Source: Eremomyces bilateralis CBS 781.70
Taxonomy: Eukaryota
NCBI GenBank assembly: GCA_010015585.1
Contig: ML975180.1
Reading direction: 5' to 3' (one strand)
DNA length: 64,000 nt
Part shown: positions 1 to 64,000 of the stretch, piece by piece
Layout: each line of letters starts with the position of its first letter
Position numbering within the stretch: position 1 is the first letter of the stretch
Position numbers and translations under genes: made by a program
Notes under the pieces: model-generated
Told to the model about the DNA's origin: nothing
What the model saw: only the letters and a program-made list of their open reading frames with translations
The model's database searches: none

Positions 1-111
1 GTCCTAGTCACAGCGTGACTAATCAGAGTACTGAACTGCTGATTTCAATGATTCTCAATCAATCAATGTATTCCGAATGAGTAAACACTCATAGAGAAGA
101 TAGCAACAAAG

Positions 112-227
112 TGTAAGAGTCTCACTGTCGGGAATCTCCAATCGTGAGGCAAACATTGAATTGTTGCTATGAAGGAGGAATCTATCTAAGGTGTGCGAGG
201 CGTTTATCTGTTCTGGTGTTTACAGAG
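112..227 (+). repeat. LTR-like dispersed repeat, copy 1 (copy 2 at 4699-4810)
   Basis: Both copies start TGTAAG and share CTCACTGT...CTCCAATCGTGAGGCAA(A/G)CATTGAATTGTTGCTATGAAGGAGGAATCTATCTAA(G/A)GTGTGCGAGGCGTT; no TSD or internal retro ORF seen. Confidence 0.55.
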
Positions 228-283
228 CAAACGGGCCACAGGGCCACAAGGCATCCAGGTCTGCGGACCTCTGATCCATCACA

Positions 284-1157
284 GTGAATATGAATACGCC
301 TTATATTCATATTCGCGATATTCATGAATATTCATATTATTCATGAATATTTCACATAGATCTAGGCAAATAAAATTATAACATCTAAAGCCTCATTACT
401 ATAACATGTCAAGGAGTGCTTAGGACTGTTAATATAGCTCTAATAATCAAGGGGCTTTTCGTGTACTTCGGGAGAAGTCGATGCTAGATTAAGCCATGCT
501 ATGTAGGAAATCACGCTCGTTGCCACGATCCTAGACTTCATAGATGTTAAGTAAATCGATAGTGTTGTTTATTGAATAGGATTAAACGGCAGCATATGTA
601 GGATCGTTAACGCGATAGGCCTGTCATAAAAATCCAGGATTCGCGGCTTCAAGTAAACAAACCGCCATTCTCTATCACCAATAGTCGAGTACATGATTTG
701 ACGCGTCATTAACGTGTCAACTCATGTAACTTATTCCCAGTGCAAATTTGATAGTTATTCAATAGGTTTTGGAGGATTTAGACAGCGTTGACGTTTGAGA
801 GGTTGTTTGCGCAGAAATTTGAATAAAAATGATATTGGGAATGAGAGGCAATCTTTCAATCGCTCTCTACCTGCAATTGAATAGGGCCCCGTACCTAGAC
901 ATACGGGATATATAGGATCCAAATTCATGGCTATTCGCAGCACGGCTCAAAGCAGCGCAAAAAACACCTGCCTATGTTCTGGCATAGGAACTGGACTGAA
1001 ATCTGTCTATTGACAAGCAAGACGATAGCACATAACTATAGGAAGAGGAAACGGGTCGGCCCGGAACAACAAATTCCCGGAGAGATATATGAATAAATAT
1101 GAATACGAATATGAATAAGGGCCATATTCGTATTCATTTATTCATTTCGGAGCTCTA
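284..1157. mobile_element. Non-autonomous TIR-element (MITE/hAT-like) relic
   Basis: Clusters of GAATAT/ATTCAT motifs at 284-355 and 1085-1150 form imperfect inverted ends; the right end reads TAGAGCTCCGAAATGAATA on the minus strand; AT-rich, no ORF. Confidence 0.45.
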
Positions 1158-1944
1158 ATTGTCACGGTTGTACTTTTCGTGCTTTGAGGCGTTGAAGGAT
1201 TGTTGCCGTATGGTCCGATAGGATCCCTTGCTTCTCATCTCTACAAGAATGATGGGCCAAGTGTCGCATTTATGCGGGAATGATGATTAAGCACGATTGC
1301 TGCTTAGGCTCAGTTACTGTAGAGTCATAACGCAAATTGGTATTAACGATTCCCATTGTCTAGGAAAAGATATCTAGCTAGTAGCCAGATGAAGTTATCA
1401 AGGGTCAGCGCCACGGGTTATGGCGTGCCAAGGCGCATGATAACCCAGCCTTTGCGCAACCAACCGCCGAGCCACCTGGTTGATATGCACTTATCTGAAA
1501 GTCTTCGTGGTGGCTGGGTTACTGGCGAAGAAATCGCGCAGCGTTAAGCCTTTTGCAGTAAAGCGTCCGTGGTAACTATCGCTCCATACGGTATAGCTGT
1601 GACTTGGTGGTGCTTAGCTCAGGCATTTTCCCCTCTCCCCTCCCCTCCCCTCCTCTCTCGATAGAACGAGCCTGTCTCGATAATAATATAGAGATAATTT
1701 ACTCGAGTTGTTCCTACTAAGTACTGCCATCAGACCGTGAAGAAATGCCTCCTAGTTCGCCGCTCTCTATACTCTAGAGCATACGATCGAGCTGAATAAC
1801 CGTTTAAATGCAGCGACACAACGAGCCCTTGCAACACCAGATGGCCGAGTAACGAGTACAAGGAGAATATATGAGCCACGACAGCAAGAGTTTATTGTGA
1901 GAAGCGCTTTCGTACGGGGAATCTAACGAAGGAGGAGGCTAATT

Positions 1945-4670
1945 TAGGGGTGTTCCCGATACGATATCGTCACGATCTTGCCATATCGGTTATTGTATCG
2001 GTGAGGAAGGATCCCGCCGATTTATATCGGCCAATCGTATCCGCAGAGACACGGCGAATGCGAATAAATATCGGCAAGATCGTCGCCGATACGATTATCG
2101 TCTCCGATATTGGCGCTAAATCATGAGTTCGTCCTAATTTGGTATTCTCTCCTGTATATCTTCTCGCAGCGACGGTAATAATGTCTATTACGCGCAATAT
2201 TATAGATTCTACATATATTTTACATTGAATGATAACTTTCTAGACTTTTTTTGGCAGCATAACCATCATGGCTTTGAATGAGAATAGAGCAATGGTTACC
2301 CGCCATAACCAACAGAATTACCTCTTACTTAATGATGGATACGATGAAACTTTACCAGAAGATCAAATAACGGAATCCAATTTTGAATCTTTTGTCAATC
2401 TATCATCAACTGAAGTCCTGCCCTCAGAGTCAGTTTCACAGGCCCTGACTCATTCCGCACCAATAGTATCATCCTCGATCCTGCCCCGGAAACGCCCAGC
2501 GCCTACTACAGCGTGGATGTGGGATTATTTCCAAACGACTGAAGTAGCTCGCGAATGGGTTATAAAGCGGTCAGGAAAGCGGCAAACTACAGATATAGAG
2601 ATTCGATGTGCTTTTATTAATGAGAAGACTGGCATCCAATGTCCTTGGACGACCTCAGATTCATTACGGCAGACATCTACTTCGAATATGCAGCAGCATC
2701 ACAAAAAGCACTCTATCTATTCCCCTCATTCTCAAGATGAACCCCTTCCAAAGAAGCAGGCAAGCGTTATTAGCCTTCTTACTCGGAAAGAGACCTTATC
2801 ACACCAACAACTTCTTGAGCGGAATATTCTTCAATGGGTTATCCATGATAAACAAGCTTTTACTACCATCGAATCGCCAGCTTTCCAGCAAATCTTTCGA
2901 GATATTCCAGGTATCTCACTCCCGTTCTCTTCACGGTCTACCCTACGACGGCGGCTTATGGAAAGCTTTAATATGCAGCGTCTTCAATTGAAGGAGGAGC
3001 TTTCCGTAACCTGCACAACTATTCCCTTGTCGCTTGACATATGGACGAGCAAAAACCACCTTCCCATTCTCGGTATAATCGGCCACTGGCTCACGGAGAC
3101 GTTCGAATATCAGGAACGGACCTTAGAATTCTGTGAACTCCGTGGAGTACACAGTGGAGAAAACCTTGCGACAGCTGTTAATGCTACTCTCGTGGAGTTG
3201 GATCTAACATCAAAGTTGATTACAATTACTGGAGACAATGCCCGTAACAATGAAGTTATGGCCTCAGAATTGTTCCATACCTTGAACGAAAAATGTGGCG
3301 CAGAGACGCTCCCAAACGGGCTTCTATTCCGCGGAGTGGACAGCTACATCCGCTGCCTGGCCCATATTTTGAACTTAATCGTTCAAGATATCCTTCGCGC
3401 CTTGAAATCAGGAAGCGTGGAAGAGGCATACACCATCTGTGATAGCTTATACGCTGGGGGATCTATATCGAGTCAGACAGCATTGTCTAAGCTCCGAATT
3501 CTCGCTCTCTGGATTGACCGGAGCCCACAGAGACGGCAGAAATGGAAAGAAGTCTGTCAATTCATGAATCTCTCGGAAAAATTCATTGAATATGATGTAG
3601 AGACTCGTTGGAACTCTACCTATCGAATGTTAGATGACGGGTTAAAAGCAAAGGCTCAGATNNNNNNNNNNNNNNNNNNNNNNNNNNNNNNNNNNNNNNN
3701 NNNNNNNNNNNNNNNNNNNNNNNNNNNNNNNNNNNNNNNNNNNNNNNNNNNNNNNNNNNNNNNNNNNNNNNNNNNNNNNNNNNNNNNNNNNNNNNNNNNN
3801 NNNNNNNNNNNNNNNNNNNNNNNNNNNNNNNNNNNNNNNNNNNNNNNNNNNNNNNNNNNNNNNNNNNNNNNNNNNNNNNNNNNNNNNNNNNNNNNNATCA
3901 GATACCTACTACACTGCTCTGATTCTAGATCCTCGGGTGAAAGGAGACCTAATCCTCAATGAATTAGAGGATAAAGAGGCTGGGAATCTAATATTAAGAG
4001 CTGTCCGTAACAGTCTTCATCAGAAATATCCACTTCGGAACTGCGAGTCGCCTAGAACGGTATTACAGCAGTCGGCATCAGAAATCAAGACGGTAGAATC
4101 CCGAATGCTCCAACGGCTACAGCCTCAAGCGGTGCCCCTTCTGTCCGATATTGATCGGTACTTTGATAGTCCTCGAGTTAGCAATATTGATACTACAGAT
4201 CCGAATTGGCTTTGTAACTGGTGGCGAGTACACAAGGATGAACTGCCTCAAATGGCAGCAGCAGCAAGAGAGTATCTACCAATTCCATCGTCAGAGGTGT
4301 CAGTGGAACGATTATTCAATGCGGCAAGAGATATATTAGGTATCCGGAGATATTCGATGAAGGGTGAAACAATGCGGATGTTGATGTTGATAAATGATCC
4401 CTATGCAAAGCCCTAGAATTCCAGCAGCTAAGTTATCCAAAAATCTTTATAGAAATCAGATTGAAGCTAACTAGTCCTAATGAAGTAGTTTACCGATTCA
4501 CCGATTTCGCCGATATTGACAAAATTTAACGGATAAAATATCGGTAGAATAGAAAGCTGCCGATATGAATCGGCGAATCGTATCCGCAAACCTGAAAGGT
4601 TGACGATATCGTATCCGTGCCGATATCGTATCCGCAAAATCGGGAAATCCGCCAATCGGGAACAGCCCTA
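1945..4670 (+). mobile_element. hAT (Ac/Restless-like) DNA transposon
   Basis: 16-bp TIR TAGGGGTGTTCCCGAT (1945) / ATCGGGAACAGCCCTA (ends 4670) with 1 mismatch; subterminal CCGAT/ATCGG repeats; encloses a transposase. Confidence 0.9.
2268..4416 (+). CDS. hAT transposase (interrupted by N gap 3662-3896)
   Basis: BED-like C..C/H..H region, LSLDIWTS, ITGDNA, RCLAHILNL, ETRWNST; C-terminal dimerisation motif WW...LPIPSSEVSVERLFN. Confidence 0.9.
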
Positions 4671-4698
4671 GCGTTTCCATACCACTAGTTATTCTCTC

Positions 4699-4810
4699 TG
4701 TAAGGGTCTCACTGTAGGGGAACTCCAATCGTGAGGCAAGCATTGAATTGTTGCTATGAAGGAGGAATCTATCTAAAGTGTGCGAGGCGTTATGTCCTGG
4801 TGCTGCAGAG
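4699..4810 (+). repeat. LTR-like dispersed repeat, copy 2
   Basis: Direct-orientation match to 112-227. Confidence 0.55.
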
Positions 4811-5873
4811 TTAACTCAGCAAGCTCAGACGGTATCTTCAGATGCTGCACGTGACTATAGTGTGGCAGTGCAGGCAAGGCATCTTATGCAGCAGTGGGAA
4901 CAGCAGTAAGGGTGGATAAGGTCACAAGACGGTCGTGGGCGTAGATTGAGATGGTCACGAGCAACAGACGAGTAATAGACGAGTTAAGGAATATAGATTG
5001 ATGATATTTGTGCCGTAGTACTTCGACTGATTCTTAGGGAAGGAAAAGGAGAATTGTCCAATAAAAAGGTTTGCACAGAGTAGCCCTCGAGTCTGTGGGG
5101 ACTCCCCAAACATCAGAAACAGTAAGCTCACGGCATCGATATGACGATATCCATAACCTGCACATTTGAGGTTTGGGCGACTTGGCAGACGCCCGAACAG
5201 ATCCAGGTTCTGGACGAAGATAAGGTCCCAACTAGTTTACGGAGGATAAGAGACTGATCGCATACTACGGGGATTCCAACGTGCGTGATCGCCGCTACAT
5301 GGATTTCTCCACAATGGCTCCAAATTTCGACGACAATTGGGTGAAACGGCGACCTCGATATATGTCGAAACTTGAACTTCTTCACAATGAGACAAAGAGA
5401 GCGGCCGCAGCCTGTGGTCCATGCAAGTGCCCAATTATGGGCTTGTGGAGAAAGATCACATATGAGCCTGGTTCCACACAGGAAAAGCAAGAATACATAG
5501 CAAGACCACATAATACCGCCGTACTGTAGCGATAAATAATGCGCTAAGAAGGGAAGATGGTAAAGGAAAATAACAGGCATTCCCGTCGACTGACATGTAG
5601 CCTCCTCCAGGAGGGAAGAAATTGATAGCTGTCCAGGTGCTGTCTATTTCGGTTTAGCGCGTCATGAGACATATTTAGTTAACCTCTTCCAGTTTAGCGT
5701 TATTCACGTGCCGTAGTTTCTCCGATCCATGTTCACTAACAAGTACCTTCTGTTTCACGAAATTTACTGTCTTCGATGACTTTGCAACATTTACCCATTA
5801 ACGCTCCTGCCATCTCCATGAGTTTTTCGCGTTCGCGACGTCCACGACGTCCACGGCGTCCACGGCGTCCGCC

Positions 5874-6903
5874 ATGTCTTCTCCATCCTCTCCGATATCC
5901 GATCGTCCCTTGAACTCCTCCAATCCCTCCAATCCGCCCCAAACGTCCACCATGGTGCCAAGAGATCGCTCAGAAGGACGAGATGTCCATGTCTATGATG
6001 CCAATGACTCTACCACCGTACTTGGTGGACTGGTTCTCACAAATGGTGTCACAAATAGCAACTTCTACTCGATGGTGGATATTCTTGTCTTGTTTACAAG
6101 CTGCTTCGAATTGCAACATGAAGAAACCAAAGTTGAGAGAAATGATGACCCGCTTCAGCCCGGGAAGTACTACATTATTGCTGCAGGTGAGTTTATGTCT
6201 AATAAATCTTGTTATAGCTAACCTAGGTGTCATGAGCAGGTCCTTTCTCGGTCAATAATGAGCCGTGGTTACTCCGAACCATATCTCATTCCACTGGAAC
6301 CCGTACCGATTCCTTCCGCAATGCCATCCGTTCGCGAGACCGTCGATGCGTCATATCCGGGCAAAAGGCTGTTGGTGCATATCGTAATAACTGGAGAGGC
6401 TTTGAGGCTGCTCATGTATTCCCCCTGGCCTATGAGGGCGATTGGACTCAGCACGGCTATGATCGCTGGATTACAATTCCACCTGAAAAAGGTGGAACCA
6501 TTAACTCTGTGCAAAATGGGATGTTGCTCAGGACCGACATACACCAGCTATTCGATAGCTATGACCTCTCTATTGACCCTGACGTACGTATGCCTTTCTT
6601 TAAAGAAATACCAGATAATAATTATTTTAGGATAACTACAAGATCGTGTTCTTCTCCGATGATGGGGCGGGTCTCGCGGGAAAGTGTCTTGATCAAGAGT
6701 TTCGTAATAATCCTCAACGACCCGTCGATCCGCTTCTGCGATGGCATTTCAGACAGGCGGTTCTAGCAAATATGAGGGGTGCTGGCGAGCCTCAGTTCGA
6801 GCATGATTTCCCGCCAGGGTCGGACATGGTTGGTGACATTCTTAATGGTCCAAAGGCAGCTGAAAGGATGGAGTTTGAGCTGTTCAATCGCCTAGCAGCC
6901 TAG
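5874..6903 (+). CDS. HNH endonuclease-domain protein (HNH_2-like), 3 exons (~5874-6187, 6240-6583, 6631-6903)
   Basis: Spliced product contains FRNAIRSRDRRCVISG...FEAAHVFPLA...INSVQNGMLLRTDIHQLFD...LLRWHFRQAV; introns GTGAGT..CAG and GTACGT..TAG restore the frame. Confidence 0.85.
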
Positions 6904-7056
6904 GTCGAAACTATATAACTTATCTTTAGACAAGGCAGGAAAATGTTACTTCTCCAGGTTCGCTAATAAGCTAGAAATCTTTTATGCCCATGTTACAGCT
7001 TCGGCATACCGCTTGAACAAACAACGCTGTGCCATGAACATTTATCATAATCAAAC

Positions 7057-7928
7057 CATGAGCTCAACCTGGGTAACCCGCTTAGCTGGATCGACCGAGT
7101 GTGCATTAATCAAGGCGACCTTCAGGAGCGCGCAAGCCAGGTTCAGCGAATGAAAGACGTCTACCAACAGGCATCCTTGGTCGTGGTTTGGCTTTGTTGA
7201 CATGGCTGTCTTCAACGACAAGTTGTCGTCTTTGTTTCCAACCTGTGTGGAACTTAGTGCCTCAGGTATCAAGATCCTTTGATGTTTGGATGACCACTTT
7301 AACAATGTGGTCAATCTCTATTGCCAAACCTTTCCTTTGTACGAACATTCCTCTACAACGACAAAGGAAAGGAATATGCTGCAAACGGATAGGCAGGAGG
7401 ATTATATAAGGAACGATCCTGTACTGTTATTTAGTTCTACACAACGCAACTATTCTCCAGATATTGGATTGTCATTCTAAGAACAACAGCTACAGCTGGT
7501 ATTGTTCTTCGTCTTATCTTTCTTCCTTTGAACTATATGGAGTTCCTTACCCACTGTGCCTGAGGTTGAGCCTTTGTAGATATTCCAATCGTGGAAGATT
7601 GAGCCTCTACAGACATTCCAATCTCAACAGGTTTGGTGACGAAGATCACTCAAGTGCTCACGCTTTTGATGCTTTTCGTGAGATGGTAGAGCACCTCAGC
7701 TGGGAAAGGCGCAAACCTAAATGGTTGATCAAATCAATAGTTGCGGATCCTAAGAGATGGAAAGCAATCAGCGACATACTCAACTGGCCGTGGTTCCGCC
7801 GTACTTGGACTATACAGGAGGTTTTGGCCGCTCGCGAAGTTTATGTTCTTTGTGGCAAGGATTCGATTACTATGACTTTGTTCCTGAGGATCATCTACCA
7901 TATGGATAGTGGATCCGTTGGTTCATAG
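7057..7928 (+). pseudogene. HET (heterokaryon incompatibility) domain pseudogene
   Basis: WIDRVCINQGDLQERASQVQRMKDVYQQASLVVVWL followed by a stop at ~7198; downstream WFRRTWTIQEV...VLCG; no intact ORF. Confidence 0.8.
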
Positions 7929-8476
7929 ACAACGATCACCGCAAATCCGGAACGGCGAACACATCATCAAATCAGTGAAAGGGAGCAAAGATACAGTGTA
8001 TGATTTTTAAGGACAACTCTCCCAACCCAAAATACAATCATCGCTACTATGTAGTCAATGGTGGGGGGTTGTGTCGCAAGATGCCCCTGTTGGTTTCTAC
8101 TGCCCTAACATTCCTTTCACTGCCCATTACCCCTAGGCTAAGCCTATTTCGGACTGTTTAGTCTCTTCCCATGTATTTAGTTATCTTCAACTGTTTGGCT
8201 AGCTAGATCTCCTTTTTGGAGAGAATGGGAATCGTCAATACCAACTTGCGTTAACTATGACTCTACAGCAACTGAGCCAAAGCAGCGAACGTGCTTAATC
8301 ATCACCCCCGCGAAATGCGACAGGTTGAAACTTTATTCCAAAGTGTTGCCAAGGTACTCCGTATTCGCTGGACAGTTTCACGTCACATTGGTGCGCCACT
8401 GCAACTGTCGAGTCCGAGTTATCTTTCGTTGGCAACGCCAAACATAGCTCTGATTCTATTATTCGATGTCGCCTAC

Positions 8477-8990
8477 TCGTCTTACGGCACGATCCGATTT
8501 CAAAGTATCTGCATTAATAATCGAGTAAATATTACTCATTAGCTGTCGCCATTTGTACTATCCACTGGTATAAAGACACTATCTGCAAAGACGGTGGGTG
8601 AGGAGGTTTCAGAAAGGTTCAGAGGACGAGTTTCATGATTATAACTTTTCCAAATCTGCAGCCGAGAGCAACTGTTACGGTTCAAATCAGAGGATTTGGT
8701 TGTGCTTGAACGTTATCCAATTGTTACCGAAAGAGGCGAGAAACAACTCTCAAGAAGTAAATACACGGGTGTCTATGGGCTCGCAAGCGGACAGAGTATA
8801 CGGAATTCTTAATTTCTATAGAAGGTGCTCACAATCTTCGAATATCAAAAAGTGCACGGTACTAAACGGTATCCGACGGTGCTCCGCTTCTGTTGACGTG
8901 TCGGTAGATAAAAGGTACAGGCGCCAACAGAACTATTTGCAATTTGCAAACAGCAAAGACGGTTCGGTTTAAACCACATTTGGCTAGACC
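8477..8990 (-). pseudogene. Relic of the C-terminus and 3' flank of a paralogous NACHT-WD40 NLR
   Basis: Minus strand GNNWITFKHNQIL*F...VALGCRFGKVIIMKL aligns with [15 protein letters not shown]...[15 protein letters not shown] of the NLR at 15427; non-coding 8477-8610 matches 15272-15405. Confidence 0.7.
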
Positions 8991-9407
8991 AACTCTTCCT
9001 CTAAATATATAAAATGTCTACATAGTAAGTCTCTGTCATCTGTGATTTGGAGGTTTCGGTAAATTTGGTCATTACGCGAATACTTAGTTATCAAACACCA
9101 GTCAAATGAACACTACACCAGCGAAGGGGACTTACAAGACACTATTGTGTCGGATAATAGCTTGTTTGACGTTTCTTGACTGCCTGGCAGGAACTCCCGT
9201 TGCTGGTATGTATTTGGTTTTTGGACTGTTGAACTAGATGATGCTCCTTTTTTGATCTCGGCGTTTTGTATTATGTACTATCTATCTCATAGTCACGAAC
9301 AAGAACCCATCGACCTTTGAGGCGGAGTATTATTATACGAAAACAGAGCATTCTCCCCCCCAAACCACACCGCACTGGTTTCAATGTCTTATGATACCTT
9401 ACAATGC

Positions 9408-11338
9408 CTACTCGGTTGTCCGCCGCCGGTGGTGACGAGGGCCAGAAAGCTCCAACAGCTTGCCGAAATCGGGAGTACCCAGCCCAGTCACCGGATCCCA
9501 TCCAGGCACTGCCGCCCAGGAAGCGTCTGGAACGTAGGGTGTTGGGAGGCCAGAATACGCGTCTTTTCCGGTGCAGCCCGTGCTTCCCCCGTGCACGATA
9601 TCCGTGAGCCCCTTATACCCGACGGAGTACAGCCACGGGTTGAGGAAGCCCAAGGGCCCCTTCCCAGCTTCCAGCCGGGCAGCGTTCAGGAGCCCCACGA
9701 TGCCCGCAATGGTCGGGGCAGACGCAGAGGTACCGCCAACGGCAATCTCGTCCCCATGATCGACGACGCGGAATCCCTTGCCCTGCGCCGCGATGTCGGG
9801 GAACCCACGACCTTCCGGGTTATACAGTCCGTCCCACTTGGATCCTAGCTGCTTGAGGAATTTGGAAACGTGTCCAGCTTGCCACTTCGGGCGCGGGAAG
9901 CGGTCGGAGAACCCGCCGGAGGAGAAGTAGACGGCCCGCTCGGGGTTCACTCCGATCGTGCCTCCGACGGAGGTAACATAGGGGCAAGCGGCGGGGAAGA
10001 TGGGCAAGAATCGAGTCGTGTTCTTACCGTCATTCGTCATGCAAGCGCTGGCTACGCCGGTGTCGCCCGAGGAGAAAAGTACGGAGACACCGCGTGCCCC
10101 GAGGCCGCCAATGAGGTCACAAACCTCCTTGGTGTACGTTTCCGGGAGGGACTGCTCGTCTTCGCCGTAGCTGGTTGACAACGTGTGGGGTAACTCATGA
10201 TCCGGCAGCTTAGTCAGGTAAGTGAAGAACTCTAGCCACGGCTCGTTCTGGTTGTCCTTCGGGTCCGGTTGGTCAAGATCTGGGACCAGAGGCCCACGTC
10301 CAGGGGTGGAATAGAAGACTTGAGGAATCGGATAGCTCAAGCTTGTGGTGTATTGGATGTCCAGACTGGCCTCGACAGAGTCTTCTGTTGAGTTCTGATC
10401 GTTGGAACCGCCTGAGGAATTTAGTATCAAAGCCAGAAATTGTGACACAAGTGGTACGTACCGTTCACAGATTGGAATTTGAAAGTGGCGTTTGCCGCAT
10501 CGGGACGGTACTTCTGGAGGAACTGGGTAAGATCTCCCTGCCTTGCATATTGGTCCAAAAAGCCATTGACACCGACGAACCCCGATCCACGAGCCTTCGG
10601 AGTAAAGCCTTTGATGTTATACAAGTCGATCAAACATTCCGGAGTGATGCTTGAGTTGCAAGAAGGGCTAACGGGTTTGCTGACAGCGCTGACGGCCCCG
10701 ATCCTTTGCCTGACATGCACTGTATTCCGTTGGGCCCGAATTTGTCCGAATCGTGTCGTGGGCTGGATCATAGAGATATGATCTCGGATGTCTTCTGGTA
10801 CCGAATACTCGTCGGTCCTGGTGATGTCGACAGGCTTCACGGTGCTTCGATAGATTTGGTAGTTGGTGTTGAGCATTTCCTCCACCTGGCTGACGGTGGC
10901 TACGAAGTTGATCCACTCGCCGTCGTCTTCGATATCCTTGGAAGATATACCAGATTCCCCCAGCCAAGATAGGACCGAGTCGCTCGCTTCCTGATCCGGC
11001 TGCCGCAGGGCCTTCAGCTCATCGCGCTTGAGATGCTGGCCATACCTCCGGTTATTTGGGGTTGCAATGTCAAGCAGGGTTTGGTGGTAGAGATCCTCGT
11101 TCGGCTGGGGGTCTTTGTGTCAGCTTAACTTTCTTCCATGGACAGGCGGCTGGCGGACCTTGGTAAGGGCAATACGGAAGAACATCCGCTTTGAAGGCTC
11201 GGGTTTCCCAACGACCTCCCATTCAGAAGGGACATGGACGGACTCAACAACAGCGAATTCCTTATGCGAGGTCCGCGACGCGAGGGCGCTGCCGGCCAAA
11301 ACGGCCGCGAAGCTCGAAAATAGAACAGAGATTCTCAT
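9408..11338 (-). CDS. Secreted tripeptidyl-peptidase / sedolisin (peptidase S53), 3 exons
   Basis: Signal peptide MRISVLFSSFAAVLAGSALA, pro-domain, EASLDIQY, SSGDTG, GRGFPDIAAQ, GGTSASAP, WDPVTGLGTP. Confidence 0.95.
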
Positions 11339-13019
11339 TTTAAGCTCCAAAGAGATGAAAACAAACCGTAAAGAGCGACAAGATACTCAAACGAATGTTC
11401 CAACCAGAGTATTAGCGAAAGTAGGTCGGTTGGACCTTATGGCGACGGAGGGGAGCAGCTTGCAAACGGACAGCATTGCGGGTATCACGATATAAGTAAC
11501 GATTGCCCCATTGTTAGGTTATGATGGTCCAATTGATCGGCAGAGTTGTTTACAGTAGAGGTTAGACAAGCCTGTTGTATCACGGTCAGATCAAGCACAG
11601 ATTCGCCGTGATGGAGATTGACGATGCTGGAAACAGGGATTGATTGTCTACATTCATGTTTCGCGTCGACCCGGCCGGTCTGTCATCCTTGAACGGCCAA
11701 TTTGAGGGAATGCAGCGAGCTATCTTCCAATCCATCGGATCAAACGGCGGGATCGTTGTCTCATGGCGGGTCCAAGTAGGATTTGACGATGGAGAAAGGA
11801 GGATCGTCAGGGCGGCGCGGGTTGCAATCCAGGGGGGTCATGGAATGCCTTGTGCAAGGGGCTGAGATTCAGCAAATCACACGTCCTGACGCGAATGCCC
11901 AACCACCAACCTCGTCCTTCGGCGCGAGTACCAACAATCCACATCTTCCGACGAATTCGCGTGTATGTACTACCCTGCGAAGGTACAAGGACAAGGCGTT
12001 GTGGTTTGCTCAACAGCCGATGATGCGTTATTAAGAGTCTATGCTCACCTGCCATTTCTGGCTGGTCTTCTCTCGTTATCAGATATCAGGATCCATAGCG
12101 GGCCACAAGCCCACAACCCTCCGATGGTCCATGTCTCCAGTTCATGGCGCAAGGCGCAAGCGGGATTAAGAAACCAAACAAGCTTCGTTTCCAAGGAAGC
12201 CTAAACAAGCTTATCAACCGACAAGCTGCATTGGCACCGCTAGATCCAAGGGCTAGGATAGGGGCCGTCAAGAATCCTCCTCGAAGACCACGGGTACGCC
12301 TTCAGCGACGTAGGATGCGGAAGGTGTTCAAGATACAGTATGCAGAGATTTGCCGATCCAAATCTCTACCCGAGTGGATGCTGAAGGGCTTCCCCAGAAA
12401 AAGAAGGTAGTATGGCTGATGAGTGATGACTGAAGTAATGGCAGATGGCAGATACCCATGCCCTCATCATCCGTCATGGAGTCTATACTCTTGAGGAAGT
12501 GGAAGAATCGTACGGAATAACGTTGTGTGCTACCGAAACTGCCTCCAAAAACGGAGGTTTCTGATGCCATTCTCTGCGGTCTTTCCGCCTAGGCGAAACG
12601 CCCTCGTTTCGTTACCGGCGGCGCCCAAAACTCCCTGCTACAGTGCCAAAGCCCTGCACGCGCTCAGGAGTGTGGTTCTACAGACCAAACTTGGGGGGAT
12701 CCGATTTTGGAATTCCGTCCCTCAGTTTTTCGTTTTTCGACCTTCGCAACTGCTATGCCTCTATGCTAATTTCGGAAGCATGATGGTGTCAAACGCTATG
12801 GCTCCGCTACAGAGCCTCCCTTTGCCTTCGCACATAATAACCAATGTCGAGGCCCGTCGCTCGATGGATCGTTTCGTCGTACCCGTTTCTGTTCTCTTCT
12901 TTGCCTGGGCGCTCGTTATTTCGCTGTTCCAGACCGATCTCTATTATCCAGCTGCCTTTGTTAAATTGCCCTTCGCTCTCTTACGGGACCGCTCTCTACA
13001 TCGATCTCCGAGACCATCG

Positions 13020-15190
13020 TAATGAGAAGGGGAAACAAGTCGCAGCGGCGCGGCAAAACGGATACACCACGAGACTGCGTACTATGAATCGATCTAGGCC
13101 GACGACCTAACCCCAGCATCGCGCCCTATCATAGACGCAATCGAGAGGCGAGTTGGCTATGTGTGGAAGAAGTGGATAGAGTGTATTCAAGGCTAGGATT
13201 TCCCAAGTTTTAGACTAACTGTCTATACCTCTAATCAGATACTGTTCGCTCCGAATCCTTGACCCCGACGCTCTTGCCCGCCTGCGAAACATCAGCGTAG
13301 CCGAGATCCGGGGATTCATGCTCTGGTATCTGGACAACCATGCTATGACAAAGCTGAATTCCTTCTATGTGCTGATGCGTTACTGGCGGATGATGTACGC
13401 TCGGAAGTTATACCAAAGGCTTGACCTTGTCATCGCTTCGGATATGAAAGACGTAGGGCTGTGGCTCCCTCTAGAGACTGTCTCTGCAGTATCTTTAACG
13501 TATGGTTAGTTCATCGGCACCGTCATAAAAAGCGAGTACAGCTTGAGTGAAGGTATAAAAAAGAAGCCTGTTATGAACGTAGATGATATATACTTGCTCC
13601 TATTCTCCTACTGCGCGATATCGAACGAGTACTACGCGCACGAGCGGGAAAGAGTTCAACATAGTCTGATTATCCTTTTCATGATCAGCACCTCTACAAG
13701 GCCGTCGACTCTCGTCGAAGGTGGCGGCTACTATAACACAAGCGAATGCCTGAAGTACAAGGATATTGAGATATTCAAGGTCAACGATCCAGAACTCCCC
13801 TCTCAACAAGTCTTTTCTTATAAGAGTCCGGCTTCGGCTTCTCAAGGGCAAAAGAGACAAGGGCCTGCCGTAAGTGTTATGCAACCCCTTTTGAGTTCAC
13901 ATCGGCTAAGGTTATAAAGGATCAAGGTGATGTTTTGTGAGCGAGACGATAATCTTTCTTTTTACGCCATTCTGCAGGTTTTAGGTCTCGCCTTCGTCAA
14001 TAACGCCTTCGACAGCGACTGGATCAAGCAGCCTAAGGACTTCCATACATTTTCGGTCCCATCTCACCAGAAAAGTGTGCAACTACATTAGAAAGAGTTA
14101 ATATATGACATTACGATTCTCCGGCGATCTGTTGTTCGCGGCGGAGAGGTGACCATATTACCGGATAAATCGGTTCAGTATATGAATCTCTATTACCAGA
14201 ACGCGCGACTAGGCATATCTGCTGGCTTTGCAGATACTCTCGGGCTATACAGCTATCGCAGAGGTGCTGGTGAAGTGATTGATTGTAAGCGCACATTCTC
14301 ACTCCTATGTACATTCCTACGCCAGCAATTTTCCTACATCCGCGTGCTTTCTTGGCCTTGTTGGGGCTTCCCTTGCTAACGTCATTTCTAGACGTAGCTG
14401 GTTCAGATATGGGGAGCTTTGTAATGTAATGGACCATGCTCGTACAAGTCTCTTTGAGCGCTATTATCGTAATAGCGTTGTCCAGCTCGACTCGGTATCT
14501 GCGTCCCTCGAAGTGCCTTCCAAAGACGCGCTGATCAAACTGGCTGGGCATATGAGTTTGACCCGGGATCCCTTCGCGGCCGACTTGATTAACGTCGAGA
14601 CCTCCGCAATTGACTGCGATCATGGTATCCAAGAAATCGAGAAGTCGTCGTGCCTTCCGCTTCGGAAAAGCGTCATTGAAACTTTTGGGAAGATTAAGAA
14701 CGGAAGGGGCACGGAGCTCAGCGATACGTCCTAACGCGAGCGAAGCCATTTACGCAGCGAGAGGATCAAGGTGAAATGGGTACTCGAAGTAGAAGTCCGG
14801 TGATAGTATTTCCGAACCACCGGGACTAGGTATATCGATGAACAGCGACGCGGCATCACTCGTGAGTATATCGAGCCGAAACCTGTATTCCAATTCGAGG
14901 AACGGGAGAGACTAGCAGCGCTCCTCTTCTAGAGCCGAGATGTTCGGCAAGTATCTAAGGAAGAGATTTACGAACAGCGCATTGCAGCGATGGGTAACCT
15001 GATCAGCCTATGCGGTCGGCATTTGCCTCGCCCTGCGCCCCGTCGTCATCTCTCGTTGCGAGATAGATCTCTAGAAGAGATCCCCGAGGAGGCGAAAGAT
15101 TTGGACCCCGATCTCTTCCCGTCCGGGCACCCAATGCCTGTTTTGTCTCGGCAGTCAGAGTCTAGGGCCGCAGTCTAGAATATTCGCGCA
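13020..15190 (+). pseudogene. DUF3435 tyrosine recombinase ('captain'), multi-exon, with frameshifts and nonsense codons; 5' boundary approximate
   Basis: KPVMNVDD...HERERVQHSLIILFMISTSTRPSTLVE...LKYKDI; YSYRRGAGEVID; NVMDHARTSLFERYYRN...GHMSLTRDP; C-terminal TQCLFCLG. Confidence 0.85.
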
Positions 15191-15426
15191 GTCACTAGCG
15201 AAATTGGCTTCCGCTTAAACGCAGCCCTAAACGTCGTTCCAACTTGCCGCAAGGGTGTTTCACTGTTACTATCATCTTAAGGCGTAATTTGGTTTTAAAG
15301 CCTTTGAATTTCTAATCAAACATTACTCATCGGCTGTCGCCACTTGTGCTATTCATGTAGTATATAAAAGACACTATCTGTAAGGGAGGTGGGCGCGGAG
15401 GAGGTTAAAGAATGCTTAGGGCAATA

Positions 15427-18400
15427 TCACAAAGTAAGTTCCATGGTCATAACTCTTCCAGATGTATATCCGAAAGCAACAATACCCCCAGAAACAGCAA
15501 TAATGCTTGGCCGATACTCGCGAGGAAGCCAAAGGATCCGCTCGGTATGGCTACTTACCCAGTTGTCATTGACAAAGATAGAAGACGGATATTGTAGACT
15601 GGTTACACCTATACCACCAGAGAGAGGGAGTAAAATAGGCAAGGATCCACGGTCTGTCTGGAGAGAGGTACCATCATCGGAGAAAGAGAGAGCGTAGACG
15701 ATGTCTCCCATATCATGCGTTTGCTGTAGCACGCCCGACCCGACATCCCACAGCTTGACCGTCGCATCGTCCGATGCCGACGCCAGCGTCTTGCCGTCCG
15801 GAGCGAAGGCCACGGCGTAGACCCAGTGCGAATGGCCCTTGAGCGTCTGCTGTAGCGTTCCGGACCCGGCGTCCCATAGCTTGACAGTCCTGTCGTTCGA
15901 TGCCGACGCCAGCGTCTTGCCGTCCGGCGCGAAGGCCACGGCGAGGACCGAGCCCGAATGGCCGTCGAGCGTCTGCTGCAGCGCGCNNNNNNNNNNNNNN
16001 NNNNNNNNNNNNNNNNNNNNNNNNNNNNNNNNNNNNNNNNNNNNNNNNNNNNNNNNNNNNNNNNNNNNNNNNNNNNNNNNNNNNNNNNNNNNNNNNNNNN
16101 NNNNNNNNNNNNNNNNNNNNNNNNNNNNNNNNNNNNNNNNNNNNNAGCGCGCCCGACCTGGGGTCCCACAGCTTGACCGTCCAGTCGTTCGATGCCGACG
16201 CCAGCGTCTTGCCGTCCGGCGCGAAGGCCACGGCGCGGACCGAGCGCGAATGACCCTTAAGCGTCTGCTGAAGCGCGCCCGACCCGGCGTCCCACAGCTT
16301 GACCGTCCCGTCGTTCGATGCCGACGCCAGCATCTTGTCGTCCGGCGCGAAGGCAACGGCGAGGACCGAGCCCGAATGGCCGTCGACCGTCTTCTGCAGC
16401 GCGCCCGACCTGGGGTCCCACAGCTTGACCGTCCAGTCGTTCGATGCTGACGCCAGCGTCTTGTCCGGCGCGAAGGCCACGGCGAGGACCGAGCCCGAAT
16501 GGCCGTCGAGCGTCTGCTGCAGCGCGCCCGACCTGGGGTCCCACAGCTTGATCGTCCNNNNNNNNNNNNNNNNNNNNNNNNNNNNNNNNNNNNNNNNNNN
16601 NNNNNNNNNNNNNNNNNNNNNNNNNNNNNNNNNNNNNNNNNNNNCCGTCCGGCGCGAAGGCCACGGCGAGGACCGAGCCCGAATGGCCGTCGAGCGTCTG
16701 CTGCAGCGCGCCCGACCCCGCATCCCACAGCTTGACCGTCGCATCGTCCGATGCCGACGCCAGCGTCTTGCCGTCCGGCGCGAAGGCCACGGCGTAGACC
16801 CAGCTCAAATGGCCCTTGAGTGTCTGCTGCAGTGCGCCCGACCCGGCATCCCACAGCTTGACCGTCGCGTCCTCCGATACCGACGCCAGCGTCTTGCCGT
16901 CCGGCGTGAAGGCCACGGCGTAGACCCAGCCTAAATGGTCCTCGAGCGTCTGCTGCAGCGCACCCGACCCGGCGTCCCACAGCTTGATCGTCCTGTCGTT
17001 CGATGCCGACGCCAGCATCTTTCCGTCCGGCGCGAAGGCCACGGCACAGACCGATTCCGAATGGCCGTCGAGCGTCTGCTGCAGCGCGCCCGACCCAGCG
17101 TCCCATAGTTTAATCGTCCCGTCGCTCGATGCCGACGCCAGCGTCTTTCCATCCGGCGCGAAGGCCACGGCGCGGACCGAGCGCGAATGGCCCTCGAGCG
17201 TCTGCTGCAGCGCGCCCGACCCGGCGTCCCACAGCTTAACCGTCGCATCGTCCGATGCTGACGCCAGCGTCTTGCCGTCCGGCGTGAAGGCCACGGCGCG
17301 GACCGAGCGCGAATGTCCCTTAAGCGTCTGCTGCAGCGCGCCCGATCCGGCGTCCCATAGATTGACCGTCGCATCGTCCGATGCCGACGCCAGCGTCTTT
17401 CCGTCCGGCGCGAAGGCCACGGCACAGACCGATTCCGAATGGCCGTCGAGCGTCTGCTGTAGCGTGCCGGACCCGGCGTCCCATAGCTTGACCGTCCTGT
17501 CGTTCGATGCCGACGCTAGCGTCTTGCCGTTCGGCGCGAAGGCCACGGCGAGGACCGAGCCCAAATGGCCGTCGAGCGTCTGCTGCAGCGCGCCCGACCC
17601 GGCGTCCCACAGCTTGACCGTTCTATCGCTCGATGCCGACGCCAGCGTCTTTCCGTCCGGCGCGAAGGCCACGGCGTAGACCCAGCCTAAATGGTCCTCG
17701 AGCGTCTGCTGCAGCACACCCGACCCGGCGTCCCACAGCGTGACCGTCCTGTCGTTCGATGCCGACGCCAGTGTCTTTCCGTCCGGCGCGAAGGCCACGG
17801 CGCGGACCGAGTCCGAATGGCCCTCGAGCGTCTTCTGTAGAGCGCCCGACCCGGCGTCCCACAGCTTGACCGTCCTGTCGTTCGATGCCGACGCCAGCGT
17901 CTTTCCGTCCGGCGCGAAGGCCACGGCGTAGACCGAGCCCAAATGGCCCTTGAGTGTCTGCTGCAGCGCGCCCGACCCGGCGTCCCATAGTTTAACCGTC
18001 CCGTCGCTCGATGCCGACGCCAGCGTCTTTCCATCCGGCGTGAAGGCCACGGCGCGGACCGAGCGCGAATGGCCGTCGAGCGTCTGCTGCAGCGCGCCCG
18101 ACCCGGCGTCCCACAGCTTGACCATCCTGTCGTTCGATGCCGACGCCAGCGTCTTTCTGTCCGGCGAGAAGGCCACGGCGTTGACGCGGTCCGAATGGCC
18201 CTCCAGCGTCTGTATTACCGCATGCCATTTCTCCTTAACCCTTGGCGAATTTCGTATCCATCTAGGCATACAGTTTACGAACTGCTGTCTTATTATACTT
18301 ATTGTCGGTGCGAATACGAGGGCACTGCAGTACGTCTGAAGGGGAGCCTGCTCGATAATATGTCGGTTATAGAGCACGAACCGCTTCGCATCATGGATAA

Positions 18401-20217
18401 ATTTCGAGAGACTAGGACAGCCACTTAACTGGCCAAATTGTTAGCGAATACTCTGTAATATGCTGTAGATAGTTATACTAACGGAAGTAAACGACCCCAA
18501 AGATGTGATAGCATAAACTCCTTCCGACACCATTCCCATCCATCCAAGGGCCTCGAGCCAGTGAAGAAGATGTTCCTGTAAGAATTGATGCACTTGACCA
18601 TTATCGTAAAGTCGAGTACCGCTTTTCTGGAGGTGCTGGATCCAGTAAAGACATGCATACTGGACTTCAGGAGGTAAACTTTGTGTAACTCGGCGTCTCT
18701 CGGCATTGGCTACAAGCATGCCGGGGGCATTCACGCAACATATATCTTGCTTGAGTGATAACGACATAAGCTGGATACAGCTGTTGGTTAACACTTGGTG
18801 GGCTTTCTTCTCGTCTACCCATAAGTTTGGATCTCCGCATCTCTTTTCATCGAGGAGAAAGTCGCGAAACGAAGGGTGATGCAGACGAAGTGGATATATG
18901 TCGACCTTGGGAATGTTTAGAATCGCATGAAGATCCCTGAGCACCTGACCAATATTTTGCTTGGGGATATTAAGTAGCCTGTGAAGCGAGCCGGCAGAGA
19001 GCGGGGAGAAGAGCACCACGATGCTTCCAAGAATATGACTTTGCATGCCATACAATGCTTCCTTCTCTTTCGCTAAGTAACCTAACCGGATAGATTTCTT
19101 TAGGACGGTAGTATAGAGCTTATTAAGGTGTACTTCTGGATGCTCTTCTGGTGCAGGAATAGAGGTACTACCTTCTAACAAAGTTTGCACTCTTTCGTCT
19201 GCGAGATAACCTTCTTGAATGAACCGACAAGCGGTTGCGGCCCAAATGAACAATCCCCCTGCAGTCTGGATCAGGCTTTTGATAATCTCTTCGCCTGGCC
19301 AGGAGTCATCTAGAGAGTGCTCCTGTCCAATGAGCTTAAGATTATACTCGAAGAAAACAGAGATATCGTGATCTACGATAGAGGGTGATATGCTGTGAAG
19401 TACAAAATCCTGGATATTCGCATTCGGTAGCTGACGGAATCCATATCGGATTGGAATTTCAGGTCGGCTTGTCAGCAAGACTCGTAGTCGAACCGTCTTT
19501 AACAATCGAGCTTCAGCTAAGAGGTGTATGATAATCCGGATGTTATTGTCACCGTCGCACTCATCGAGCGCATCAACGACAAGAATGTACGAGGACTGGC
19601 CACCGTTTTCACCTAGCTTTAATAGTGGACCTAGGATAAGTTGCTGCCACTGGTCACGGAGGGACTGGCTCGCAATGTCGCGGTGCTCTATGATGGCATC
19701 GCAAATGTACTGTTGGAGAGAGGGTATGTTGTTCGCCAGCTGCCACGCAATGCTCGTGATGAACTTGCCTGCATGGTTGACATCCCCACCGCCGCGCGAG
19801 AAGAAGAAGCTGGCTCCGAGATGCTTCTCATCGAAGCCTCTGCGGGCGACAGTGCGCGCAATTGTCGACTTGCCCGTGCCGGCCAAGCCGTTCAACCAGA
19901 AAATAGAGCGCCCATCTTGCCTGTCAGCCCAGTTGTATATCTCTTGGAGGAGGTCGACGCGGGTATCGGGAAGGCAGGCCGGGTCGTGTTGTCGCTGGTA
20001 TGTATTGAACGGCGCGTCCTTTGCGGTAGGGAGGGAGTTGAGCACATCGTTCAAGTCTAGATTGCCAGTAAGCTTCCTGCTGCTTTGAGGCCATAGCCAG
20101 CTAAGCACCCTCACTTTTGCTGCTCCCAAAGTTCACAGACCCATGGATAGTGCCAGCCACGACCTGCGAATTCTGGTTGGCGGACACACCACTAATAAGT
20201 TGAGTGCTGCCTGACAT
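15427..20217 (-). CDS. NACHT-WD40 NLR (NWD/HET-E-like); exons ~20217-20115, 20056-18483, 18428-15427; two N gaps in the repeats
   Basis: P-loop [14 protein letters not shown], Walker [31 protein letters not shown]; at least 18 near-identical 42-aa WD40 repeats; introns with GT/branch site/AG keep the frame. Confidence 0.93.
15720..18210 (-). repeat. Tandem 126-bp WD40 repeat array with high internal identity
   Basis: Unit [42 protein letters not shown] repeated; assembly gaps fall inside the array. Confidence 0.97.
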
Positions 20218-21380
20218 GAGCTTGGAATAGCGACGCTAATTCGCTCTCTTCTGGCGCATGTTGCTGTGTATGTGGGCATGCGAACACCTGGGAGTGAGTT
20301 CATGTCTGTATGCAGATGAGGTTCATCCTCAATCCTCAACTAGCGAATGCATTCGCAAGGCTCGCCAATCAACACTCCTGCCTTGCCGCTATCCACTGCT
20401 GGAGAGCGGCTGTCGGCTGCAAGGTAGGGCGGACCTAACACCAAGACCATTTGTCGACACTATCAAAGCGAGCATCTTCCATTTCGGCGGCCAACGGGCG
20501 CTGTACCCCCTCCGAACTTGAAGCAATGTCTTATATCACTCAGGTTGACTGTATTTATAATATCAAGCGCGAAAATAGAAATGGAAATGTTATCCACTAT
20601 CTTTCGTCAAAGTAGGAACCCTTGATTGTGGACTGTGGAGTTTCTAGACTGGCCACGGCCGGTAACCCTGCCGCCCTGTCATCCTCTATAATTATCCTTA
20701 TTACTCTCTAAGCCGGCTTGGTTTTGGCACGCGATGCTTATAGACACATTCTTCCGGTCCTCGAATGCCTCGAGGTCGCCGCGGCCGCCCTTTCTGTCCC
20801 TTCTGCTACGGCAGAGGCTAGTTGCAGCTGGGAGCGGAGTCGTGTCGGTCATGCGCGAGCGAGAAGGGGAGAGCGATTGGGTGACAGGGGCCCGTTAGGG
20901 AAAGGTGCAAGGAAAGGCGAGGAGGGCGAAGGAGGTGAAAGGTGGGGACAGTTTAGAGGAAAGAACGAAGATGGAGAAGTCCGAGCTAGGGAAGAGGACA
21001 CCCAAAACCAGAAACGGCAGGTGACCACCCCCGCCACCATGTCGAATATTTTTAAAAAGTCACACCTTGCATCGTCTATCATTCCTTACACTTAGTTAAT
21101 ATCCATGGCTTTTCTGAATCTCAATTCCAATATGTACTTCCCCGACACAATGCGGTGGTGCAGGGCAGCTATAGACCCCCCTCTTGCCTCACCTCAACCG
21201 AGGGTTGTGTGAGAAAATCGTGATAGGGCCAAATTCGAGGCCCCCTGCCCAGCACCACCAAAACCACCATCAAACCACTCATACAGCAAAATATCACTTT
21301 CCAGGCGGTTCACATGTAAATTTGAGGCTGTAGATTTCTATGTAAATAGTAATGTCGCGAGAGTTTCAGGCGTTGAGCTC

Positions 21381-22464
21381 TTAATAACGTGATTGAAGCC
21401 CATTTCGCTCTGCAATCTCTGCCATCCTGTCAGGCATAGATTCGATATAGGAATCGATCTCATGTTGTGGAATCTTGTTCCATTCATCGATGATCGCATC
21501 CTTGAGCTCTCCCTGAGTTTTGGGATGCCGTTTACGCTGTTTTAAGCGCTGTTTTAGGATCCTCCAGACGTTCTCAATTGGGGACATATCTGGAGGTCCG
21601 CATACCAAGGAATCCCCCATTCAGACATGAACTTTTTCACCCTATTAGTCTTGCTCCGGGTTCCGTGGCACCCATCATTTTCAACCTCGAGGAGGAAGGG
21701 CCTCCCTTCCTTCCGAAAACGCTGGAAAAGGGGGACGATATAGGGCTTCAAGATCTCGTCGCGGTAACGGGTCATATTGAGTCCAGATTCGCGACCCCCC
21801 GGCCTCTCCTTTTTGTGGTATTCGTAGAATACGAGGTGGCTCTTATATCCCATCCCTACGGCACCCCAGGCGTGGAGGACATTTTTTGGTCTCTTTTTCC
21901 TATGCTGAATGCAATCAGGGCAATACCGCTCCTCTTTCCCGCGGATTACCCACTTTGAGTTCTCCATACCAAGATGGAAATGGGCCTCATCTGAGAAGAC
22001 AACGTATCGCCAGAGGGGAGTCCAAAGGCGGTGGTCCTGAGCGAATTGGTAGCGCTTGATCCGGTTCTCCTCCTTGATATACGGTTTTTGACAGGCACGG
22101 CACTTCTGGAATCCCTCACGCTCAACGGCTGATTTAAGGGTCTGCCAATGGCATCCGAGCTTCCAAGATCGCACTATCTCCTCAAATGACTCGATTCGCC
22201 GGTCGTAATGACCGACGAGCCACCGGATAATAGCCTGGATCTGTTCAACCAGGAGACTCCGTGGGCGACCTCTTGCGGTCCCGACCCTGCCTTATTAGTT
22301 CGCCTAGAACTCCTAGCTCTTAAGATACGATATCCTGTGGCCGTTGAAACACCACATCGTTTAAAAATATCGTTATTTGAGAGCTCTGGGCAATGCCTCC
22401 GGAGGGTCCGAACTTCCTCCCTTTCTGGGGTTGACCGCACGTGACTTTCGGGCGCTGGGGACAA
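21381..22464 (-). pseudogene. Tc1/mariner (DDE_3) transposase, frameshifted
   Basis: N-terminal HTH (GVSTATGYRIL), VVFSDEAHF, EVENDGCHG, PPDMSPIENVW spread over three frames. Confidence 0.85.
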
Positions 22465-23161
22465 CGATGGTGTCTGGAGCGGTTCGTACGGTGGTGTAGG
22501 CTTTTTGCGCGGGCGTATAAATCTCTCTCTCTCTTAAACCTACGGTAGGTACTAGACACCTCTGCCGTAAACCACAAGCGACCGCACCACCCCACCCATC
22601 GCGTCGCATATCCAGATGAATCTTGATATTTCAACAGAATGGCTCGTTACCGAATCAAACACTGTTCGAAGGGTAGAAGGTATGGATTTCGAACGATTCG
22701 CGGCGCTGCATAACCAACTCCTTGACCTTGCGGGGACAGGACGACCGTTAGAGGACATGGACCATCGGCCTTGGTGGGAGTTTCATCGTTAGGAAGCCGA
22801 AGTTCTCCCCGAAGGACGACTTTCATCCTCCGTCATTCATTTCCTGAAGCGGATTCGCGTCGAAGACGACTCTACATCTACACTGCTTTTCCGTGGCATT
22901 CGCAGTCGACTTGGGGCCTTTGGAGGGTCTTCAGACTTATCGTGATGGAACTTGAGCTCGCTCTTATGCCACCAACTGATTGAAGCTGCAAAATGAAGGG
23001 CATTACCTACCTTTGCGGGTCTGGCTTGGAGGTTTTCAGGCTTAAGTGTAATGGTCTTGCGCCTTTGGCTCAGACGTGGTTGATTGCCTGACGGCCTGGA
23101 GAGGCGCAGGTGGGGTGAGCCACAAGCAACACGTGACTACCTGCATGGCTTCATGCAATGC

Positions 23162-23974
23162 TTACCTCAGGCTCTCAGGCCCTTCAGTGGGACGCAAAGG
23201 CGCTAACCCAAAATGGGTCACCCACACGAAGGGCCTGAGACAAATTTGAAATTTTTTGGTGGCGTTGACGTTCGTGGCATGCAAATTGGTGAGCATTCAG
23301 GTCAACATCATCAGCTTCATGGAATGATTCTACGCGCAATATAGACCAATTCTATCTCAAAAATTTGGAATTCGGAGCTATGGATCCCAGCTATCGACCA
23401 TTCTGCTACACAAACTACCGCGCCCCCCTGATCGCGAGTCCTTGCCTTCGATGTTGGAGGCGGTAACAATGAAGATGGAGCAGATGCGCCATTTTCTGCT
23501 ACAGTCGAAGAAGAAGATCCTTTAGAAACCATATTCAGAGATCGGCTGTCCAAGAGTTCTACGTCAGTTCAGCAAGCATATACGAATCAATAGGCAGAAG
23601 GAACTCACTCTCTTCCGTCCTTAAGGTTCGCTGTTAGTTATTAAATAGTTCTCGCATCTCCAATATCAATGCTGCAACCTACTACTATTACTCAGGTCTC
23701 AGGATTCTTCATGACTACTTAGCCACCTCGCCTAATGAGATCGGGGATTTAGGAATATGTTTGGTTGCCGACTTGGACGCGCTGTTTGGCTTCGTACTTT
23801 GACTTGATGTCGATTTCGAGACGAGTTCGCAGCGGAGCTTGGAGGGGCAATTTGCATGCCACGAACGTCAACGCCACCAAAAAATTTCAAATTTGTCTCA
23901 GGCCCTTCGTGTGGGTGACCCATTTTGGGTTAGCGCCTTTGCGTCCCACTGAAGGGCCTGAGAGCCTGAGGTAA
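23162..23974. mobile_element. Non-autonomous element with perfect 127-bp terminal inverted repeats (23162-23288 / 23848-23974)
   Basis: Arms TTACCTCAGGCTCTCAGG...GCATGCAAATTG are exact reverse complements; 559-bp spacer without a credible ORF. Confidence 0.8.
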
Positions 23975-24050
23975 CTTCATGTAGTGTGTAGCAAACTGCA
24001 TGGCCGCCCCAGGCATATCAGCAGACTTCCTTGAGAAGAGAGAGATCTTC

Positions 24051-24082
<32 letters not shown>

Positions 24083-24091
24083 TAACTGAAT

Positions 24092-24322
24092 TCATAACGT
24101 TAAACTATGGTATCGAATCCATTTGACTCGAACCCTCACATTAAGACGCGTTCCCTCTTCCCGTATTACCCTCCCCTTTGTCTGTTCGTTAGGGTCGATA
24201 TGCGCCTCGTCCGTAAATGCGATTGAATCCCAATACCCAAAGAGAGGCTGCTCACGGCCGAAGCGCCCATACCCCACTCTCTCCCTTTTATTCTTAGCCG
24301 AGATAGGTTTCACTTGCTCCAT
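24092..24322 (-). pseudogene. Tc1/mariner transposase fragment
   Basis: KPISAKNKRERVGY...YWDSIAFTDEAHIDP...VIREEGTR (first catalytic D region only). Confidence 0.65.
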
Positions 24323-24733
24323 CTTGAAACGTTGGGCACTGCAACGGTCGACGAGGTTTTTACCGAGGCTGGTGAGATTTCATTGAAAACGGAAAACAGC
24401 GCTATACCAGATACCGTAGGGCGTTGCTAAACTACGAACGGAAGTTCGGTAGCACACAGATTACGTAGTAATTATGAGCTTGGAATCTTCAATGGAAAGC
24501 CGGATATCACATGGCACTTGGCAGGGACCCCTGCCTCCAGCGGAAATCCTTAATGGCACCGTTACTCAGGATCGCTACTTCAATGATCACCCGAATTCCT
24601 TTCCAACAGTCCAATCCTCTCGAGGGTGGTCTATTAGATGTGTAATACCGAATACGTTGGTGATATCAAAATTCGAGTCGTTCACCGAGTCTCCTTTTAA
24701 GTTTTCTCTCTGTTTCTCTGCATTTGTCAAGTC

Positions 24734-25816
24734 TCATTTCCATTCGAAGCCGCTCGCGCAGCTAGCGATTCTATTGAAGTACCATTGATGAGCAACCACA
24801 TTTCCTGGGAGCTTCCCAGTGTTGCCGGAAAGATTCCAATCTCCAGAATATATGGTGATGTCCTTGGGGGTCGGAACAATATTCTGACCGCTCGAAATGA
24901 AATACTCTGGGGATATATGCCGGTATCCAAACAGAAGAGGTGGCAATTGAGGTATCAGATCGGAACCGTGGGTGAGACGATAGTTACCGCCCGGTTGGTT
25001 GCTGATGAATGTCGATAACGATGAGTCCCCCACTCGGGGCGCGCCAAATGTGTACTGCCATTGTCAGCTTTCAGTGCGCGGTTAGGACCGTGGACATACT
25101 AAAGAAATATCCAAGCCCATTGTCCTCATATCCGCAGCAGCTAGCGTCGCAACGGCTGCTCCGAGACTGTGCCCAGTGAACACGATCTGATATCCTGGGT
25201 TCTCCGCAGATACCTGCCGCACGGCGCGAACAACCTGCTCTTTCGCTTCTTGCCATGAGTTCCAGAAACCTTTATGGCCTTTGCAGTTTTTACAGCCCGC
25301 AAGATTGACTGACTCGCCCTCGAAAGTCAGGTCTGCAATATAATTCCTCATGGAGCGAGAACCTCGGAACCCAACGACGATCATGGAGTATTTTCGGGAG
25401 ATGGCGACATATCCGGTTGTATCGGTCGCTGCCGTACTACGGTTACCATCGAGTCAGCAATACCCAACATCACTGCTAGATTGATTTGCGGCTTACTCCT
25501 GAAACTCCGCCACAGTCTGCGTATCTCCTGCCTCAACAAGGGGGCAATTCCCGGCAGAACAGCTCAATGACGTCCCAGGAGAATCATTGTTTGAACGACA
25601 GTATACAGCAGCGCTGAACTGGCTCATAAGCATGAACGTATTCAGCAACTCCTCAGAAACAGCTGGAGAGGTTCAATCAGTGATCATCCCTTAGGATTGG
25701 AGTCAATGGCATGGAGTCTTACATCGCCTCTGCAGCCTAGATTCCACTGGGACAGCGAATACCGTTCGCACGGAAAAGAAGAAAAAGAAAGCTATTGCTT
25801 GAGCCAGCGTGAACAT
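24734..25816 (-). CDS. Secreted class 3 lipase, multi-exon
   Basis: Signal peptide MFTLAQAIAFFFFFSVRTVFA; IVVGFRGS, GHKGF, FTGHSLGAAVATL, YTFGAPRVG, THGSDLIPQLP, HQWYF. Confidence 0.93.
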
Positions 25817-26817
25817 CGCGAAGAGCACGAGAAACGAGTGAAATGTTCGGCTACAGAGGAAATGAAGGGCAGGAAACCGGCGGCGCTCCCTGAACCAGAC
25901 CCGATGCCATCGCCATCAGGTTCTTAAAAGATCATAGGCATATACAATTAAAGGAAAGATCATCCTGTACCTCAGGATGCGGAATGTAACTGTTACCACA
26001 GTCACCGGTGGACTTCGCTAAGCTTGTTCCGAACGTTGGTTCCGGATAATGCCCTGGCGTTCATGCAACGGAATCACACCCCGCTCGATGTCAAGACATT
26101 TTCTGATCCATTGAAATACCCCGAATATCGATAGTGTGGCCTGGTCCGAAGGCATTTCCGGAGAGTTCGAGCGATGAAGAGGATCCATTGGTGCACCCTG
26201 TAAAATAGTGATATACCAAACGAAAAGCCACACACGAAGGAGAGTCTCATCATATTATAGTGTTGGCGAACGGGCATTGGATGACCCTGTGGATCGAACA
26301 GGAACGCTAAACCTAGAATGCACTAAGCGCGGCTAGCACCTTGAATAATTGGCCAATGACAGGGCGATGACTGCTCCTCGCCGAACACTAATCAAGTCGC
26401 GAATGCGCTGTGCATATCTTTGTTTATGTGATGAGAATCGGTGGCTTATTCGATGGACTTTGAGGCGGAGGAACATAGCACGTGGGGATGGCTATGTTAC
26501 GGTATGCCACTGGTGTCATTGGCCGAAGCTAGTCAAGAGTAGGGTAACATCGGCAACTGATGGATATCTGACGGCACTGGCTCGGTATCTTGCACTGATT
26601 TGGCAGCCAAACAAGTCTACGCGGAGATTGTAACTAAATTCCCCAGTTTTGGAACTACGCCGCAAGGGGATATTGATTTGTATTCCTTGGAGTAAGCCAA
26701 CTGATATGCAGATGTAGCTGTATGATCTCGGAAACCCTTGCTAGACTCGACAGAATGCTAACGCCATGCTGATTGCCCGTCATCGTGGTATCATTGTTCA
26801 TCCAATAATCTATACGT

Positions 26818-27983
26818 TTATTCAGGGGGCTGATACGGCGTGACTAGCATTTCGCTGAACCTGTCGAGAAGTCAGTCGCGTGAACCACGAACGGAGTACG
26901 AGAAGGCTCACTGTTCTAGTTTCTCTTTTCCTCGGATCTCCTCCGTCAGCATCGGCATCTTGACGACATTGAACTCATCGTACAGCTCGTCGATCTGCTC
27001 GAGATACTTTTTCTGCATCTTTCTCCGCGCGTTGCATTGCTCGCAGGGGTTGTCCGTCTTCGGGAAGAGCAGCTGGTTGACCACGATGGCGTGCGTGTCC
27101 ATGTTGAACGATGACAGTTCTTGGATCAGGCGCTCCGTCTCGTAAAGCGAGAGGAACTCGGCGATGCACACGCAAACGAAGGTGGTGAGCTCCGGATTTT
27201 GGAATTGCGTGTTGACCTCGCTGATCGTTTTGCGCAGGGCCTCCATTTTCGCCACGAGGTCGTCGAATGACTGACCACCGGGTAGACCTCCACGTGCTCC
27301 GATGATCGAGTTCAGCATGGGTCCGAATTGTGTCGAGAGCTGCGACAGCTTCGCCAGGGCTTTCTCTATTACGCCGGGAAACTGCAGAAATCGAAGAGTG
27401 TGGCCGGTGGGTGCAGTGTCGCAGATCACTAGGTCGTACGACTGTTTCTTGACATGTTTGAGGAGCTCAGCAAAGGAGCATGCTTCGTCGATACCGGGAA
27501 TCTTGGATTGTTAGCCTCTCATGCATGCTCGGGGCGGGAGCGGCTCACATTGAATGCGAGGTCTTGCATCATCCCACCCAAACCCCCCATTTCTTGCGCG
27601 GCATCTTGCGCGGCGTCGCCACCGGACTCGAGTAGATCTTGGATGCTTCCGTTGGGATCGACTTCGATGGCAGAGAGGTTTGTAAAGCCATTGATGAGTC
27701 GTGCTTCCTTGCCGAACTTCTGGTTGAAGGCATCGCTAAGATTGTGGGCTTTGGGCGCTCAGTACATGTTCTCGACTGTTGCGTGCCGTCTAGTTCTCCT
27801 CTTACCTGGATCCGTGCTGATGAGCAGAACGCTTTCACGGACTTTCGCCATTTGGATTGCCAGTGCACAGCTGTTGCTCGTCTTGCCGACACCACCTTTA
27901 CCACCCACAAAGATCCATTTCAACGATTTCTGATCTATTATAGACTGGAGCGTCGGCTCCATCTCAGGGAAATCGTCCGCCAT
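26818..27983 (-). CDS. GET3: ATPase GET3/ASNA1 (tail-anchored protein targeting), multi-exon
   Basis: [48 protein letters not shown]. Confidence 0.97.
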
Positions 27984-28663
27984 GCTGGTGGTCTCGGTGG
28001 ATAGGGTCGTATGTGAAGATCGGTATATGGTGCTCGACCCAGTTTCGAAGATTAGGGAAGTTAATATAAGGCACCAGACATGAGAAACCGAAGCAACTAG
28101 AAGCTAATCAGAGAGCATGAATGTTAAGAGGAAAGGCTGTCTAATTCCATGGCTGGATCTTCTGTTACGATTTGGCTGGTGTGGCTTGTTAGCCCGAAAA
28201 TCAACCGTTGCGTCATCCCGCATCAAGGCACCAAGGCGCGCAAGGCTACCAGGGCATCAATGGCCTTTTCTCATTCACATCTCCAAAGCCGTAACAGTCC
28301 GTGACAGTCAACGCCAAAACGACACGCCTTAAAACATTTTCGTTCCATGGTGTATTTTATTCATGTCACCCTCCTGTCATTGGGTTGACTGAACAATCTC
28401 CGGATGTGCACGAAATGCTGCCCAACGGGTGTAGTCGTCGCTTAAGGCCGGTGATGAGTCAGGATTCAGGAGTCTGATGAATGGAATCCGACATTCGGCC
28501 GTTCAGATGCAAGCTAATGACTGTGTTTATGTATGTACATATACCACCCATCGAACACCGAATCTTGGAGAGCAGCATGCCTATCCCATTTCATTTTAGG
28601 ATTCTTTTGGAGACTCGCTAGAGGATCCCCAGCTAAGCAGCCGGTCAGGGGAGTGAGAAGCAT

Positions 28664-30358
28664 TTATGCCTTGCGCTCGACCGTCTGGACGTCTTCCGAC
28701 GAAACCATAGCATGTTTCCCGTCTCGGTCATAGGCCTCCGCATATGCAATCTGCTCTTTCGCGACTTTCCTACCACGAAGTCCAATCTGCCACCAGGGAA
28801 GCTCAAACACCCGGTCAATCGACTCCAACGACATCCCACTGAGTTCGGGGAGCAGGAAAATGGCCCACAGCAGACCGAGTAACGTGACAGCCGTGAAGAA
28901 AAACATGGTTCCCCCCTCGGTCATGTCCAAGAACATCAGCGGCACGGCCTTGGAATTGCCGTACTGATTCACAAAGTGGAAGGTCATCGCGATGGAGGAG
29001 CCGATCGATCGCAGCCTTAGCGGGTAGATCTCCGAATTGATCAGGTATTGGATGCTGTTGAAGCCTAAGGCCCAACCGGCGCCGGAGAGGTAGATCATGA
29101 CGATGGCACCCATCGCTGCTCGTTTCTGACTCGGAGATTGTACCACATCCTCTTCCCCAACGTTACTGTCACTGACGAGGAAAATCGCCATGTATAACAT
29201 ACTCAGGAGCTGCAGGGTGATACCGATCAAGAGCGACCGCTTTCTCCCGATGAAGTCGATTAGGAAAAGAGCACAGATGATGGCGGAGACAAACTTGACG
29301 ATTCCGAGGATGGCTGTCGCGAAGAGCTTCTCGTTCTGGCCGGACGTACCCATCATTGCGAAATATTCGGGCGCATAAATCGTAATCGACGAAGCGCCTG
29401 ACCATTGACTCAGGAGCTGAGAGAGGAGAGACAGCATCATGATACGATATCGGTTGCCCTTGTCGAGGAAGAGCTCTTTCACAATTCCGATCGGGCCGGC
29501 ACCCCGCGTTGCCTCCTGCTCTCGTTCGAGGGCACATTTGATGTCCGTGAGCTCCGCTTGAATCAATGGGTGCTCCCCTGGGAGGCCACGCAGCTTGCTG
29601 AGATTGAGCAAAGCAACGTCATCCTTCCCAACCTTGACCAGCCATCGAGGGCTTTCGACTGCGAAGAAGGACAGACCGAGGATCACCGCCGCGAACATGA
29701 TGTGGATGGAGTTCGGCACTATCCACTGCGCCTCAGTATCGTCCCCAATGTGGATCGAGGAGCCCCAACTCGCAAAATACGCAAGCATGATCCCGAGATA
29801 TACCGAGCCGGAGAAGACTGTGACGCAGAGGCCTCGAATCGCCTTTGGTGCCACTTCGGCGAGGTAGGTTGGGCCGGCGATGGTCGTCTGGCCGATTCCA
29901 ATCCCGGCGATGAAGCGGCCCGCGTAGACCATGCCAATGGATCCATTGCTTCCTGCGGCGAGGAAGATGGCGATTCCCAGGATCCAGAGGAAGCACAGCT
30001 GCCTCGTTGCCCATATGCGTCCGAGCCGGTCATTGAAGTAGAAGCCCACCAGCGCGCCTAGGATGGAGCCCATCTGGACCATGCTGGTGATATTGGAGAG
30101 AAGCTGCGCCTGGTCGTGCTTGGATAGATCCTCGTCCTTGAGCCCGAACCGGTTGATGAAGGAGGGCTGCGTTGACGAGGTTCCAATGAGACCTTCGTCA
30201 AGGCCACGGGCGGCCCCCATGAGCCCAAATCTAGTTGATATTAGCGATCCTGTTCCTCGCTGGGATGAGATTGGTTCTTTGACTTACACCAGTACTCCAT
30301 ACCACAGTCTCCAATTGAGAGCCTCCCTTGGGGTATCTTTCAGCTTGTCTTTATACAT
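28664..30358 (-). CDS. MFS sugar-porter family transporter (quinate permease-like), 2 exons
   Basis: Exon 1 MYKDKLKDTPREALNWRLW; DRLGR, GRFIAGIGIG, ESPRWL, DFIGRKR, SEIYPLRLRS, PELSGMSLE; about 12 hydrophobic segments. Confidence 0.93.
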
Positions 30359-31507
30359 AGCTGCAACGGGACGCAGGAGACGAGAAAACGAGCAGACACG
30401 GAATCACCCACTTGAACACGAGGACGAAAATGCTTATAGAAGCCATCGAAACTTCCGGCAAATTTATTTAACCTTATCTAACCGAGCCATGGCACGGGGT
30501 AAGCGGATTGCTCGTGTCTAGATGCACAGCAGAAAAGTCCGGATAGCTGAGCTGGGGAATATCCAGGCGATCTTGCCATTCTGGTTGAGTAGAACATGGT
30601 TGGGCATCCAACCACCGACCTCGAACATGCTATTCGCACTGCACGTTTGGATTATGCATCCGCCAAGAGGGCTCGTCGCACGCTACTAACATCGGGATGT
30701 CGTGAAACTGGTCGTAAACACCATGTGATCCACAAGGAACGTCCTTTGATGAGCCCTACGTCTCCCGCTATCGTCTCGGTTGGCAAACGAAGTTACGGAG
30801 GTCCAGTATGCTGCTGAATCGGTGGATATCTGGGTTGGATACATCCCCGGACCCCGACCCCGAAGGTCGAAAGTCCCCGATTAACCGTAGCGTACCCGGG
30901 GTTTGATTCGTGATCTTGGAGGCGCGATAGGCCGATGGCCGATAAGTGATAGGAGCGGCAGTTGTCTTTGTCGGAAGGAATTATTTCTAGGCTACGTTCG
31001 ACATAACTGATTGGCAAAAGGATTGAGACTGGATCCAATTTGGCAATTGCATGCCGATGTGGGGTTTTAGTTTGAAGATCTGCATATATCAGCCGACAAA
31101 GCTTGTCTAAGCTTGTTCTTACCCCAACCGCTGCCCAGTTTCGGCGCACCGGATCCTACCGTAGTTAGCCATAATTGGCGATCATTCAGTTTCAGCAAGC
31201 TTGAATAACTGATATTCCGCAGAGTGTCCGCCCAATTCCTAATATCAGCAAGGGAATGGATGTGGAGCATAGGAAACATTGGGTTCTACAATTGGTTCGA
31301 GTGAGTCAATCCGACAAGGCGCTCGAGTGCTCGGCGCGGTCATACGAAACTAGTCTCAACGGCGACCTGCGTTAAATGGCTCGCATCTCGGGATATCTTC
31401 ACACGAGCTGTCAGCTCCAGCGTGGATACGCTGTACTACTTTCCCAGCCAGCAAATTTCGAGCAAGCTACTACTTCTAGTAAACGGGATCTTATCAGGCA
31501 TCAGCTC

Positions 31508-32590
31508 ATGGCAGAGTCTGCTGGTGACCACTCCGAGACCGGAGATTATCGGCTCATATCGAAAGCAGACGCGGAAGCATTTGCAACTAGGCTGCTGGTG
31601 GCCAACGGAACACCAACGTCTCACGCCGAACATGTTGCCGCATGCCTGGTCCTCGCCGACCTGCGCGGGATCGAATCGCATGGGATCAACCGCCTCATCC
31701 CGTACCTGATCCGCGTACGCGCAGGTCTCCTCGACCCGGCCGCCGAGCCCATCCTCAAACAAGTCACGCCGGTGGTAGGAGAAATTGACGGGAAGAATGG
31801 CTGGGGTTTTCTGACCGCCAAAGCCGGTATGCAGCGGGCGTGCGACATGGCGCAGACGTTCGGAATCGGCATGGTGTCGGCGCACCACAGCAACCACTTT
31901 GGCATGAGCGCGTGGATTGTAGAGCAGGCCATTGAGGCGGGGATGATGTCCCTCGTCTTCACCAATTCCTCGTCGGCGCTCCCCGCGTTCGGTGGTCGAG
32001 AGAAGCTGCTAGGTGTGAGTCCTATTGCCGCCGGAGCTCCTGGAGGGAACCATCCGCCGTTCATTCTTGACTTCGCGCCAAGTGTCGCAGCGAGAGGCAA
32101 GGTTCACAAAGCGCTGAGGCGTGGCGAGGAGATCCCGTTCGGCTGGGCGTTGGACGCCGAAGGGAGGGACACAACCGACCCGGCAGCGGCTCTCGAGGGC
32201 ACGATGCTTCCGATGGCCGGCCCTAAAGGCTCGGCGTTGGCAATCATGATGGACGTGTTCTCAGGTGTTCTCTCTGGGTCTGCGTTTGCTGGGGAGGTCG
32301 TCGGTCCATATGACAAGACGCGAGGGCCGGGGGAAGGAGTGGGCCACCTTTTCGTGGCGATGAAGCCAGACCTCTTCGTTAGCGGGGAAGAGTTCCGCCA
32401 CAGGATGAATCATCTGTATGAGAGGGTAACCGGGAGCAAGAAAGCAGACGGAGTCGAAAGGATATACTTTCCTGGTGAAGTTGAGGGGGAAAAGCGCAAG
32501 CAAAGGGAAGTGTCCGGAATCCCTTTTGCACACATTGAGGTCAACAGCCTCAATGAAGAAGCGAGAAAGGCTGGGGTGGAAGGGATCTAA
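31508..32590 (+). CDS. Ldh_2 family (malate/L-lactate/ureidoglycolate-type) dehydrogenase
   Basis: ADLRGIESHG, SNHFG, LGVSPIA, GPKGSALA, RIYFPGE; start taken at MAESAG. Confidence 0.9.
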   Translation: MAESAGDHSETGDYRLISKADAEAFATRLLVANGTPTSHAEHVAACLVLADLRGIESHGINRLIPYLIRVRAGLLDPAAEPILKQVTPVVGEIDGKNGWGFLTAKAGMQRACDMAQTFGIGMVSAHHSNHFGMSAWIVEQAIEAGMMSLVFTNSSSALPAFGGREKLLGVSPIAAGAPGGNHPPFILDFAPSVAARGKVHKALRRGEEIPFGWALDAEGRDTTDPAAALEGTMLPMAGPKGSALAIMMDVFSGVLSGSAFAGEVVGPYDKTRGPGEGVGHLFVAMKPDLFVSGEEFRHRMNHLYERVTGSKKADGVERIYFPGEVEGEKRKQREVSGIPFAHIEVNSLNEEARKAGVEGI

Positions 32591-32690
32591 GATGGGCTTA
32601 TTATGATAGGACTTAAGAGGGATTACCGGTAGATAACACCCCCGTAATTGAGGAATATAATTAGAGAATAGACTTCTCAATACGAAGTAA

Positions 32691-35197
32691 CGTGTGCTAC
32701 CGAAATTGCCTCCAAAAACGTCCGTTTTTGGAGGGTTTTCCGCTCAGGCGAAAAGCTCTCGTTTCGTTAGAGTAATTACTGTCGATGCCCCAAAACTCCC
32801 TGGCACAGTGCCAAGGCCTTGCACACGCTCAACGCGTCATCCAATTTTGGACTTCCTGTAACGACGCTACCACTATGCGCCAAAATGGACACCAACACGA
32901 CTAAACCAAAGTCAATGTTGATTGTGGTAATTCGGTATATCAATATAAGGACCTTCTGGTCAGGCATGCCCTACTCGGTAGGTTCCCCAAGCCATACCGT
33001 GACACTTCTAAGTTCTAACTCTCAATTTTCAGTTTTTCGACCTTCGCAATTTCTATGCCTCTATGTTAGTTATAAAAGCATGTGACACGATCGGGAAAGA
33101 AGTTGATTCGATTTCCGTAAACTCGTCAAACTCAAGCTACAGAAAAGAGGAAAAGAAGAGAAGTCTTAGAGTGCTGGTGGATTATTTACATGTTGGTCTC
33201 CTGTATTCACTCTTCTTTCCTAATTGGGAATCATATCAACACAACACGTTACGAGAGTAGTCAAAGGGAGACTACTTCGTCTCAGTGTTCTTCACATAAG
33301 CCTTGATACTCGCTGCACACCGACCAGCCAGGAGGGGCTATCGGCCGGGGGTAGCATCCACCCAGCCGGTGGTAATGAGCAGCAGGGCCGCGATGTAGGT
33401 TGTCATGACAGCCAAGCCATGGCAGGGTACCGCGACGCCCGCCACGTGAATCCCAATTAACATGTCCGAGATCAGGAACAGCCCCCCGCCCAGTGCCACC
33501 CGCGAGGAGACACCAGTCGCAGTGATGGCCATCAGCGCAAGAGCGAGGCTGTACACGAGCACCGGCACCGCCAGCGGACCCAAAGGCGTCCACAGCAGGA
33601 AATTCGCTACCGCCCAGCAGGGAACGTAGATCAGGAACGCGGTGACGGGAGGGCTACGATGGCGCAAGAACGCGGTGGTGAAGGCAATCTGGGTGACGAG
33701 GAAGCAGCCCATTCCGACGAGGAAGGCCGTTTCGCCGCCGACAAGTAGCGCGATATCGCCACCGCACGCGAGGACGAGACCGATGGCGACGCGGTCGATG
33801 GCCCGGTTTTCCCGTAGCACGTACACCAGAATGAGCAGCACCGGGGCGAGAAGGGGTTTGGACAGCCATTGCAGGGCGATTGAGTTGACGGCGATGCCGA
33901 TCAGGTCGATGGCGGACACCGCGAGGAATGGCCGGAGGAGCTGGAGGGTGGTGCCGAAGTCCTTATAATCGGGACTTGGCTGGATAGCCGAGTGCGGTAC
34001 AGGAGTCTTTCGAGCCATACTTGGATATTGTAACGATGACACCTTGGATCACTCAGTAAGGAATTTGAACAGGTTGATTCGCTAGAATTAAGCTAAAGAA
34101 GAAAGAAAGGAAAGAGGGGGAGGGAGGTAGAGCGAGAGAGAGAGATTCATACAATACGCCCGTCAGGCCTCTTTGCGAGGCCCATGTGGGGAACTACATA
34201 GGCTGACTAATTACATGCGTTGGTGCCTTGTGGCCTTGTGCCTCCATTTTCTATCTTCGTTCTTCTAACTTCCATAACTATCTGCTTCTAACATGGGGAA
34301 TAGGAGGGAATGGTAGAAGGAATGAGATAGATATCCATGGTGGGTGAAATGAAAACACTCAACATGACCCACCACCACATGACCTCTCATCACGTGGTCA
34401 GAACTCCTGATCTGATCTCTACGGGAGCCACCTCATCGTGGGATCGTGGCAGATATTGGCTAGAGGAAGAAAGACTAACACGGAGATCCGGAAAGATATG
34501 GTATTAATGCTACAATGCCCCTTTTCTTACTATATTGATCTGCGCCACGGAAGCAAAGCCTTGGTGCAAGTCACGTGGCATGATCTGCACCAGCCACAAC
34601 CACTCCATTGCTCTGGGACGTTCTCTTACATTAAGTGTAGAATAAAGAGGGATCCTAGGTAGGGCGATGTGATGCTACAGTAAACACAAGATATCTGCAT
34701 TGGTATCACATGACTAGATCACATTAGGTCACATGGCCTTAACTATTTTACCCCTGATCTGTTGTCCTAGCCATACAGCCTTACTGACCCCTCAAAGACC
34801 AGTCTATCGTCGTAATGCAGTGTGCAACTATACGGAATACAGAATCAATTGCTCTCCTAATATTTGCACGTGAATCACTGAAGCATACCATTTTGTATCA
34901 CACTAGCCCATTCCTTGCGTGCTGTGACAGGCGAGGGCGAGAGATTCAGGCGGTGTTAATGGCGCGTGTTAAGGGGCCGATCGGTAGGCGGAATAAAATT
35001 GGTACGGGGCAATGCAAGAGGCAAAGGCAATCTGAGGTATGGAAATGGTAGAAGAGACAGAAGAGGGTTATTGGGAGTTAAGAAGGGGACAGGCGGTGGT
35101 ATTTATGTTTTTTGAAGAGATGATGTTTGAACGAGGAAAACAGCGTTATGCTCGATGCGGCAGCGCTAAATCGAAAACGGAAATTTAGTGGGACGCA
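32691..35197 (+). mobile_element. Captainless (derelict) Starship relative, ~2.5 kb
   Basis: 32681-32830 and 33021-33082 are homologous to the left end of element 1; 35117-35207 is homologous to its right end (24374-24471). Confidence 0.65.
33338..34018 (-). CDS. YhhN/TMEM86-family lysoplasmalogenase, intronless
   Basis: SKPLLAP, GLVLACGGDIALL, FLVGMGCFLVTQ, YSLALALMA, GGGLFLISDMLIG, VMTTYIAA; multi-TM. Confidence 0.9.
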   Translation of the reverse strand: MARKTPVPHSAIQPSPDYKDFGTTLQLLRPFLAVSAIDLIGIAVNSIALQWLSKPLLAPVLLILVYVLRENRAIDRVAIGLVLACGGDIALLVGGETAFLVGMGCFLVTQIAFTTAFLRHRSPPVTAFLIYVPCWAVANFLLWTPLGPLAVPVLVYSLALALMAITATGVSSRVALGGGLFLISDMLIGIHVAGVAVPCHGLAVMTTYIAALLLITTGWVDATPGR

Positions 35198-35479
35198 TTT
35201 ACGGTAAATGAGACTATGTCATCCTGACTGGAGTTTCTGACCTTCATGGTGTGGCTGATGAATCCTATGGATAGGGGTCTGGGCTTGGCATCAATTCCGA
35301 ATCTTTCTGTTGTTGAACCTGACATTTGTTCGTCTCCAAAGCATATCTATGACCCTTGAAGGCTGCGCAACAATACTACAACTATACAACTCGGTACTAT
35401 TCCGGTTATCCCATGAATTGAACCTTCATGTTGTGAGCAGCGTGCTTGCGATGAGAATGAAAGTTCAAAGCACGATAAG

Positions 35480-36525
35480 ATGAAGCTCCTGACCAAATCG
35501 CGCCAACTGGCGCATCGACGTAAGTTGCGAGCAACTTGCCCCTCAAGATTCAAGATTGCCTCTAACTATGCTAGTCCCTCTCTGCCAATGCAGAGCCTTC
35601 TCACTTTCCCTTTCCCGGCAGTATGCCTCTGCCAAACCCGCGCCTAAATCGCCAACCTCCTCGAAAGTGAAAGAGTCGACGAAGACACCGTCGATGCCGG
35701 AAATGCCCACTCTCGGAGACTTAACTGCCACGAATATCTTCGAGATCGACCGAAAAGAGCGGGCCGAAATCGAGAAGCAAGAGGTGAAGCCCGACATAAA
35801 TCGGACTGCGATGATGGCCGCCACCGATCCCGAGCCGTGGAAACGCAGACGATGGGAGCGGAAGATGGTGATCCGCGACATCACGCGACGGGGACGGATG
35901 TCCAAAGGGGAGATGCTGAAGCGCACCGAACGAGAGCACTCGGCCAAGACCCCAATGTTGAAGACCAGCACGAAGAAGCTGATGTTCCTGGCGCGCCAGA
36001 TCGCGGGGAAGCCCATCGAGGAAGCGATCCTGCAAATGCGGTTCAGCAAAAAGGGGAAGGCTGTCCACGTCAAGGCGTTCCTCGAGTATGCCCGCGATCA
36101 AGCCATCGTGTACAGAGGTATGGGTCTCGGCAAGGTCGGCGCGGAGGGCGAACCGGCCAAAGAGCCGGCCAAGATCGTAATCAAAGATAAGGACGGCACG
36201 CGGCGGAAGATCGACGACGCGAGCTCGATATATATTTCCCAGGCGTGGGTTGGTCGGGAGCCTTACGGGACGGATATCGATTACCGGGGTCGTGGACGAG
36301 CGTTCCGTCTCCGATTACCATACGCAAGTGAGTGAAACCATGTCGCATGCACCGTTCCCTATGGAATTCTAACGCGCTGCTTCAGGACTATACGTGGTGC
36401 TTAAGGAGGAGACCACTCGGATACGTCTAGCTGCCGAACGACAAAGGAAGAGGGACAATCGCACATTATGGACTCAGCTTCCTGATCGTCCAGTGACGGG
36501 TCAGAGTCAGTACGTGCTGTGGTAG
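35480..36525 (+). CDS. MRPL22: Mitochondrial large-subunit ribosomal protein uL22, 3 exons
   Basis: RRWERKMVIR, TSTKKLMFLARQIAGKPIEEAILQMRFSKK, YISQAWVGR, YRGRGR; last exon VVLKEETTRIR...QLPDRPVT. Confidence 0.93.
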
Positions 36526-37416
36526 AGAATTTTTTGATCATGCTTGCATTGTACAAAACTGTTGTATATATGACTGGAGAGGGACTATGAAATTCCATGC
36601 GATCGTCAGGCGTTCTTGTTCGTCAAACGACAAGCATCTCAAGCATATTGATACTCATAGATGGGTTCCAGTGTCGTTCTAAAGGCGGAAGTCTACGGCT
36701 TTCACAGGTTTCGCTTAGTTCTTCAGGTAGTTTCGCTAATTGAAGTTTTGCTGCGAACTACACCTAGCAAGCGCAGCCTAAATGTCGTATTGTATCCGTA
36801 AACCCACCATATTCCCAAAAAGAACAAATCGCTTCTAGTCGTTTCCTTTAGATGCAGTGTTAGATCTCCAAGTTCAAAGTCAATCTCAAGCCAGCGCCCG
36901 CTCATTGGTCGATCTTCCAACGCCCCCGTGTTTTGCATCCATCTCGAAGCCTCGGCCGCGCCAGGGCCCCCCTGCCAACACCCCATATCTTCAATCAAAC
37001 CCCGCTTCAGATTCATTAAAACCTCCCTGAACATGCGCACTTGACCTGTCACACCCTCTGCGAATGGACACCGGTGCCAGCATGTGTAACGACGAACCCC
37101 TCCAGGTGGTTGGCGCGGAGCAGAGCCGAACGGCGTGGTGGACCGAGCATGGGGAGATCTGGCCATGAGAGTAACTTCGCTAACACTTTGCTGCGGAGTA
37201 ATGAAGTGTGGAGAGGAAGGATACGCAGCGTGGCATCTAGAGGCTTATTAACGTTTGGATCGTATAGAAATCTAGTTTTTGACGCTTCAAACGGTTTTTC
37301 TACAAGTTCTTCAACTCTACCGTGTCGCTTTTTGTCGCTTTTCCATCGTCTATGTTTACCCAAAGTCTTGAACTCCCCTACGACACCCCGATTCCGTCCG
37401 AGTGACACCGATCAGG

Positions 37417-38417
37417 ATGGGCCGATTCGACAGCAAAGGGCAGGATGACGCGAGCGATTCGTCAAGAGGGAAATACAACGATGTCAACATGGACGAGACC
37501 AAACTCCTTAACGGCTCCGACTCGGATGTGGAGTATCCGGTCCAGCAGATCTTGGAGTTAAACCGATCCTTGCGGCGAACGAAGTTCCTGTTGCGACTTG
37601 TGGTGGGAACCATCGGAGTCTCCATCCTTCTCTTCATTATCGTCGTCTCGGTCGCCGGGGCAAAGAGGGATGAAATTTTGAAGTTGATCGGGGGAAAGCG
37701 GCCGGATAGGATAATGAAGTCTCCGGTTCCGCCTCGTAGGTCGTCAAGAAGACTCGCTGGAGGCTAAGCTGACGTGGACGCAGTGCCTCTTGAAACGGTC
37801 ACCTTTGTGGAAGAGAAAATATATGGGATGAAGTCGACCCCGGAATCGGACGAGGCCTGGAACAGATTACTTCCGGCACGTCTCACATACCAAAAATCAT
37901 GGATCTCGTGCTGACCATTCATCAGGATGGTCGAGGTTTCGTCTACATCCCCGACTGGGAAGACTACGATCTTCCGCCCGGCCAAGACACCCCTTGGGGC
38001 GTGATTTACAGCACGGCACTCTACCATCAGATCCACTGTCTCGGGCAGATTCGAAAGTACGCGTGGATGATGGTGGACGGAATTTCGTCGGACGATCCCG
38101 CCAAGCTCCAAGCCGTGAAGGAGCACGTCACCGGGAAGGACCATCCAGACCACTTGTACCATTGCTTCGATTACCTGCGCCAGAGTCTGATGTGCTGCGG
38201 AGACATGGCAATGGAATGGCCTCGAACTGAGGAGACCGGTGAGCGATATGTCGTGGATGGATGGAACATTCCGCACGAGTGCAAGAGCAGAGTAAGTCCG
38301 GCCCAGGTGATCGCTTCTTGCAGCTGCTGACATCGATACTAGAATGGAATCGAAGAGTATATGAGAAAGGCTCATTTCAACCACTCGCAGATGGATGAGA
38401 TTGCCCCCCACAGATGA
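37417..38417 (+). CDS. DUF3328 (UstYa-like) oxidase, 4 exons
   Basis: N-terminal TM helix; SDEAWNRLLP; twin HxxHC motifs YHQIHCL and HLYHCFDYLRQSLMC; DGWNIPHECK. Confidence 0.92.
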
Positions 38418-38492
38418 ATATTGTCTTGAACACCGCCCTCTGTTCCATCAATGGAAATATAGCATAGTATTTATGAAAATGTACGCTAGTGT

Positions 38493-39525
38493 TTACGATC
38501 TGAATATCCGCTCGAAGCCCTTCTCGTCTGGCTGAAGCCAGTTGCACTTGTCGTAGTCGTTTTGACCCTCGATGAGGTGGAACGTGTAGATGAACCGGCT
38601 TTTTGCGCTCGTATTCCTCTCGCTCTTGTGCAGGAGGTTCCCATGGATCAGCACCAAGGTGCCCGCTTTCACCTCCCCCACCGTGTACTCTTCGGTGCTT
38701 CCAACAGCGGCATTGCTGTCCAACCCAAGCCCTTCCGGGAACCTCTCACCCTCGTTCGCCGTAAACCCCGTCCCCGCCTTCCCTTCCTCGACCTCCCCCA
38801 TCCGCACGAATCGCTTCTCCACCGCCGCCCGCTTGTGGCTACCGCTGGCAAAGCTCAAGCACCCGTTCCCAGCGACGGCATCCTCCAGCGCATACCAAAA
38901 CCCAACCGCGCTGGGAGGGTCGGTGTACAAAAAGGTCGAGTCCTGGTGCGGGGGGACGGCGCCGCCGATACGCGGCTGTTTGCAGATCACCATACTCTGG
39001 AGGCACCGCGGGTCGCGAAACGACAGACTTTTCGCAATCGCCGCATTTTCGGGCGACAGCGTGATACGGCGGAAGGGCTCTGAGAGGACGTGGAGCGCAT
39101 GGCCGATCTTGTTGATCGACGCCGGGACGGGGCCGAGCAGTTCGCCCGACGGGGAGAAAGCGTCTTGAGCAGATCAGCGTCCGTCTGTACGCTCCGAGGG
39201 AGAACTACGAACCCTCTTCGAAGAAGAACCGGATCTTGTCACCGCTGGTTAGAAAGTAGTCGTCGCCCACATGGTCGGCGTCGCCTTCGCCAGTGGAGAA
39301 CTTCGTGCCGGGATGATCTTTGAGTCCGGTTGTGCTAAACTCATCTAGCATTTCCTGTGTCTCGGAAAGAAGCTCATGGACAGTCTCCCCGGATAACGCA
39401 CCGGGGATGATTAGGTATCCATTCTTGTCCCAAAAAGCCAACTGCTCTTGTGATAAGCCGTCGGACAGCGAGCCATGATTCCCACTCGAGAGCGAGCCAG
39501 TTACGGAGGGAGTAACTGCCGCCAT
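38493..39525 (-). CDS. Phytanoyl-CoA dioxygenase family (PhyH/PHYHD1-like), 2 exons
   Basis: FWDKNGYLII, SGDKIRFFFEE, INKIGHALH, PPHQDSTFL, HGNLLHKS. Confidence 0.93.
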
Positions 39526-40386
39526 CCCAACCTCAAACGGCAACTGCTGAGGTATGAAGGAAATATCTAATCAGGTTATAAGATCGAGAAGACAGTCAAA
39601 GAACGTATGGAGTTCCGAAGTAGATTCATCCTGATCACCACAATCGATATCAGGACGTCTGGCTACATGACTCATATCTGATGTACATTGAGTGGCTACT
39701 GACTCGGGAACTAGAGTGAGTCCGAATTCCGATTAACTAAAGCCGATTCACTAAGTTAGCCATGTTGATATGACGCACCGTCATGTGCTAATGGTCGTGT
39801 TTGACTTTCGTATGCTGCAATTTGCAAGTCTGTTAAGTTTTCAAATGTCATTGTTGAATGGACTCCATGTTTTCCGAGCGGTAATTTCATCGGGTGAGGC
39901 CGTAGATCTAGGACTTGTTTGACGTTGTTGAGCTGAGAATGGACCTTATGCGCTGCAATCTTCATCTTCAGCGCTGTTGAACTAAGGCACATCGGTGGTA
40001 ACGTATGATTTTGCTTTGTTTCTAAGAAGAATCATCATGCTGTCTCTCGTACTCTATAGTGCCGAACAGTTTCAATGGCCATGGCGTCGGTGGCCAATCA
40101 AGTCGCGTCCAATCCACTTTGACGCGTCGCGCGCTTCACGTCCCCTGGCAACGCGTGCTGTTCCGCGTTTTACGGCCCGCCAGCCACTCTATTTACACCT
40201 CGCTGCTTTCGCCAGTTTTCCACCATAGCTTTTGCTTCACGTTTCGATATCTCAAATCCGTCCAGATATATCTTAAGTCTATGAATTCTTTCTATTCATC
40301 TTCTACCTTCGAAGCTAGTTCCTCATTTCTTTGATCTTCTGTTTCCTTTTGCACCTCCTGTAAACAGACCCGAGGTGCTCATTGCC

Positions 40387-41877
40387 ATGCCCAAGACGAC
40401 GAAAGCCGCAAAGGCTCAGCGGCCTCGAAAGACCATCGAATCTTATGGTCGCGTTACAAAAGCGACTTCGGCACTCTCGACCTCAAAGAAGCGAAAGGCC
40501 AGCCCAGAGCCTCTGGAATCCGCTCCTAGCACTTTACCCTCTATCTCTACTCCGAGAAAGAGATTTCGTACCCATGGACTCAACACACCCGCCGAGACTC
40601 CAACGAAGGCACTCGGTCGCTCACTCGAAATTTTGAACATCAAGCCTACCGACTCGCCCAAACTCTCCTCATTCTCCGCCAAACTCCATGGTCTCCCATC
40701 GCCATCCGCCTCACAAGATGCAACTCCCACTACCTCGCGCTCCGCTGCCGACACGATTCCCCCAACCGATGAGGCGATTCCCCAGACAGTGCAGGACCTT
40801 ATTAGCCTAAATGCATCGTTCTTTACGGGCCTTTCTATCCACTATGCGCATCATGGTACCGGTACAACCGTCGATGTGAAGGAGCTTACGCCGGCCATTA
40901 GCCGGATCTGGGGAAGGAGAAGGGTGAGACTAGACGATCTACAACGATGCTTGGGTGTACTCACTCTCAACGCATCGGACCGGATCCCGTTCGCGCTCGT
41001 CGACCACGGAAGGGGAAAGGTGTGCTTAGAGCTGCTCTCAAATACCGCCAACAATGTCACCGTTCGCCAGCCGGATACGGAGGCCATGAAGCAAGAATTC
41101 GAGCAGCTCATTGTCAAGGAATGGTCCCAGAGCGACGAAAATGCAGATGACTTCGTGGCGTCCCTGCCGACGGTGCCGGTCAAGTCGAGCAAGTCGCTGG
41201 TGCGAATCCAGCCGCTGCTCATGCGCGGTCAGCAACGTTTAGAAGATCTCATGAAGGGGCGGTTGCCACCGTCAACGATCCAATCCACCACGCGGAAGCG
41301 CCGTCATGGTGATCGCGACGACTCCCCAGTCCCCGAACCGTCCGCAGAATCTGATGAGCATCCCGTGAAGCGACTGAAAGAGGCGTCAACGGACGTTGGC
41401 CCTCCGAAACCTGTGCCAAACCAACGAAAGGAACGTCACCCGAACCACGAAACCCTGTCACTCCCCTCATCCGCCTCCCGGCAAACCTCACTCCTCGACC
41501 GCATCCGCGTCAAAGAATCCGTCTCCGCCACCCAAGTTGTGCGCTCCCCCACCGAGCTAGCCCGCCACGCCGCGCTGTCCCGCGCCCCCGAGGTCCTCTC
41601 GATCCTCGACCTCCTCCTCTGCTCCAAGGGTATCATTCTCTCGCCGACCGCGCCGGTGGCGCGCACGTCCTTTTCGCTGAACGCGGTCGTCAAGGCGGTG
41701 CAGGGGAGCGTTAAGAACCCGCTGGCGAGTAAGGACGTGGGAGATGTGTTGAGGGTTCTTGAGGAGGTGACGGGGGGGTATGTGAGGTTGGTGTCGTTTG
41801 GTGGTGTGCATGCAGTCGTCGTTGCTGGGAGAAGGCCGAGGGAAGCGGATATTAGTTCTTGGGGAATCGGTCAATGA
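40387..41877 (+). CDS. DNA replication licensing factor Cdt1-like protein
   Basis: Basic/Ser-Pro N-terminus; LSIHYAHHG, ISRIWGRRRVRLDDLQRCLG, DHGRGKVCLE; SLLDRIRVKE; C-terminal winged-helix SVKNPLA. Confidence 0.75.
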   Translation: MPKTTKAAKAQRPRKTIESYGRVTKATSALSTSKKRKASPEPLESAPSTLPSISTPRKRFRTHGLNTPAETPTKALGRSLEILNIKPTDSPKLSSFSAKLHGLPSPSASQDATPTTSRSAADTIPPTDEAIPQTVQDLISLNASFFTGLSIHYAHHGTGTTVDVKELTPAISRIWGRRRVRLDDLQRCLGVLTLNASDRIPFALVDHGRGKVCLELLSNTANNVTVRQPDTEAMKQEFEQLIVKEWSQSDENADDFVASLPTVPVKSSKSLVRIQPLLMRGQQRLEDLMKGRLPPSTIQSTTRKRRHGDRDDSPVPEPSAESDEHPVKRLKEASTDVGPPKPVPNQRKERHPNHETLSLPSSASRQTSLLDRIRVKESVSATQVVRSPTELARHAALSRAPEVLSILDLLLCSKGIILSPTAPVARTSFSLNAVVKAVQGSVKNPLASKDVGDVLRVLEEVTGGYVRLVSFGGVHAVVVAGRRPREADISSWGIGQ

Positions 41878-42605
41878 GCCGCATGATGTACTATATGAGG
41901 AGCAACATTGTGCCTTAGAGTAGGGTACTACGGCTGATACACCCTGTTTCTACCACGCTGTGTCAAGGAATTTATAGACATGCAAAACGAATGACGATTA
42001 TTGCATTGAATGCATTTCGGTTGGTGAATATCTAGTTTTGTAGAACACCGCCCGCGCTCGCACAGACTCCCATTAATGGACCCTGATTCCCTAACCCTAG
42101 CTACCAATTGAACCATCTTTCAACCGCGGACGCCCACCATTCCAATGCGTGGTCGGCACTTGATCCTTTCCTTCCAATATATGATATAGCTCTGGTAAAC
42201 CTTCAATGCGGTGTACCTATGGTGGATCTGTGGGATAGTGATTCTCGCATGAAAGCGCCCGGTGAACGTCAAGGAGCTCAACTGTTCCCTGTGCCCATTG
42301 CACGAACAGATTCCAGGTTCAAAACTAAAGTCATCACTTCTCACTTCTCAGGATAGAGAAACATTGTCAACGGCAAGAGGCAAGAACCCAAAACCTCGCG
42401 ATTATGGTTTGCGAAAGCATGGCGACGGGACGATCCGAAGCTGTCAGCATTTAATATTGACGTTGGAAGGCTGGGGAGATTTTCCCACCCGCGCTAGTCA
42501 GTCAGTGGACCCCTTGTCGGCCACTCTAAATCGGGTTATACGGAGATCTGTAGATAGTTTTGAATCAATGAAATAATCAATGCAAGGACCATTGTTCTTG
42601 TCAAA

Positions 42606-43523
42606 TTGGCTGAATATACAGAAGAGGCTCTACAAAGTACTCTAGATGATTGTCGGACCTGGAAAATCCCCTCCTTGCGCAAGGTTTCGGAGCAATATCA
42701 AATCCCAAGGTCTACTCTAGACTCGCAGGCCGTCCAACTCGCAAAGAGAGCGCCCAGAATACACAGAAACTATCCCCTGTCCAGGAAAGATACCTTACGG
42801 AATGGATTGTCGAAGAAGACCGCGCCAATGGAGCCCTTTCTCACGCAAGAGTGGTCCAAATGGCAGAATGCATTGCCCGGGAAAATTGCGATACGACCCC
42901 TTGCGGTCAACATTGGACTCAAGGCTTCCTTCGTCGTAACCCGCAGGTGAACTCTATAGTTGGAACGGCACTCGAAGCGCCTCGAGCAAATGGCGCAACA
43001 AAAGAGGTCATCTCGGAATTCCTGGACCTATACAAGAAGATCTGCGACCAGTACAAGATCAAACCCGCGGGCCGCGAAAAGGTGGAATTTCGATGAACAC
43101 GGCATAATTCTTGGCGTAGGAATGAATGGGAGAGTTATAAGGACCTCAACGAACGGAAAACGTAAACGTACGTACGTTAAGGTCCCTGGTGATCGCGAAT
43201 GGGTTTCCATCATCGAAGCAGTTTCCGCAGAAGGTCGAAAAGTCTCCCCCCTTATCATCTTCAAAGGCCAAAACCTCCAGACTACCTGGTTCCCTTCTTC
43301 AACCAAGGGCCTGACCGATTGGCACTTTACGACATCAGAGAATGCGTGGACTTCTAACGAGATTGGTCTTAAATGGCTGGAGAAGAAATTCCTCCCTGAA
43401 ACCAGTCCTGACAGTAACGGACACGATGAGTGGCGTTTATTAGTAGGCGATGGCCACGGATCTTATGCTACCATTGAGATGATGAAGGCCTGTAAAGATA
43501 CAGACGAAGAGTTTGATATATAG
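42606..43523 (+). pseudogene. pogo/Fot1 (DDE_1) transposase, frameshifted and 3'-truncated
   Basis: HTH SLRKVSEQYQIPRSTL, CENPB-type LSPVQERYLTEWI...WTQGFLRRNP, WNFDEHG, REWVSIIEAVSA, PLIIFKG, AWTSNEIG, LVGDGHGSY. Confidence 0.88.
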
Positions 43524-44484
43524 GATCTTGAGTCCGAAACAGCCACAGCAGATACAGTGGTAGGGCAATCAGAGGAATACGATCCGAATGTTGCTGATGA
43601 TATGGATCGGTAGATACCGTAGTTCGATAATCCACTGAATGGCCACCGCGATGACTACGGAGGTATGTGCAATATTGCACAATAGCAGCTTACCCATGCA
43701 TCGATTGTATATTAGAACGGGGACGGAGCAGCTGCATGAAACATAGGGATAGCCTATTCTGGTACCTTAAATGCCTTACTATAGTAGTTACTTCCGATAG
43801 TCTACTAATTCATTTCCGGTCGATCGTTCTATGAATTCACTTATATTTAATCTTCGATATATGGAGTTCGTGCCGCCTCGCACAAAAGTAGTGTAGATGG
43901 CTTTGACCTCGACGAATGAATCAATCGGAAGCACGAATACTAGATTGAAGAAAAGCCGCGTTTAGGTAAAGGCTTTTGCTCCGGCTAGAAAAGACATAAC
44001 TGCAGGATTATATATCGACTATTTTCGACCGACTTCAACGCCACCACACTCTTCAACTGTCTCCTGTTCTCGTCATGCAGTTTACAGACTGTTAGGTGCG
44101 ACATAGTCGCAGTAGCTGGCGCTGCTAAGGTTCGATTTCATGGCACTACATATAACACGGAGCCCTTGCTGTGAGACAAGCTAGTCTAGCTGTCGTTTCC
44201 CATTATGTTAACGATTGGCAACTTAAGGTAGGAAGGAATGATAAACTCAACAGGATCAGGAGACACCGCTTTATCTATAAAAGGGTGATAGATCTCGAAA
44301 TGCCGCCAGCAGTACCATCAGTCGGTGTACAGTCACATTTTCACTGCTTGCACTCCTTAGTCTAGCAAAAGCAGCAACTTAAACTTTACTCCACTTATTA
44401 TTACCATTTCAAGCCTCTAGTACTTGTAAACTGCACCTTATTGATTTAACTCTCGCCTATCGATTCCATCATTAGGCCTACATC

Positions 44485-44666
44485 ATGAAAACTCTCGCCC
44501 TCGCTCTCCTCGTCGCCGTCTCTCAAACGGCTACACTTCCTCAAACCGGTGGACAGTTGGCCCGGTACGTATACTCTCCACAAGCTGGCCAGGAAGTTGT
44601 CAACTAATAGGTATTACTAGGCGGGGATGGGATTATGTATATAATATGAAGATGTGCAAGGGCTAA
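44485..44666 (+). CDS. Putative 41-aa secreted peptide precursor (exons 44485-44564, 44621-44666)
   Basis: MKTLALALLVAVSQTATLPQTGGQLARRGWDYVYNMKMCKG; CATCATG start context, intron GTACGT..CTAAT..TAG, upstream TATAAAAG at ~44276. Confidence 0.5.
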
Positions 44667-44942
44667 GATGTCTCTGGTATTGCGATAGTACTATTTTCTA
44701 AAGTCTATAAGATGAGGATAGTGAAAACTCGTGAAGTGCGCAGGCTCTCTGTAGGTGTTGATTGTTTTGGCGTGTCAATCAATCACGGAAGCAATAGGAT
44801 ACCTGTTCAGAGGCAGTGAGAGGCTTGTAATCGGTCAGAACTCAGAAGTAGTTTACCTTGGACTTTGGACCATAGATACACCCTGACTTACATAAGCTAC
44901 AGGATGCGATGACTAAGTAACCTCTGATCTCTGATTCCCAGC

Positions 44943-47393
44943 TAGGGCACGCCGTCCTCATAAAGTCTTCATGAAATCTAACCCGATTTAGCTCTAGCGC
45001 TCATAAATGCCCTCATTAATACTAGCCTAATTAGGTATAGCATTACCCAAATATTAGTGCCTGAGGCACCCGCAGCAGTATTTGCAGGAGATCCTAATAC
45101 CCGTTCTCATAGCTCTCTCCAACTGTATAAGTCTTGTAATCGACATCTTCATCACTCAAATGACCAAACCATAACAGTAATGGACGTGTATGTACATTAG
45201 GGCTCGCCGTCCTTATAAATACTAGCCAACTTGGTTCCTACCTTCAACTGCTTTTCTTTGTTAACGTATTTGAAGCTTTAATCCTAAAGATATTGATTCT
45301 TTTCGTGTTTACAATAGCATAGGATTATCTACATGATCTTCTCCCGCCTCAATAAGGCCATCTTCAAGCTCAATATACTCCTCCTCTAAGTCCTCCGCTG
45401 CATTTTCAATCTCGCTAGCATGGTCTCTTCCCTTCCTATCAAATACTCTCTGATTGATATACACGAATTGTAGCATATCAACATTCGTACCCTCAAGGCA
45501 TGAACGGAGCTTGTTCTGTAATAGTTTGAGTATAGAGAAGGAGCGCTCACAGGGCACTGAATTGCAAGGAGTTGATGCCAGTCTCAATGCAATAGGTCCA
45601 ACTGCTGGGGCGAATGTGGACGCAATCTGCCAGAAAGTCTTAATCGTCTCTTTATGCTCCCATATAAAGTGTCCCATATTGAATCGTCCTTCACGCCCCC
45701 GAAACTCAATGATCTGAGTTATAGCATTCTTATAATCCACCCCCATCCTCTTTAAGAAGTTATTAAGCTTCTCCCAAACCTGTGCGGCTGTATGGAATGG
45801 TATTGAGTCGTCGCCGATCGTATGTGGGTTAAGAAGGAACGCAGCAATATGAATATCTGTCGTTTGACGTTCAAATCGAGACTGCAGGAGTTGTGGGATC
45901 TTTGAGAGGTCATCGATATCAGGACGTTCTTGAACGATATTGGCTAAGTGCTGTTGAGCTTGCTTCCAGCTAGTCACGACGTGGTGAAGCTTTGCAGAGT
46001 CCGATTCTGACTGCTTAATAAGGCTATCGATCGGTTCCAAAATGTGGAGGATGAATTCGATGTCAATCCAGAATTGTCGATCCCAGACTACCGCCTTAAG
46101 CTCGTTTACCGAATCGCCTACCTCGTCTGGTAGGCTGTTGAAGTACAGTAATAAGGCCGGTTGTGCTCGCTTGACAGACTTGAGCATTGATACTTGAGTA
46201 CCCCATCTAGTAATAACAGATAAGGTAAAGGAGTATACCTTCTGCATTGTACTTTGCATATGCTCTCGGAGGATACCTAGTTGCTTTGGAGAGGAGGTAA
46301 ATGCCGTAACAATAGCCTGTGCTTTTTGGAACCGTTCTTCGAACCACGGGAGTAACACAATGTCTTTAATAAGGAGCTGCAAGCCGTGGCTATTGCACGG
46401 TACAAAGAATACGTGTCGAAGCTCCGGTTGCTTGCTGAGTATCGTCGCCGCTTTAAGCTGTGTAGCACAGGTGTCTGTTGTAACCGAATTGATCCGTGTG
46501 AAGTTGCCATTGCATAGTTCCTTCATGCACTTGTATAGCCACCCCGCGCTCCATTCGCCATTTAAGGTTTCGCCGGCGAGGATCTCGGATTTGATATATA
46601 AGGCGCCGTACTCTGGCACGTTGACACAGAGATTCTGGACTCGTTTCTTGCGTATGTTGTTCGACTCATCAGCAATAAGGTTGATTGTGGAGGAGCTCTG
46701 AATAATAGGCATAACTTGCTTCCGGCAACGTTCGTAGAGTTCTACTTAATTAGTGGCTGGGAGAAATAAAAGAGTACTTAAACTAACCTGGTAGAAAGTC
46801 GTTGACGATATCCTTCCGTGTAGGAGGCTTGACAAGAGGATAGAACGTGCGATAGATACGCGCGAGGTGCTTCTTCTCCTCAAAAGCATCAAGCGGTAAG
46901 GCATCCATTATGACAGCCATTGTCATATCCAACTGGATAGTCCTCATTTGTAGCGCAGAGAGCGACGGCACCCTAAGTTTCGGCTGGATTGACGTCTGTA
47001 ATTTCCCATTAAGCGTAAGGTATGGCTTGCAGCGTGTGAGGTGTGTCCGGAGGTCGGTGGTTTGCCAGGATCGTTCTGTCTTACACGCCTTACAGATAGC
47101 TCTATCTGTAGCGTAATCAAGGTGTTTTATTCGTATAAAGGAATTGAGTATTTCTACATCGGGGATGCGCCCTTTGGGGGGCATCTTAGTACGCAATTGT
47201 TCAAGCAATGGGCGTGTATATACTCTGTACATAGCCTCAATCTTCAATTCTTCATAAAATAGGCACGTTACATGACTCAGTATGATGACTCAGCATGATT
47301 AATCAGCAACGCACGAGCCCATTACTGCCACCTTTTATGAGATTCCTCTGTAATTCATCATTTAATCCAGATGAGCTCATTTGGACTGCCCTA
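44943..47393 (-). mobile_element. hAT DNA transposon with perfect 8-bp TSD
   Basis: TTCCCAGC at 44935-44942 and 47394-47401; ends TAGGGCA... / ...TGCCCTA. Confidence 0.92.
45309..47184 (-). CDS. hAT transposase (DUF659-type), apparently intact, one intron at ~46786-46742
   Basis: Zn finger CKAC...HLTRC; IADESNN, TTDTCAT, PCNSHGLQL, ITRWGT, CNSVPCERSFS; splicing gives in-frame FLP-ELYERCRKQVMP. Confidence 0.9.
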
Positions 47394-47704
47394 TTCCCAG
47401 CCACTAGTTACAACTAATCAAGCCACAACTAATCCAGGGCCCACGTAAAAGTCACGTGAGTGCCATTCTTGTCGCGAATGCACGCGTCGTGATTCTTCAG
47501 GTTCAACTCCAACTCTCAAGCGGTCAAGCCAACTTCACAACATATTCAACCGCAACTTTTCATTCTAGTCTTGCCTTTCCACTGGGGTGTTCCTTCGAAA
47601 TTCATCTTTGCACTACTCGACTTGCTGGACCAGTTTGGAATTGACTACCATCCTGCAGTTGACTTGATCGATCGCGAATATACGGTGCTGAACCATCCGC
47701 GGTC

Positions 47705-50700
47705 ATGATGGCTCCGTCACGTACCCGGCATGCAGATTCCAAGGAGTCGTCACCCCGGGACGAAGACGTGTCTATGACAGATGCTGGGGCTGCTGTGGGC
47801 CAGGATGATGGCGACGCAGGCGATGAACCCATGGCCGTACGTTTCTTGCTCTCCCCCTTCAATATCAGCCTATCGTCACAATGTTGCGGACTATGCGTTC
47901 TGACTCTTAACCATTCAGGACTATCAGGAAACACCCGACTATACAGTAAGACTATCAATATACATCATTTGATTCTTATTCACACTACACCCAGGATTCC
48001 GACACCAACCCAAATACCACGGCCAGCAGCGTTGCAGGAGACCAAGCCCAGGCCGATGGACGTATGCGACGATCCCAAGCATTCCAACTTCGCAAAAGCA
48101 TATACGGAAAGAAGAACAGTCGCTTGGCCGAGTCGAAGGAGGACGACTCCATCCGACGATTCCAATACCTGCTTGGTCTGACTGACCTGTTTCGGCACTT
48201 CATCGAATCGAACCCGAACCCACGAGTCAAGGAGATTATGGTCGAAATCGACCGAAGAGAGGCAGAGGACGAGGAAAAGGCGAGGAAAGGCCATTCGAGG
48301 AAGGGTGGTGCTGCCGCCGATCGACGTCGCCGAACGGAACAAGAGGAGGACGCGGAGTTAATCCGAGATGAGAAATACGGTAAAACAGAGACCATTTTCC
48401 GTGAATCACCTGCCTTCATTCAAGGTGGGGAGATGCGAGATTACCAGATTGCTGGCCTGAATTGGCTAGTTTCTCTCCATGAGAACGGCATTTCTGGCAT
48501 CCTCGCAGACGAGATGGGTCTGGGAAAGACTCTCCAGACGATCGCATTCCTGGGCTACCTGCGGTTTGTCTGCGACATCAATGGACCGCATTTGGTTGTC
48601 GTTCCAAAATCCACCCTCGATAACTGGAATCGGGAATTCAAGAGGTGGATCCCGGAGATCAACGTGCTCGTCCTTCAAGGAGCGAAAGATGAACGCGCAC
48701 AGCTCATCAGCGAGCGATTGATCGACGAAAAGTTCGATGTGTGTGTAACGAGCTACGAGATGATTCTTCGCGAAAAGTCGCATTTGAAGAAGTTTGCCTG
48801 GGAGTACATCATCATCGACGAAGCGCACCGAATCAAAAACGAAGAGTCGTCGTTGGCGCAGATTATCCGATTGTTCAACTCCCGAAACCGACTCCTCATC
48901 ACCGGCACACCCCTTCAAAACAACCTACACGAGCTTTGGGCCTTGTTGAATTTCCTGCTCCCCGATGTCTTTGGTGACGCGGAAGCTTTCGATCAGTGGT
49001 TTTCTGGCCAGGATGCCGATCAGGATACCGTTGTCCAACAACTACACAAAGTCCTTCGACCATTCCTGCTTCGTCGTGTCAAGTCCGATGTGGAGAAGAG
49101 TTTGCTTCCAAAGAAGGAGGTCAATTTGTTCATCGGCATGTCCGAAATGCAGGTCAAATGGTACCAGAAGATCCTCGAGAAAGACATCGACGCCGTGAAC
49201 GGTGCAGGTGGTAAGAAAGAGTCGAAGACCCGGCTACTGAATATCGTCATGCAGCTCCGGAAATGTTGCAATCATCCTTACCTGTTTGACGGAGCCGAGC
49301 CGGGTCCACCTTATACTACCGATGAGCATTTGGTTCAGAATTCGATGAAGATGGTAATGCTCGACCGACTCCTCAAGCGAATGGAAGCGCAGGACAGCCG
49401 GGTCTTGATCTTCTCCCAGATGAGCCGACTGCTGGATATTCTCGAAGATTATGCGGTTTTCCGAGGCTACAAATATTGCCGCATCGACGGTTCCACAGCA
49501 CACGAGGATCGCATTGCCGCCATCGATGAATACAATAAACCGGGATCCGAAAAGTTTCTGTTCCTTCTGACCACTCGCGCCGGGGGCTTGGGAATCAACC
49601 TGACCTCGGCTGATATCGTCGTCCTGTTCGACAGCGATTGGAACCCGCAGGCGGATTTGCAGGCGATGGACCGTGCCCATCGTATCGGACAAACGAAGCA
49701 AGTCATGGTGTATCGATTTATCACGGAGAACGCCATCGAAGAGAAGGTCCTGGAGCGAGCCGCTCAGAAGCTTCGCTTGGACCAGGTCGTCATCCAACAA
49801 GGTCGTGCTGGGCAGCCGCAGACCAAGGCCGCGTCGAAGGAGAATTTGCTGTCGATGATTCAGCATGGTGCTGAGAAGGTGTTCGAGTCGCAAGGTGCCA
49901 TTGGCGCCCATTCCGGCGGCGAACTCACCGACGATGACATCGACGCCATCCTGAAGCGTGGTGAGGAGCGTACGGCGGAACTGAATGCCAAATACGAGAA
50001 CCTTGGTATCGATGACCTACAGAAGTTCACGTCGGAGTCCGCGTACGAGTGGAATGGTCAGAAGTTCATCGCTCCGAAGAAGGATATTGGTTTGAATTGG
50101 ATCAATCCGGCGAAGCGAGAGCGCAAGGAGCAAGCCTACTCGATCGACAAGTATTACCGACAAGCTTTGATGACCGGCGGACGAACTGCGGACACCAAGC
50201 CGAAGATCCCACGCGCACCGAAACAGATCACCATCCACGATTACCAGTTCTTCCCGCCCGGACTGAGCGAGCTTCAGGACAAGGAGACAGCTTGGTACCG
50301 CAAAGAGAACAACATCAAGGCACCACTTCCTGACGGGCCCGAGGAGGAGCTGGAATCCCGTCAAGCGGAGCAAGAGCTCGAGCAGCAGGAAATCGACAAT
50401 GCCGAGCCGCTCACCGAGGACGAGAAAGCCGAAAAGGAGCGGTTGTCGCAGATGGGTTTCGTGGACTGGAATCGCCGCGACTTCCAGCAGTTCATCAACG
50501 GATCGGCTAAATACGGGCGGGACAACTACGAGGGCATCGCCGAGGAGGTGGACGGCATGGATGTCGATGAAGTCCGCGAGTACGCGAAAGTGTTCTGGAA
50601 AAAACACAAGGAGATCCATAACTACGAGAAGTACATCCACGCGATCGAGGAAGGCGAGGAGCGCACCCGCAAGATCGAGCACCAACGCAAGATGCTCAAG

Positions 50701-51273
50701 AAGAAGCTCGCCATGTACCGCGTGCCGCTGCAGCAGATGAAGATCAACTACTCCGTCTCGACGACCAACAAGAAGGTGTACACCGAGGAAGAAGACCGGT
50801 TCCTGCTGGTGATGCTCGACAAGCACGGCGTTGACACCGAGGGCATCTACGACAAGATCCGCGACGACATCCGCGATTCGCCGCTATTCCGGTTCGATTG
50901 GTTTTTCCTCAGCCGCACGCCCGTGGAGATCGGCCGGCGGTGCACGACGCTGCTGACGACGGTCGCTCGGGAGTTTGAGAGCGGCGACGGGAAGGTCACT
51001 AATGGCGCGGGGAAGGGCAAGCGGGCGCAGGATGAGGAGGAAGAGGTCGAGGAGGAGGACGTGCCGGCGAAGAAGAAGTCCAAGAGTGGTGTTAAGGTAA
51101 GCGCGGATTCATTTATTTCTACCGCGCCTATATACTTATTCGATTCGCAGAACAAACAACTCGACACGGTCAAGGGTAGTAAAGCCACATCCGCGAGCAC
51201 CTCTCGAGCGCAGAGCGAAGTGTCCACCGGATCTGCCCCATCGCGATCCAAGTCCAAGAGCAAGAAGAAATAA
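47705..51273 (+). CDS. ISW2: ISWI chromatin-remodelling ATPase
   Basis: [51 protein letters not shown]-terminus; short 5' exons. Confidence 0.96.
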
Positions 51274-53188
51274 GCTGTGATGGGAAGGACTTTTCACCGA
51301 TGGTAACTGGGCGTTTGGGAGTCGGAAAAGTTTGTCGGTTACGGAGTCCAGACATGAGGCGGCGTCGCAATGGAATGATGATATATTAGGTTTAGATCTT
51401 AGATCTACACATTGAGGAATACGTGTATGAGCATCCTGCTCGCCACCATGGTTATGATAAGTGTTCCCGTATGCCATTCGGGCTTATTCGACTCGTCAGA
51501 TGGGAGGGGCGCGATACATGCGATCCGCGAGCTGTACCTAATAATGCAAGTCAATTAGCAATTGCACCCAGTCGTAATTTGAAATCGCCGTCGAAGTGGA
51601 GTGTGGTGATCAGAGTAAGATTTATCATTCACGGAGACAGACGCACATCTGTCTCTCCGTTCCGTCTTGAAACTTGATTGAAAAGGTTCATCATTGGATA
51701 GAAGGGTTGAGAGGAAAGACATGAGTTACGTACCTTTTCGAATCATCTCGACATGTTGAGTCCGCTGGTTAAAGTGACAGAGCTTGATCAAGCCGTTTAA
51801 GTACGGTAGCTGAAAGTTCCTTACCGTAGCGGTTCCAGTGGTGCCAGAGATGCTACCAATGCTTCGAGAAGCAGCTGTTTGAGCCCGAAATCCCATTGCT
51901 AGCCACAGTCTGTTTAATTAGATAGAGGTACCTGTATTTCGTACCTGGCAAACCGTGATATGTGTCTGGAGAAAATTCCGCAAGCGTGGGTGATAGGCGA
52001 AGCTGATGTCGGACGACACTTGGCAACGGCCTCGGGAGATAGCTGTATCTCCTTGCCCTACCTCATCGCCTCAGCGATGGGACCTTCGAGATGGAGGGTG
52101 GTACAGTCAGTGCATCTGGGGAAGGATAGAGAATCGAGATGGTGATTCGGATTAAATAGCTTGGGGAGGAGAGGAGATTGCGGCGGTGATGCCATTAATA
52201 TTGGAGATCCGCTCTCTGTCATCCTCTCCCAAGTCCCAGTGTGTGCAAAGACTGTTCTTAGTTAGGCTTAGCAATTTGGCGGCTGAAGCAATCAAACGTG
52301 TACTTTAGTGTTTAAGTGTGTGACAAGGGAAACGATCCCAGCTCAGGGTTCACGGCGAGGAGTTGCCTGCAGCAGCCGATATTCTGATCACCAGGGTTCC
52401 GGAACAGGCGGAGATGTAATATCAGGGCCTAGGCGTGTCCATTCTCGTGCACAGTAATACAGTGATTGGAACCCGGGTTTCTGCTCTCCTTGGCCCTTCC
52501 TCTCCTCGTAATTCGTGAATCGTGATGATGTTGGAAGAGTATGACACCTGTAGATCCATCATCTCGCATGCATTCATTCGATGAAGCAGTCCGTCCTAAG
52601 GGTTAATACGGAGGAGCACCTCTGGATTTTCAATCTTCGCACCCATTGAAACTTGAACGAGATCATCCACCAGCTTCGTCCGGGGTTTTGGAAAAAGGGT
52701 CTAATTGAGATTTTCCGCTTAATTCATTCTTCTACTGTGAGCTCCTACGTCACCACGGTACTACCACAGGACTAGCCTCCACTCCTGGCGCAAGACGTGG
52801 AGACCAGTGTACGCCTCTAACTGAACTGAAGAACCGACTGTTAGTGTGTCCGTGTGTCGATGAGTGGAGAGAGGCTCCCTGAAGCCAAGACGCGCCTGGC
52901 GACTTTTTGAGCTCGTCCATTTCGTCCATTCATCACTGACACGAATGCTACTTGCGCCGTGCACCGCGCTCTCATTATTGCATTTTCGAATCGGCTGAAC
53001 CACCGCGGAATCCATGCTCGAATCGGTAACGACTCTCTTCATCGATCCTTTCACCAGGCGTTGAAACGCATACCATGCTTCTGAAGTGTGTCCATTGACC
53101 ATAACCCATCAGATGAAGGCCTCTGCGTACCTATCTCACCCACCCACATCTCTTTTACGAATCAGGATTCGAGTCCGCATCAAACAAG

Positions 53189-56100
53189 ATGGATATCAAT
53201 TCCCTCCTTTCCCCATCCGAAAGCCCGGCGCCGGCTCAAAATGACGACCGCGAAACTCCCTCTTTGCACACTCCGCCCGCCGCGCCGCCCCATACCATGT
53301 CCCCGTTTGCTTCTCCATCCGCTTCTCCCAAGCGGAATACCCGCTCAACGCGCCCGACAAATCAAAAGCGGAAATCAAGCGGCCTGACAAGAGAGATTTA
53401 TGCGGACTCCAAACCGTCCTCGCCCGTGGCGCGAGGCAGCTTGACACCGCTGGGTACCCCGGTGGAAGTCCCTGAAGAATACACCGCGCAATTACGACAG
53501 CAGCAAGAGGAGGCGTTGAGTCGACTACGGGCGGAAGAACGCGAAGCGCATGTCGCCGCTGCTCAGGCGGAGGCGCAATCGCGGGGACTCAGTATGGCAC
53601 ATGTACAAAATGCCCAGCGAAGTCCCATCGGGCTGCAGATGCCAGTAGGGAGCCTTACGCAGCCTGGATCCGCGGTGCAGAGCCCGTCGATGCTCAGTCC
53701 GGTCCTCGGGATGCCATCAGCACGAACGAATGCCGCTACAACTCTCCCACATCAGCAGGGTCAAGCAAGAAGTGGTAGCGTCGGCGCGGTACAGCGACAG
53801 AATAGCTCGGCTGGCATGGACACCTTGGCCGACCTGGCTTCGATGCAGCAGCGTCAGGTTTCATCGCCCAATATAAAGCACTCCATCCATTACACCCTCA
53901 AGCACCTAGTCCGCACTCCTTCCTCTGGGACCATGGACCAGGCATCCGGACCTGGAAGCATTCCCCGACTCTCCGCGACACCATACTTAACCGACGCCGA
54001 GGAAACCGAGTTGAACGAACATTACAGCGCCGTCATCTCGAACCCCGAAGATGCAAAGTCCCGCATGGCTTTCATCGACCTGTTACACCGCGGGCTCCAG
54101 AACTTCCGAGCTCCGCAGGACACAACCACAGATCAAAACGGTACCGCGCGTCGTTCTAGAAGGGCACGTGCTAAGGCATTTGTTCCGCTGACGCTCATCA
54201 CCGTGGAGCAGTTGGGTCGGTGGCAACCTTTCAACGAACTTCTCTCCTTGAAGCAATTCGAACTGGTTCTCGCCATGAAACCCGATGTGGACACCATGGC
54301 GGCTCTGATCGGCCTGAGTCCTTCGTTCGAAGCGGTCAGCGGCTCGGTTTGGGTCAAACGGGTCAAACTCGCGGCGCTCTGGTGGCATCAGGCCGCCATC
54401 GGCATCGACCATGATTCATTGGAGATCGACTTTGGTCACGACGTTGATTCGATTTCGCACTGGCAGGAGATGGGGATGGAAGATCGTGCCAAATCAACGT
54501 TCACCTGGGATGCCTTCATCAAAGTGTCATATGACGCTGTCGCGAGCACGAAATACAGTCCTTGTCACCTAGGCAAGATCGTGGACGTGGTTTGGAAGTG
54601 CGCGCAGTCGCAATTAGCCACCCTTCAGGGAGAAGTGGATGGAACTGGCCTGGCGGAGAGGAGAATGGCCGTCGCCAAACAATGCAATGACTTATTCACC
54701 TTCGCCCTACGAGAACCGCACGTGGAATGGCAACAGACATTTGAAAACTATACCGTTTTCCTAGCTCTGATGGATCGAGAAGAGGAAGCGCAAACGCTCC
54801 TCGCCCAATTTTCCCCTCCTGAGAAAGTCGAGGCCTTCCTCCGACGGAGAATACCTTACGAGACGCAGTTCTCCCAAGATATCGAGAACCTAGTCGAAAT
54901 GACGAGATCGAAAGAAGATCAATACGCGCAATGGCAAGAATATCTCGACTTCGAGACAGGCATGGGTAGATATTGGCAGACGGGAGAGCTCCCGGACCAA
55001 GCATCTCTCGACGAGCTCCCACAGAGCCAGGAAGAATGGGAGGACCGCGTCAATGCGTTGTTCGGACGTTTCTGCGCGAGGTTAGGGGACAATCCCGACG
55101 CATGGACGCGCTGGATCATCTGGACGAAAGACCGGGACGCCGCGGCGATTCCGCGACAAAAGCCGCGGTACATTTCCGCCGGCTCCGCGCCTTTGACTGT
55201 GCGAAGTATTCTGGACCGTGCTGTATTCCATTGTCCGGGCAGCGGGTCGCTATGGTCGCTCTTGATCCTGCATATGGAAGCCAATGGAGCCCCCTATCAG
55301 ATGATCGAGGAGATGAAGCATAGTGCGACTCGGCATAATCTGATCGAAGATATTGGAGGCCCGGAAGAAGTGATTGCATTCCAGGTCAGCTGGTGCGGCT
55401 ATCTCAGACGTCGCGCCCTGGAGTCCGGACCGGACGAGACTGACGGGGATGATATTTTGAATGCTGAAATCGGCATTCGTGGTGCGATCGAGCATGTTGG
55501 CGCAATCGTGGCCAAAAGCAAGGAGATTCCAGAACAGGCTTACAGCAAATACGCCGACGGGAAGACCCCCGGCATTACCGGCGATCCTCACTTCCGATTG
55601 GAGCGGATCTATGTCAAGTATCTCCTCCAGCGATCACGAGTCGACGATGCGCGGATATACTGGAGCAAACTGCAGGAGACACTCGCGGACTACTACGAAT
55701 TCTGGGATCGGTACTATATCTGCGAGATGGCTCTGTGGGACCATTGGCTAGAAGGTGCTAGAATGGATCATCATTCGGTGAGCGAGGATATGCGATTCCC
55801 ACGACGCGCGACGAACGTGCTTCGAGCTGCGTTGCATTCCGTAAGTACGCTTGACGAACCCGAGAAGATGATCGCGTCGTTCGAGAACCACGTGCAACAG
55901 CATGAGTCAGCCAAGGAGATCATCGCGGCCTCCGGCGAAGCGGCGAAAGCGCGGGAAGTCCTAGCGCAGCGACGGAAGCAGGAGATGGCCGTGTGGCAGA
56001 AGGGGCAGGAAGACTGGGTCGCCGCGCAGAAACAGGCGTGGCTCGCGGAGCAGGAGTCAAATGGGCCGGCTGGAGAGACGGGTAATAAACGAAAGCTCTC

Positions 56101-57559
56101 CATCGCCGCCTCGGATCAGCCGGGATCCAAACGTGCCCGATTAGGAGCCGATGCGTCCGAGACGCAAGACGCGCACGATGCTGCGGAACCGGCCAAGCGC
56201 GACCGCGAGCATGGATCGGTCCTGTTGCGATATCTCCCGAAGGATGCCACGGAGATCGACGTGAAGAAGTTCTTCCGCGGCTGCGGCAACATCAAGTCGG
56301 TCCTCTTGGCCGACGCGAACGGCGAGACGAAAACGGGCTTGGTCGAATTCGACTCGCTGGGAGATGCCCAGTTCGCGCAGATGCGGAGTACCCGGCCGTT
56401 CAAGGGCGAGGAAATTGAAATCACCTTTGCCGGCGACCTGACGCTTTACATCACGAATTATCCCCGCGACTTCGCGTCGGAGGATCTAAAGAAGGTGTTC
56501 TCAGAGTTCGGCCAGGTCCTCTCCCTCCGCCTCCCGAACCTGGCCAAGAACGCGTTCCGTCGGTTCGCCTACATCACGATGGACAGCGCCGACGCGGCGA
56601 ATGCGGCGATCGAGAAGCTGCATCAGAAACCGCTGACGGACGCCAAGGGGAAGGAATACCAAATGCAGGTGCACATCTCCGATCCAAACGTGAAGAAAGA
56701 CCGCGAGGGGGCCATGTACGAGGGCCGGGAGATCGTCGTCAAGAACCTCCCCTTCAAAGCGTCGGAAGGCGACGTTCGGGCGTTTATTCTGGACGTCATG
56801 AAGGAGGAGGTCCCTGATGTCGACACCGCCGCCACGAACGGGGACACCATCGAGGAAGACCAGGATGCGCCACCGTCTGGCGCATCCGACGCATGGGTGA
56901 AGGTCATCGAGCGAGTTCGCATTCCGCAAGGGCGGTCGAAAGGCGTCGGTTTCGTCGTCTTTCGAGATGCCGTGAGTTCCCCTTCCTCCGTACTATCACC
57001 GAACATAACTAACTCCTCACAGAACATCGCCCGCCTTTCGGTCTCCATCCTGGACGGCCGCTCCTTCATGGGCCGTCCCATGACCGTCGAACTCGCCACC
57101 AGCGAAGGCCGTAAGCTCAAAGTCACCGCCACCGAGCGCTTCAACCGCGGCTCGTCCACCGGTCCCTCCGATCCCCGCAACGGCGCCGCCCCCTCGCCCG
57201 GAAGCGTCCAAAGCGCCGAACCCCCCGAATCCCGCCCCTTCGCCCGCTCCATCACCATCTCCAACCTCCCGCCCACCACCCCCCAAGCCGTCGTCCAGGC
57301 CATTGCGGAAAAATACGGCGAGCTGCGCCGGATCAGCCTGCGGTCAGAGAAGGGGACCGCACTGGTGGAGTACGCGCAGGAGGCGTCAACGGGGAAGGCG
57401 CAGATGGCGCTGGATGCGACGGAGGTGGATGGGAACACGGTGCGGGTGGCATTGGGGATCGTGGCGGATGGGAAGAAGACGTTGGGGAGTGGGTTTGTGA
57501 GTCGGCCAGGGCAGGGGAGGCCGAGGAGGGGGGGGTTGGGGTCGAAGCGCGGCCGTTAA
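53189..57559 (+). CDS. PRP24: Prp24/SART3-like U4/U6 recycling factor (HAT repeats + four RRMs)
   Basis: MDINSLLSP start, HAT-like RAVFHCPGSGSLW and WCGYLRRRA, KRDREH before RRM1, LYITNYP, RRFAYI, REGAMYEGRE, SKGVGFVVF; probable small in-frame intron at ~56972-57022. Confidence 0.85.
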   Translation: MDINSLLSPSESPAPAQNDDRETPSLHTPPAAPPHTMSPFASPSASPKRNTRSTRPTNQKRKSSGLTREIYADSKPSSPVARGSLTPLGTPVEVPEEYTAQLRQQQEEALSRLRAEEREAHVAAAQAEAQSRGLSMAHVQNAQRSPIGLQMPVGSLTQPGSAVQSPSMLSPVLGMPSARTNAATTLPHQQGQARSGSVGAVQRQNSSAGMDTLADLASMQQRQVSSPNIKHSIHYTLKHLVRTPSSGTMDQASGPGSIPRLSATPYLTDAEETELNEHYSAVISNPEDAKSRMAFIDLLHRGLQNFRAPQDTTTDQNGTARRSRRARAKAFVPLTLITVEQLGRWQPFNELLSLKQFELVLAMKPDVDTMAALIGLSPSFEAVSGSVWVKRVKLAALWWHQAAIGIDHDSLEIDFGHDVDSISHWQEMGMEDRAKSTFTWDAFIKVSYDAVASTKYSPCHLGKIVDVVWKCAQSQLATLQGEVDGTGLAERRMAVAKQCNDLFTFALREPHVEWQQTFENYTVFLALMDREEEAQTLLAQFSPPEKVEAFLRRRIPYETQFSQDIENLVEMTRSKEDQYAQWQEYLDFETGMGRYWQTGELPDQASLDELPQSQEEWEDRVNALFGRFCARLGDNPDAWTRWIIWTKDRDAAAIPRQKPRYISAGSAPLTVRSILDRAVFHCPGSGSLWSLLILHMEANGAPYQMIEEMKHSATRHNLIEDIGGPEEVIAFQVSWCGYLRRRALESGPDETDGDDILNAEIGIRGAIEHVGAIVAKSKEIPEQAYSKYADGKTPGITGDPHFRLERIYVKYLLQRSRVDDARIYWSKLQETLADYYEFWDRYYICEMALWDHWLEGARMDHHSVSEDMRFPRRATNVLRAALHSVSTLDEPEKMIASFENHVQQHESAKEIIAASGEAAKAREVLAQRRKQEMAVWQKGQEDWVAAQKQAWLAEQESNGPAGETGNKRKLSIAASDQPGSKRARLGADASETQDAHDAAEPAKRDREHGSVLLRYLPKDATEIDVKKFFRGCGNIKSVLLADANGETKTGLVEFDSLGDAQFAQMRSTRPFKGEEIEITFAGDLTLYITNYPRDFASEDLKKVFSEFGQVLSLRLPNLAKNAFRRFAYITMDSADAANAAIEKLHQKPLTDAKGKEYQMQVHISDPNVKKDREGAMYEGREIVVKNLPFKASEGDVRAFILDVMKEEVPDVDTAATNGDTIEEDQDAPPSGASDAWVKVIERVRIPQGRSKGVGFVVFRDAVSSPSSVLSPNITNSSQNIARLSVSILDGRSFMGRPMTVELATSEGRKLKVTATERFNRGSSTGPSDPRNGAAPSPGSVQSAEPPESRPFARSITISNLPPTTPQAVVQAIAEKYGELRRISLRSEKGTALVEYAQEASTGKAQMALDATEVDGNTVRVALGIVADGKKTLGSGFVSRPGQGRPRRGGLGSKRGR

Positions 57560-58071
57560 TGGTGATTGCGCGGATCGGTTTGGTTATTCCTGAGCCTGGT
57601 TTGATCTAGGATTCGGAAGTGCATGCCCTGTTGCATGGTTAAATTCAGGTACTGTAGGACACCTATAGTTAGAGTATCGATACCGGGAAGAGTCCTATGA
57701 TAATAATACTAGCAAATAATGCAGGCCCCTGTCACTTGTCATTGCAACTATCAGATGCTGTGACCTCGGGATTTGGGATCTCACGAGAAATGATAAATGG
57801 TCCACTGGGTAGGAATGACGGTCAATTCCTGGGTCTGGGACTCCTTTTGAAAAGGCAATGTTGTATTTAAGAATATCTCTACGAATCCTAATGGCTTTCA
57901 TCCGTCCATTAGCAACCTACAAAACTAAGTAAGCGCTAGGTGTACACATCCAAGAATTCGTCCAAGACCTGCCTGATAAGACCTGCCTGATTTCCCCCCA
58001 GATGGATCATCGCCTCAATCGAAACGAAAAGAGCAATGCTATCAATTACCGCGACCAGATTCCGCCACCGC

Positions 58072-60169
58072 TCATAGTCGCGATTCATCGTTTCTCCGTC
58101 GCACCCGTATCGTCGCATCCATCGGCGGCAGCACACTCGTCCCAAACCATGTGTTCTTGGGCCGCTCCGTTGGCGGCTCCATCTCATAGTGCATAGCAAT
58201 ATATGCAAGCAAAAGCTTCAGCTCGTACGCGACGAAGAAACGACCGGGGCTGTTGGACAGGCGATCAGTTAGGTGGTAGAATCCTGGGCGCAGAATCAGG
58301 GTGGACACATACCACGCATGTCTGCCGTGGCCGAAAGCGAGGAATGAATCGCTGGTGGTTACCATCCCGACTTGCCTTCGCTTGAGCACCTTGTCTAATG
58401 CATTGTCCCTCTGCTCGATAGGCTCCTCGATATTCGTGTCCGTTTTTCGGTCTTTTTGACCCTCTCCCCGCTCTATCCCGTCAACATCCTGTACAAAATC
58501 GGGACTGTTCGGCCGCTTCACAGTGCTTCGATGAAACCTCAACGCATCGAACTCCCCCGCATTTTCACCCTGGATCGACGGATCATGGTGGATCGAATGC
58601 CCATCCACCGCGAGGACTGCACCGTAGGGAGCCACCCATCCACCCGGATGCCGGACGCCATCTTTCTTGATGACCTTACGTTCTAGTTCGCGAGTCATAA
58701 AGTTCGAGACGCGCATGCTCTCACGAATACAGCTATCGGCAAACGTGAGCTTTGCGATGGCGGACTTGCTCCATGTGTTGTCGAGAGGCATCGTTGTGAA
58801 CGTCTCCCAGGATTGCGCAGAGATGTGAGCAATGGGTGGGGCGGATTCGAATGGCAGAGGAAGCCGTCGGGTTTGATCCCGGTCCTGTTCAACACGAGAG
58901 CACAAGACACCCTCTTTCCTTTCTGTCGCATTGCTTTCAGGCATGGCCTCTACTGCGATGGGAGGTGAGCATAGAATGTCGAAAAGCGCATTCACAATCA
59001 CAAAAGTCGTGGTATGGATCGCGGCGAAATTGATGGGCATGATCCGACGAGCGATTCGGTCCACGGCGAGCTCCTGGTGCCGCCCCTCCGCCCTGGCCAG
59101 CTGGATATGCCAGGTAATGTAGTCATTTGGCGCCCTATACCGGAAACTTGGATCTTTCTCCTTCCGTTCCGTGTTCGCTAGCCGTTCTTTGATGATCGGG
59201 ACCGTATATCTTGCGCCTCGGTAGTAAAAGAAGTGGTTCGGGATGGCCAATACGTGGCCGATGATGGGTTTTAAGAAGCTAGGAACGAAATGAAGGAGAC
59301 CGGCGACGAACATGACGCCTTGCGCAAATGCCCGCATGGGTCGGAGGAACTCTTCCTTGCGGCAGAGCGGCAGGCCGACAAACACTCGGTTCGAGACGCG
59401 GGAGATCGTGAACATCATGGTATTGTACACATGAACATCTTTCCAGTGCTCCGTATCAATTCCCCATGATTCATCAATGGCAGCCGTGATTTCGTCCCAG
59501 ATCTCCTCCGTCAAGCCATTCACGCGTCGTGAGAGAGAGCGGTGGATAACATGGTTTTGGAAGGGCTCCTTGACCATTTCGGAATCCGTAAAAGCATATG
59601 CTCCTGCGAGGACTTCATAATGCAATTCGATGGTGGAGATGATGTCGTCTGGGAAATCGAGTAGCCATTTGATATCGGAACGGGGAAGGATAATCACTGG
59701 CTTCCCGCTTGGATCGGATATGGCAAACGGCTTGGACCTGTACTGCAAGACACAGATCAGCAAGCCAGAGTTTTGGAGGTGAACAACCCAGGGCCATCTG
59801 TCCTTGAAGCCCCTCTAGACTATCAAGCTCCACTGATTTCCCCTTTTCAACCTAAAAATCGGAATCGAGTAAGAGCGGCTAAGGCTGTTGAGGTATAGGC
59901 AGTATGTAAGAACCAGATGAAACGATCAGGCCCCCACCGACCTTTTGATATCCTTCAAAGAGCCATTCGGGCATTCTCCGAAAGCTGGCAAGTCTTGCGC
60001 GGGCTTGACCAAACCACTTCGACGGGTCTCTTCCGACCCATGGCACGTCATCCGGAATAGGAGGTTTTGTGGTCACCACTCGATAGGCATGGAGCAATAT
60101 CAACAGACAGAATGATACGGTCGCAAGGAATGAAATCCACGAAGCTCCGAAGGGGGTGTAGATCTCCAT
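58072..60169 (-). CDS. Cytochrome P450 (ent-kaurene oxidase-like group), multi-exon
   Basis: N-terminal TM and VPWVG; I-helix NFAAIHTT; ExxR IRESMR; heme motif FGHGRHA-CPGRFF split by an intron. Confidence 0.93.
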
Positions 60170-60914
60170 GGTGACCGAATATCCAATCGATGAGCGGTCG
60201 GAGAAGCGAGAAAACAACGCATATCAATATTCCACACAGTCTCTAGACAACGAAACAAGTGCCAACACACAATTAATAAGAATTTTAACCACCGGAAATT
60301 AAACTTTGCGATGGACTCAAGATTCAACTTTTGTCTTACACGTGCGGTCACGAGACTGTGGCACGAAGTTGGCAATGCCGAGTCTGAACTACATGAACTC
60401 CTCTTTCCCCTCGGGATATGGAGGTACTATCCGTGTCATCGCGGCTCCTATGAAGTGACAATGGGAAAGTTCAACTCGGAATGCTGGAAGCAACGCATCG
60501 GATGCCCAAGGACGGGAAGGAGAGCGAGGAAGTCGTTCAATTGCCATTCTGGCGGGCCATAAATGGCCGTAAAGAGGGACCTCTGATAGACCAATGACAA
60601 TGGAATTCTGTTCCTCTCTTTACTGAACATAGGGGTGCAAGTATATTTTCGAACTGTTCCCTCGGAAATATGATCAATTGGTGATATGTCAACACTCAAC
60701 AGTCAATCGAAGAGGTCGTGGAACGGCGCATGTGAAGTACCTGCATTGGTGCCTCAGGCTCTAATAGTCACGTGATGGCAGCCTAGAGTGGGACTGATTC
60801 TTCCAGCGACCACCAGATTCCACCGCACGTGCGCATTACCTAATAGCTCACTGGCCCGTGCGTATTCCCTCAAGTATATAAGCTCCTCCCTCCTCGATCC
60901 ATTTCTAAAAAGTC

Positions 60915-61045
60915 ATACTTACCTTGCTGCAGCGGCGCTGTGATCAAGAATACGGCGGCTTGTCAGACTACCCTGCATTGCACATCGCGGCGGTGGGCTG
61001 ATATCAGTCTCCTTCGGGGGCCTGAGTGGCGCAATTTTTGATGGC
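60915..61045 (+). ncRNA. U1 spliceosomal snRNA (3' end approximate)
   Basis: 5' ATACTTACCT, loop I GATCAAGAA, loop II CATTGCAC, Sm site AATTTTTG (61033-61040), TATATAA about 40 bp upstream. Confidence 0.9.
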
Positions 61046-62029
61046 CAAACAACAACAACTTTTCAATCTTGGGATCGCCTGGTGCGAGACCTGGTGGAAG
61101 GGTTTTTTCTTGGTGATCGATCGCAGGAGGTTCTGCTGGATGATAGGAGACAGGATGCGTGCTTGCTGGCCTTAATATGTATATTTTCTAGAAGCTGGTT
61201 TTGAATGGGGTTCTTGTCGCCTGCTGCCTCTTGCTGTTGGACAAGCGATTATTGGGCGTTGTGGACGTTGTGATGGACAGCGGTGTACGAGAATAATTAG
61301 CGCGATGTTTTGGGATGTGCGGGATCGGGGCAATCCTACACCCTAATGATCAATCACTCTCTCCGAGGCTCTGGCTTCTTCGTCTCACAGCTCTTCAATG
61401 CCATCTTGAAAAACCTATCGGTTCTCATGTTTGCTGCCCACAAACCGAGGTAGATGCCCTCGTCCTACGCGAGCGAATGGGATACCGGCGCAATCTCGTG
61501 AAATTGTCACGACGCTGGATCGCCCTGTGTCACCCATATGCAAGCGAAATAATGAGGGGAAGAAACTCGAAGGTCCATTTCATATCGAACCTCCTGCGAC
61601 TTGTCTGTTCCTTGCATCGTGAAAAGTTTCCGTCGAATGGGCATCGCGTAACGAAGTGACAAGCGTCTCGCTGTAACTGACGAACATGCTGGACTCACCA
61701 GGCGTGGGATTTATGAAGGTGGCAACCATGAGAACTACAAGATCCTATCATTGGATTCGGTTTTATTATGGAAAGGTTTTTTGTATTACCGAATCTCTTA
61801 CGTTGACGACCGAGGTGGCTACGGATCGATTCAATTCGAGATACAAGTGGAAGCCAGAAGTTGACATATGAGATCTCATTCATGAGGATCACAACCAGGT
61901 AGCGGGTTCTCCATTATGTACGATCCATGGCATGTCTCTTCAGATCTCATTCTACGCTTGCCTGTCTGTCTGAACGTGTACATCCAGTCATGCATCGTGA
62001 CGCCGCCACCACCCAACATCTCCCAAATC

Positions 62030-64000
62030 CTACTCCGGCTGATTCTCTCCAACGTCCGGAGCACTGGACGGCTCTGTGGCCGGTATCGATGCTGATTCAG
62101 AGGCACCACACCCCTTGAGCGGCACGCCGCCGTCCTCCTCGTCTTCTGACAGGGCGCCACCTTTGGCGTCGGCGTTCTTCTCATCGGCTCCTACGTCCGT
62201 GGCAGGGTCGGCCGCATCCACATCAATTGGCGACGGCGAATCCTCCGGCTTGTTGATTTGATTGTAGCGTTCCTTCGAGAGATCGATGAGGGGGGAGTCG
62301 TCGTTGTAGAGTCGGAGAAGCATCGCTCTGTGACACCATAATGTTAGCAACGGTTGAAAATCAAACGGTTAGACACGGTATCCAAACTTACTTTCGGTCC
62401 TCTTTCGGCAACATCAGATTGATACTGTTAATGCTCCGCCACAGCGGAATCGCCATCCGCTCTTGAAACCCATCCTCCTCCTCACTCTGCTCCACCCGCA
62501 GCACGAAGCACCCCATGCTCATATCCCGCGCCTTCTCCCCGATCTCCCCCAACTCCCGCCACTTCTCCCCGCCTAGCGTCGGGAACATCTCCTTCAGCAA
62601 CTTCCGCAGCGTCTCCCGATGATACAGCCGCACCACCCTCTCCTCGCCCACCCACGCATCGATAATCGGCAGGCCCTCGCTCTGGATCCGCCACCGGCAC
62701 ACGTCCCGTCCCTGCGCGTCCTGCTTCTGGAACATTTTCACCCCGCAATGCACGAACTTCATCCCGCGCCCCTGGTTCTCCGACAGGATGTCCTTGGCGA
62801 GTTGCGAGGTGTAGTAGATGGACTTGGCCGGCTCGCCTGTGGCGTTGCGGACCATAAAGCGCGTGCGCGGGAAGCGGGCGGCGATGTGGTAGAATTCGTA
62901 GACCTCGTCAACCACCGCGTGGTGAGGGGAGATGTAGATGAACGGCTCTTCGAAGGGTTGGTTGGATTTTCGGGGGGGTCGGGTGTCTTGGGACTTGAGG
63001 ATTGCGGATGCCGTTCCGGTCAGGCCGGCGGGTGTGGGCTTGGAATCTTCGGGCGCAGCGTGGCCATTTGTCGAGGCAGCCGGCGCTTTGATTGGCGCTT
63101 CGGTGGCCACAGTTGGCTGCTCCTCGGTCTTCTCAGTCCTGACATCTGAAGGCTCTTCCTCGACCCGCTGCTTTTTCGGTGGCGTCTCGTCTTGCACCGT
63201 TTCGGATGGGTCTTCGAGAGTACGCTTGGTTGAAGCACGATCCCCATTCAACGGACTAGTGGCAGCACCGTTGGCTGGCTCTTCTTCTTTTACCGCTTTC
63301 TCAGACGCGGTACCGTCAATGGCCTTCTTCTTCTGCTGTTCAAGCAGGGCCACGCGGTTGTGCCTTCCTTCCGGAAGCGCACGAATCTCCGATTTCTTCT
63401 CCAAGACGGCAACGAAGAAGCCTCCGGTATCTTGCAGATGCGGATAAAGGCGCACGCACCGCTCGAGCGGGACTTTGTCTTCGGGCGACGAATCGACCGG
63501 TGGGAATACTTCGGGAATAACCTTGTTCTTGGTGTCTTTGGTAGTAGAAACGTCGTCTCCCTTCTCATACTCCTCCCATGAACCCCAGAACTCGCCGTTC
63601 CGATCCATAACTTTCCAATCCGTCAGACCGGGACGTCGTTTCAACTCCGGCAGCTGGTCCGAGCAATCCACCAGTTCAACCTTCTGCAACCCTCCGCACC
63701 GCTCGATCGCGTGCGCTACCACCGCCTCGTTCTCCACGGGGTTCATGCTGCAGGTAGAATAAACCACCCGACCGCCCACCTTCAGCATCTGCAGCGCCCG
63801 CACAAGGATGCGCGCCTGCATCGTGTGGAGCCCGAGCCCGTTCGCGGGGATCCAGTCGCGCCAGACGCCCGGGTTCTTTCGCGCGGTCCCGTCGCCGGAG
63901 CAGGGGACGTCCGCGAGGATGCGGTCGTATTTGAGGTAGCGCTGCGATTGGCCGGGCGCGCTTGGGAGTTGGATGGATGGGAACATGGTGGCGTCGTGGT
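62030..64000 (-). CDS. NCL1: tRNA (cytosine-C5) methyltransferase NCL1/TRM4 (5' part outside window)
   Basis: YDRILADVPCSGDGT, VVYSTCSMNPVENEAVV, RLYPHLQDTGGFF, WRIQSEG; last exon MLLRLYND after an intron. Confidence 0.95.

Follow-up and report, generated by a model that had tools for sequence, protein, structure and literature searches.

A probable small, decayed Tardis-family Starship with an NLR cargo gene between two hydrolase genes of Eremomyces bilateralis

Starships carry a DUF3435 recombinase at their 5' end, with cargo behind it and direct repeats at their ends that are optionally accompanied by inverted repeats, and NLRs are one of four auxiliary gene families that recur in them (Gluck-Thaler and Vogan 2024, PMC11162782; for Starships in general also, in part, Urquhart et al. 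2023, PMC10104507). In the starfish survey, elements below 15 kb were discarded and the smallest reported element measured 15,020 bp; with one genome per species and this 15-kb floor, E. bilateralis yielded 15 recombinases and no element (PMC11162782). The minimum of an A. fumigatus Starship set is 16,357 bp, and a search of the literature on Starship size limits yielded a pipeline filter of 30 kb and no information about small elements. Recombinase family 3 of the starfish survey corresponds to Tardis (PMC11162782, main-text Table 1). In the accessible portion of the published record, Tardis repeats are given as ctacggagta, or as tacggagtaa upstream and tacggagta downstream, with a conserved 9-11 bp (c)tacggagta(a), and among the occurrences of tacggagta listed in the available part of the starfish supplement (at least 29), 28 belong to Aspergillus and one to Coccidioides.

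Here, a 64,000-nucleotide stretch of E. bilateralis contig ML975180.1 (the window) was analyzed, and the interval 12511-24471 (11,961 bp) is, with a probability of roughly 80%, a decayed Tardis-family Starship of small size (11.96 kb), inserted in the spacer that separates the genes for an S53 peptidase and a lipase. The initial annotation had proposed a bounded Starship of ~12 kb with a 5' captain and NLR cargo, which is borne out by borders that recur in other copies and by flanks that lie ~12.2 kb closer together in a related genome. Like described Starships, and like Tardis elements in particular, the interval has its DUF3435 captain in first position and pointing inward, cargo behind it, and direct repeats combined with inverted repeats at its ends. 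It differs in size, being smaller than both the 15-kb operational filter and the minima of both surveys.

Contigs of X1 and X2, which are probably the sample behind the window assembly, and of X3, a related but diverged genome, were compared with the window to locate the borders. X3 was the only other genome returned by the search of sequencing runs, and it contained almost none of the words sampled from the window. Five contigs (X1, also X2) begin matching at 12510 and are preceded by mutually unlike sequences (agreement 0.52), while five contigs (X2) end their match at 24470 and are followed by sequences that are likewise unlike (agreement 0.49). In X3, nine contigs have a match start at 12510, 12511 or 12518. 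Both ends are thus found at about five other places with differing flanks, as judged from a contig comparison in which left and right ends were located singly. Because X1 and X2 are probably the window's own source sample, their counts describe copy number inside that genome and provide no independent confirmation. Depth over both flanks is at the single-copy level (about 167 in X1), the region from 12085 to 24424 lies entirely above single-copy depth, and the source sample's own contigs are broken at 12563 and 24441. The borders at 12510/12511 and 24470/24471 are therefore real repeat-family borders, and they agree with the terminal repeats to within 1 nt.

These terminal repeats had been described in the initial annotation as an exact 14-bp inverted pair, each arm separated by 3 bp from an 8/10 direct repeat, and they are present as such. 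The left direct repeat TACGGAATAA (12511-12520, + strand) and the right direct repeat TACGTAGTAA (24462-24471, + strand) are 10 nt each and identical at 8 of 10 positions, differing at the remaining 2. The left arm TGTGTGCTACCGAA (12524-12537, + strand) and the right arm (24445-24458, - strand) form a perfect 14-bp pair (inverted-repeat pair I20), with the same 3-bp spacing to the direct repeat at both ends. The region could be mere transposon debris beside an NLR gene with coincidental terminal repeats, as a perfect inverted repeat of at least 14 bp arose in 37.5% of 200 shuffles of the 14-kb region (mean 0.68 pairs) and this same region contains a meaningless, unrelated perfect 15-bp pair (I10). 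Judged alone, the 14-bp inverted repeat is at chance level and not significant. However, it gains weight from its position 13 nt inside both borders, which were located independently from other copies. The borders taken from these copies and from a third copy within the window fall no more than 1 nt from the repeats, and the motif found at all three ends is the one published for the captain's own recombinase family, making coincidence extremely improbable.

The third copy is a solitary left-end fragment of the same family (32681-33088, + strand), which begins with TACGAAGTAAC and is without a captain or a right end. Its match to the element starts exactly at 12511/32681, with differing sequences before it, and extends over 12511-12666 versus 32681-32831 (72% identity) and 12721-12782 versus 33021-33082 (82%); the core of the inverted repeat recurs at 32691-32704 with one mismatch. 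In a search for a right end near 32681, the core was absent at up to two mismatches and blastn gave no match. The repeats at the three ends (left, right and third copy) read TACGGAATA, TACGTAGTA and TACGAAGTA, each one mismatch from TACGGAGTA. A further copy of TACGGAATA at 34831 has no adjoining arm, and the 9-mer family of the Tardis core is ~3x over-represented in the window, as has also been reported for A. fumigatus.

Since a Tc1-like fragment is situated ~70-90 bp from the right end, within the element, there is a slight possibility of another origin for this end. Reading the right end as the end of that fragment (24092-24379) was rejected, since the fragment is missing at least ~110 N-terminal residues that would fall beyond 24470, in single-copy host DNA.

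The captain (13023-15188, + strand) was identified by Pfam matches and by tblastn with the annotated paralogue P0001, of which residues 18-602 align with 12971-15188 at about 77% identity. Three matches to DUF3435 (PF11917) above the cut-off were obtained on the + strand (13510-13917, E 9.8e-9; 14092-14379, E 4.7e-10; 14279-14734, E 4.9e-13), together spanning positions 3-319 of the 418 in the profile. The likely ATG at 13023 is separated by 512 bp from the left border (12511), and transcription runs into the element, in line with the DUF3435 gene placed first and ~0.5 kb from the left end by the initial annotation. The intervening leader (12511-13022, + strand) differs in length between copies: in other copies the left end is joined straight to the captain through joints 12566>13008 and 12782>12964 (the latter also in X3), and the stretch at joint 12553>12624 is likewise skipped. 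The captain is a pseudogene, as its reading frame is interrupted by six in-frame stops and at least three frameshifts; relative to other copies it has a 2-bp deficit at 13074 and one extra base at 13813. Consequently, this copy cannot move by itself and any movement is historical only. RIP was considered as the cause of this decay and is not supported, with transitions occurring both ways in similar numbers (C>T 306 and G>A 240 against T>C 265 and A>G 244 among the changes between the window and other copies in X1).

Four annotated E. bilateralis paralogues (P0001-P0004) are 77-82% identical to the captain and match DUF3435 at E 1.1e-64 to 1.8e-87. All four are listed as fam03 in the starfish survey (PMC11162782, supplement tables S3 and S4). 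A single mismatch separates each terminal repeat from the published Tardis repeat TACGGAGTAA, and the left repeat also differs at one position from the published upstream form tacggagtaa. On the combined evidence of captain relatives in fam03 and repeats of this kind, the element is assigned, indirectly, to the Tardis family, and the earlier suggestion of a possibly undescribed family is not supported. The repeat here is of the TACGG(A/G)ATAA type, and the arrangement of its ends resembles that of Tardis h1 of Aspergillus fumigatus, in which (in the partial description available) the inverted repeat agtctgcggtgacg likewise begins 2-4 nt inside the direct repeat. The arm sequences are only loosely alike, agreeing at 7/13 positions by eye. 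The locus also differs from Tardis elements in host class (Dothideomycetes-like here, Eurotiomycetes for Tardis), in the 36% identity of the next recombinase cluster, in its several diverged copies per genome, in its broken captain, and in size, as it measures 11.96 kb and the four Tardis h1 rows in the accessible part of the source span about 31-83 kb.

The predicted structure of P0004 (pLDDT 84.8, pTM 0.80) matched Cre across the whole length of the latter (TM 0.70-0.74, Cre-normalised), with 17 chains at E<=0.001. Further matches were XerH, lambda Int and an integron integrase. In the predicted model, the captain family therefore has a Cre-like recombinase fold that covers both Cre domains, and R209, K257, Y375, R378, H417 and Y427 are conserved across 44 aligned relatives. 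Sequence identity to Cre is about 10%, and a sequence search with P0004 against solved structures returned only one irrelevant chain (E 0.87). A further difference from Cre is a long helical C-terminal extension of the family protein (residues about 470-610). Cryptons, too, are small eukaryotic elements that depend on a tyrosine recombinase for their movement, with a recombinase type that comes without terminal inverted repeats or cargo. Compared by description (PMC13465315, in the part available), the present element has a DUF3435 match, inverted ends and cargo, all of which speak against a Crypton.

Behind the captain lie ~9.3 kb that include an NLR gene of NACHT-WD40 type (15427-20217, - strand), delimited by Pfam matches, splice signals and an open frame. 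From the ATG at 20217-20215, exon 1 runs to 20115 and is followed by an intron (20114-20057), the NACHT exon (20056-18483), a second intron (18482-18429) and a WD40 array built from 126-bp units, in which N runs mark assembly gaps at 16558-16644 and 15987-16145; up to an assembly gap, the frame is open. Domain matches within 15427-20132 (- strand) comprise NPHP3_N (E 1.3e-30), NACHT (E 1.9e-8) and WD40 (E 5.6e-167), a layout of a NACHT NTPase followed by a WD40 repeat array as in the fungal HET-E/NWD type. Of 7,999 candidates, 3,483 were relatives at E<=0.001, and some of these bear the name HET-E-1 in their sources. A partner gene with the short N-terminal motif of the NLR was sought in the window using three loose patterns; besides the NLR itself, matches were obtained at 42063-42083 and 63309-63329, none sharing the NLR N-terminal sequence.

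The rest of the cargo also agrees with the earlier description of nested Tc1 relics and a long-TIR element beside a single NACHT-WD40 gene. A Tc1/mariner-type transposase relic with approximate borders (21400-22650, - strand) contains an ORF (21554-22291) matching HTH_Tnp_Tc3_2 (E 2.8e-9) as well as FSDE and DG.H motifs; its terminal repeats were looked for and not found. The second relic of this type, the fragment close to the right end (24092-24379, - strand), is short, cut at its 5' side and carries an FTDE motif; it gave no Pfam match and is 28% identical to the first relic over 68 residues (E 2e-4). A nested fold-back (MITE-like) element (23162-23974) has 127-nt perfect inverted ends (23162-23288 and 23848-23974; pair I1) and a depth of about 4x the single-copy level in the source sample.

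The host genes on either side are single copy and read on the - strand, with the S53 (sedolisin-type) peptidase at 9408-11119 (Pro-kuma_activ, E 5.5e-37) and the class-3 lipase at 24734-25453 (Lipase_3, E 3.2e-22), as the hydrolase flanks had been named before. One source contig covers 9000-12563 and one covers 24441-27500, each with 0 differences from the window. No 5S rRNA or tRNA gene was found at or near the insertion site (Rfam, 0 matches; ARAGORN, 0 genes). On a 54.6-kb contig of X3, window positions 9787-10013 and 26816-27498 lie on the same strand 4,559 bp apart, compared to 16,803 bp in the window. The spacing is therefore shorter by 12,244 bp, a value of kilobase resolution drawn from pieces below 90% identity in a diverged genome, and it is off by 283 bp from the prediction for simple removal of the element. 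The DUF3435 matches of X3 are on contigs other than the one bearing the flanks. Flanks that are ~12.2 kb closer in X3 are consistent with an empty site at kilobase resolution, for which the predicted sequence with a single core would be GAATCG-TACGNNNTAA-TTATGAGC.

Two further readings concern how the ends and the cargo belong together. The interval could be a composite in which two partial insertions of the same family supplied the left end with the captain and the right end, respectively, around resident NLR and Tc1 debris. The uneven depth of the cargo (1.5 to 8x single-copy) would fit such an origin, as would the closest annotated paralogue of the NLR (P0005, 71% identity), whose contig, at 1,593,860 bp, differs in length from those bearing the captain paralogues P0001-P0004, and the solitary left end at 32681 demonstrates that partial copies do exist. 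Yet X3 is without about 12.2 kb between the flanks, which corresponds to the whole interval and not to its ends alone, the ends are oriented as expected for a single element with matching arms and matching repeats, and cargo commonly varies among Starships of one navis (PMC11162782), leaving a composite origin improbable. Alternatively, the mobile unit might be a ~2.7-kb recombinase gene with its left end, and the difference in X3 a deletion or turnover of an NLR island in that genome, a notion in keeping with the many recombinases that are not tied to cargo and may be solo according to the starfish authors (PMC11162782), with the high variability of NLR loci, and with a depth of 8-13x single-copy over the NACHT region. 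However, five contigs end at 24470, so that the right border is a family border too, and it shares its 14-bp arm and its Tardis-type repeat with the left border, features unexplained by a solo gene, so that we regard this reading as quite improbable. A single Tardis-family Starship spanning both borders remains the preferred reading.

The mechanism proposed for this Starship builds on how tyrosine recombinases and Starships work. The Cre-like captain, whose gene lies 0.5 kb from the left end and is directed into the element, would bind the inverted arms, and strand exchange would occur within the short TACGGAGTAA-like core common to element and target. Exchange inside this shared core would leave one core copy at each end after integration. 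Ends joined via a single core would have a 16-nt centre flanked by the 14-bp arms in inverted orientation, a lox-type layout. The centre of loxP is 8 nt, half the distance between the perfect arms here. Cargo would be everything between the ends, with the NACHT-WD40 NLR gene as its one gene, probably brought in together with the element, and Tc1 debris and the fold-back element added later. Since the ends are intact, the copy could in principle be moved in trans, although none of the four annotated paralogues looks cleanly intact.

Whether the element stands for a natural lineage of ~12-kb 'mini-Starships' with several copies per genome is a tentative idea that we consider rather unlikely. If correct, Starship machinery would work at the size and copy number of an ordinary transposon, and pipeline size filters of 15-30 kb would hide a whole class of small elements. 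The Tardis core TACGGAGTAA would then have been kept as a target from Eurotiomycetes to Dothideomycetes despite drift of the recombinase to about 36% identity, and the over-representation of the 9-mer would point to an old host motif exploited by Tardis elements.

None of this changes the understanding of Starships: the element is a small, inactive and previously unrecorded Starship within the already named Tardis family. Bounded elements do exist in E. bilateralis, and they can be found from the borders of paralogous copies without a second isolate. With this locus, the range of the Tardis terminal motif comes to include a second fungal class, which supports the published idea that it is an old, conserved genomic sequence. 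With a captain and one cargo gene between short, defined ends, the element comes close to a minimal Starship and would lend itself well as a template to assays of excision and integration, and its sole cargo gene is of the NLR type, a gene family that Starships are known to spread.

The window consists of ascomycete chromosomal DNA with three N runs, and its gene content between 9.4 and 27.5 kb was obtained by Pfam profile searches. An S53 peptidase gene (9408-11119, - strand; Pro-kuma_activ, E 5.5e-37; Peptidase_S8, E 1.8e-5) is followed by three + strand DUF3435 pieces (13510-13917, E 9.8e-9; 14092-14379, E 4.7e-10; 14279-14734, E 4.9e-13) that together span profile positions 3-319 of 418, a NACHT-WD40 gene (15427-20132, -; NPHP3_N, E 1.3e-30; WD40, E 5.6e-167), a Tc1-type HTH match (21554-22291, -), a class-3 lipase gene (24734-25453, -) and a Get3/ArsA ATPase gene (26908-27510, -). 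The host peptidase and lipase genes that the initial annotation placed on either side of a Starship at 12511-24471 (11,961 bp) were both recovered, with the insertion point ~1.4 kb upstream of the former and ~260 bp behind the latter. No 5S or tRNA gene was found at the insertion site using Rfam and ARAGORN. The DNA to the left of the peptidase gene looks like an accessory, incompatibility-type neighbourhood, with DUF7881, HNH_2 and a HET-domain fragment at 5802-7925, and contains a stretch (8477-8672) sharing 68% identity with ~200 bp between the captain end and the NLR 3' end (15272-15480). Other transposon remains in the window (2244-4413, 42650-43520 and 45312-46745) comprise two hAT-type transposase genes, one of which spans an N run, and a pogo/Tc5-type DDE_1 relic.

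The proposed terminal repeats were found in place: a perfect 14-bp inverted pair (I20, 12524-12537 and 24445-24458), with the 10-nt direct repeats TACGGAATAA and TACGTAGTAA, alike at 8 of 10 positions, each 3 bp outside its arm. Taken alone, this pair is not beyond chance, as 37.5% of 200 shuffles of the 14-kb region yielded a perfect inverted repeat of this length, and the same region holds a second, meaningless perfect pair of 15 bp (I10). The borders therefore needed other tests. Contigs from two sequencing runs that probably represent the source sample (X1 and X2) and from one other, diverged genome (X3) were aligned to 9000-27500 at ≥80% likeness. The flanks (9000-12084 and 25042-27500) were single copy in X1 (depth ~167), and every depth bin between them was higher, reaching ~5-7x at the left end, ~4.5x over the DUF3435 gene, 1.5-2.3x at 21.3-23.2 kb and 4x over a fold-back element. 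At the left border, matching began at 12510 in five contigs of X1 and again of X2, before which the sequence disagreed (agreement, 0.52); at the right border it ended at 24470 in five X2 contigs, behind which the sequence disagreed (agreement, 0.49). Breaks in the source sample's own contigs fell at 12563 and 24441. Nine X3 contigs started matching at 12510, 12511 or 12518, and a further left end within the window (32681-33088, matching 12511-12788) is preceded by unlike flanks, its match beginning precisely at 12511/32681. Together, these contig borders and the additional left end establish the proposed element coordinates as the borders of a repeat family, within one base. Since the 14-bp arms sit 13 nt inside both of these borders, they can no longer be attributed to chance. 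The solitary left-end fragment lies between an Ldh_2 and a YhhN gene, opens with TACGAAGTAAC followed by the arm core (one mismatch), carries ~130 bp extra relative to the main copy and has neither captain nor right end.

A 54.6-kb X3 contig bears parts of both flanks on the same strand (window 9787-10013, peptidase; 26816-27498, Get3), 4,559 bp apart. In the window the two are separated by 16,803 bp, which leaves X3 shorter here by 12,244 bp, the element measuring 11,961 bp, and the DUF3435 matches of X3 sit on other contigs. This spacing fits an empty site, at kilobase resolution only and in a diverged genome.

The predicted captain at the left end was likewise borne out. A search with one DUF3435 piece (E ≤ 0.001; 347 candidates) returned four E. 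bilateralis CBS 781.70 proteins of 78-82% identity (P0001-P0004), which match the DUF3435 profile at E 1.1e-64 to 1.8e-87. Aligned back to the window, P0001 residues 18-602 covered 12971-15188 at ~77% identity, revealing six in-frame stops in the aligned coding sequence plus frame changes. Relative to the other copies, the window copy is short of two bases at 13074 and has one extra at 13813, so at least two of its frame changes are its own defects; judged by its coding sequence, it is a pseudogene. Transitions between the window and the other copies run both ways in similar numbers, and RIP is therefore not indicated.

A search of 1.84 billion representatives with P0004 gave 1,060 relatives at E ≤ 0.001, the next cluster being only 36% identical. 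A structure model of P0004 predicted from 44 aligned relatives (pLDDT 84.8, pTM 0.80) had Cre recombinase chains as its best matches (all of Cre covered; Cre-normalised TM 0.70-0.74), then XerH, an integron integrase and lambda integrase; 17 chains reached E ≤ 0.001. Among the aligned relatives, Arg209, Lys257, Tyr375, Arg378, His417 and Tyr427 (44/44) are conserved, and the captain family is a real recombinase family. The window copy keeps the Arg, Tyr..Arg, His and Tyr codons, with the Lys region frameshifted. Among the annotated paralogues, only P0004 is full length; at position 378 it has His, compared with Arg in 43 of the 44 relatives, and its two low-confidence insertions at 68-82 and 389-398 resemble introns left unspliced. 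The Lys257 region is missing from P0001, and P0002 and P0003 are partial. None of the four looks cleanly intact, and these defects may be annotation artefacts.

If it acts as Cre-type recombinases and published Starships do, the captain would bind the inverted arms and exchange strands in the shared core, which would leave the core at both ends after integration; the site of strand exchange and the function of the arms are both putative. Joined via one core, the right and left end sequences of the element read TTCGGTAGCACACA, 16 nt, TGTGTGCTACCGAA, from which we infer a lox-like site sharing the layout of lox sites.

The cargo is as initially described, with one NACHT-WD40 gene, Tc1 relics and a long-TIR element. 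The NLR gene starts at 20217 (-) with a short first exon (34 full codons and base 1 of a split codon), followed by a 58-nt intron (20114-20057), the NACHT exon (20056 to 18483) and a 54-nt second intron (signals GTTAGT, CTAAC and CAG) that contains the sole stop lying between NACHT and WD40. The frame then remains open through 126-bp WD40 units up to an assembly gap (16558-16644) and is lost behind the gaps, possibly as a product of the assembly. The WD40 array (15668-18330) comprises 15-19 units at 85-88% identity with two assembly gaps inside, and as many source-sample contigs join the units in other orders, the unit number is unreliable. Of 7,999 candidates for the NACHT part, 3,483 were related at E ≤ 0.001, several of which their sources call HET-E-1; top-ranking at 71% identity were two Phaeosphaeriaceae proteins and the E. 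bilateralis protein P0005. P0005 sits on a 1,593,860-bp contig, unlike in length to those bearing P0001-P0004, so this nearest NLR paralogue is probably not beside any of these captains. Cargo differing within one navis is described as normal for Starships (PMC11162782). Relic 1 of the Tc1 type (21.4-22.65 kb) is only distantly related to a second fragment at 24092-24379 (28% identity over 68 residues, E 2e-4), and the fold-back element (23162-23974) carries the 127-nt perfect inverted repeat I1. Before the NACHT domain, the NLR has only 34 residues (20116-20217, -), rich in Gly, Asn, Gln and Ser and similar to the N-termini of P0005 and two further relatives (P0011 and P0007). We take this N-terminus to resemble the amyloid-type signalling motifs, likewise short, that certain fungal NLRs carry. 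A search of the 64-kb window turned up no partner gene bearing it.

The starfish survey (PMC11162782) counts 15 recombinases and 0 elements for the single E. bilateralis genome in its table S8, and places P0001-P0004 under fam03 in table S4, family 3 being Tardis in its Table 1. In table S3, one row of family 'n.d.' combines three gene models into a recombinase whose coordinates would fit the window captain. The supplement gives Aspergillus element repeats as tacggagtaa upstream and tacggagta downstream, and holds this core at least 29 times among the matches listed (Aspergillus 28, Coccidioides 1). At the three ends found in the window, the repeats are TACGGAATA, TACGTAGTA and TACGAAGTA, each differing from this core by one mismatch. 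With the fam03 paralogues as one line of sequence evidence and the end repeats as a second, independent one, the element is assigned to the Tardis family, which refutes the earlier suggestion of a possibly undescribed family. The window contains 21 words that differ from TACGGAGTA at no more than one position, compared with an expectation of 7.35 (sd 2.56); none of 100 shuffles reached this count, the highest being 13, and 18 words remain without the three element ends (e.g., 8355-8363, exact; 34831-34839; 26890-26898). This excess mirrors the A. fumigatus Tardis repeat, described as over-represented in that genome and conserved in other Eurotiomycetes. At 11,961 bp, the element lies below the size floors of both surveys, as starfish applies a 15-kb floor and gives a smallest element of 15,020 bp (PMC11162782), and the smallest in the A. 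fumigatus set is 16,357 bp; no report of Starships below these floors was found in open-access text. Overall, the initial observation is confirmed, and repeats, copy borders and captain support the Starship reading. The element is a new Tardis-family member, very small and inactive, and its whole captain lineage may be inactive in the E. bilateralis genome.

Follow-up and report, generated by a model that had tools for sequence, protein, structure and literature searches.

A HET-s-related amyloid motif of probable HRAM2 type encoded by an unannotated first exon of an NWD2-like receptor gene in Eremomyces bilateralis

Results

A three-exon receptor gene beside a decayed recombinase gene

Here we describe an NLR gene on the minus strand of a 64-kb stretch of the genome of Eremomyces bilateralis CBS 781.70 (contig ML975180.1; this whole stretch is hereafter referred to as the window). 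The gene is split into three exons, the first of which encodes a short peptide, and it lies between a decayed recombinase gene and the remnant of a transposase gene. The features are as follows, in order of transcription of the receptor gene and then for its two neighbours:

20115..20217, minus strand: exon 1, 103 nt (34 codons plus one base), encoding protein P0001; opened by the first ATG that follows an in-frame stop, a start shared by paralogues P0002 and P0003
20146..20208, minus strand: 21-residue unit of a HET-s-related amyloid motif (HRAM) of r0 type, residues 4–24 of the protein; Q at motif position 3, Gly at position 19, no charged residues
20057..20114, minus strand: intron 1, 58 nt, GT..AG, phase 1; contig joint 20056 to 20115 in run X1; position conserved in metagenome relatives L001 and L003
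18483..20056, minus strand: exon 2, NPHP3_N/NACHT nucleotide-binding domain with a helical region downstream (Pfam NPHP3_N, E=1.2e-30; NACHT, E=1.7e-8)
18429..18482, minus strand: intron 2, 54 nt, GT..AG; contig joint 18428 to 18483
15427..18428, minus strand: exon 3, array of 126-nt (42-residue) WD40 repeats (Pfam WD40; repeat table)
13510..14731, plus strand: decayed DUF3435 (Starship 'captain' tyrosine recombinase) gene in four pieces (Pfam profile positions 3–64, 95–144, 148–210 and 221–319)
21384..22533, minus strand: Tc1/mariner-type transposase remnant (HTH_Tnp_Tc3_2, E=2.8e-9; weak DDE_3), 1.2 kb upstream of the NLR start

The WD40 array comprises at least 18 copies of the 126-nt unit, which are 66–89% identical in nucleotide sequence to a reference copy. 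When both introns are removed, the frame that begins at the ATG stays open for 1,153 codons, as far as the first N run, and 13 WD40 units at an exact spacing of 42 residues are found within it. Two N runs (16558–16644 and 15987–16145) lie inside the array, each with a change of reading frame across it, so that the open frame is followed only up to the first of them. The Walker A motif is located about 70 residues after the N-terminal motif of P0001. As predicted from these domains, the gene encodes an NWD2-like NLR that comprises an N-terminal amyloid motif, a NACHT ATPase and a WD40 sensor array.

The first exon and its splice junction

The first-pass annotation of this DNA had proposed that an ATG at position 20217 and a 58-bp intron fuse a short peptide in frame to the NACHT domain, and had named the junction as a point to be checked in RNA. 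The sequence itself agrees with this gene structure: an in-frame stop is present six codons 5' of the minus-strand ATG, intron 1 has the donor GTGAGG and a CTTAC element 12 nt before the acceptor TAG, exon 2 begins at 20056, and the frame is maintained from exon 1 into the NPHP3_N/NACHT domain. Exon 1, with its 34-residue product P0001, is unannotated. Alternative in-frame GT..AG pairs are also present beside the 58-nt intron, which is preferred because three independent lines converge on it: a contig joint in run X1, the annotated paralogues, and the first exon of metagenome relatives.

Run X1, taken as RNA on a guess by the search tool, is the sole public run that matched the locus, and it contains 82% of the words sampled from 19700–20500. 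Its contigs were compared over 18300–20700. In one contig, which reaches 20302 with no differences, 20056 is joined to 20115 with 58 nt skipped and the ends CT..AC on the plus strand; the shorter side of this joint is 27 letters, below the 31-letter rule of the contig comparison. In a second contig, 18428 is joined to 18483 with 54 nt skipped (CT..AC; shorter side of 82 letters). The spliced contigs are present at high depth. Two exact GT..AG deletions are most simply accounted for if the contigs of run X1 are cDNA, as is probably the case, and the predicted junction is thus found in a public run (RNA by guess).

Two annotated proteins of the same strain, P0002 (669 amino acids) and P0003 (590 amino acids, partial), were retrieved in a word search with a 40-residue read across the junction, and in both the same N-terminal peptide is spliced to the same next residues. 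The homologous exon 1 of two metagenome relatives, L001 and L003, likewise measures 103 nt; its donor is GTGAGT, and the 69-nt intron that follows contains a CTGAC branch site. The proposed start and intron are therefore confirmed by the paralogues and by the relatives as well as by the X1 joint.

The exon 1 peptide follows the HRAM register

HRAMs are defined by an invariant Gly at position 19 and by hydrophobic residues at positions 5, 8, 10, 16 and 18 (Daskalov et al. 2015, PMC4518210). With G22 of the peptide placed at motif position 19, Q6 occupies position 3, and I8, V11, A13, V19 and A21 occupy positions 5, 8, 10, 16 and 18, respectively, so that every core position of the definition is filled as described. 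This published register coincides with the gap-free alignment to the HET-s repeat that the first-pass annotation had drawn. The uncharged 21-mer contains four Ser residues and is present as a single copy at the very N-terminus of the NLR, the place of r0 motifs, which have few charged residues and more S and H than r1 and r2 motifs (section 7 of PMC4518210).

The register is conserved in the family. Among 27 motif rows, a redundant set in which close paralogues are counted, position 3 is Q and position 5 is I or V in all 25 rows with a residue there; position 8 is V, L or I in 26 of 26; position 10 is A in 26 of 27, the remaining row having M; position 16 is V, L or I in 25 of 27; position 18 is A, T or V in all 27; and position 19 is G in 24 of 27. 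These seven positions are conserved across Dothideomycetes, Lecanoromycetes and environmental sequences. The sequence evidence thus supports the peptide as an HRAM, and as such it would be expected to form amyloid.

Assignment to the HRAM2 subfamily

The residue at position 3 is specific to the HRAM class: HRAM1 has N, HRAM2 and the supergroup that it forms with HRAM5 have Q, and HRAM3 has H (PMC4518210). On the basis of the Q at this position, of two Cadophora entries and of Table 1 of PMC4518210, we place the P0001 motif in HRAM2, an indirect assignment (HRAM5 also has Q at position 3). Supplementary file 2 of the same study contains four rows with an r0 of the P0001 type, two from Cadophora (Cadsp1_474010 and Cadsp1_662565), one from Curvularia lunata (Coclu2_33136) and one from Penicillium (Pengl1_430165). 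Cadophora has exactly two rows in that file, and its only entries in Table 1 are two HRAM2 motifs; Eremomyces is absent from the table of supplementary file 2. In three of these r0 motifs, counted by eye, 10–12 of 21 residues are identical to those of P0001 (10 of 21 for Cadophora). Shared are the N-terminal position in an NLR, the Q at position 3, an ISG.SA core, S at position 14, AG at positions 18–19 and a short aromatic tail. In the published pairs, the NLR gene is adjacent to a gene for a HeLo-related protein with r1 and r2, whereas the P0001 gene has no such gene within 64 kb.

The motif had been described in the first-pass annotation as HET-s-like. Membership of the HRAM superfamily stands; the canonical HET-s/NWD2 class, HRAM1, does not and is replaced by HRAM2. 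The NWD2/HET-S system of Podospora anserina (HRAM1) has the same r0-NACHT-WD40 architecture and a presumed templating of the prion-forming domain of a pore former (PMC4344463 and PMC4518210), but at position 3 HRAM1 has N where P0001 has Q, and nwd2 lies next to het-S, in contrast to the P0001 gene, which has no adjacent partner. In addition, the peptide gave no Pfam match to the HET-s prion domain, and no HET-s chain was retrieved from the PDB at E<=10. The FNT1/HELLF system of P. anserina (HRAM5; PDB 6eka) resembles P0001 in having Q at the first conserved position and a 21-residue spacing, and differs from it in that fnt1 and hellf are adjacent. The HRAM5-defining sub-motifs, QxFG at repeat positions 1–4 and QG(QI) at positions 16–18 (HELLF preprint), read QxIS and AG(TI) in P0001, and this class was rejected.

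The scoring against other amyloid-motif classes that the first-pass annotation had suggested is consistent with this placement. The PP motif has a G-hydrophobic-Q-hydrophobic-G core (PMC9815663), which P0001 lacks. Profile–profile alignment (hhalign) of the motif to sister NLR N-termini, sorted into groups by eye, was not significant for either the PP-like (P=0.13) or the HRAM1/3-like (P=0.19) group. Pfam includes a NACHT sigma model, and no match to it was found at E<=10. At the same threshold the exon 1 peptide matched no amyloid-motif family in Pfam, the sole hit being the unrelated HpuA (E=0.056), and the motif profile retrieved neither HET-s nor HELLF from the PDB, only phage appendage proteins (E 0.3–0.6) that we read as chance. 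Neither three 6-residue strings of the motif nor the name Eremomyces were found in the supplements of PMC9815663 other than files 9 and 10. The NLR34 motif of that study (29 NLRs in Table 1; at positions 5–32 in 25 supplement rows, most of them from Fusarium) has a similar geometry, from which no link is claimed.

Relatives and paralogues carrying the motif

Among the 120 NWD-type homologues listed for the NACHT part, many have short N-termini. By eye, the same motif was recognized in five of those listed: P0004 of E. bilateralis, P0010 of Sarcosagium campestre, P0044 and P0069 of Agyrium rufum and, more weakly, P0006. A further 14 carry HET-s-like motifs with H or N at the third position, approximately 11 are PP-like, and the remainder have long domains. 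At least four NLRs of E. bilateralis thus have a motif of this class, namely the product of the P0001 gene, P0002, P0003 and P0004.

A profile of seven receptor-side instances (A1), searched against 1.84 billion representatives, returned 21 matches at E<=0.001. Fifteen of these are NLR first exons or N-termini, one of them from Alternaria tenuissima (RYN71680.1), and five are long repetitive proteins, of which the first 200 residues were viewed and which are taken as compositional noise.

The three paralogues differ in how closely the N-terminus follows the rest of the protein. Overall identity to the protein of the P0001 gene is 91% for P0003, 77–84% for P0002 and 68–72% for P0004. In P0002, residues 1–33 are identical (33 of 33) versus 84% identity elsewhere (Fisher p=0.009), whereas in P0004 only 16 of 32 positions of this segment are kept versus 72% elsewhere (p=0.015); both tests are small. 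Discrete signalling specificities would be consistent with a tag that is preserved intact or exchanged whole, and gene conversion instead of selection could also account for the identical r0 of P0002.

An effector-type protein in another organism

One match of the A1 search, P0140 (E=3.1e-5), is a 166-residue protein encoded on a 5.3-kb contig of another organism. After a helical region, the motif occurs twice at its C-terminus (residues 109–127 and 138–161), and judged by this layout P0140 corresponds to the effector side of HET-S-type proteins. A profile built from the two P0140 copies alone in turn finds exon 1 of the window at E=2.7e-5 among 2,335 six-frame ORFs, the next ORF scoring 5.8 bits. 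The P0140 repeats and their tails closely resemble the effector repeats of the four rows of PMC4518210 described above. In the PDB, P0140 comes closest to the HELLF prion domain (6eka), in an alignment over both repeats that is not significant (E=0.57), and its nearest neighbours in the protein Atlas are PF17111 clusters (0.86 and 0.85). We treat the Atlas placement as a lead that P0140 may be HeLo-like. Pfam gave nothing useful for P0140, a word search returned P0140 itself and nothing else, and no relative was found in the metagenome scan.

No cognate effector gene lies near the receptor

That no HeLo-type effector is encoded nearby, as the first-pass annotation had noted, holds for the full 64 kb in searches with both motif profiles and Pfam. 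No second copy of the motif was detected in the window in any frame: the A1 profile scores exon 1 at 68.6 bits and the next ORF at 9.1, a 21-residue profile gives 42.1 versus 6.9, and the effector-only profile 21.3 versus 5.8. Neither HeLo, HeLo-like, SesA, PNP_UDP nor patatin domains were found by Pfam in 119 of the 128 window ORFs with 110 codons or more (the other nine overlap the NLR), or in 137 ORFs of at least 45 codons at 11.0–15.5 and 20.1–26.8 kb. In these searches, the window yielded no HeLo or HeLo-like partner bearing the motif twice at its C-terminus. A Lipase_3 gene at 24.7–25.7 kb was weighed as a possible SesB-like effector; it lacks the motif and was rejected on that account. 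Eight candidates came from the word search with the 40-residue read, the two E. bilateralis NLR paralogues being the only hits and no effector being among them.

A similar arrangement was observed in metagenome relatives. Nineteen loci were fetched with P0126, of which four (L001, L002, L003 and L011) contain the r0 exon and the other 15 matched only the part after the motif. None of the four has a further motif copy at E<=1; L001 and L011 have 10-kb flanks on either side of the receptor gene and L002 has flanks of 4.7 and 10 kb, and the L003 locus is short. Of the 96 ORFs in L001, L002 and L011 that reach 100 codons, 51 were searched with Pfam (ORFs over the NLR were left out) and no HeLo-type domain was revealed; the neighbours in L001 and L002 include an S-adenosylmethionine synthetase and a JmjC protein. 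Since the r0-NLRs of L001, L002 and L011 have no neighbouring effector up to 10 kb away, a solo position of the receptor seems usual for this clade.

Discussion

A receptor that would signal to an unlinked effector

In our preferred reading, to which we give a probability of roughly 0.7, residues 4–24 of P0001 are an HRAM2 r0 through which the receptor would template an unlinked HRAM2 HeLo-like effector shared with its paralogues. By analogy with NWD2/HET-S and FNT1/HELLF, binding of a ligand to the WD40 array would lead to oligomerization of the NACHT domain, and oligomerization would gather several r0 segments into a stacked HET-s-type β-solenoid. This r0 nucleus would then template the paired r1 and r2 at the C-terminus of a HeLo-like pore-forming protein, and the templated pore former would kill the cell. 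One HRAM2 effector encoded elsewhere in the genome would be common to the P0001 gene and to P0002, P0003 and P0004, which have the same or a related r0. Amyloid formation by the r0, the existence of this effector in the E. bilateralis genome and cell death as the output are steps that we infer.

Partners that are not linked in the genome are already known in print (PMC9815663 and PMC4518210). An adjacent NLR is reported for 98 of 155 HRAM effectors (PMC4518210), and unlinked pairs have been described by Wojciechowski et al. (2022), who propose that control of one effector by many NLRs relieves the need for linkage (PMC9815663). In their NLR12/PNP_UDP system, the receptor (HRAM3-like) and the effector are mostly unlinked and there are several NLR-side copies per effector copy, which provides a published precedent for signalling in trans. 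It differs from the system proposed for P0001 in belonging to another HRAM subfamily and in having an enzymatic effector with a single motif copy.

The r0 could also be a genuine HRAM2 motif whose matching effector has been lost, or part of a receptor copy that was carried off on a now-dead Starship, in which case the receptor would be non-signalling and drifting towards decay. We regard this as rather unlikely. The lack of an r1/r2 copy and of a HeLo-type domain within 64 kb is in keeping with such an orphan, as are the pseudogene state of the adjoining recombinase gene, the transposon remnants upstream and a WD40 frame that is not followable across the two N runs. Against this speak the 1,153 open codons, the highly covered spliced contigs, an r0 kept unchanged in a paralogue with differences at 16% of the other sites, and the presence of the motif class in at least four NLRs of the species; the related metagenome receptors also lack an effector up to 10 kb away, so that a solo position seems usual for this clade.

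A different addressee for the motif appears improbable. The receptor would in that case act on a non-HeLo effector, for example an enzyme with a single C-terminal copy, or the motif would only aid self-assembly of the NLR. HRAM variants do pair with PNP_UDP proteins, often unlinked and with NLR-side copies outnumbering those of the effector side (PMC9815663), and sister NLRs of the clade carry PNP_UDP, HET or SesA domains directly (precomputed Pfam lists); yet the effector-type protein P0140 has two repeats after a helical region, as a HET-S-type partner would. Finally, that the peptide is a low-complexity leader resembling HRAMs by chance is very hard to credit: it is short, rich in S, G, N and Q and without a curated profile match, and the five long repetitive proteins among the 21 library matches indicate that the profile attracts such composition, but the seven HRAM positions are conserved across Dothideomycetes, Lecanoromycetes and environmental sequences, receptor-side and effector-side profiles each retrieve the other side's motif, the identity to published r0 motifs is close, and the intron position is conserved.

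The locus adds to the HRAM2 family a predicted amyloid-signalling NLR with an unannotated exon and, alongside it, three or more paralogues, all from a Dothideomycete that has been little studied. As things stand, this amounts to an annotation correction and a well-supported family assignment, with no new mechanism.

Surroundings of the receptor gene and a possible Starship link

Captains generally read into their element. If the DUF3435 gene were the captain of a Starship, the NLR would therefore be the first cargo gene. The DUF3435 gene converges on the 3' end of the NLR, approximately 0.7 kb from the NLR stop codon. It has in-frame stops at 13915–13917 and 14089–14091, within conserved profile positions, and one frame change. 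No convincing terminal repeats, only repeats of chance size, were found at 11–28 kb, and neither element ends nor a target site were found there; no Rfam family (5S included) was found anywhere in the window. The NLR gene may be mobile, an idea that draws solely on the adjoining decayed recombinase gene.

DUF3435 recombinases occupy the 5' end of Starships, whose conserved cargo includes NLRs (Gluck-Thaler et al. 2022, 10.1101/2021.12.13.472469). The window resembles this arrangement in having an NLR near a DUF3435 gene and differs in that its recombinase gene is decayed. The words 'amyloid' and 'HET-s' occur zero times each in the preprint text, and no passage linking Starships to amyloid was found among those retrieved from the literature on Starships together with amyloid, NLR or HeLo.

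A Starship may have taken up the r0-NACHT-WD40 gene without its effector, as a mobile module that consists of the sensor alone; this is a doubtful proposal that we put forward tentatively. Such a module would be usable at once in any genome with an HRAM2 HeLo-like protein, because the coupling needs only a 21-residue amyloid tag. If this were true, amyloid templating would be a plug by which giant transposons spread new recognition specificities between genomes, and the usually unlinked, multi-copy state of the r0 class would be accounted for. A Starship link, if it held, would join amyloid signalling in fungal immunity with the cargo of giant transposons, and the locus would offer a concrete test of a receptor that works with a resident effector through its tag alone.

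A second motif type in Eremomyces bilateralis

P0004, a fourth paralogue of the NLR in E. bilateralis (1519 aa), bears a second type of r0, the receptor-side 21-residue copy of the HET-s-related amyloid motif, here of the HRAM2 subfamily. This r0 is nearer to motifs of Agyrium rufum than to the r0 of the window NLR, and E. bilateralis may therefore have two HRAM2 specificities. In P0131, a 103-aa protein from a 1721-bp JGI/IMG contig, a single ORF has, as judged by eye, an apparent HET-domain start that runs straight into an r0 exon belonging to the window NLR's family; Pfam returned no HET match for this protein at E ≤ 1. P0131 could represent either a HET gene fragment lying directly upstream of an r0-bearing NLR or a fusion of the two.

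WD40 array and 5' leader of the NLR

The WD40 array is interrupted by two runs of N (15987-16145 and 16558-16644). The reading frame changes across each of them, so the runs could represent gaps in the assembly, with an estimated size rather than a true length, within near-identical repeats. In the 5' leader, loose letters common to two contigs of X1 (a public run, probably of cDNA) read as extra sequence, 22 nt or longer, inserted between 20239 and 20243, which probably derives from a paralogue's transcript or an allele.

Mobile-element remnants and other genes

Features of the window
5802-6763, +, neighbouring ORFs matching DUF7881 (E = 8.6e-33) and the endonuclease domain HNH_2 (E = 1.5e-17)
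13510-14731, +, DUF3435 'captain' pseudogene, split into four parts; stop codons interrupt the frame at 13915-13917 and 14089-14091, and the frame shifts once
23162-23288 and 23848-23974, perfect inverted repeat with 127-nt arms separated by 559 nt
42960-43520, +, DDE_1 transposase remnant
45312-46745, -, hAT transposase remnant with DUF659

The captain pseudogene matches its 418-position profile no further than position 319. The inverted repeat forms an 813-bp MITE-like foldback (23162-23974), both arms of which translate as a Gly-rich stretch with weak matches to Gp38_N. Both transposase remnants sit in a stretch of lower G+C content (0.43-0.46 at 43-46 kb). The DUF7881 and HNH_2 ORFs are probably one gene. 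At 37794-39173, a UstYa-family ORF (+, E = 3.4e-19) adjoins a PhyH dioxygenase ORF (-, E = 3.1e-34); since ribosomal-peptide pathways of fungi are known to include UstYa proteins, the two may form a small biosynthetic pair.

Follow-up and report, generated by a model that had tools for sequence, protein, structure and literature searches.

A probable Starship remnant of 2.5 kb, without a captain and with a gene of bacterial type, in Eremomyces bilateralis

Introduction

Between two ordinary host genes of the fungus Eremomyces bilateralis CBS 781.70 (contig ML975180.1) lies a short unit in which a bacterial-looking gene is enclosed by sequences resembling the ends of a transposon. The locus raises the question of what this unit is, where its gene came from and how the two came to be at this site. 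Starships are giant transposons of Pezizomycotina that encode a DUF3435 tyrosine recombinase, the 'captain' (Gluck-Thaler et al. 2022; Urquhart et al. 2023). Within the window, by which we mean the whole stretch of 64,000 nucleotides analysed, the unit (el2) occupies positions 32681-35207 and shares both of its termini with a second element, el1 (12511-24471). We regard el2 as probably the remnant of a small member of a Starship family, a sibling of el1, which carried a bacterial YhhN gene as cargo.

The sibling element and the shared left end

The nature of the family is judged from el1, in which the following features were found.

12511-24471, + strand: el1, Starship-type element of 11,961 bp with 13-nt terminal inverted repeats (TIRs)
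12525-12537 and 24445-24457: TIR cores
12783-14734, + strand: captain pseudogene region
13510-14734, + strand: DUF3435 tyrosine-recombinase (captain) pseudogene, in colinear pieces covering profile positions 3-64, 95-144, 150-210 and 221-319
15427-20129, - strand: NACHT-WD40 NLR cargo gene
21554-22288, - strand: Tc1-type HTH fragment
nested within el1: foldback element of 813 bp

The captain reads inward, begins 272 bp inside the left end and is interrupted by two in-frame stops (13918, 14092) plus a frame change. El1 is itself merely 12 kb long, its captain is dead, and no intact captain of the family was seen. Judged from sequence features, namely the colinear DUF3435 pieces, the NLR cargo and the TIRs, the el1/el2 family is of Starship type. 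The parts of el2 are given below.

32681-32690, + strand: 10-mer at the left terminus, TACGAAGTAA, direct-repeat or core-like; el1 opens with this motif as TACGGAATAA (12511) and closes with it as TACGTAGTAA (24462)
32691-33082, + strand: left end of the family, with TIR core, palindrome, insert and leader block
32692-32704, + strand: TIR core GTGTGCTACCGAA, part of the left end
32709-32734: 26-nt palindrome in the left end
32832-33020: 189-bp insert in the left end, specific to el2
33021-33082: leader block, in el1 directly upstream of the captain ATG
33338-34018, - strand: YhhN-family (lysoplasmalogenase-type) coding sequence, 226 aa, no intron (PF07947, E 8.1e-31)
33342-33941, - strand: stretch recognisable as bacterial in origin, forming a GC island (60-67%) in flanks of 37-48%
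34134-34283, no strand assigned: (GA)n microsatellite, then a short dispersed repeat, in the upstream region of YhhN
35069-35207, + strand: right end of the family, in which 35116-35207 aligns with el1 24373-24471; closes with TTACGGTAA

The initial annotation had matched the left end of el2 to that of el1, and alignment bears this out. The likeness runs over some 400 bp, as far as the captain start codon, at 82-86% identity; the ungapped figures are 120/140 (85.7%) for 32692-32831 against 12525-12666 and 51/62 (82.3%) for 33021-33082 against 12721-12782. The exact core GTGTGCTACCGAA occurs in the window at 12525(+), 24445(-) and 32692(+), and matches with up to two mismatches number 5 against 1.03 expected by chance. 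Subterminal hairpins are found at all four ends of the two elements, and solely that at the left end of el2 is better than shuffled sequence (z -2.9, 1/200; the other three give z 0.12, -0.25 and -1.73); the hairpins are given no weight here. The RIP indices of both elements are unremarkable, and RIP is therefore not claimed.

Further copies of the left end, sought in line with a check proposed at the outset, were found: left-end copies with other flanks are present in three distinct contigs of the sequencing run X1 and in contigs of X3, an RNA-type run, and X4, from a related genome, which makes the family multi-copy as far as contigs can tell. In X3 and X4, loose ends of other copies lead from unrelated flanks into TACG(G)AGTAACGTT at the left-terminal 10-mer of el2. 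Three X1 contigs skip 306, 188 and 189 nt at the el2 left end, as expected of other copies which do not have the insert, and X1 records (5-7) match 34154-34283 with 10 differences each, with many contigs piling up on the microsatellite. As the window itself may come from X1, support from that run is not independent. A further run, X5, contributed no match, and parts of el2 that X3 and X4 leave uncovered carry no weight as evidence. Scans of metagenomes with two left-end patterns gave 0 matches each.

Beyond the termini the likeness of el1 and el2 is lost. The 100 nt outside each end show no similarity between the elements (647/2000 shuffles do as well on the right and 499/2000 on the left), and the homology thus stops sharply at 32681 and 35207. 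A longer shared target or a segmental duplication as the cause of the likeness was dropped on the same grounds, as similarity of the outer flanks is not significant.

Between these ends el2 has no captain, as had been claimed from the sequence. Seven pieces of the el1 captain region (p0-p6) gave only tblastn matches of E>0.1 in the el1-masked window, and YhhN is the sole open reading frame of more than 78 aa within el2, which otherwise holds repeat-like DNA; by BLASTN, the interiors of el1 and el2 are not similar. At 2,527 bp and with one gene, el2 has neither the large size nor the many cargo genes of a Starship. It was rightly described as far smaller than typical Starships: in the parts of the literature available, those of A. 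fumigatus measure 47.5-151.6 kb, and Voyager 74-124 kb. A DUF3435 captain as the first 5' gene is likewise wanting in el2, whereas el1 has one as a pseudogene. What el2 does have are defined termini common to captain-bearing copies. Both termini of an autonomous relative are retained and the internal coding region is gone, which is the make-up of a deletion derivative (MITE-like).

The insertion site and the arrival of the element

The two neighbours of el2 are indeed ordinary host genes, both identified by Pfam.

31376-32590, + strand: left host gene, Ldh_2-family dehydrogenase (PF02615, E 1.7e-118), with its stop codon 91 bp before el2; in X3 and X4 contigs
35355-36589, + strand: right host gene, mitochondrial-type ribosomal protein L22, MRPL22 (PF00237, E 7.4e-16)

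A spliced MRPL22 contig in X3 places introns at 35520-35574 and 36328-36385 (GT..AG). No RNA gene came up at the target site, either by Rfam over 32000-36000 or in a search for tRNAs across the window; el2 has no 5S or tRNA target.

The same interval can be compared in the related genome, as had been proposed. An X4 contig (record 15, 54,639 bp) is colinear with window positions 31643-37020, has Ldh_2 and MRPL22 as neighbours, and bridges the site without the insert. Between the points corresponding to 32444 and 35833 it measures 786 bp, compared with 3,389 bp in the window. The difference of 2,603 bp is close to the length of el2; the window minus el2 would measure 862 bp there. The YhhN gene of X4 is found on a different contig (record 16, 21,447 bp). 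Among the joints listed, none links this second contig to the family ends, so that in X4 YhhN is not seen to lie within a unit of this kind. The empty site was read in one relative through flanking coding pieces of 80% likeness, with edges placed to ~100 bp, and at this resolution the comparison suggests that el2 is an insertion relative to the X4 genome, in which the site appears unoccupied.

The history that we propose would begin with a larger element carrying YhhN. At a site resembling TACGnAGTAA, captain-mediated (tyrosine-recombinase) integration would have placed the unit in the Ldh_2-MRPL22 spacer. An internal deletion would then have removed the DUF3435 captain and all other cargo, with its left breakpoint at the first codons of the captain. 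Kept would have been a left end of ~400 bp (terminal 10-mer, inverted-repeat core, subterminal palindrome and leader to the captain start codon) and a right end of ~140 bp. We infer that a captain of the family drove the integration, that the 10-mer served as crossover core and that events took this order.

The deletion could also have come before the move. El2 would then have formed elsewhere and transposed to this site as a 2.5-kb non-autonomous mini-Starship, with the captain of a sibling acting in trans. Both ends are kept and are similarly diverged from el1, as expected if both were needed for movement. Moreover, the family is multi-copy, and the left-end contigs in the RNA-type run X3 suggest that a family captain may be expressed; YhhN occupies different places in the two genomes, which are related, and engineered miniature Hephaestus elements transpose, according to the available part of the report (10.64898/2026.09.21.753150). 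Against this stand the decayed right TIR and the lack of a second copy or second site of el2, with no joint or variant on the el2 interior among those listed in the sequencing-run contigs. The Hephaestus constructs, so far as that part of the report describes them, have the captain gene within the element ends used (10.64898/2026.09.21.753150), and the open-access literature searched contains no report of a Starship without a captain being mobilised in trans. We hold this sequence of events to be possible although doubtful, and lean slightly towards a larger element that inserted and then collapsed in place. A further step, which we offer as a rather unlikely speculation, would make el2 a natural minimal Starship, in which a left end of ~400 bp and a right end of ~140 bp suffice for excision and integration by a family captain in trans, and the bacterial gene, as a mobilisable cassette, is carried from locus to locus and potentially from fungus to fungus.

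It would be a different matter if the 2.6-kb segment were ancestral at this site and had been lost in the X4 lineage, its ends being an old Starship relic that never had YhhN as cargo here. The comparison involves one relative and no outgroup, and Starships excise precisely, so that an empty site need not mean a site that was never occupied. Yet the window-specific 2,603 bp agrees within 76 bp with the 2,527 bp from terminus to terminus, el1 homology ends exactly at those termini, and X4 keeps YhhN at another locus. The last point means that a move of YhhN is needed in any case. We think an ancestral segment quite improbable, and continue with el2 as an inserted family member.

The right end

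The initial annotation had aligned 35135-35207 with the right end of el1; this holds, and the alignment in fact extends over 35116-35207, with an identity of 62/80 (77.5%). A local alignment of the last 100 nt of each element scores 27 (+1/-1), a value reached by 0/2000 shuffles (mean 8.8, sd 1.6, maximum 17), and the similarity is therefore significant against the shuffled controls that had been called for. When the el1 right end was slid over 620 windows of 400 nt, covering the whole window on both strands, the best match outside el1 was again the el2 right end, at 27, followed by the next unrelated match at 18 (99th percentile 17.8). It counts against the family reading that the right terminal motif is one base shorter than the left. 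An offset inverted-repeat alignment of el2's own ends (TACCGAAATTGCC... against TACCGTAAATGCG...) had also been tried, and was set aside for the colinear 90-nt alignment with the el1 right end.

Could the left end be a solo Starship-derived end, the right-end match a product of chance, and YhhN with its flanks an independent arrival? BLASTN alone gives E=0.18 for a 40-nt core at the right end, and the TIR core is poorly kept there (9/14 positions by eye against GTGTGCTACCGAA). These features are outweighed by the shuffles and the sliding scan, by the correct orientation and order of the right end, with an alignment that finishes on the terminal GTAA, and by X4 copies which match 35069-35109 and then continue into an el1-like right end (X4 loose ends at 35109). 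A chance match is thus highly improbable, and el2 is best read as having both ends of the family.

Origin and conservation of YhhN

The gene between these ends was initially described as bacterial-looking and horizontally acquired, a description that the comparisons support. BLASTN against a Micromonospora locus (L004) gives 75.5% identity over 601 nt (E 1.4e-117), and protein identity to Micromonospora is 70%. Among the 120 matches listed for YhhN, all that are named belong to Micromonospora or related actinomycetes, and the only ones of eukaryote type are the window protein and P0003. In the tree, P0002 and P0003 group together (SH-aLRT 99) inside a Micromonospora clade of 15 rows (95). The GC3 of 77.5% falls between the 92-97% of the donors and the 64-72% of neighbouring fungal reading frames. 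Taken by its sequence, YhhN is of bacterial (Micromonospora) origin. It nests in a bacterial clade with no other fungal homologues in the tree and among the matches listed, and it appears to be integrated in fungal DNA and transcribed, as indicated by X1 contigs tiling across the junctions and the 1.1-kb contig in X3; this is the pattern expected of horizontal transfer.

The fungal copies have a history of their own. An early stop codon, 29 derived residues and an N-terminal extension are common to the window YhhN and P0003, and among the matches listed the extension is confined to these two. X4 YhhN is of the same fungal type, with two loose-end consensi that give, by eye, 10/10 and 6/6 P0003 residues and a stop at the same codon. 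The notion of a bacterial contaminant or a chimeric assembly, for which the high GC of YhhN and the 70% protein identity speak, has a negligible chance of being right, given that overlapping X1 contigs tile from Ldh_2 through el2 to MRPL22, another sample from another study (X3) has an identical 1.1-kb contig with AT-richer flanks, X4 has a diverged copy of fungal type, and the derived traits are shared with P0003.

We propose that a fungal ancestor in this lineage acquired YhhN from a Micromonospora-like actinomycete, and that the gene then gained an N-terminal extension of 23 residues, a stop codon placed earlier and flanks of fungal type before becoming Starship cargo. The transfer from bacterium to fungus predates the split of the two fungi. 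Window and X4 YhhN are ~85% alike in matched pieces, and the flanking host genes ~81-82%. Because the divergence of YhhN resembles that of the flanking host genes, el2 more likely moved a gene that was already resident than delivered one from another species. The initial proposal that el2 delivered a horizontally acquired gene is thus retained for the acquisition and less so for the delivery. The same applies to the suggested link of Starships to cross-kingdom transfer, as a bacterial gene appears to have become cargo and nothing ties the bacterium-to-fungus step to a Starship.

The protein is well conserved. It scores 107.6 bits against the PF07947 gathering cut-off of 25.6, with the domain over residues 49-218. 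Of 69 columns in which 118 bacterial-type rows agree to 95% or more, 62 have the conserved residue in both fungal proteins. NCBIfam has no matching model, and a sequence search of the PDB found no relatives. One further feature concerns expression.

33133-34242, - strand: X3 contig, probable mRNA, 1,111 nt with 0 differences, covering YhhN and flanks of ~205 nt and ~224 nt

X3 is a run in which MRPL22 also appears spliced and whose contigs cannot show strand or true ends, and on this footing the contig is a probable YhhN mRNA. We infer that YhhN in el2 is an expressed membrane protein of conserved sequence, with a putative enzyme function by family membership.

Comparison with known systems

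To our knowledge, the decay products of Starships have so far been recognised through leftover cargo and not through their termini. A natural captain-less mini-Starship, or a bacterial YhhN as Starship cargo, was not found in the main text of the open-access literature searched. Like Starships, el1 has a DUF3435 gene as first 5' gene reading inward, short terminal repeats and NLR cargo, and el2 has both el1 termini, a cargo gene and an insertion relative to a related genome. Unlike them, el2 is without a captain, measures 2.5 kb and carries a single gene, and el1 is only 12 kb. El2 would be a Starship family member reduced to two ends and one gene, for which a related genome is free of the insert, and it delimits the cis sequences that may be enough for a captain to act on. 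Pipelines that anchor annotation on the captain would, this suggests, miss small derivatives of its kind.

A natural parallel is 'Derelict' of Macrophomina phaseolina, a degraded captain-less Starship region (10.1101/2021.12.13.472469). In the portion of that report available, it resembles el2 in that the captain is lost while the cargo persists and stays useful to the host. Regions of this type were called by at least three matches to conserved Starship cargo in the absence of DUF3435 (10.1101/2021.12.13.472469), whereas el2 is known by both termini and has no Starship accessory gene. The engineered mini-Hephaestus and 'starmid' (10.64898/2026.09.21.753150) are, as far as the accessible text goes, also Starships cut to two ends and a small payload. 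They are synthetic, with ends that include the captain gene, in contrast to el2, which is natural, captain-less and old (its ends are 14-22% diverged from el1). ToxTA/ToxhAT with ToxA (PMC12506042), in the accessible sections, is like el2 a small non-autonomous DNA element with a single horizontally acquired gene. It differs in being of Tc1/mariner type, with TA duplications and a DDE transposase, and in that it travels inside a Starship and does not itself derive from one.

With the YhhN/TMEM86 lysoplasmalogenases (Legionella YhhN, M. tuberculosis Rv1401, human TMEM86A/B; PMC9052158, PMC11994398, in the parts available), the el2 protein has the Pfam YhhN domain in common. The catalytic residues proposed for TMEM86B in the available part of one report are K53, G87, D88, H108, G175, S182, D183 and Y206 (PMC11994398). 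By position and not by alignment, K54, G87-D88, G177, S184-D185 and Y208 of el2 YhhN match the order and spacing of 7/8 of these. Where TMEM86 has His, el2 YhhN has Q110, as in all 118 bacterial-type rows, and its activity is putative. El2 YhhN would be a clean case of cross-kingdom acquisition of a predicted lipid-detoxifying membrane enzyme, of Micromonospora type and intact in a fungus, and evidently a gene from bacteria can join the cargo of a Starship and change place within a fungal lineage. Should el2 prove to be a minimal Starship, it would be a eukaryotic counterpart of the mobilisable integrative elements of bacteria, and would define the cis-requirements of Starship transposition.

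Starship-Type Termini

The segment between the host genes Ldh_2 (31376..32590) and MRPL22 (35355..36589), here element 2, is compared with its larger sibling, element 1.

Features of the window
2244-4413: hAT-family transposase remnant (Dimer_Tnp_hAT)
6236-7925: ORFs with HNH_2 endonuclease and HET domains, upstream of element 1
12511-24471: element 1, the reference Starship-type element, 11,961 bp
15427-20129 (-): NLR (NACHT/NPHP3_N-WD40) inside element 1
32681-35207: element 2, 2,527 bp, termini homologous to element 1 at both ends
42960-43520: DDE_1 (pogo/Tc5-like) transposase fragment
45309-46742 (-): hAT-family transposase remnant (Dimer_Tnp_hAT and DUF659)

Element 1 opens with TACGGAATAA and closes with TACGTAGTAA, and carries the exact 13-mer GTGTGCTACCGAA at 12525(+) with an inverted copy at 24445(-). 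The frame of its captain, a DUF3435 tyrosine recombinase, runs inward from a point 272 bp past the left terminus. Its colinear remnants match profile positions 3-64, 95-144, 150-210 and 221-319, and the frame is broken by two in-frame stops and one frame change. Downstream, on the opposite strand, lie the NACHT-WD40 NLR and a Tc1-type fragment. Captain remnants, terminal repeats and this layout together are what a small, dead Starship looks like. The NLR and the HNH_2/HET ORFs form a cluster of allorecognition-type genes.

Transposon debris is abundant in the window. Repeats (112-204/4699-4791) and inverted repeats (1274-1369/8212-8311) surround the first hAT remnant. An 813-bp foldback element (23162-23974) with 127-nt, 100% complementary terminal inverted repeats is flanked by TA on both sides, which gives it the look of a MITE-type (Tc1/mariner-like) element that inserted recently into the old Starship. 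The WD40 part of the NLR is a tandem array of at least 15 units of 126 nt, 76-89% alike; N-masked gaps interrupt the NLR (15987-16145, 16558-16644) and occur elsewhere at 3662-3896.

The initial annotation had matched element 2 to element 1 at both ends, and both matches hold. On the left, homology runs from 32681 through 33082 (ungapped identity 120/140 and 51/62), with a 189-bp stretch (32832-33020) in element 2 against 54 unrelated bases in element 1, and stops at the position of the element 1 captain ATG (12783). On the right, 62/80 positions are identical, and the shuffle control proposed with the annotation gave a score of 27 for the last 100 nt against a shuffled mean of 8.8 and maximum of 17, with 0/2000 reaching 27. 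When the right end of element 1 was scanned along both strands in 620 400-nt windows, that of element 2 was the top match outside element 1 (27 versus 18 for the next unrelated match); the same scan also picked up both left ends, as TIR matches in opposite orientation. By BLASTN alone the right-end core reached only E=0.18, so per base the signal is weak, though real. The right inverted-repeat core of element 2 is decayed, and its terminal motif, TACG-GTAA, is one base short. The 100 nt outside the termini are unrelated (647/2000 shuffles score as high on the right, 499/2000 on the left), so the similarity is as sharply bounded as that of a mobile unit.

The left end of element 2 also holds a near-perfect 26-nt palindrome (32709-32734, CCTCCAAAAACG..CGTTTTTGGAGG; DNA fold z -2.9), where element 1 has only a short CCTCC..GGAGG stem. 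It may be a recombinase-binding feature.

Public sequencing runs, compared as contigs only, contain further copies. X1, possibly the source of the window and not independent support, has three distinct contigs with the left end that skip 306, 188 or 189 nt and are other family copies without the insert of element 2. Loose ends in X3 (another sample, from another study) and in the related genome X4 reveal further left-end copies, in which an unrelated flank gives way to TACG(G)AGTAACGTT at the point equivalent to 32681. In two X4 contigs a match to 35069-35109 is followed by sequence close to the element 1 right end, which ties the right end of element 2 independently to the family.

A Single Gene of Bacterial Descent

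No trace of a captain was found in element 2: with tblastn, none of seven pieces of the element 1 captain region reached E<0.1 in the window outside element 1. Neither an Rfam family nor a tRNA was found in element 2. Its single substantial ORF, 33338-34018(-), encodes 226 aa and matches YhhN (PF07947, E 8.1e-31), in agreement with the annotation, which had YhhN as the only gene and no DUF3435 between the ends. Upstream of YhhN, beside a (GA)n run, a short dispersed repeat (34154-34283) has copies about 90% alike in at least three other X1 contigs; it could be a promoter contributor for the acquired gene.

A search of 5.8 billion proteins gave 147 YhhN matches at E<=0.001. Among the best 120 of these, all named matches are Micromonospora or related actinomycetes (Polymorphospora, Actinoplanes, Cryptosporangium, Dactylosporangium), with a top identity of 70%. 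A second fungal-type protein, P0003, known from a single Logan contig, is 69% identical. The two share a 23-residue N-terminal extension, an early stop and 29 residues that occur in <5% of the bacterial rows. In a 72-row tree (quick search, SH-aLRT support without bootstrap, 48/120 listed matches removed by thinning) they form a clade (99) within a Micromonospora clade of 15 rows (95). The nucleotide sequence of 33342-33941 shares 75.5% identity over 601 nt with a Micromonospora locus (E 1.4e-117) and coincides with a 60-67% GC island. GC3 is 77.5%, compared with 92-97% in donors and 64% and 72% in two neighbouring fungal ORFs. The gene described as bacterial-looking is thus of bacterial descent.

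Of the columns at least 95% conserved across 118 bacterial-type rows, 62/69 are retained in both fungal proteins, including K54, G87-D88, S184-D185 and Y208. These correspond by position to residues shown in PMC11994398 to be required in TMEM86A/B.

The X3 contig of MRPL22 has two GT..AG introns removed, so X3 contains RNA-derived sequence. Since an X3 contig of 1,111 nt is identical to 33133-34242, covering YhhN and flanks, YhhN is likely transcribed, although contigs carry neither strand nor ends. Other X3 contigs, with loose ends at 32691 and 32696, pass from unrelated flanks into left-end copies, suggesting transcription through the 5' end of one or more other members of the family.

Order of Events

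The host belongs to an isolated Dothideomycete lineage, as an ISW1-type ORF (47950-51270) is 98% identical to a protein of E. bilateralis CBS 781.70 and only 80% identical to its next best matches. X4 bears the same species label, yet differs at 104/557 positions in Ldh_2. Over 31643-37020 of the window, one 54,639-bp contig of X4 is colinear, and points matching 32444 and 35833 lie 786 bp apart compared with 3,389 bp in the window; subtracting element 2 would leave 862 bp. The comparison of the Ldh_2-MRPL22 interval suggested in the annotation thus yielded, in one relative and at a resolution of about 100 bp, a spacer without the insert. YhhN of X4 lies on a separate 21,447-bp contig. Two loose-end consensi, read by eye, encode 10/10 and 6/6 P0003 residues and stop at the same codon, so P0003 represents the X4 type of the gene. 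Window and X4 YhhN differ at 39 of 258 matched nt, and Ldh_2 and MRPL22 are about 81-82% identical. Because derived features are shared and divergence resembles that of Ldh_2 and MRPL22, the bacterial gene must have been acquired before these fungal lineages diverged.

YhhN occupies different loci in the two genomes, and in the window genome it sits exactly between two Starship-family termini at a site apparently unoccupied in X4. The most economical account is that a family captain relocated YhhN as Starship cargo, and that captain and other cargo of the parent would have been lost by internal deletion. This favours the internally deleted Starship first proposed, with both termini kept, the captain gone and YhhN remaining. 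Had the deletion preceded the move, element 2 would be a mini-element mobilised in trans; as no second copy or second site was seen, we lean slightly toward deletion after the move, with collapse in place. As for the proposed link of Starships to cross-kingdom transfer, nothing connects the Starship to the original bacterium-to-fungus step.

Comparison With Known Systems

In the open-access literature searched (main texts only), we found neither a natural, terminus-defined, single-gene Starship derivative nor a Starship with a bacterial YhhN among its cargo. Miniature Starships have been engineered. Captain-less degraded Starships have been reported as large regions recognised by cargo (10.1101/2021.12.13.472469), whereas element 2 is small and defined by its termini. 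By captain and by size element 2 falls outside the Starships, yet both of its ends are homologous to those of a Starship.

Follow-up and report, generated by a model that had tools for sequence, protein, structure and literature searches.

We analysed a window of 64,000 nucleotides from contig ML975180.1 of Eremomyces bilateralis CBS 781.70, in which an ATG-to-stop open reading frame at 33338-34018 on the minus strand encodes a YhhN protein of 226 amino acids. An earlier note, made from the letters of the window, had described this gene as intronless with a compact product of about 225 amino acids. Both points hold, as the reading frame is colinear with bacterial proteins and therefore contains no intron. 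The three motifs quoted in that note are likewise present in the protein: QWLSKPLLAP at residues 50-59, GPLAVPVLVYSLAL at residues 147-160 and GVSSRVALGGGLFLISD at residues 169-185. The features of the locus are as follows.

31376 to 32590, plus strand: Ldh_2 malate/L-lactate dehydrogenase gene, the convergent downstream neighbour (PF02615, E 1.7e-118)
33133 to 34242, minus strand: span covered by a 1111-nt contig of run X3 with no difference or joint (contig alignment)
33338 to 34018, minus strand: YhhN coding sequence, 226 codons plus stop, no intron (open reading frame; PF07947 polytopic membrane protein)
33342 to 33941, minus strand: putative transferred core of about 600 nt (blastn homology to Micromonospora yhhN)
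33944 to 34018, minus strand: leader of 25 codons (MARKTPVPHSAIQPSPDYKDFGTTL), lacking a counterpart in the bacterial genes, GC3 0.60
34100 to 34154, minus strand: low-complexity CT tract rich in pyrimidines, some 80-135 nt ahead of the ATG on the strand of the gene (sequence)
35355 to 36589, plus strand: mitochondrial ribosomal protein L22 gene, the divergent upstream neighbour (PF00237)

The genes around yhhN are those of an ascomycete. All organism-named proteins among the 119 non-self matches listed for Ldh_2 are from ascomycetes, at 57-67% identity, and the named relatives of the ISWI protein, also encoded in the window along with Cdt1, NSUN2, Get3 and a NACHT-WD40 protein, are solely ascomycete among the matches listed. 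The YhhN, Ldh_2 and ISWI proteins are recorded on a single contig of 207,676 bases. At 98% identity to the Eremomyces bilateralis protein, ISWI points to that species, or one very closely related, as the host. The L22 gene contains two spliceosomal introns (35520-35574 and 36328-36385, both GT..AG), and a contig of this gene from run X3 skips 55 and 58 nt, both introns having been removed. X3, whose RNA nature we guessed, thus contains cDNA-derived sequence. A search for transposon ends around yhhN found no inverted repeats; direct repeats were limited to four short ones, each in two copies (14-23 nt, 74-86% identity). Between 32000 and 35500, scans with Rfam and for tRNA genes returned nothing.

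Analysis of the protein placed it in the Pfam YhhN family (PF07947; E 8.1e-31, 107.6 bits against a cut-off of 25.6), with residues 49-218 aligned to profile positions 1-181 of 182, that is, full-length. An AlphaFold2 model is all-helical, with a mean pLDDT of 94.1 and a pTM of 0.88, and contains seven helices as assigned by DSSP. One of them, a helix of 43 residues (125-167), passes a TPLGP turn; as modelled it would be long enough for two membrane spans, and the total would then equal eight. The YhhN family is described as having eight transmembrane helices (PMC9052158; PMC11994398). Searching the PDB with the sequence of the window protein gave no matches, and searching it with the profile of alignment A3 gave a lone, chance-level match (E 0.4). 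Foldseek found nothing in the PDB at E <= 0.001, its top rows being GPCR/rhodopsin 7-TM chains at TM 0.36-0.40; this empty result agrees with the statement in PMC9052158 that a YhhN structure had not yet been solved. Judged by family and model, the product would be an eight-helix integral membrane hydrolase of the YhhN/TMEM86 family.

The earlier note held that the gene had come from Actinobacteria, and the homology searches bear this out. In a word-seeded protein search, for which the best 120 of 147 matches are listed, 89 of the 119 non-self matches bear an organism name and all 89 are Actinomycetota: 82 Micromonospora, three Actinoplanes, two Polymorphospora, one Cryptosporangium and one Dactylosporangium. 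The top Micromonospora match is 70% identical over 89% of the query. There is no fungal protein among the 89 named matches listed, and the same database gives many named fungal proteins for the Ldh_2 and ISWI queries. The distribution of YhhN thus appears patchy, with the family absent from named fungi among the matches listed, and the broad, vertically inherited fungal clade that would have spoken for ordinary descent is not seen among the best 119 non-self matches. An exhaustive HMMER search pointed the same way (nine top representatives looked up, six named clusters, all Actinomycetota). We found no grouping with the animal proteins TMEM86A/B, all 89 named matches listed and all three clusters shown by a feature search being bacterial.

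We reconstructed a maximum-likelihood tree of 57 rows with IQ-TREE under LG+C20+F+G4, excluding animal TMEM86 and distant fungal YhhN. The window protein forms a clade with one other protein, P0002 (support 100/99), and the sister of this pair is P0003 from Micromonospora sp. NPDC023633 (99/83). The pair is nested in successive Micromonospora clades of 6 rows (96/80), 17 rows (99/96) and 20 rows (100/99), with a further node at 99/87, and FastTree recovered identical nesting with all 129 rows. Around Micromonospora the trees place further Micromonosporaceae (Polymorphospora, Actinoplanes, Dactylosporangium), the arrangement expected if the bacteria inherited the gene vertically. Forcing the 48 bacteria of the Micromonospora clade together without the pair cost 38.9 lnL and was rejected (p-AU 0.004), the group for this test having been chosen after inspection of the tree. 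Protein search and phylogeny, which the earlier note had proposed as checks, therefore place the pair inside Micromonospora.

The relationship is also legible in the DNA. The core of the gene aligns by blastn with Micromonospora at 72.3-75.2% identity over 584-600 nt, at seven of seven loci tried (E 1e-117 to 1e-133). At sites encoding the same amino acid, the window gene and the Micromonospora locus L004 use the identical codon at 82/132 positions against 61.1 +/- 4.2 after shuffling, a value reached in 0/5000 shuffles (z 5), compared with 53/113 against 50.7 (z 0.6) for L012, a distant locus of Micromonospora. The sharing of synonymous codons is thus confined to those Micromonospora loci that are closest to the window gene.

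In 35/37 Micromonosporaceae loci, yhhN follows genes for a gntR/FCD regulator and an FA_hydroxylase (AGMO-like) protein, and the donor yhhN is the last gene of this gntR / FA_hydroxylase / yhhN operon, whereas the fungal gene stands alone among fungal genes. When stop-to-stop frames of at least 100 aa from five Micromonospora loci were compared with the window for signs of co-transfer, only the yhhN region matched. We propose that a single gene, yhhN, would have come from a bacterium inside the Micromonospora crown and, in an ancestor of this Dothideomycete, been integrated into a nuclear chromosome between Ldh_2 and mitochondrial L22.

Base composition carries a different message from the one first read in it. 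The earlier note had called the gene visibly more GC-rich than its flanks, with G/C-ending codons. This is true relative to the two flanking intergenic stretches (0.628 in the coding sequence versus 0.44-0.46), but the same contrast with intergenic DNA is found for every coding stretch in the window, and relative to other genes the codons are not distinctive. At 0.775, the GC3 of the coding sequence is second highest among 17 frames measured in the window (range 0.38-0.784), in the company of PhyH (0.784), NSUN2 (0.752) and WD40 (0.739). YhhN thus lies within the range of the host, at its upper end, and is no outlier, and we rejected GC content as a sign of foreign origin, since a GC3 inside the range of the neighbours is uninformative. 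Relative to the donor the picture is one of displacement: GC3 in the core is 0.797 against 0.92-0.985 in nine Micromonospora genes, and the fraction of GARP residues is 0.318 against 0.365-0.405. Codon and amino-acid composition would thus have moved part-way towards the host.

Homology, phylogeny, nucleotide identity and codon sharing together strongly support acquisition from Actinobacteria, more precisely from inside Micromonospora, and we consider it very probable that yhhN was transferred from that genus. Vertical descent of an ancient eukaryotic or fungal YhhN/TMEM86 with near-universal loss, or transfer from a fungus into Micromonospora, could appeal to the presence of YhhN/TMEM86 in animals (PMC3137066) and to the sampling of the tree described above, but is extremely improbable given a pair several supported nodes deep in one genus, the rejection of bacterial monophyly, codon sharing with the closest loci in particular, the lack of an intron, the only partial amelioration and the conserved three-gene operon in which donors hold the gene.

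Several differences set the fungal gene apart from its bacterial relatives. None of the 118 bacterial-type matches among those listed has anything corresponding to residues 1-25, and nucleotide homology to Micromonospora begins at 33941, which is codon 27; the added leader that the earlier note had seen in the first 20 or so codons is therefore real. The transferred core starts at the second codon of the bacterial reading frame and ends at the fungal stop codon. The start codon of the leader has an A at -3 and a G at +4, and the leader is modelled at a pLDDT of 66-70, with the first predicted helix not before residue 21. Compared with Micromonospora YhhN, the fungal protein also has a two-residue insertion at residues 63-64 and lacks the Pro/Ala-rich C-terminal tail, ending at an earlier stop codon. 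The combination of leader, insertion and tail loss occurs only in the window protein and P0002 (2/120, among the best 120 of 147 matches). These two proteins are 69% identical, with the reading frame intact in both, and their leaders are identical at 15/25 residues, so that the leader and the remainder of the protein are conserved to a roughly equal degree. Judged by the shared derived features alone, the orthologue P0002 probably comes from a fungus as well. As P0002 carries all three, the transfer would be older than the split of the two lineages, and the gene would have been kept since.

We picture these differences as changes that followed insertion: a new upstream ATG and a hydrophilic N-terminal leader of 25 residues would have been gained, the Pro/Ala-rich tail would have been lost through an earlier stop, and the two-residue insertion would have been acquired. 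The closest Micromonospora proteins (P0003; P0004; P0006, from M. peucetia) remain similar in most other respects, with 65-70% amino-acid identity over residues 26-226, 72-75% nucleotide identity, the same family-invariant residues throughout, with Gln likewise at the position of the proposed catalytic His (see below), and the same predicted helices.

A GC-rich coding sequence between AT-rich flanks could also arise by contamination, or by chimeric assembly of actinobacterial reads into a fungal contig. The junctions can be followed in contigs from three sequencing runs. In the DNA runs X1 and X2, a contig covering 32898-34091 contains the coding sequence and continues for 440 nt into the AT-rich flank on the 3' side and for 73 nt on the 5' side. 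Its depth of 202 (X1) and 148 (X2) is close to that of the flank contigs (237/232 in X1, 168/164 in X2). X1 may be the source data of the window and X2 is from the same sample, so that neither is independent of it. X3 is from another sample and another study, and its 1111-nt contig agrees with the window without any difference and extends beyond the coding sequence by 205 nt on the side of the stop and by 224 nt on the side of the ATG. Contigs from three runs and two studies therefore join the gene to fungus-like flanks, and the chimeric assembly that the earlier note had named as a danger to its reading was not found. Logan unitigs do break on either side of the gene, at 32898-32916 and 34031-34253, but they fall at a microsatellite and at dispersed repeats rather than at the borders of the coding sequence. 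Some single contigs of X2 match the window as far as 33686, or beginning at 33923, before passing into very GC-rich sequence, a hint that X2 may contain a high-GC homologue. A contaminant, however, would be hard to reconcile with a 25% nucleotide difference from every Micromonospora locus tried, with a core GC3 well short of the bacterial range, and with a second organism, that of P0002, having the same eukaryote-type gene. Contamination or chimerism is thus very improbable: yhhN is a resident fungal gene, physically linked to native genes on both sides.

The 33133-34242 span is a probable transcript, although the contigs give neither its strand nor its true ends and, for an intron-free gene, the X3 contig is compatible with DNA carry-over in that run. 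Loose contig ends fall at 34154/34155, at the CT tract, in X1, X2 and X3, and this tract may be part of the core promoter. Short upstream open reading frames are present within 34019-34242. Bins without X3 cover lie at 32887-33103, 35057-35273 and 36793-37000, and a further run, X4, gave no contig on the window. The new ATG context and leader, a GC3 of 0.80 in place of 0.92-0.985 and the colinear contig in X3 all mark the gene as domesticated.

We then considered what the protein might do. Eight residues are reportedly catalytic in this family, a proposal that citing papers trace to Jurkowitz in 2015. Window YhhN keeps seven of the eight, as K54, G87, D88, G177, S184, D185 and Y208, for which the counterparts in TMEM86B are K53, G87, D88, G175, S182, D183 and Y206; this correspondence was drawn from order and spacing, with the human, Legionella and M. 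tuberculosis sequences outside the alignments. Mutating those positions of TMEM86B, the first glycine excepted, was reported to impair lysoplasmalogenase activity (PMC11994398; PMC9283435). Two aspartates are described as essential, D82 and D190 in TMEM86A and D88 and D183 in TMEM86B (PMC11994398). Among our alignments, A1 and A2 show no exception to D88, and A1 none to D185, while A3 shows near-invariance of the two; E. coli YhhN has Asn in place of the second aspartate. The eighth residue, His104/108 of TMEM86A/B, is Gln110 in window YhhN. Gln occupies this position in 12/13 proteins of alignment A2, with His found only in E. coli YhhN, and His-to-Ala mutants reportedly retained more than 10% activity (PMC11994398).

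The characterised YhhN/TMEM86 proteins are described as rat and human TMEM86B, TMEM86A and M. tuberculosis Rv1401, with Legionella Lpg1991 cited too, and they cleave the vinyl-ether bond of lysoplasmalogens to yield a fatty aldehyde and glycerophospho-ethanolamine or -choline. The name 'lysoplasmalogenase' on the records of Micromonospora YhhN is annotation, and an assay of a Micromonospora YhhN was not found in the literature among the matches listed.

That last point bears on the rival that survives best, in which yhhN was indeed transferred but is now a passenger, expressed at most incidentally and drifting under relaxed constraint, or acts on another lipid (for instance a different lysolipid, or an alkenyl ether or fungal metabolite). 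The branch to the fungal pair is long (0.57), with tips of 0.29 for the window protein and 0.54 for P0002 against 0.0066 for the bacterial sister. A comparison with L004 by NG86 gave a dN of 0.22, a dS of 0.55 and a dN/dS of about 0.4, to which we give little weight, as the extreme GC3 of the donor distorts dS and pairs within the genus give 0.67-0.75. From the stem and window branch (0.57 + 0.29) and this ratio, constraint in the fungus may be relaxed. The Gln in place of the proposed His, the AGMO-like hydroxylase and regulator left behind in the donor, and an NCBIfam search in which the window protein matched no family and no equivalog also fit such a reading. Against it stand a reading frame kept intact in two lineages at 69% identity, 63 invariant columns across the 12 proteins of A1, retention of both essential aspartates together with the K, S and Y, a leader as conserved as the remainder of the protein, a colinear contig in a run with spliced mRNA and a Gln that is usual in the A2 proteins. 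On balance we regard a passenger or a gene put to other use as rather unlikely. Our preferred reading, that of a working enzyme, divides into parts of unequal strength: the gene is likely to be functional and expressed, and that its substrate really is a lysoplasmalogen is somewhat favoured.

The nearest functional parallel is MtbYhhN (Rv1401), an actinobacterial lysoplasmalogenase of the same Pfam family and, likened by description and not by sequence, of the same 8-TM architecture. It is reported to guard against toxic lysoplasmenylcholine, and its residues 1-30 are dispensable in vitro (PMC9052158); the N-terminal extension of window YhhN is for its part non-conserved. Both proteins belong to organisms that make no plasmalogens, and MtbYhhN is directed at foreign lysoplasmalogens, those of its host. 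The M. tuberculosis enzyme differs in its bacterial setting and known activity, where window YhhN has a eukaryotic setting and a predicted activity. TMEM86A and TMEM86B (PMC3137066; PMC9283435; PMC11994398) belong to the same family, and TMEM86B has the same length of 226 aa and shares the seven catalytic residues in the same order at near-equal positions; it differs at His108 (Gln110 here), and the nearest relatives of the window protein are bacterial. A third parallel is the plasmalogen-related genes PEDS1, FARAT and AGPS, reported in a few fungi (Trichoderma, Thozetella and others) as recent transfers from Myxococcota (PMC13012113). Like yhhN they are patchy in ascomycetes, have few or no introns, would come from a soil-bacterial donor and sit in a plasmalogen-free background; they differ in being biosynthetic where yhhN is degradative, in the phylum of the donor and in the fungi concerned. 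PMC13012113 mentions TMEM86 or lysoplasmalogen zero times. Our literature search found nothing joining YhhN, 'horizontal gene transfer' and fungi, and fungi were not the subject of any YhhN/lysoplasmalogenase publication among the matches listed.

Fungi are described as being without a plasmalogen pathway (PMC13012113; PMC11225845), in agreement with the earlier note, which had stated that fungi are not generally known to make lysoplasmalogens. The use against host or environmental lipids that the note derived from this is more tentative than it was put there. As fungi are held not to make these lipids, the substrate would be exogenous. Plasmalogens are reported to be common in gut anaerobes (PMC10191378), and the Eremomycetaceae are described as coprophilous (PMC4150071; PMC7082219). 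Exogenous lysoplasmalogens would likely come from gut anaerobes and animal cells in dung, and the benefit to the fungus could be that membrane-lytic lysolipids are removed, or eaten, or both. A role in dung and lysoplasmalogenase activity are what we infer. We offer, tentatively, the following account: a coprophilous, plasmalogen-free lineage took the gene that ends an ether-lipid catabolic operon of Micromonospora, added a eukaryotic start and leader, and now employs the product, putatively the first lysoplasmalogenase known from a fungus, against vinyl-ether lysolipids from gut anaerobes and animal cells in dung, which it would disarm or feed on. Taken as a whole, the explanation set out here, with transfer of Micromonospora yhhN, its later changes and its proposed function, seems to us quite probable.

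Single-gene transfer from a bacterium to a fungus is a type of event already known. This instance is unusually clean, in that the donor can be placed in a species group of one genus, the nucleotide and synonymous-codon signal persists, and the steps of domestication are readable: start codon and leader, tail loss, partial amelioration and escape from an operon. It places a type of enzyme that degrades plasmalogens in a kingdom free of them, parallel to the action of M. tuberculosis YhhN on host lysolipids, and complements the recent report of plasmalogen-synthesis genes moved into a few fungi. If the account of its role is true, this would be a niche-adaptive transfer that opened a kingdom-foreign lipid class to a fungus; should the activity be borne out, fungi would have their first lysoplasmalogenase, and the transfer would be a testable case of one linked to dung.

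The gene at 33338-34018 in this window encodes a YhhN-family protein. Its product matches Pfam YhhN (PF07947) over the full length of the family, from position 1 to 181 of the 182-position profile, with E 8.1e-31 and a score of 107.6 bits where 25.6 is the cut-off; an NCBIfam search with it gave no match. The earlier note's observation at this position was confirmed, and the three motifs that it quotes lie at residues 50-59, 147-160 and 169-185. The gene and its neighbors are as follows.

31376-32590: Ldh_2 gene, 748 nt downstream of the YhhN gene; organism-named relatives all ascomycetes, at 57-67% identity
33338-34018, minus strand: YhhN gene, a single ATG-to-stop open reading frame of 226 codons
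Upstream of the YhhN gene: mitochondrial L22 gene; its observed mRNA lacks two GT..AG introns, 55 and 58 nt long

The coding sequence had been described as visibly GC-rich, and relative to its flanks it is (GC 0.628 versus 0.44 and 0.46 in the intergenic stretches on either side). However, all coding stretches in the window exceed their spacers in GC, and the gene's GC3 of 0.775, which ranks second among the 17 frames compared (0.38-0.784), sits at the upper end of the host range and still within it, leaving the GC argument weak by itself. The highest GC3 in the window, 0.784, belongs to a 226-aa PhyH (phytanoyl-CoA dioxygenase) frame at 38493-39173.

The window is fungal and the YhhN neighbors are native. 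Its long frames encode an ISWI ATPase, Cdt1, NSUN2, Get3/ArsA, a NACHT-WD40 protein, a sugar porter, a P450, and hAT and Tc1 transposases. ISWI itself shares 98% identity with a protein of Eremomyces bilateralis CBS 781.70, its next matches being other Dothideomycetes at about 80%, and database records put the YhhN, Ldh_2 and ISWI proteins each on a 207,676-base contig. The Ldh_2 frame runs 404 codons from its first ATG and the recorded product has 360 aa (89% cover); because the longer version is covered to 98% by an unnamed ENA protein of 411 aa (P0285), its additional N-terminal stretch may be genuine, for instance a targeting sequence. The NACHT/NPHP3_N and WD40 gene of fungal NLR type (16257-20132), a Tc1/mariner-type transposase frame (21554-22291) and a hAT transposase frame (45309-46745) also lie in the window, and none of them adjoins the YhhN gene.

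We searched 5.8 billion proteins with the YhhN protein by a word-seeded method and considered the best 120 of 147 matches, one of which is the window's own protein. Organism names were attached to 89 of the other 119, and all 89 are Actinomycetota (82 Micromonospora, 3 Actinoplanes, 2 Polymorphospora, 1 Cryptosporangium and 1 Dactylosporangium), with no fungal protein among them; the best matches reach 70% identity at about 89% query cover. The same database yields many named fungal proteins for two YhhN neighbors, Ldh_2 and ISWI. An exhaustive HMMER search returned 2210 matches, 8 of them at E <= 1e-30. Nine of the best representatives were looked up, and the six whose clusters carry names are all Actinomycetota: Micromonospora/Verrucosispora, Dactylosporangium (twice), Planomonospora, Stackebrandtia and P0012, a Micromonospora protein. 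ESM Atlas neighbors, among those shown, are bacterial lysoplasmalogenase clusters.

Phylogenies placed the protein within a single bacterial genus. A FastTree analysis of 129 rows (the 120 matches and 9 representatives) and an IQ-TREE analysis (LG+C20+F+G4) of 57 of these, comprising every row of the nearest clade and a sample from across the others, with 72 left out, agree on its placement. The window protein forms one clade with P0002, an unnamed 225-aa orthologue from a 1185-nt Logan contig (100/99), and the sister of this pair is P0003 from Micromonospora sp. NPDC023633 (99/83). The pair sits inside successive Micromonospora clades of 4 (99/87), 6 (96/80), 17 (99/96) and 20 rows (100/99), surrounded in turn by other Micromonospora, Polymorphospora, Actinoplanes and Dactylosporangium. 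Forcing the 48 Micromonospora-clade bacteria, a group defined after the tree was seen, to be monophyletic without the pair cost 38.9 log-likelihood units (p-AU 0.004). Given this nesting and the rejected monophyly, vertical descent is unlikely, and so is transfer in the reverse direction.

The nucleotide sequence retains the same signal. Window positions 33941-33342 align over 584-600 nt with each of the seven Micromonospora loci tried, and identity is 72.3-75.2%. The gene and Micromonospora locus L004 share the codon at 82 of the 132 aligned sites where their amino acid agrees, compared with 61.1 +/- 4.2 after shuffling codons within amino-acid classes; none of 5000 shuffles reached 82. An excess is also found against two further Micromonospora loci, L002 (z 5.7) and L007 (z 4.5), and is absent against a distant one, L012 (53 of 113 versus 50.7 expected, z 0.6), so the synonymous sites still carry history. 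The sub-clade to which that history points is the one picked out by the protein tree, and, set against how long Micromonospora itself has been diversifying, the transfer is not ancient. Protein searches, trees, nucleotide identity and shared codons thus support the acquisition from Actinobacteria that the earlier note had proposed, and they sharpen the donor to the genus Micromonospora.

We then weighed whether the gene could be a contaminant. A quarter of its bases differ from every donor locus tried, and GC3 in its core is 0.797 versus 0.92-0.985 in nine Micromonospora genes. Its amino-acid make-up is shifted in the same direction, with GARP residues at 0.318 versus 0.365-0.405, and FYMINK residues at 0.179 versus 0.11-0.14, in the 14 closest proteins. 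In two DNA runs from one sample (X1 and X2), which may be the window's own source data, one 1194-nt contig (32898-34091) joins the coding sequence to 3' flank (440 nt, AT-rich) and 5' flank (73 nt), at depths of 202 and 148 versus 237/232 and 168/164 for flank contigs. In a run from another sample and study (X3), a 1111-nt contig spans 33133-34242 with zero differences. Where unitigs break near the gene, they do so within repeats or a (GA)n/(CT)n tract and not at the borders of the coding sequence. With 25% base divergence, a core GC3 of 0.797 and contigs from all three runs joining the gene to its flanks, contamination is unlikely. X3 also carries a spliced L22 contig and therefore contains cDNA-derived sequence; since the YhhN gene has no intron, its X3 contig, which shows neither strand nor transcript ends, is by itself compatible with DNA carry-over.

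Several assembly features were observed around the gene. Single X2 contigs match it up to 33686, or from 33923, and then continue for 255 nt of very GC-rich sequence unlike the window; these may represent a high-GC bacterial homologue among the X2 contigs. One X3 contig joins 32720 to 34154, omitting 1433 nt (the whole gene and flanks); the joint has ends TC..CA, 30 letters on its shorter side and both ends in repeats, is missing from the DNA runs, and is probably a graph artefact. DNA-run depth rises to about 18,000 from a baseline of about 235 in 33972-34405, over the (GA)n/(CT)n tract (34100-34154) and about 100 nt beyond, which points to highly repeated sequence elsewhere in the genome; this stretch is not duplicated within the window and matches neither an Rfam family nor a tRNA. 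A dispersed repeat of about 140 nt lies at 32692-32831, 500-650 nt downstream of the stop codon, containing a 26-nt palindrome (32709-32734), with a diverged second copy at 12525-12666 (86-97% in three pieces).

In the donor lineage, yhhN closes a conserved three-gene operon, after gntR(FCD) and FA_hydroxylase (AGMO-like). In L007 (6425-8684), genes for a GntR/FCD regulator and an FA_hydroxylase-family (alkylglycerol-monooxygenase-like) protein directly precede yhhN on one strand, and the yhhN start overlaps the end of the FA_hydroxylase gene. Of 37 Micromonosporaceae loci, 35 have the FA_hydroxylase gene immediately before yhhN, and these 35 also have the regulator; the FA_hydroxylase gene takes the same place in 10 of 13 Streptomyces and Catenulispora loci. 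Within Micromonosporaceae, FA_hydroxylase (78-93%) is conserved much more strongly than YhhN. By inference, such an arrangement favors an ether-lipid function in the donor. Flanking Micromonospora genes sought in the window gave no match, and therefore a single gene was transferred; seen against the donor operon, the fungus obtained its terminal enzyme alone.

The gene has since been remodeled. Homology starts at the second bacterial codon and stops at the fungal stop codon. Upstream of it lie 25 additional codons, encoding the leader MARKTPVPHSAIQPSPDYKDFGTTL (GC3 0.60; ATG with A at -3 and G at +4); they have no similarity to the bacterial upstream region, bearing out the suspicion of an added leader. 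The fungal protein lacks the Pro/Ala-rich tail (about 25 residues) of its bacterial relatives and has two residues inserted at positions 63-64. Among the 120 proteins considered (best 120 of 147), only the window protein and P0002 combine all three features, which therefore arose before the two lineages split. The two proteins are 69% identical overall, with 15 of 25 leader residues in common, and the reading frame has stayed intact in both lineages since. The long branch leading to the pair (0.57 in IQ-TREE) suggests fast change after transfer. Between the ATG and the X3 contig end (34019-34242, minus strand) are several short upstream ATGs, two with immediate stops, and small upstream reading frames of about 12 and 20 codons, whose transcription hinges on the true start site.

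An AlphaFold2 model built on a 148-row alignment is confident and all-helical (mean pLDDT 94.1, pTM 0.88), with helices predicted at 21-43, 47-68, 76-92, 96-120, 125-167, 172-192 and 200-222; the fifth, which is long, probably crosses the membrane twice, and the leader is unstructured (pLDDT 66-70). Solved structures gave no match by sequence or by Foldseek. Little or no variation is seen at K54, G87, D88, G177, S184, D185 and Y208 in alignments of 12, 13 and 148 members of the family. By order and spacing, a positional correspondence with no human, Legionella or M. tuberculosis sequence aligned, their counterparts in human TMEM86B are K53, G87, D88, G175, S182, D183 and Y206. Alanine at these positions, the first glycine excepted, is reported to impair TMEM86B activity (PMC11994398), as are D82A and D190A in TMEM86A (PMC9283435). 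An eighth position differs by the same correspondence, His108 in TMEM86B and Gln110 here; Gln occupies it in 12 of 13 aligned proteins, and His only in E. coli YhhN.

Characterized family members are reported to cleave lysoplasmalogen to fatty aldehyde and glycerophospho-ethanolamine or -choline (PMC3137066, PMC9052158). The plasmalogen pathway is reported missing in fungi in a survey of 53 genomes, with few exceptions gained by transfer (PMC13012113); plasmalogens are described as common in gut anaerobes (PMC10191378), and Eremomycetaceae as coprophilous (PMC4150071, PMC7082219). M. tuberculosis, which reportedly makes no plasmalogens, uses its own YhhN to remove toxic host lysoplasmenylcholine (PMC9052158). 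The fungus would resemble it in having YhhN without plasmalogens of its own. Because of this family chemistry, the missing fungal pathway, the gut-anaerobe lipids, the coprophilous habit and the mycobacterial precedent, we infer that the fungal enzyme would most likely remove or use exogenous lysoplasmalogens.

Bacterium-to-fungus transfer is already known as a type of event, and YhhN as a family; our literature search found no paper joining YhhN, horizontal gene transfer and fungi. The YhhN gene of E. bilateralis is a clean, datable and functionally suggestive case of such a transfer.
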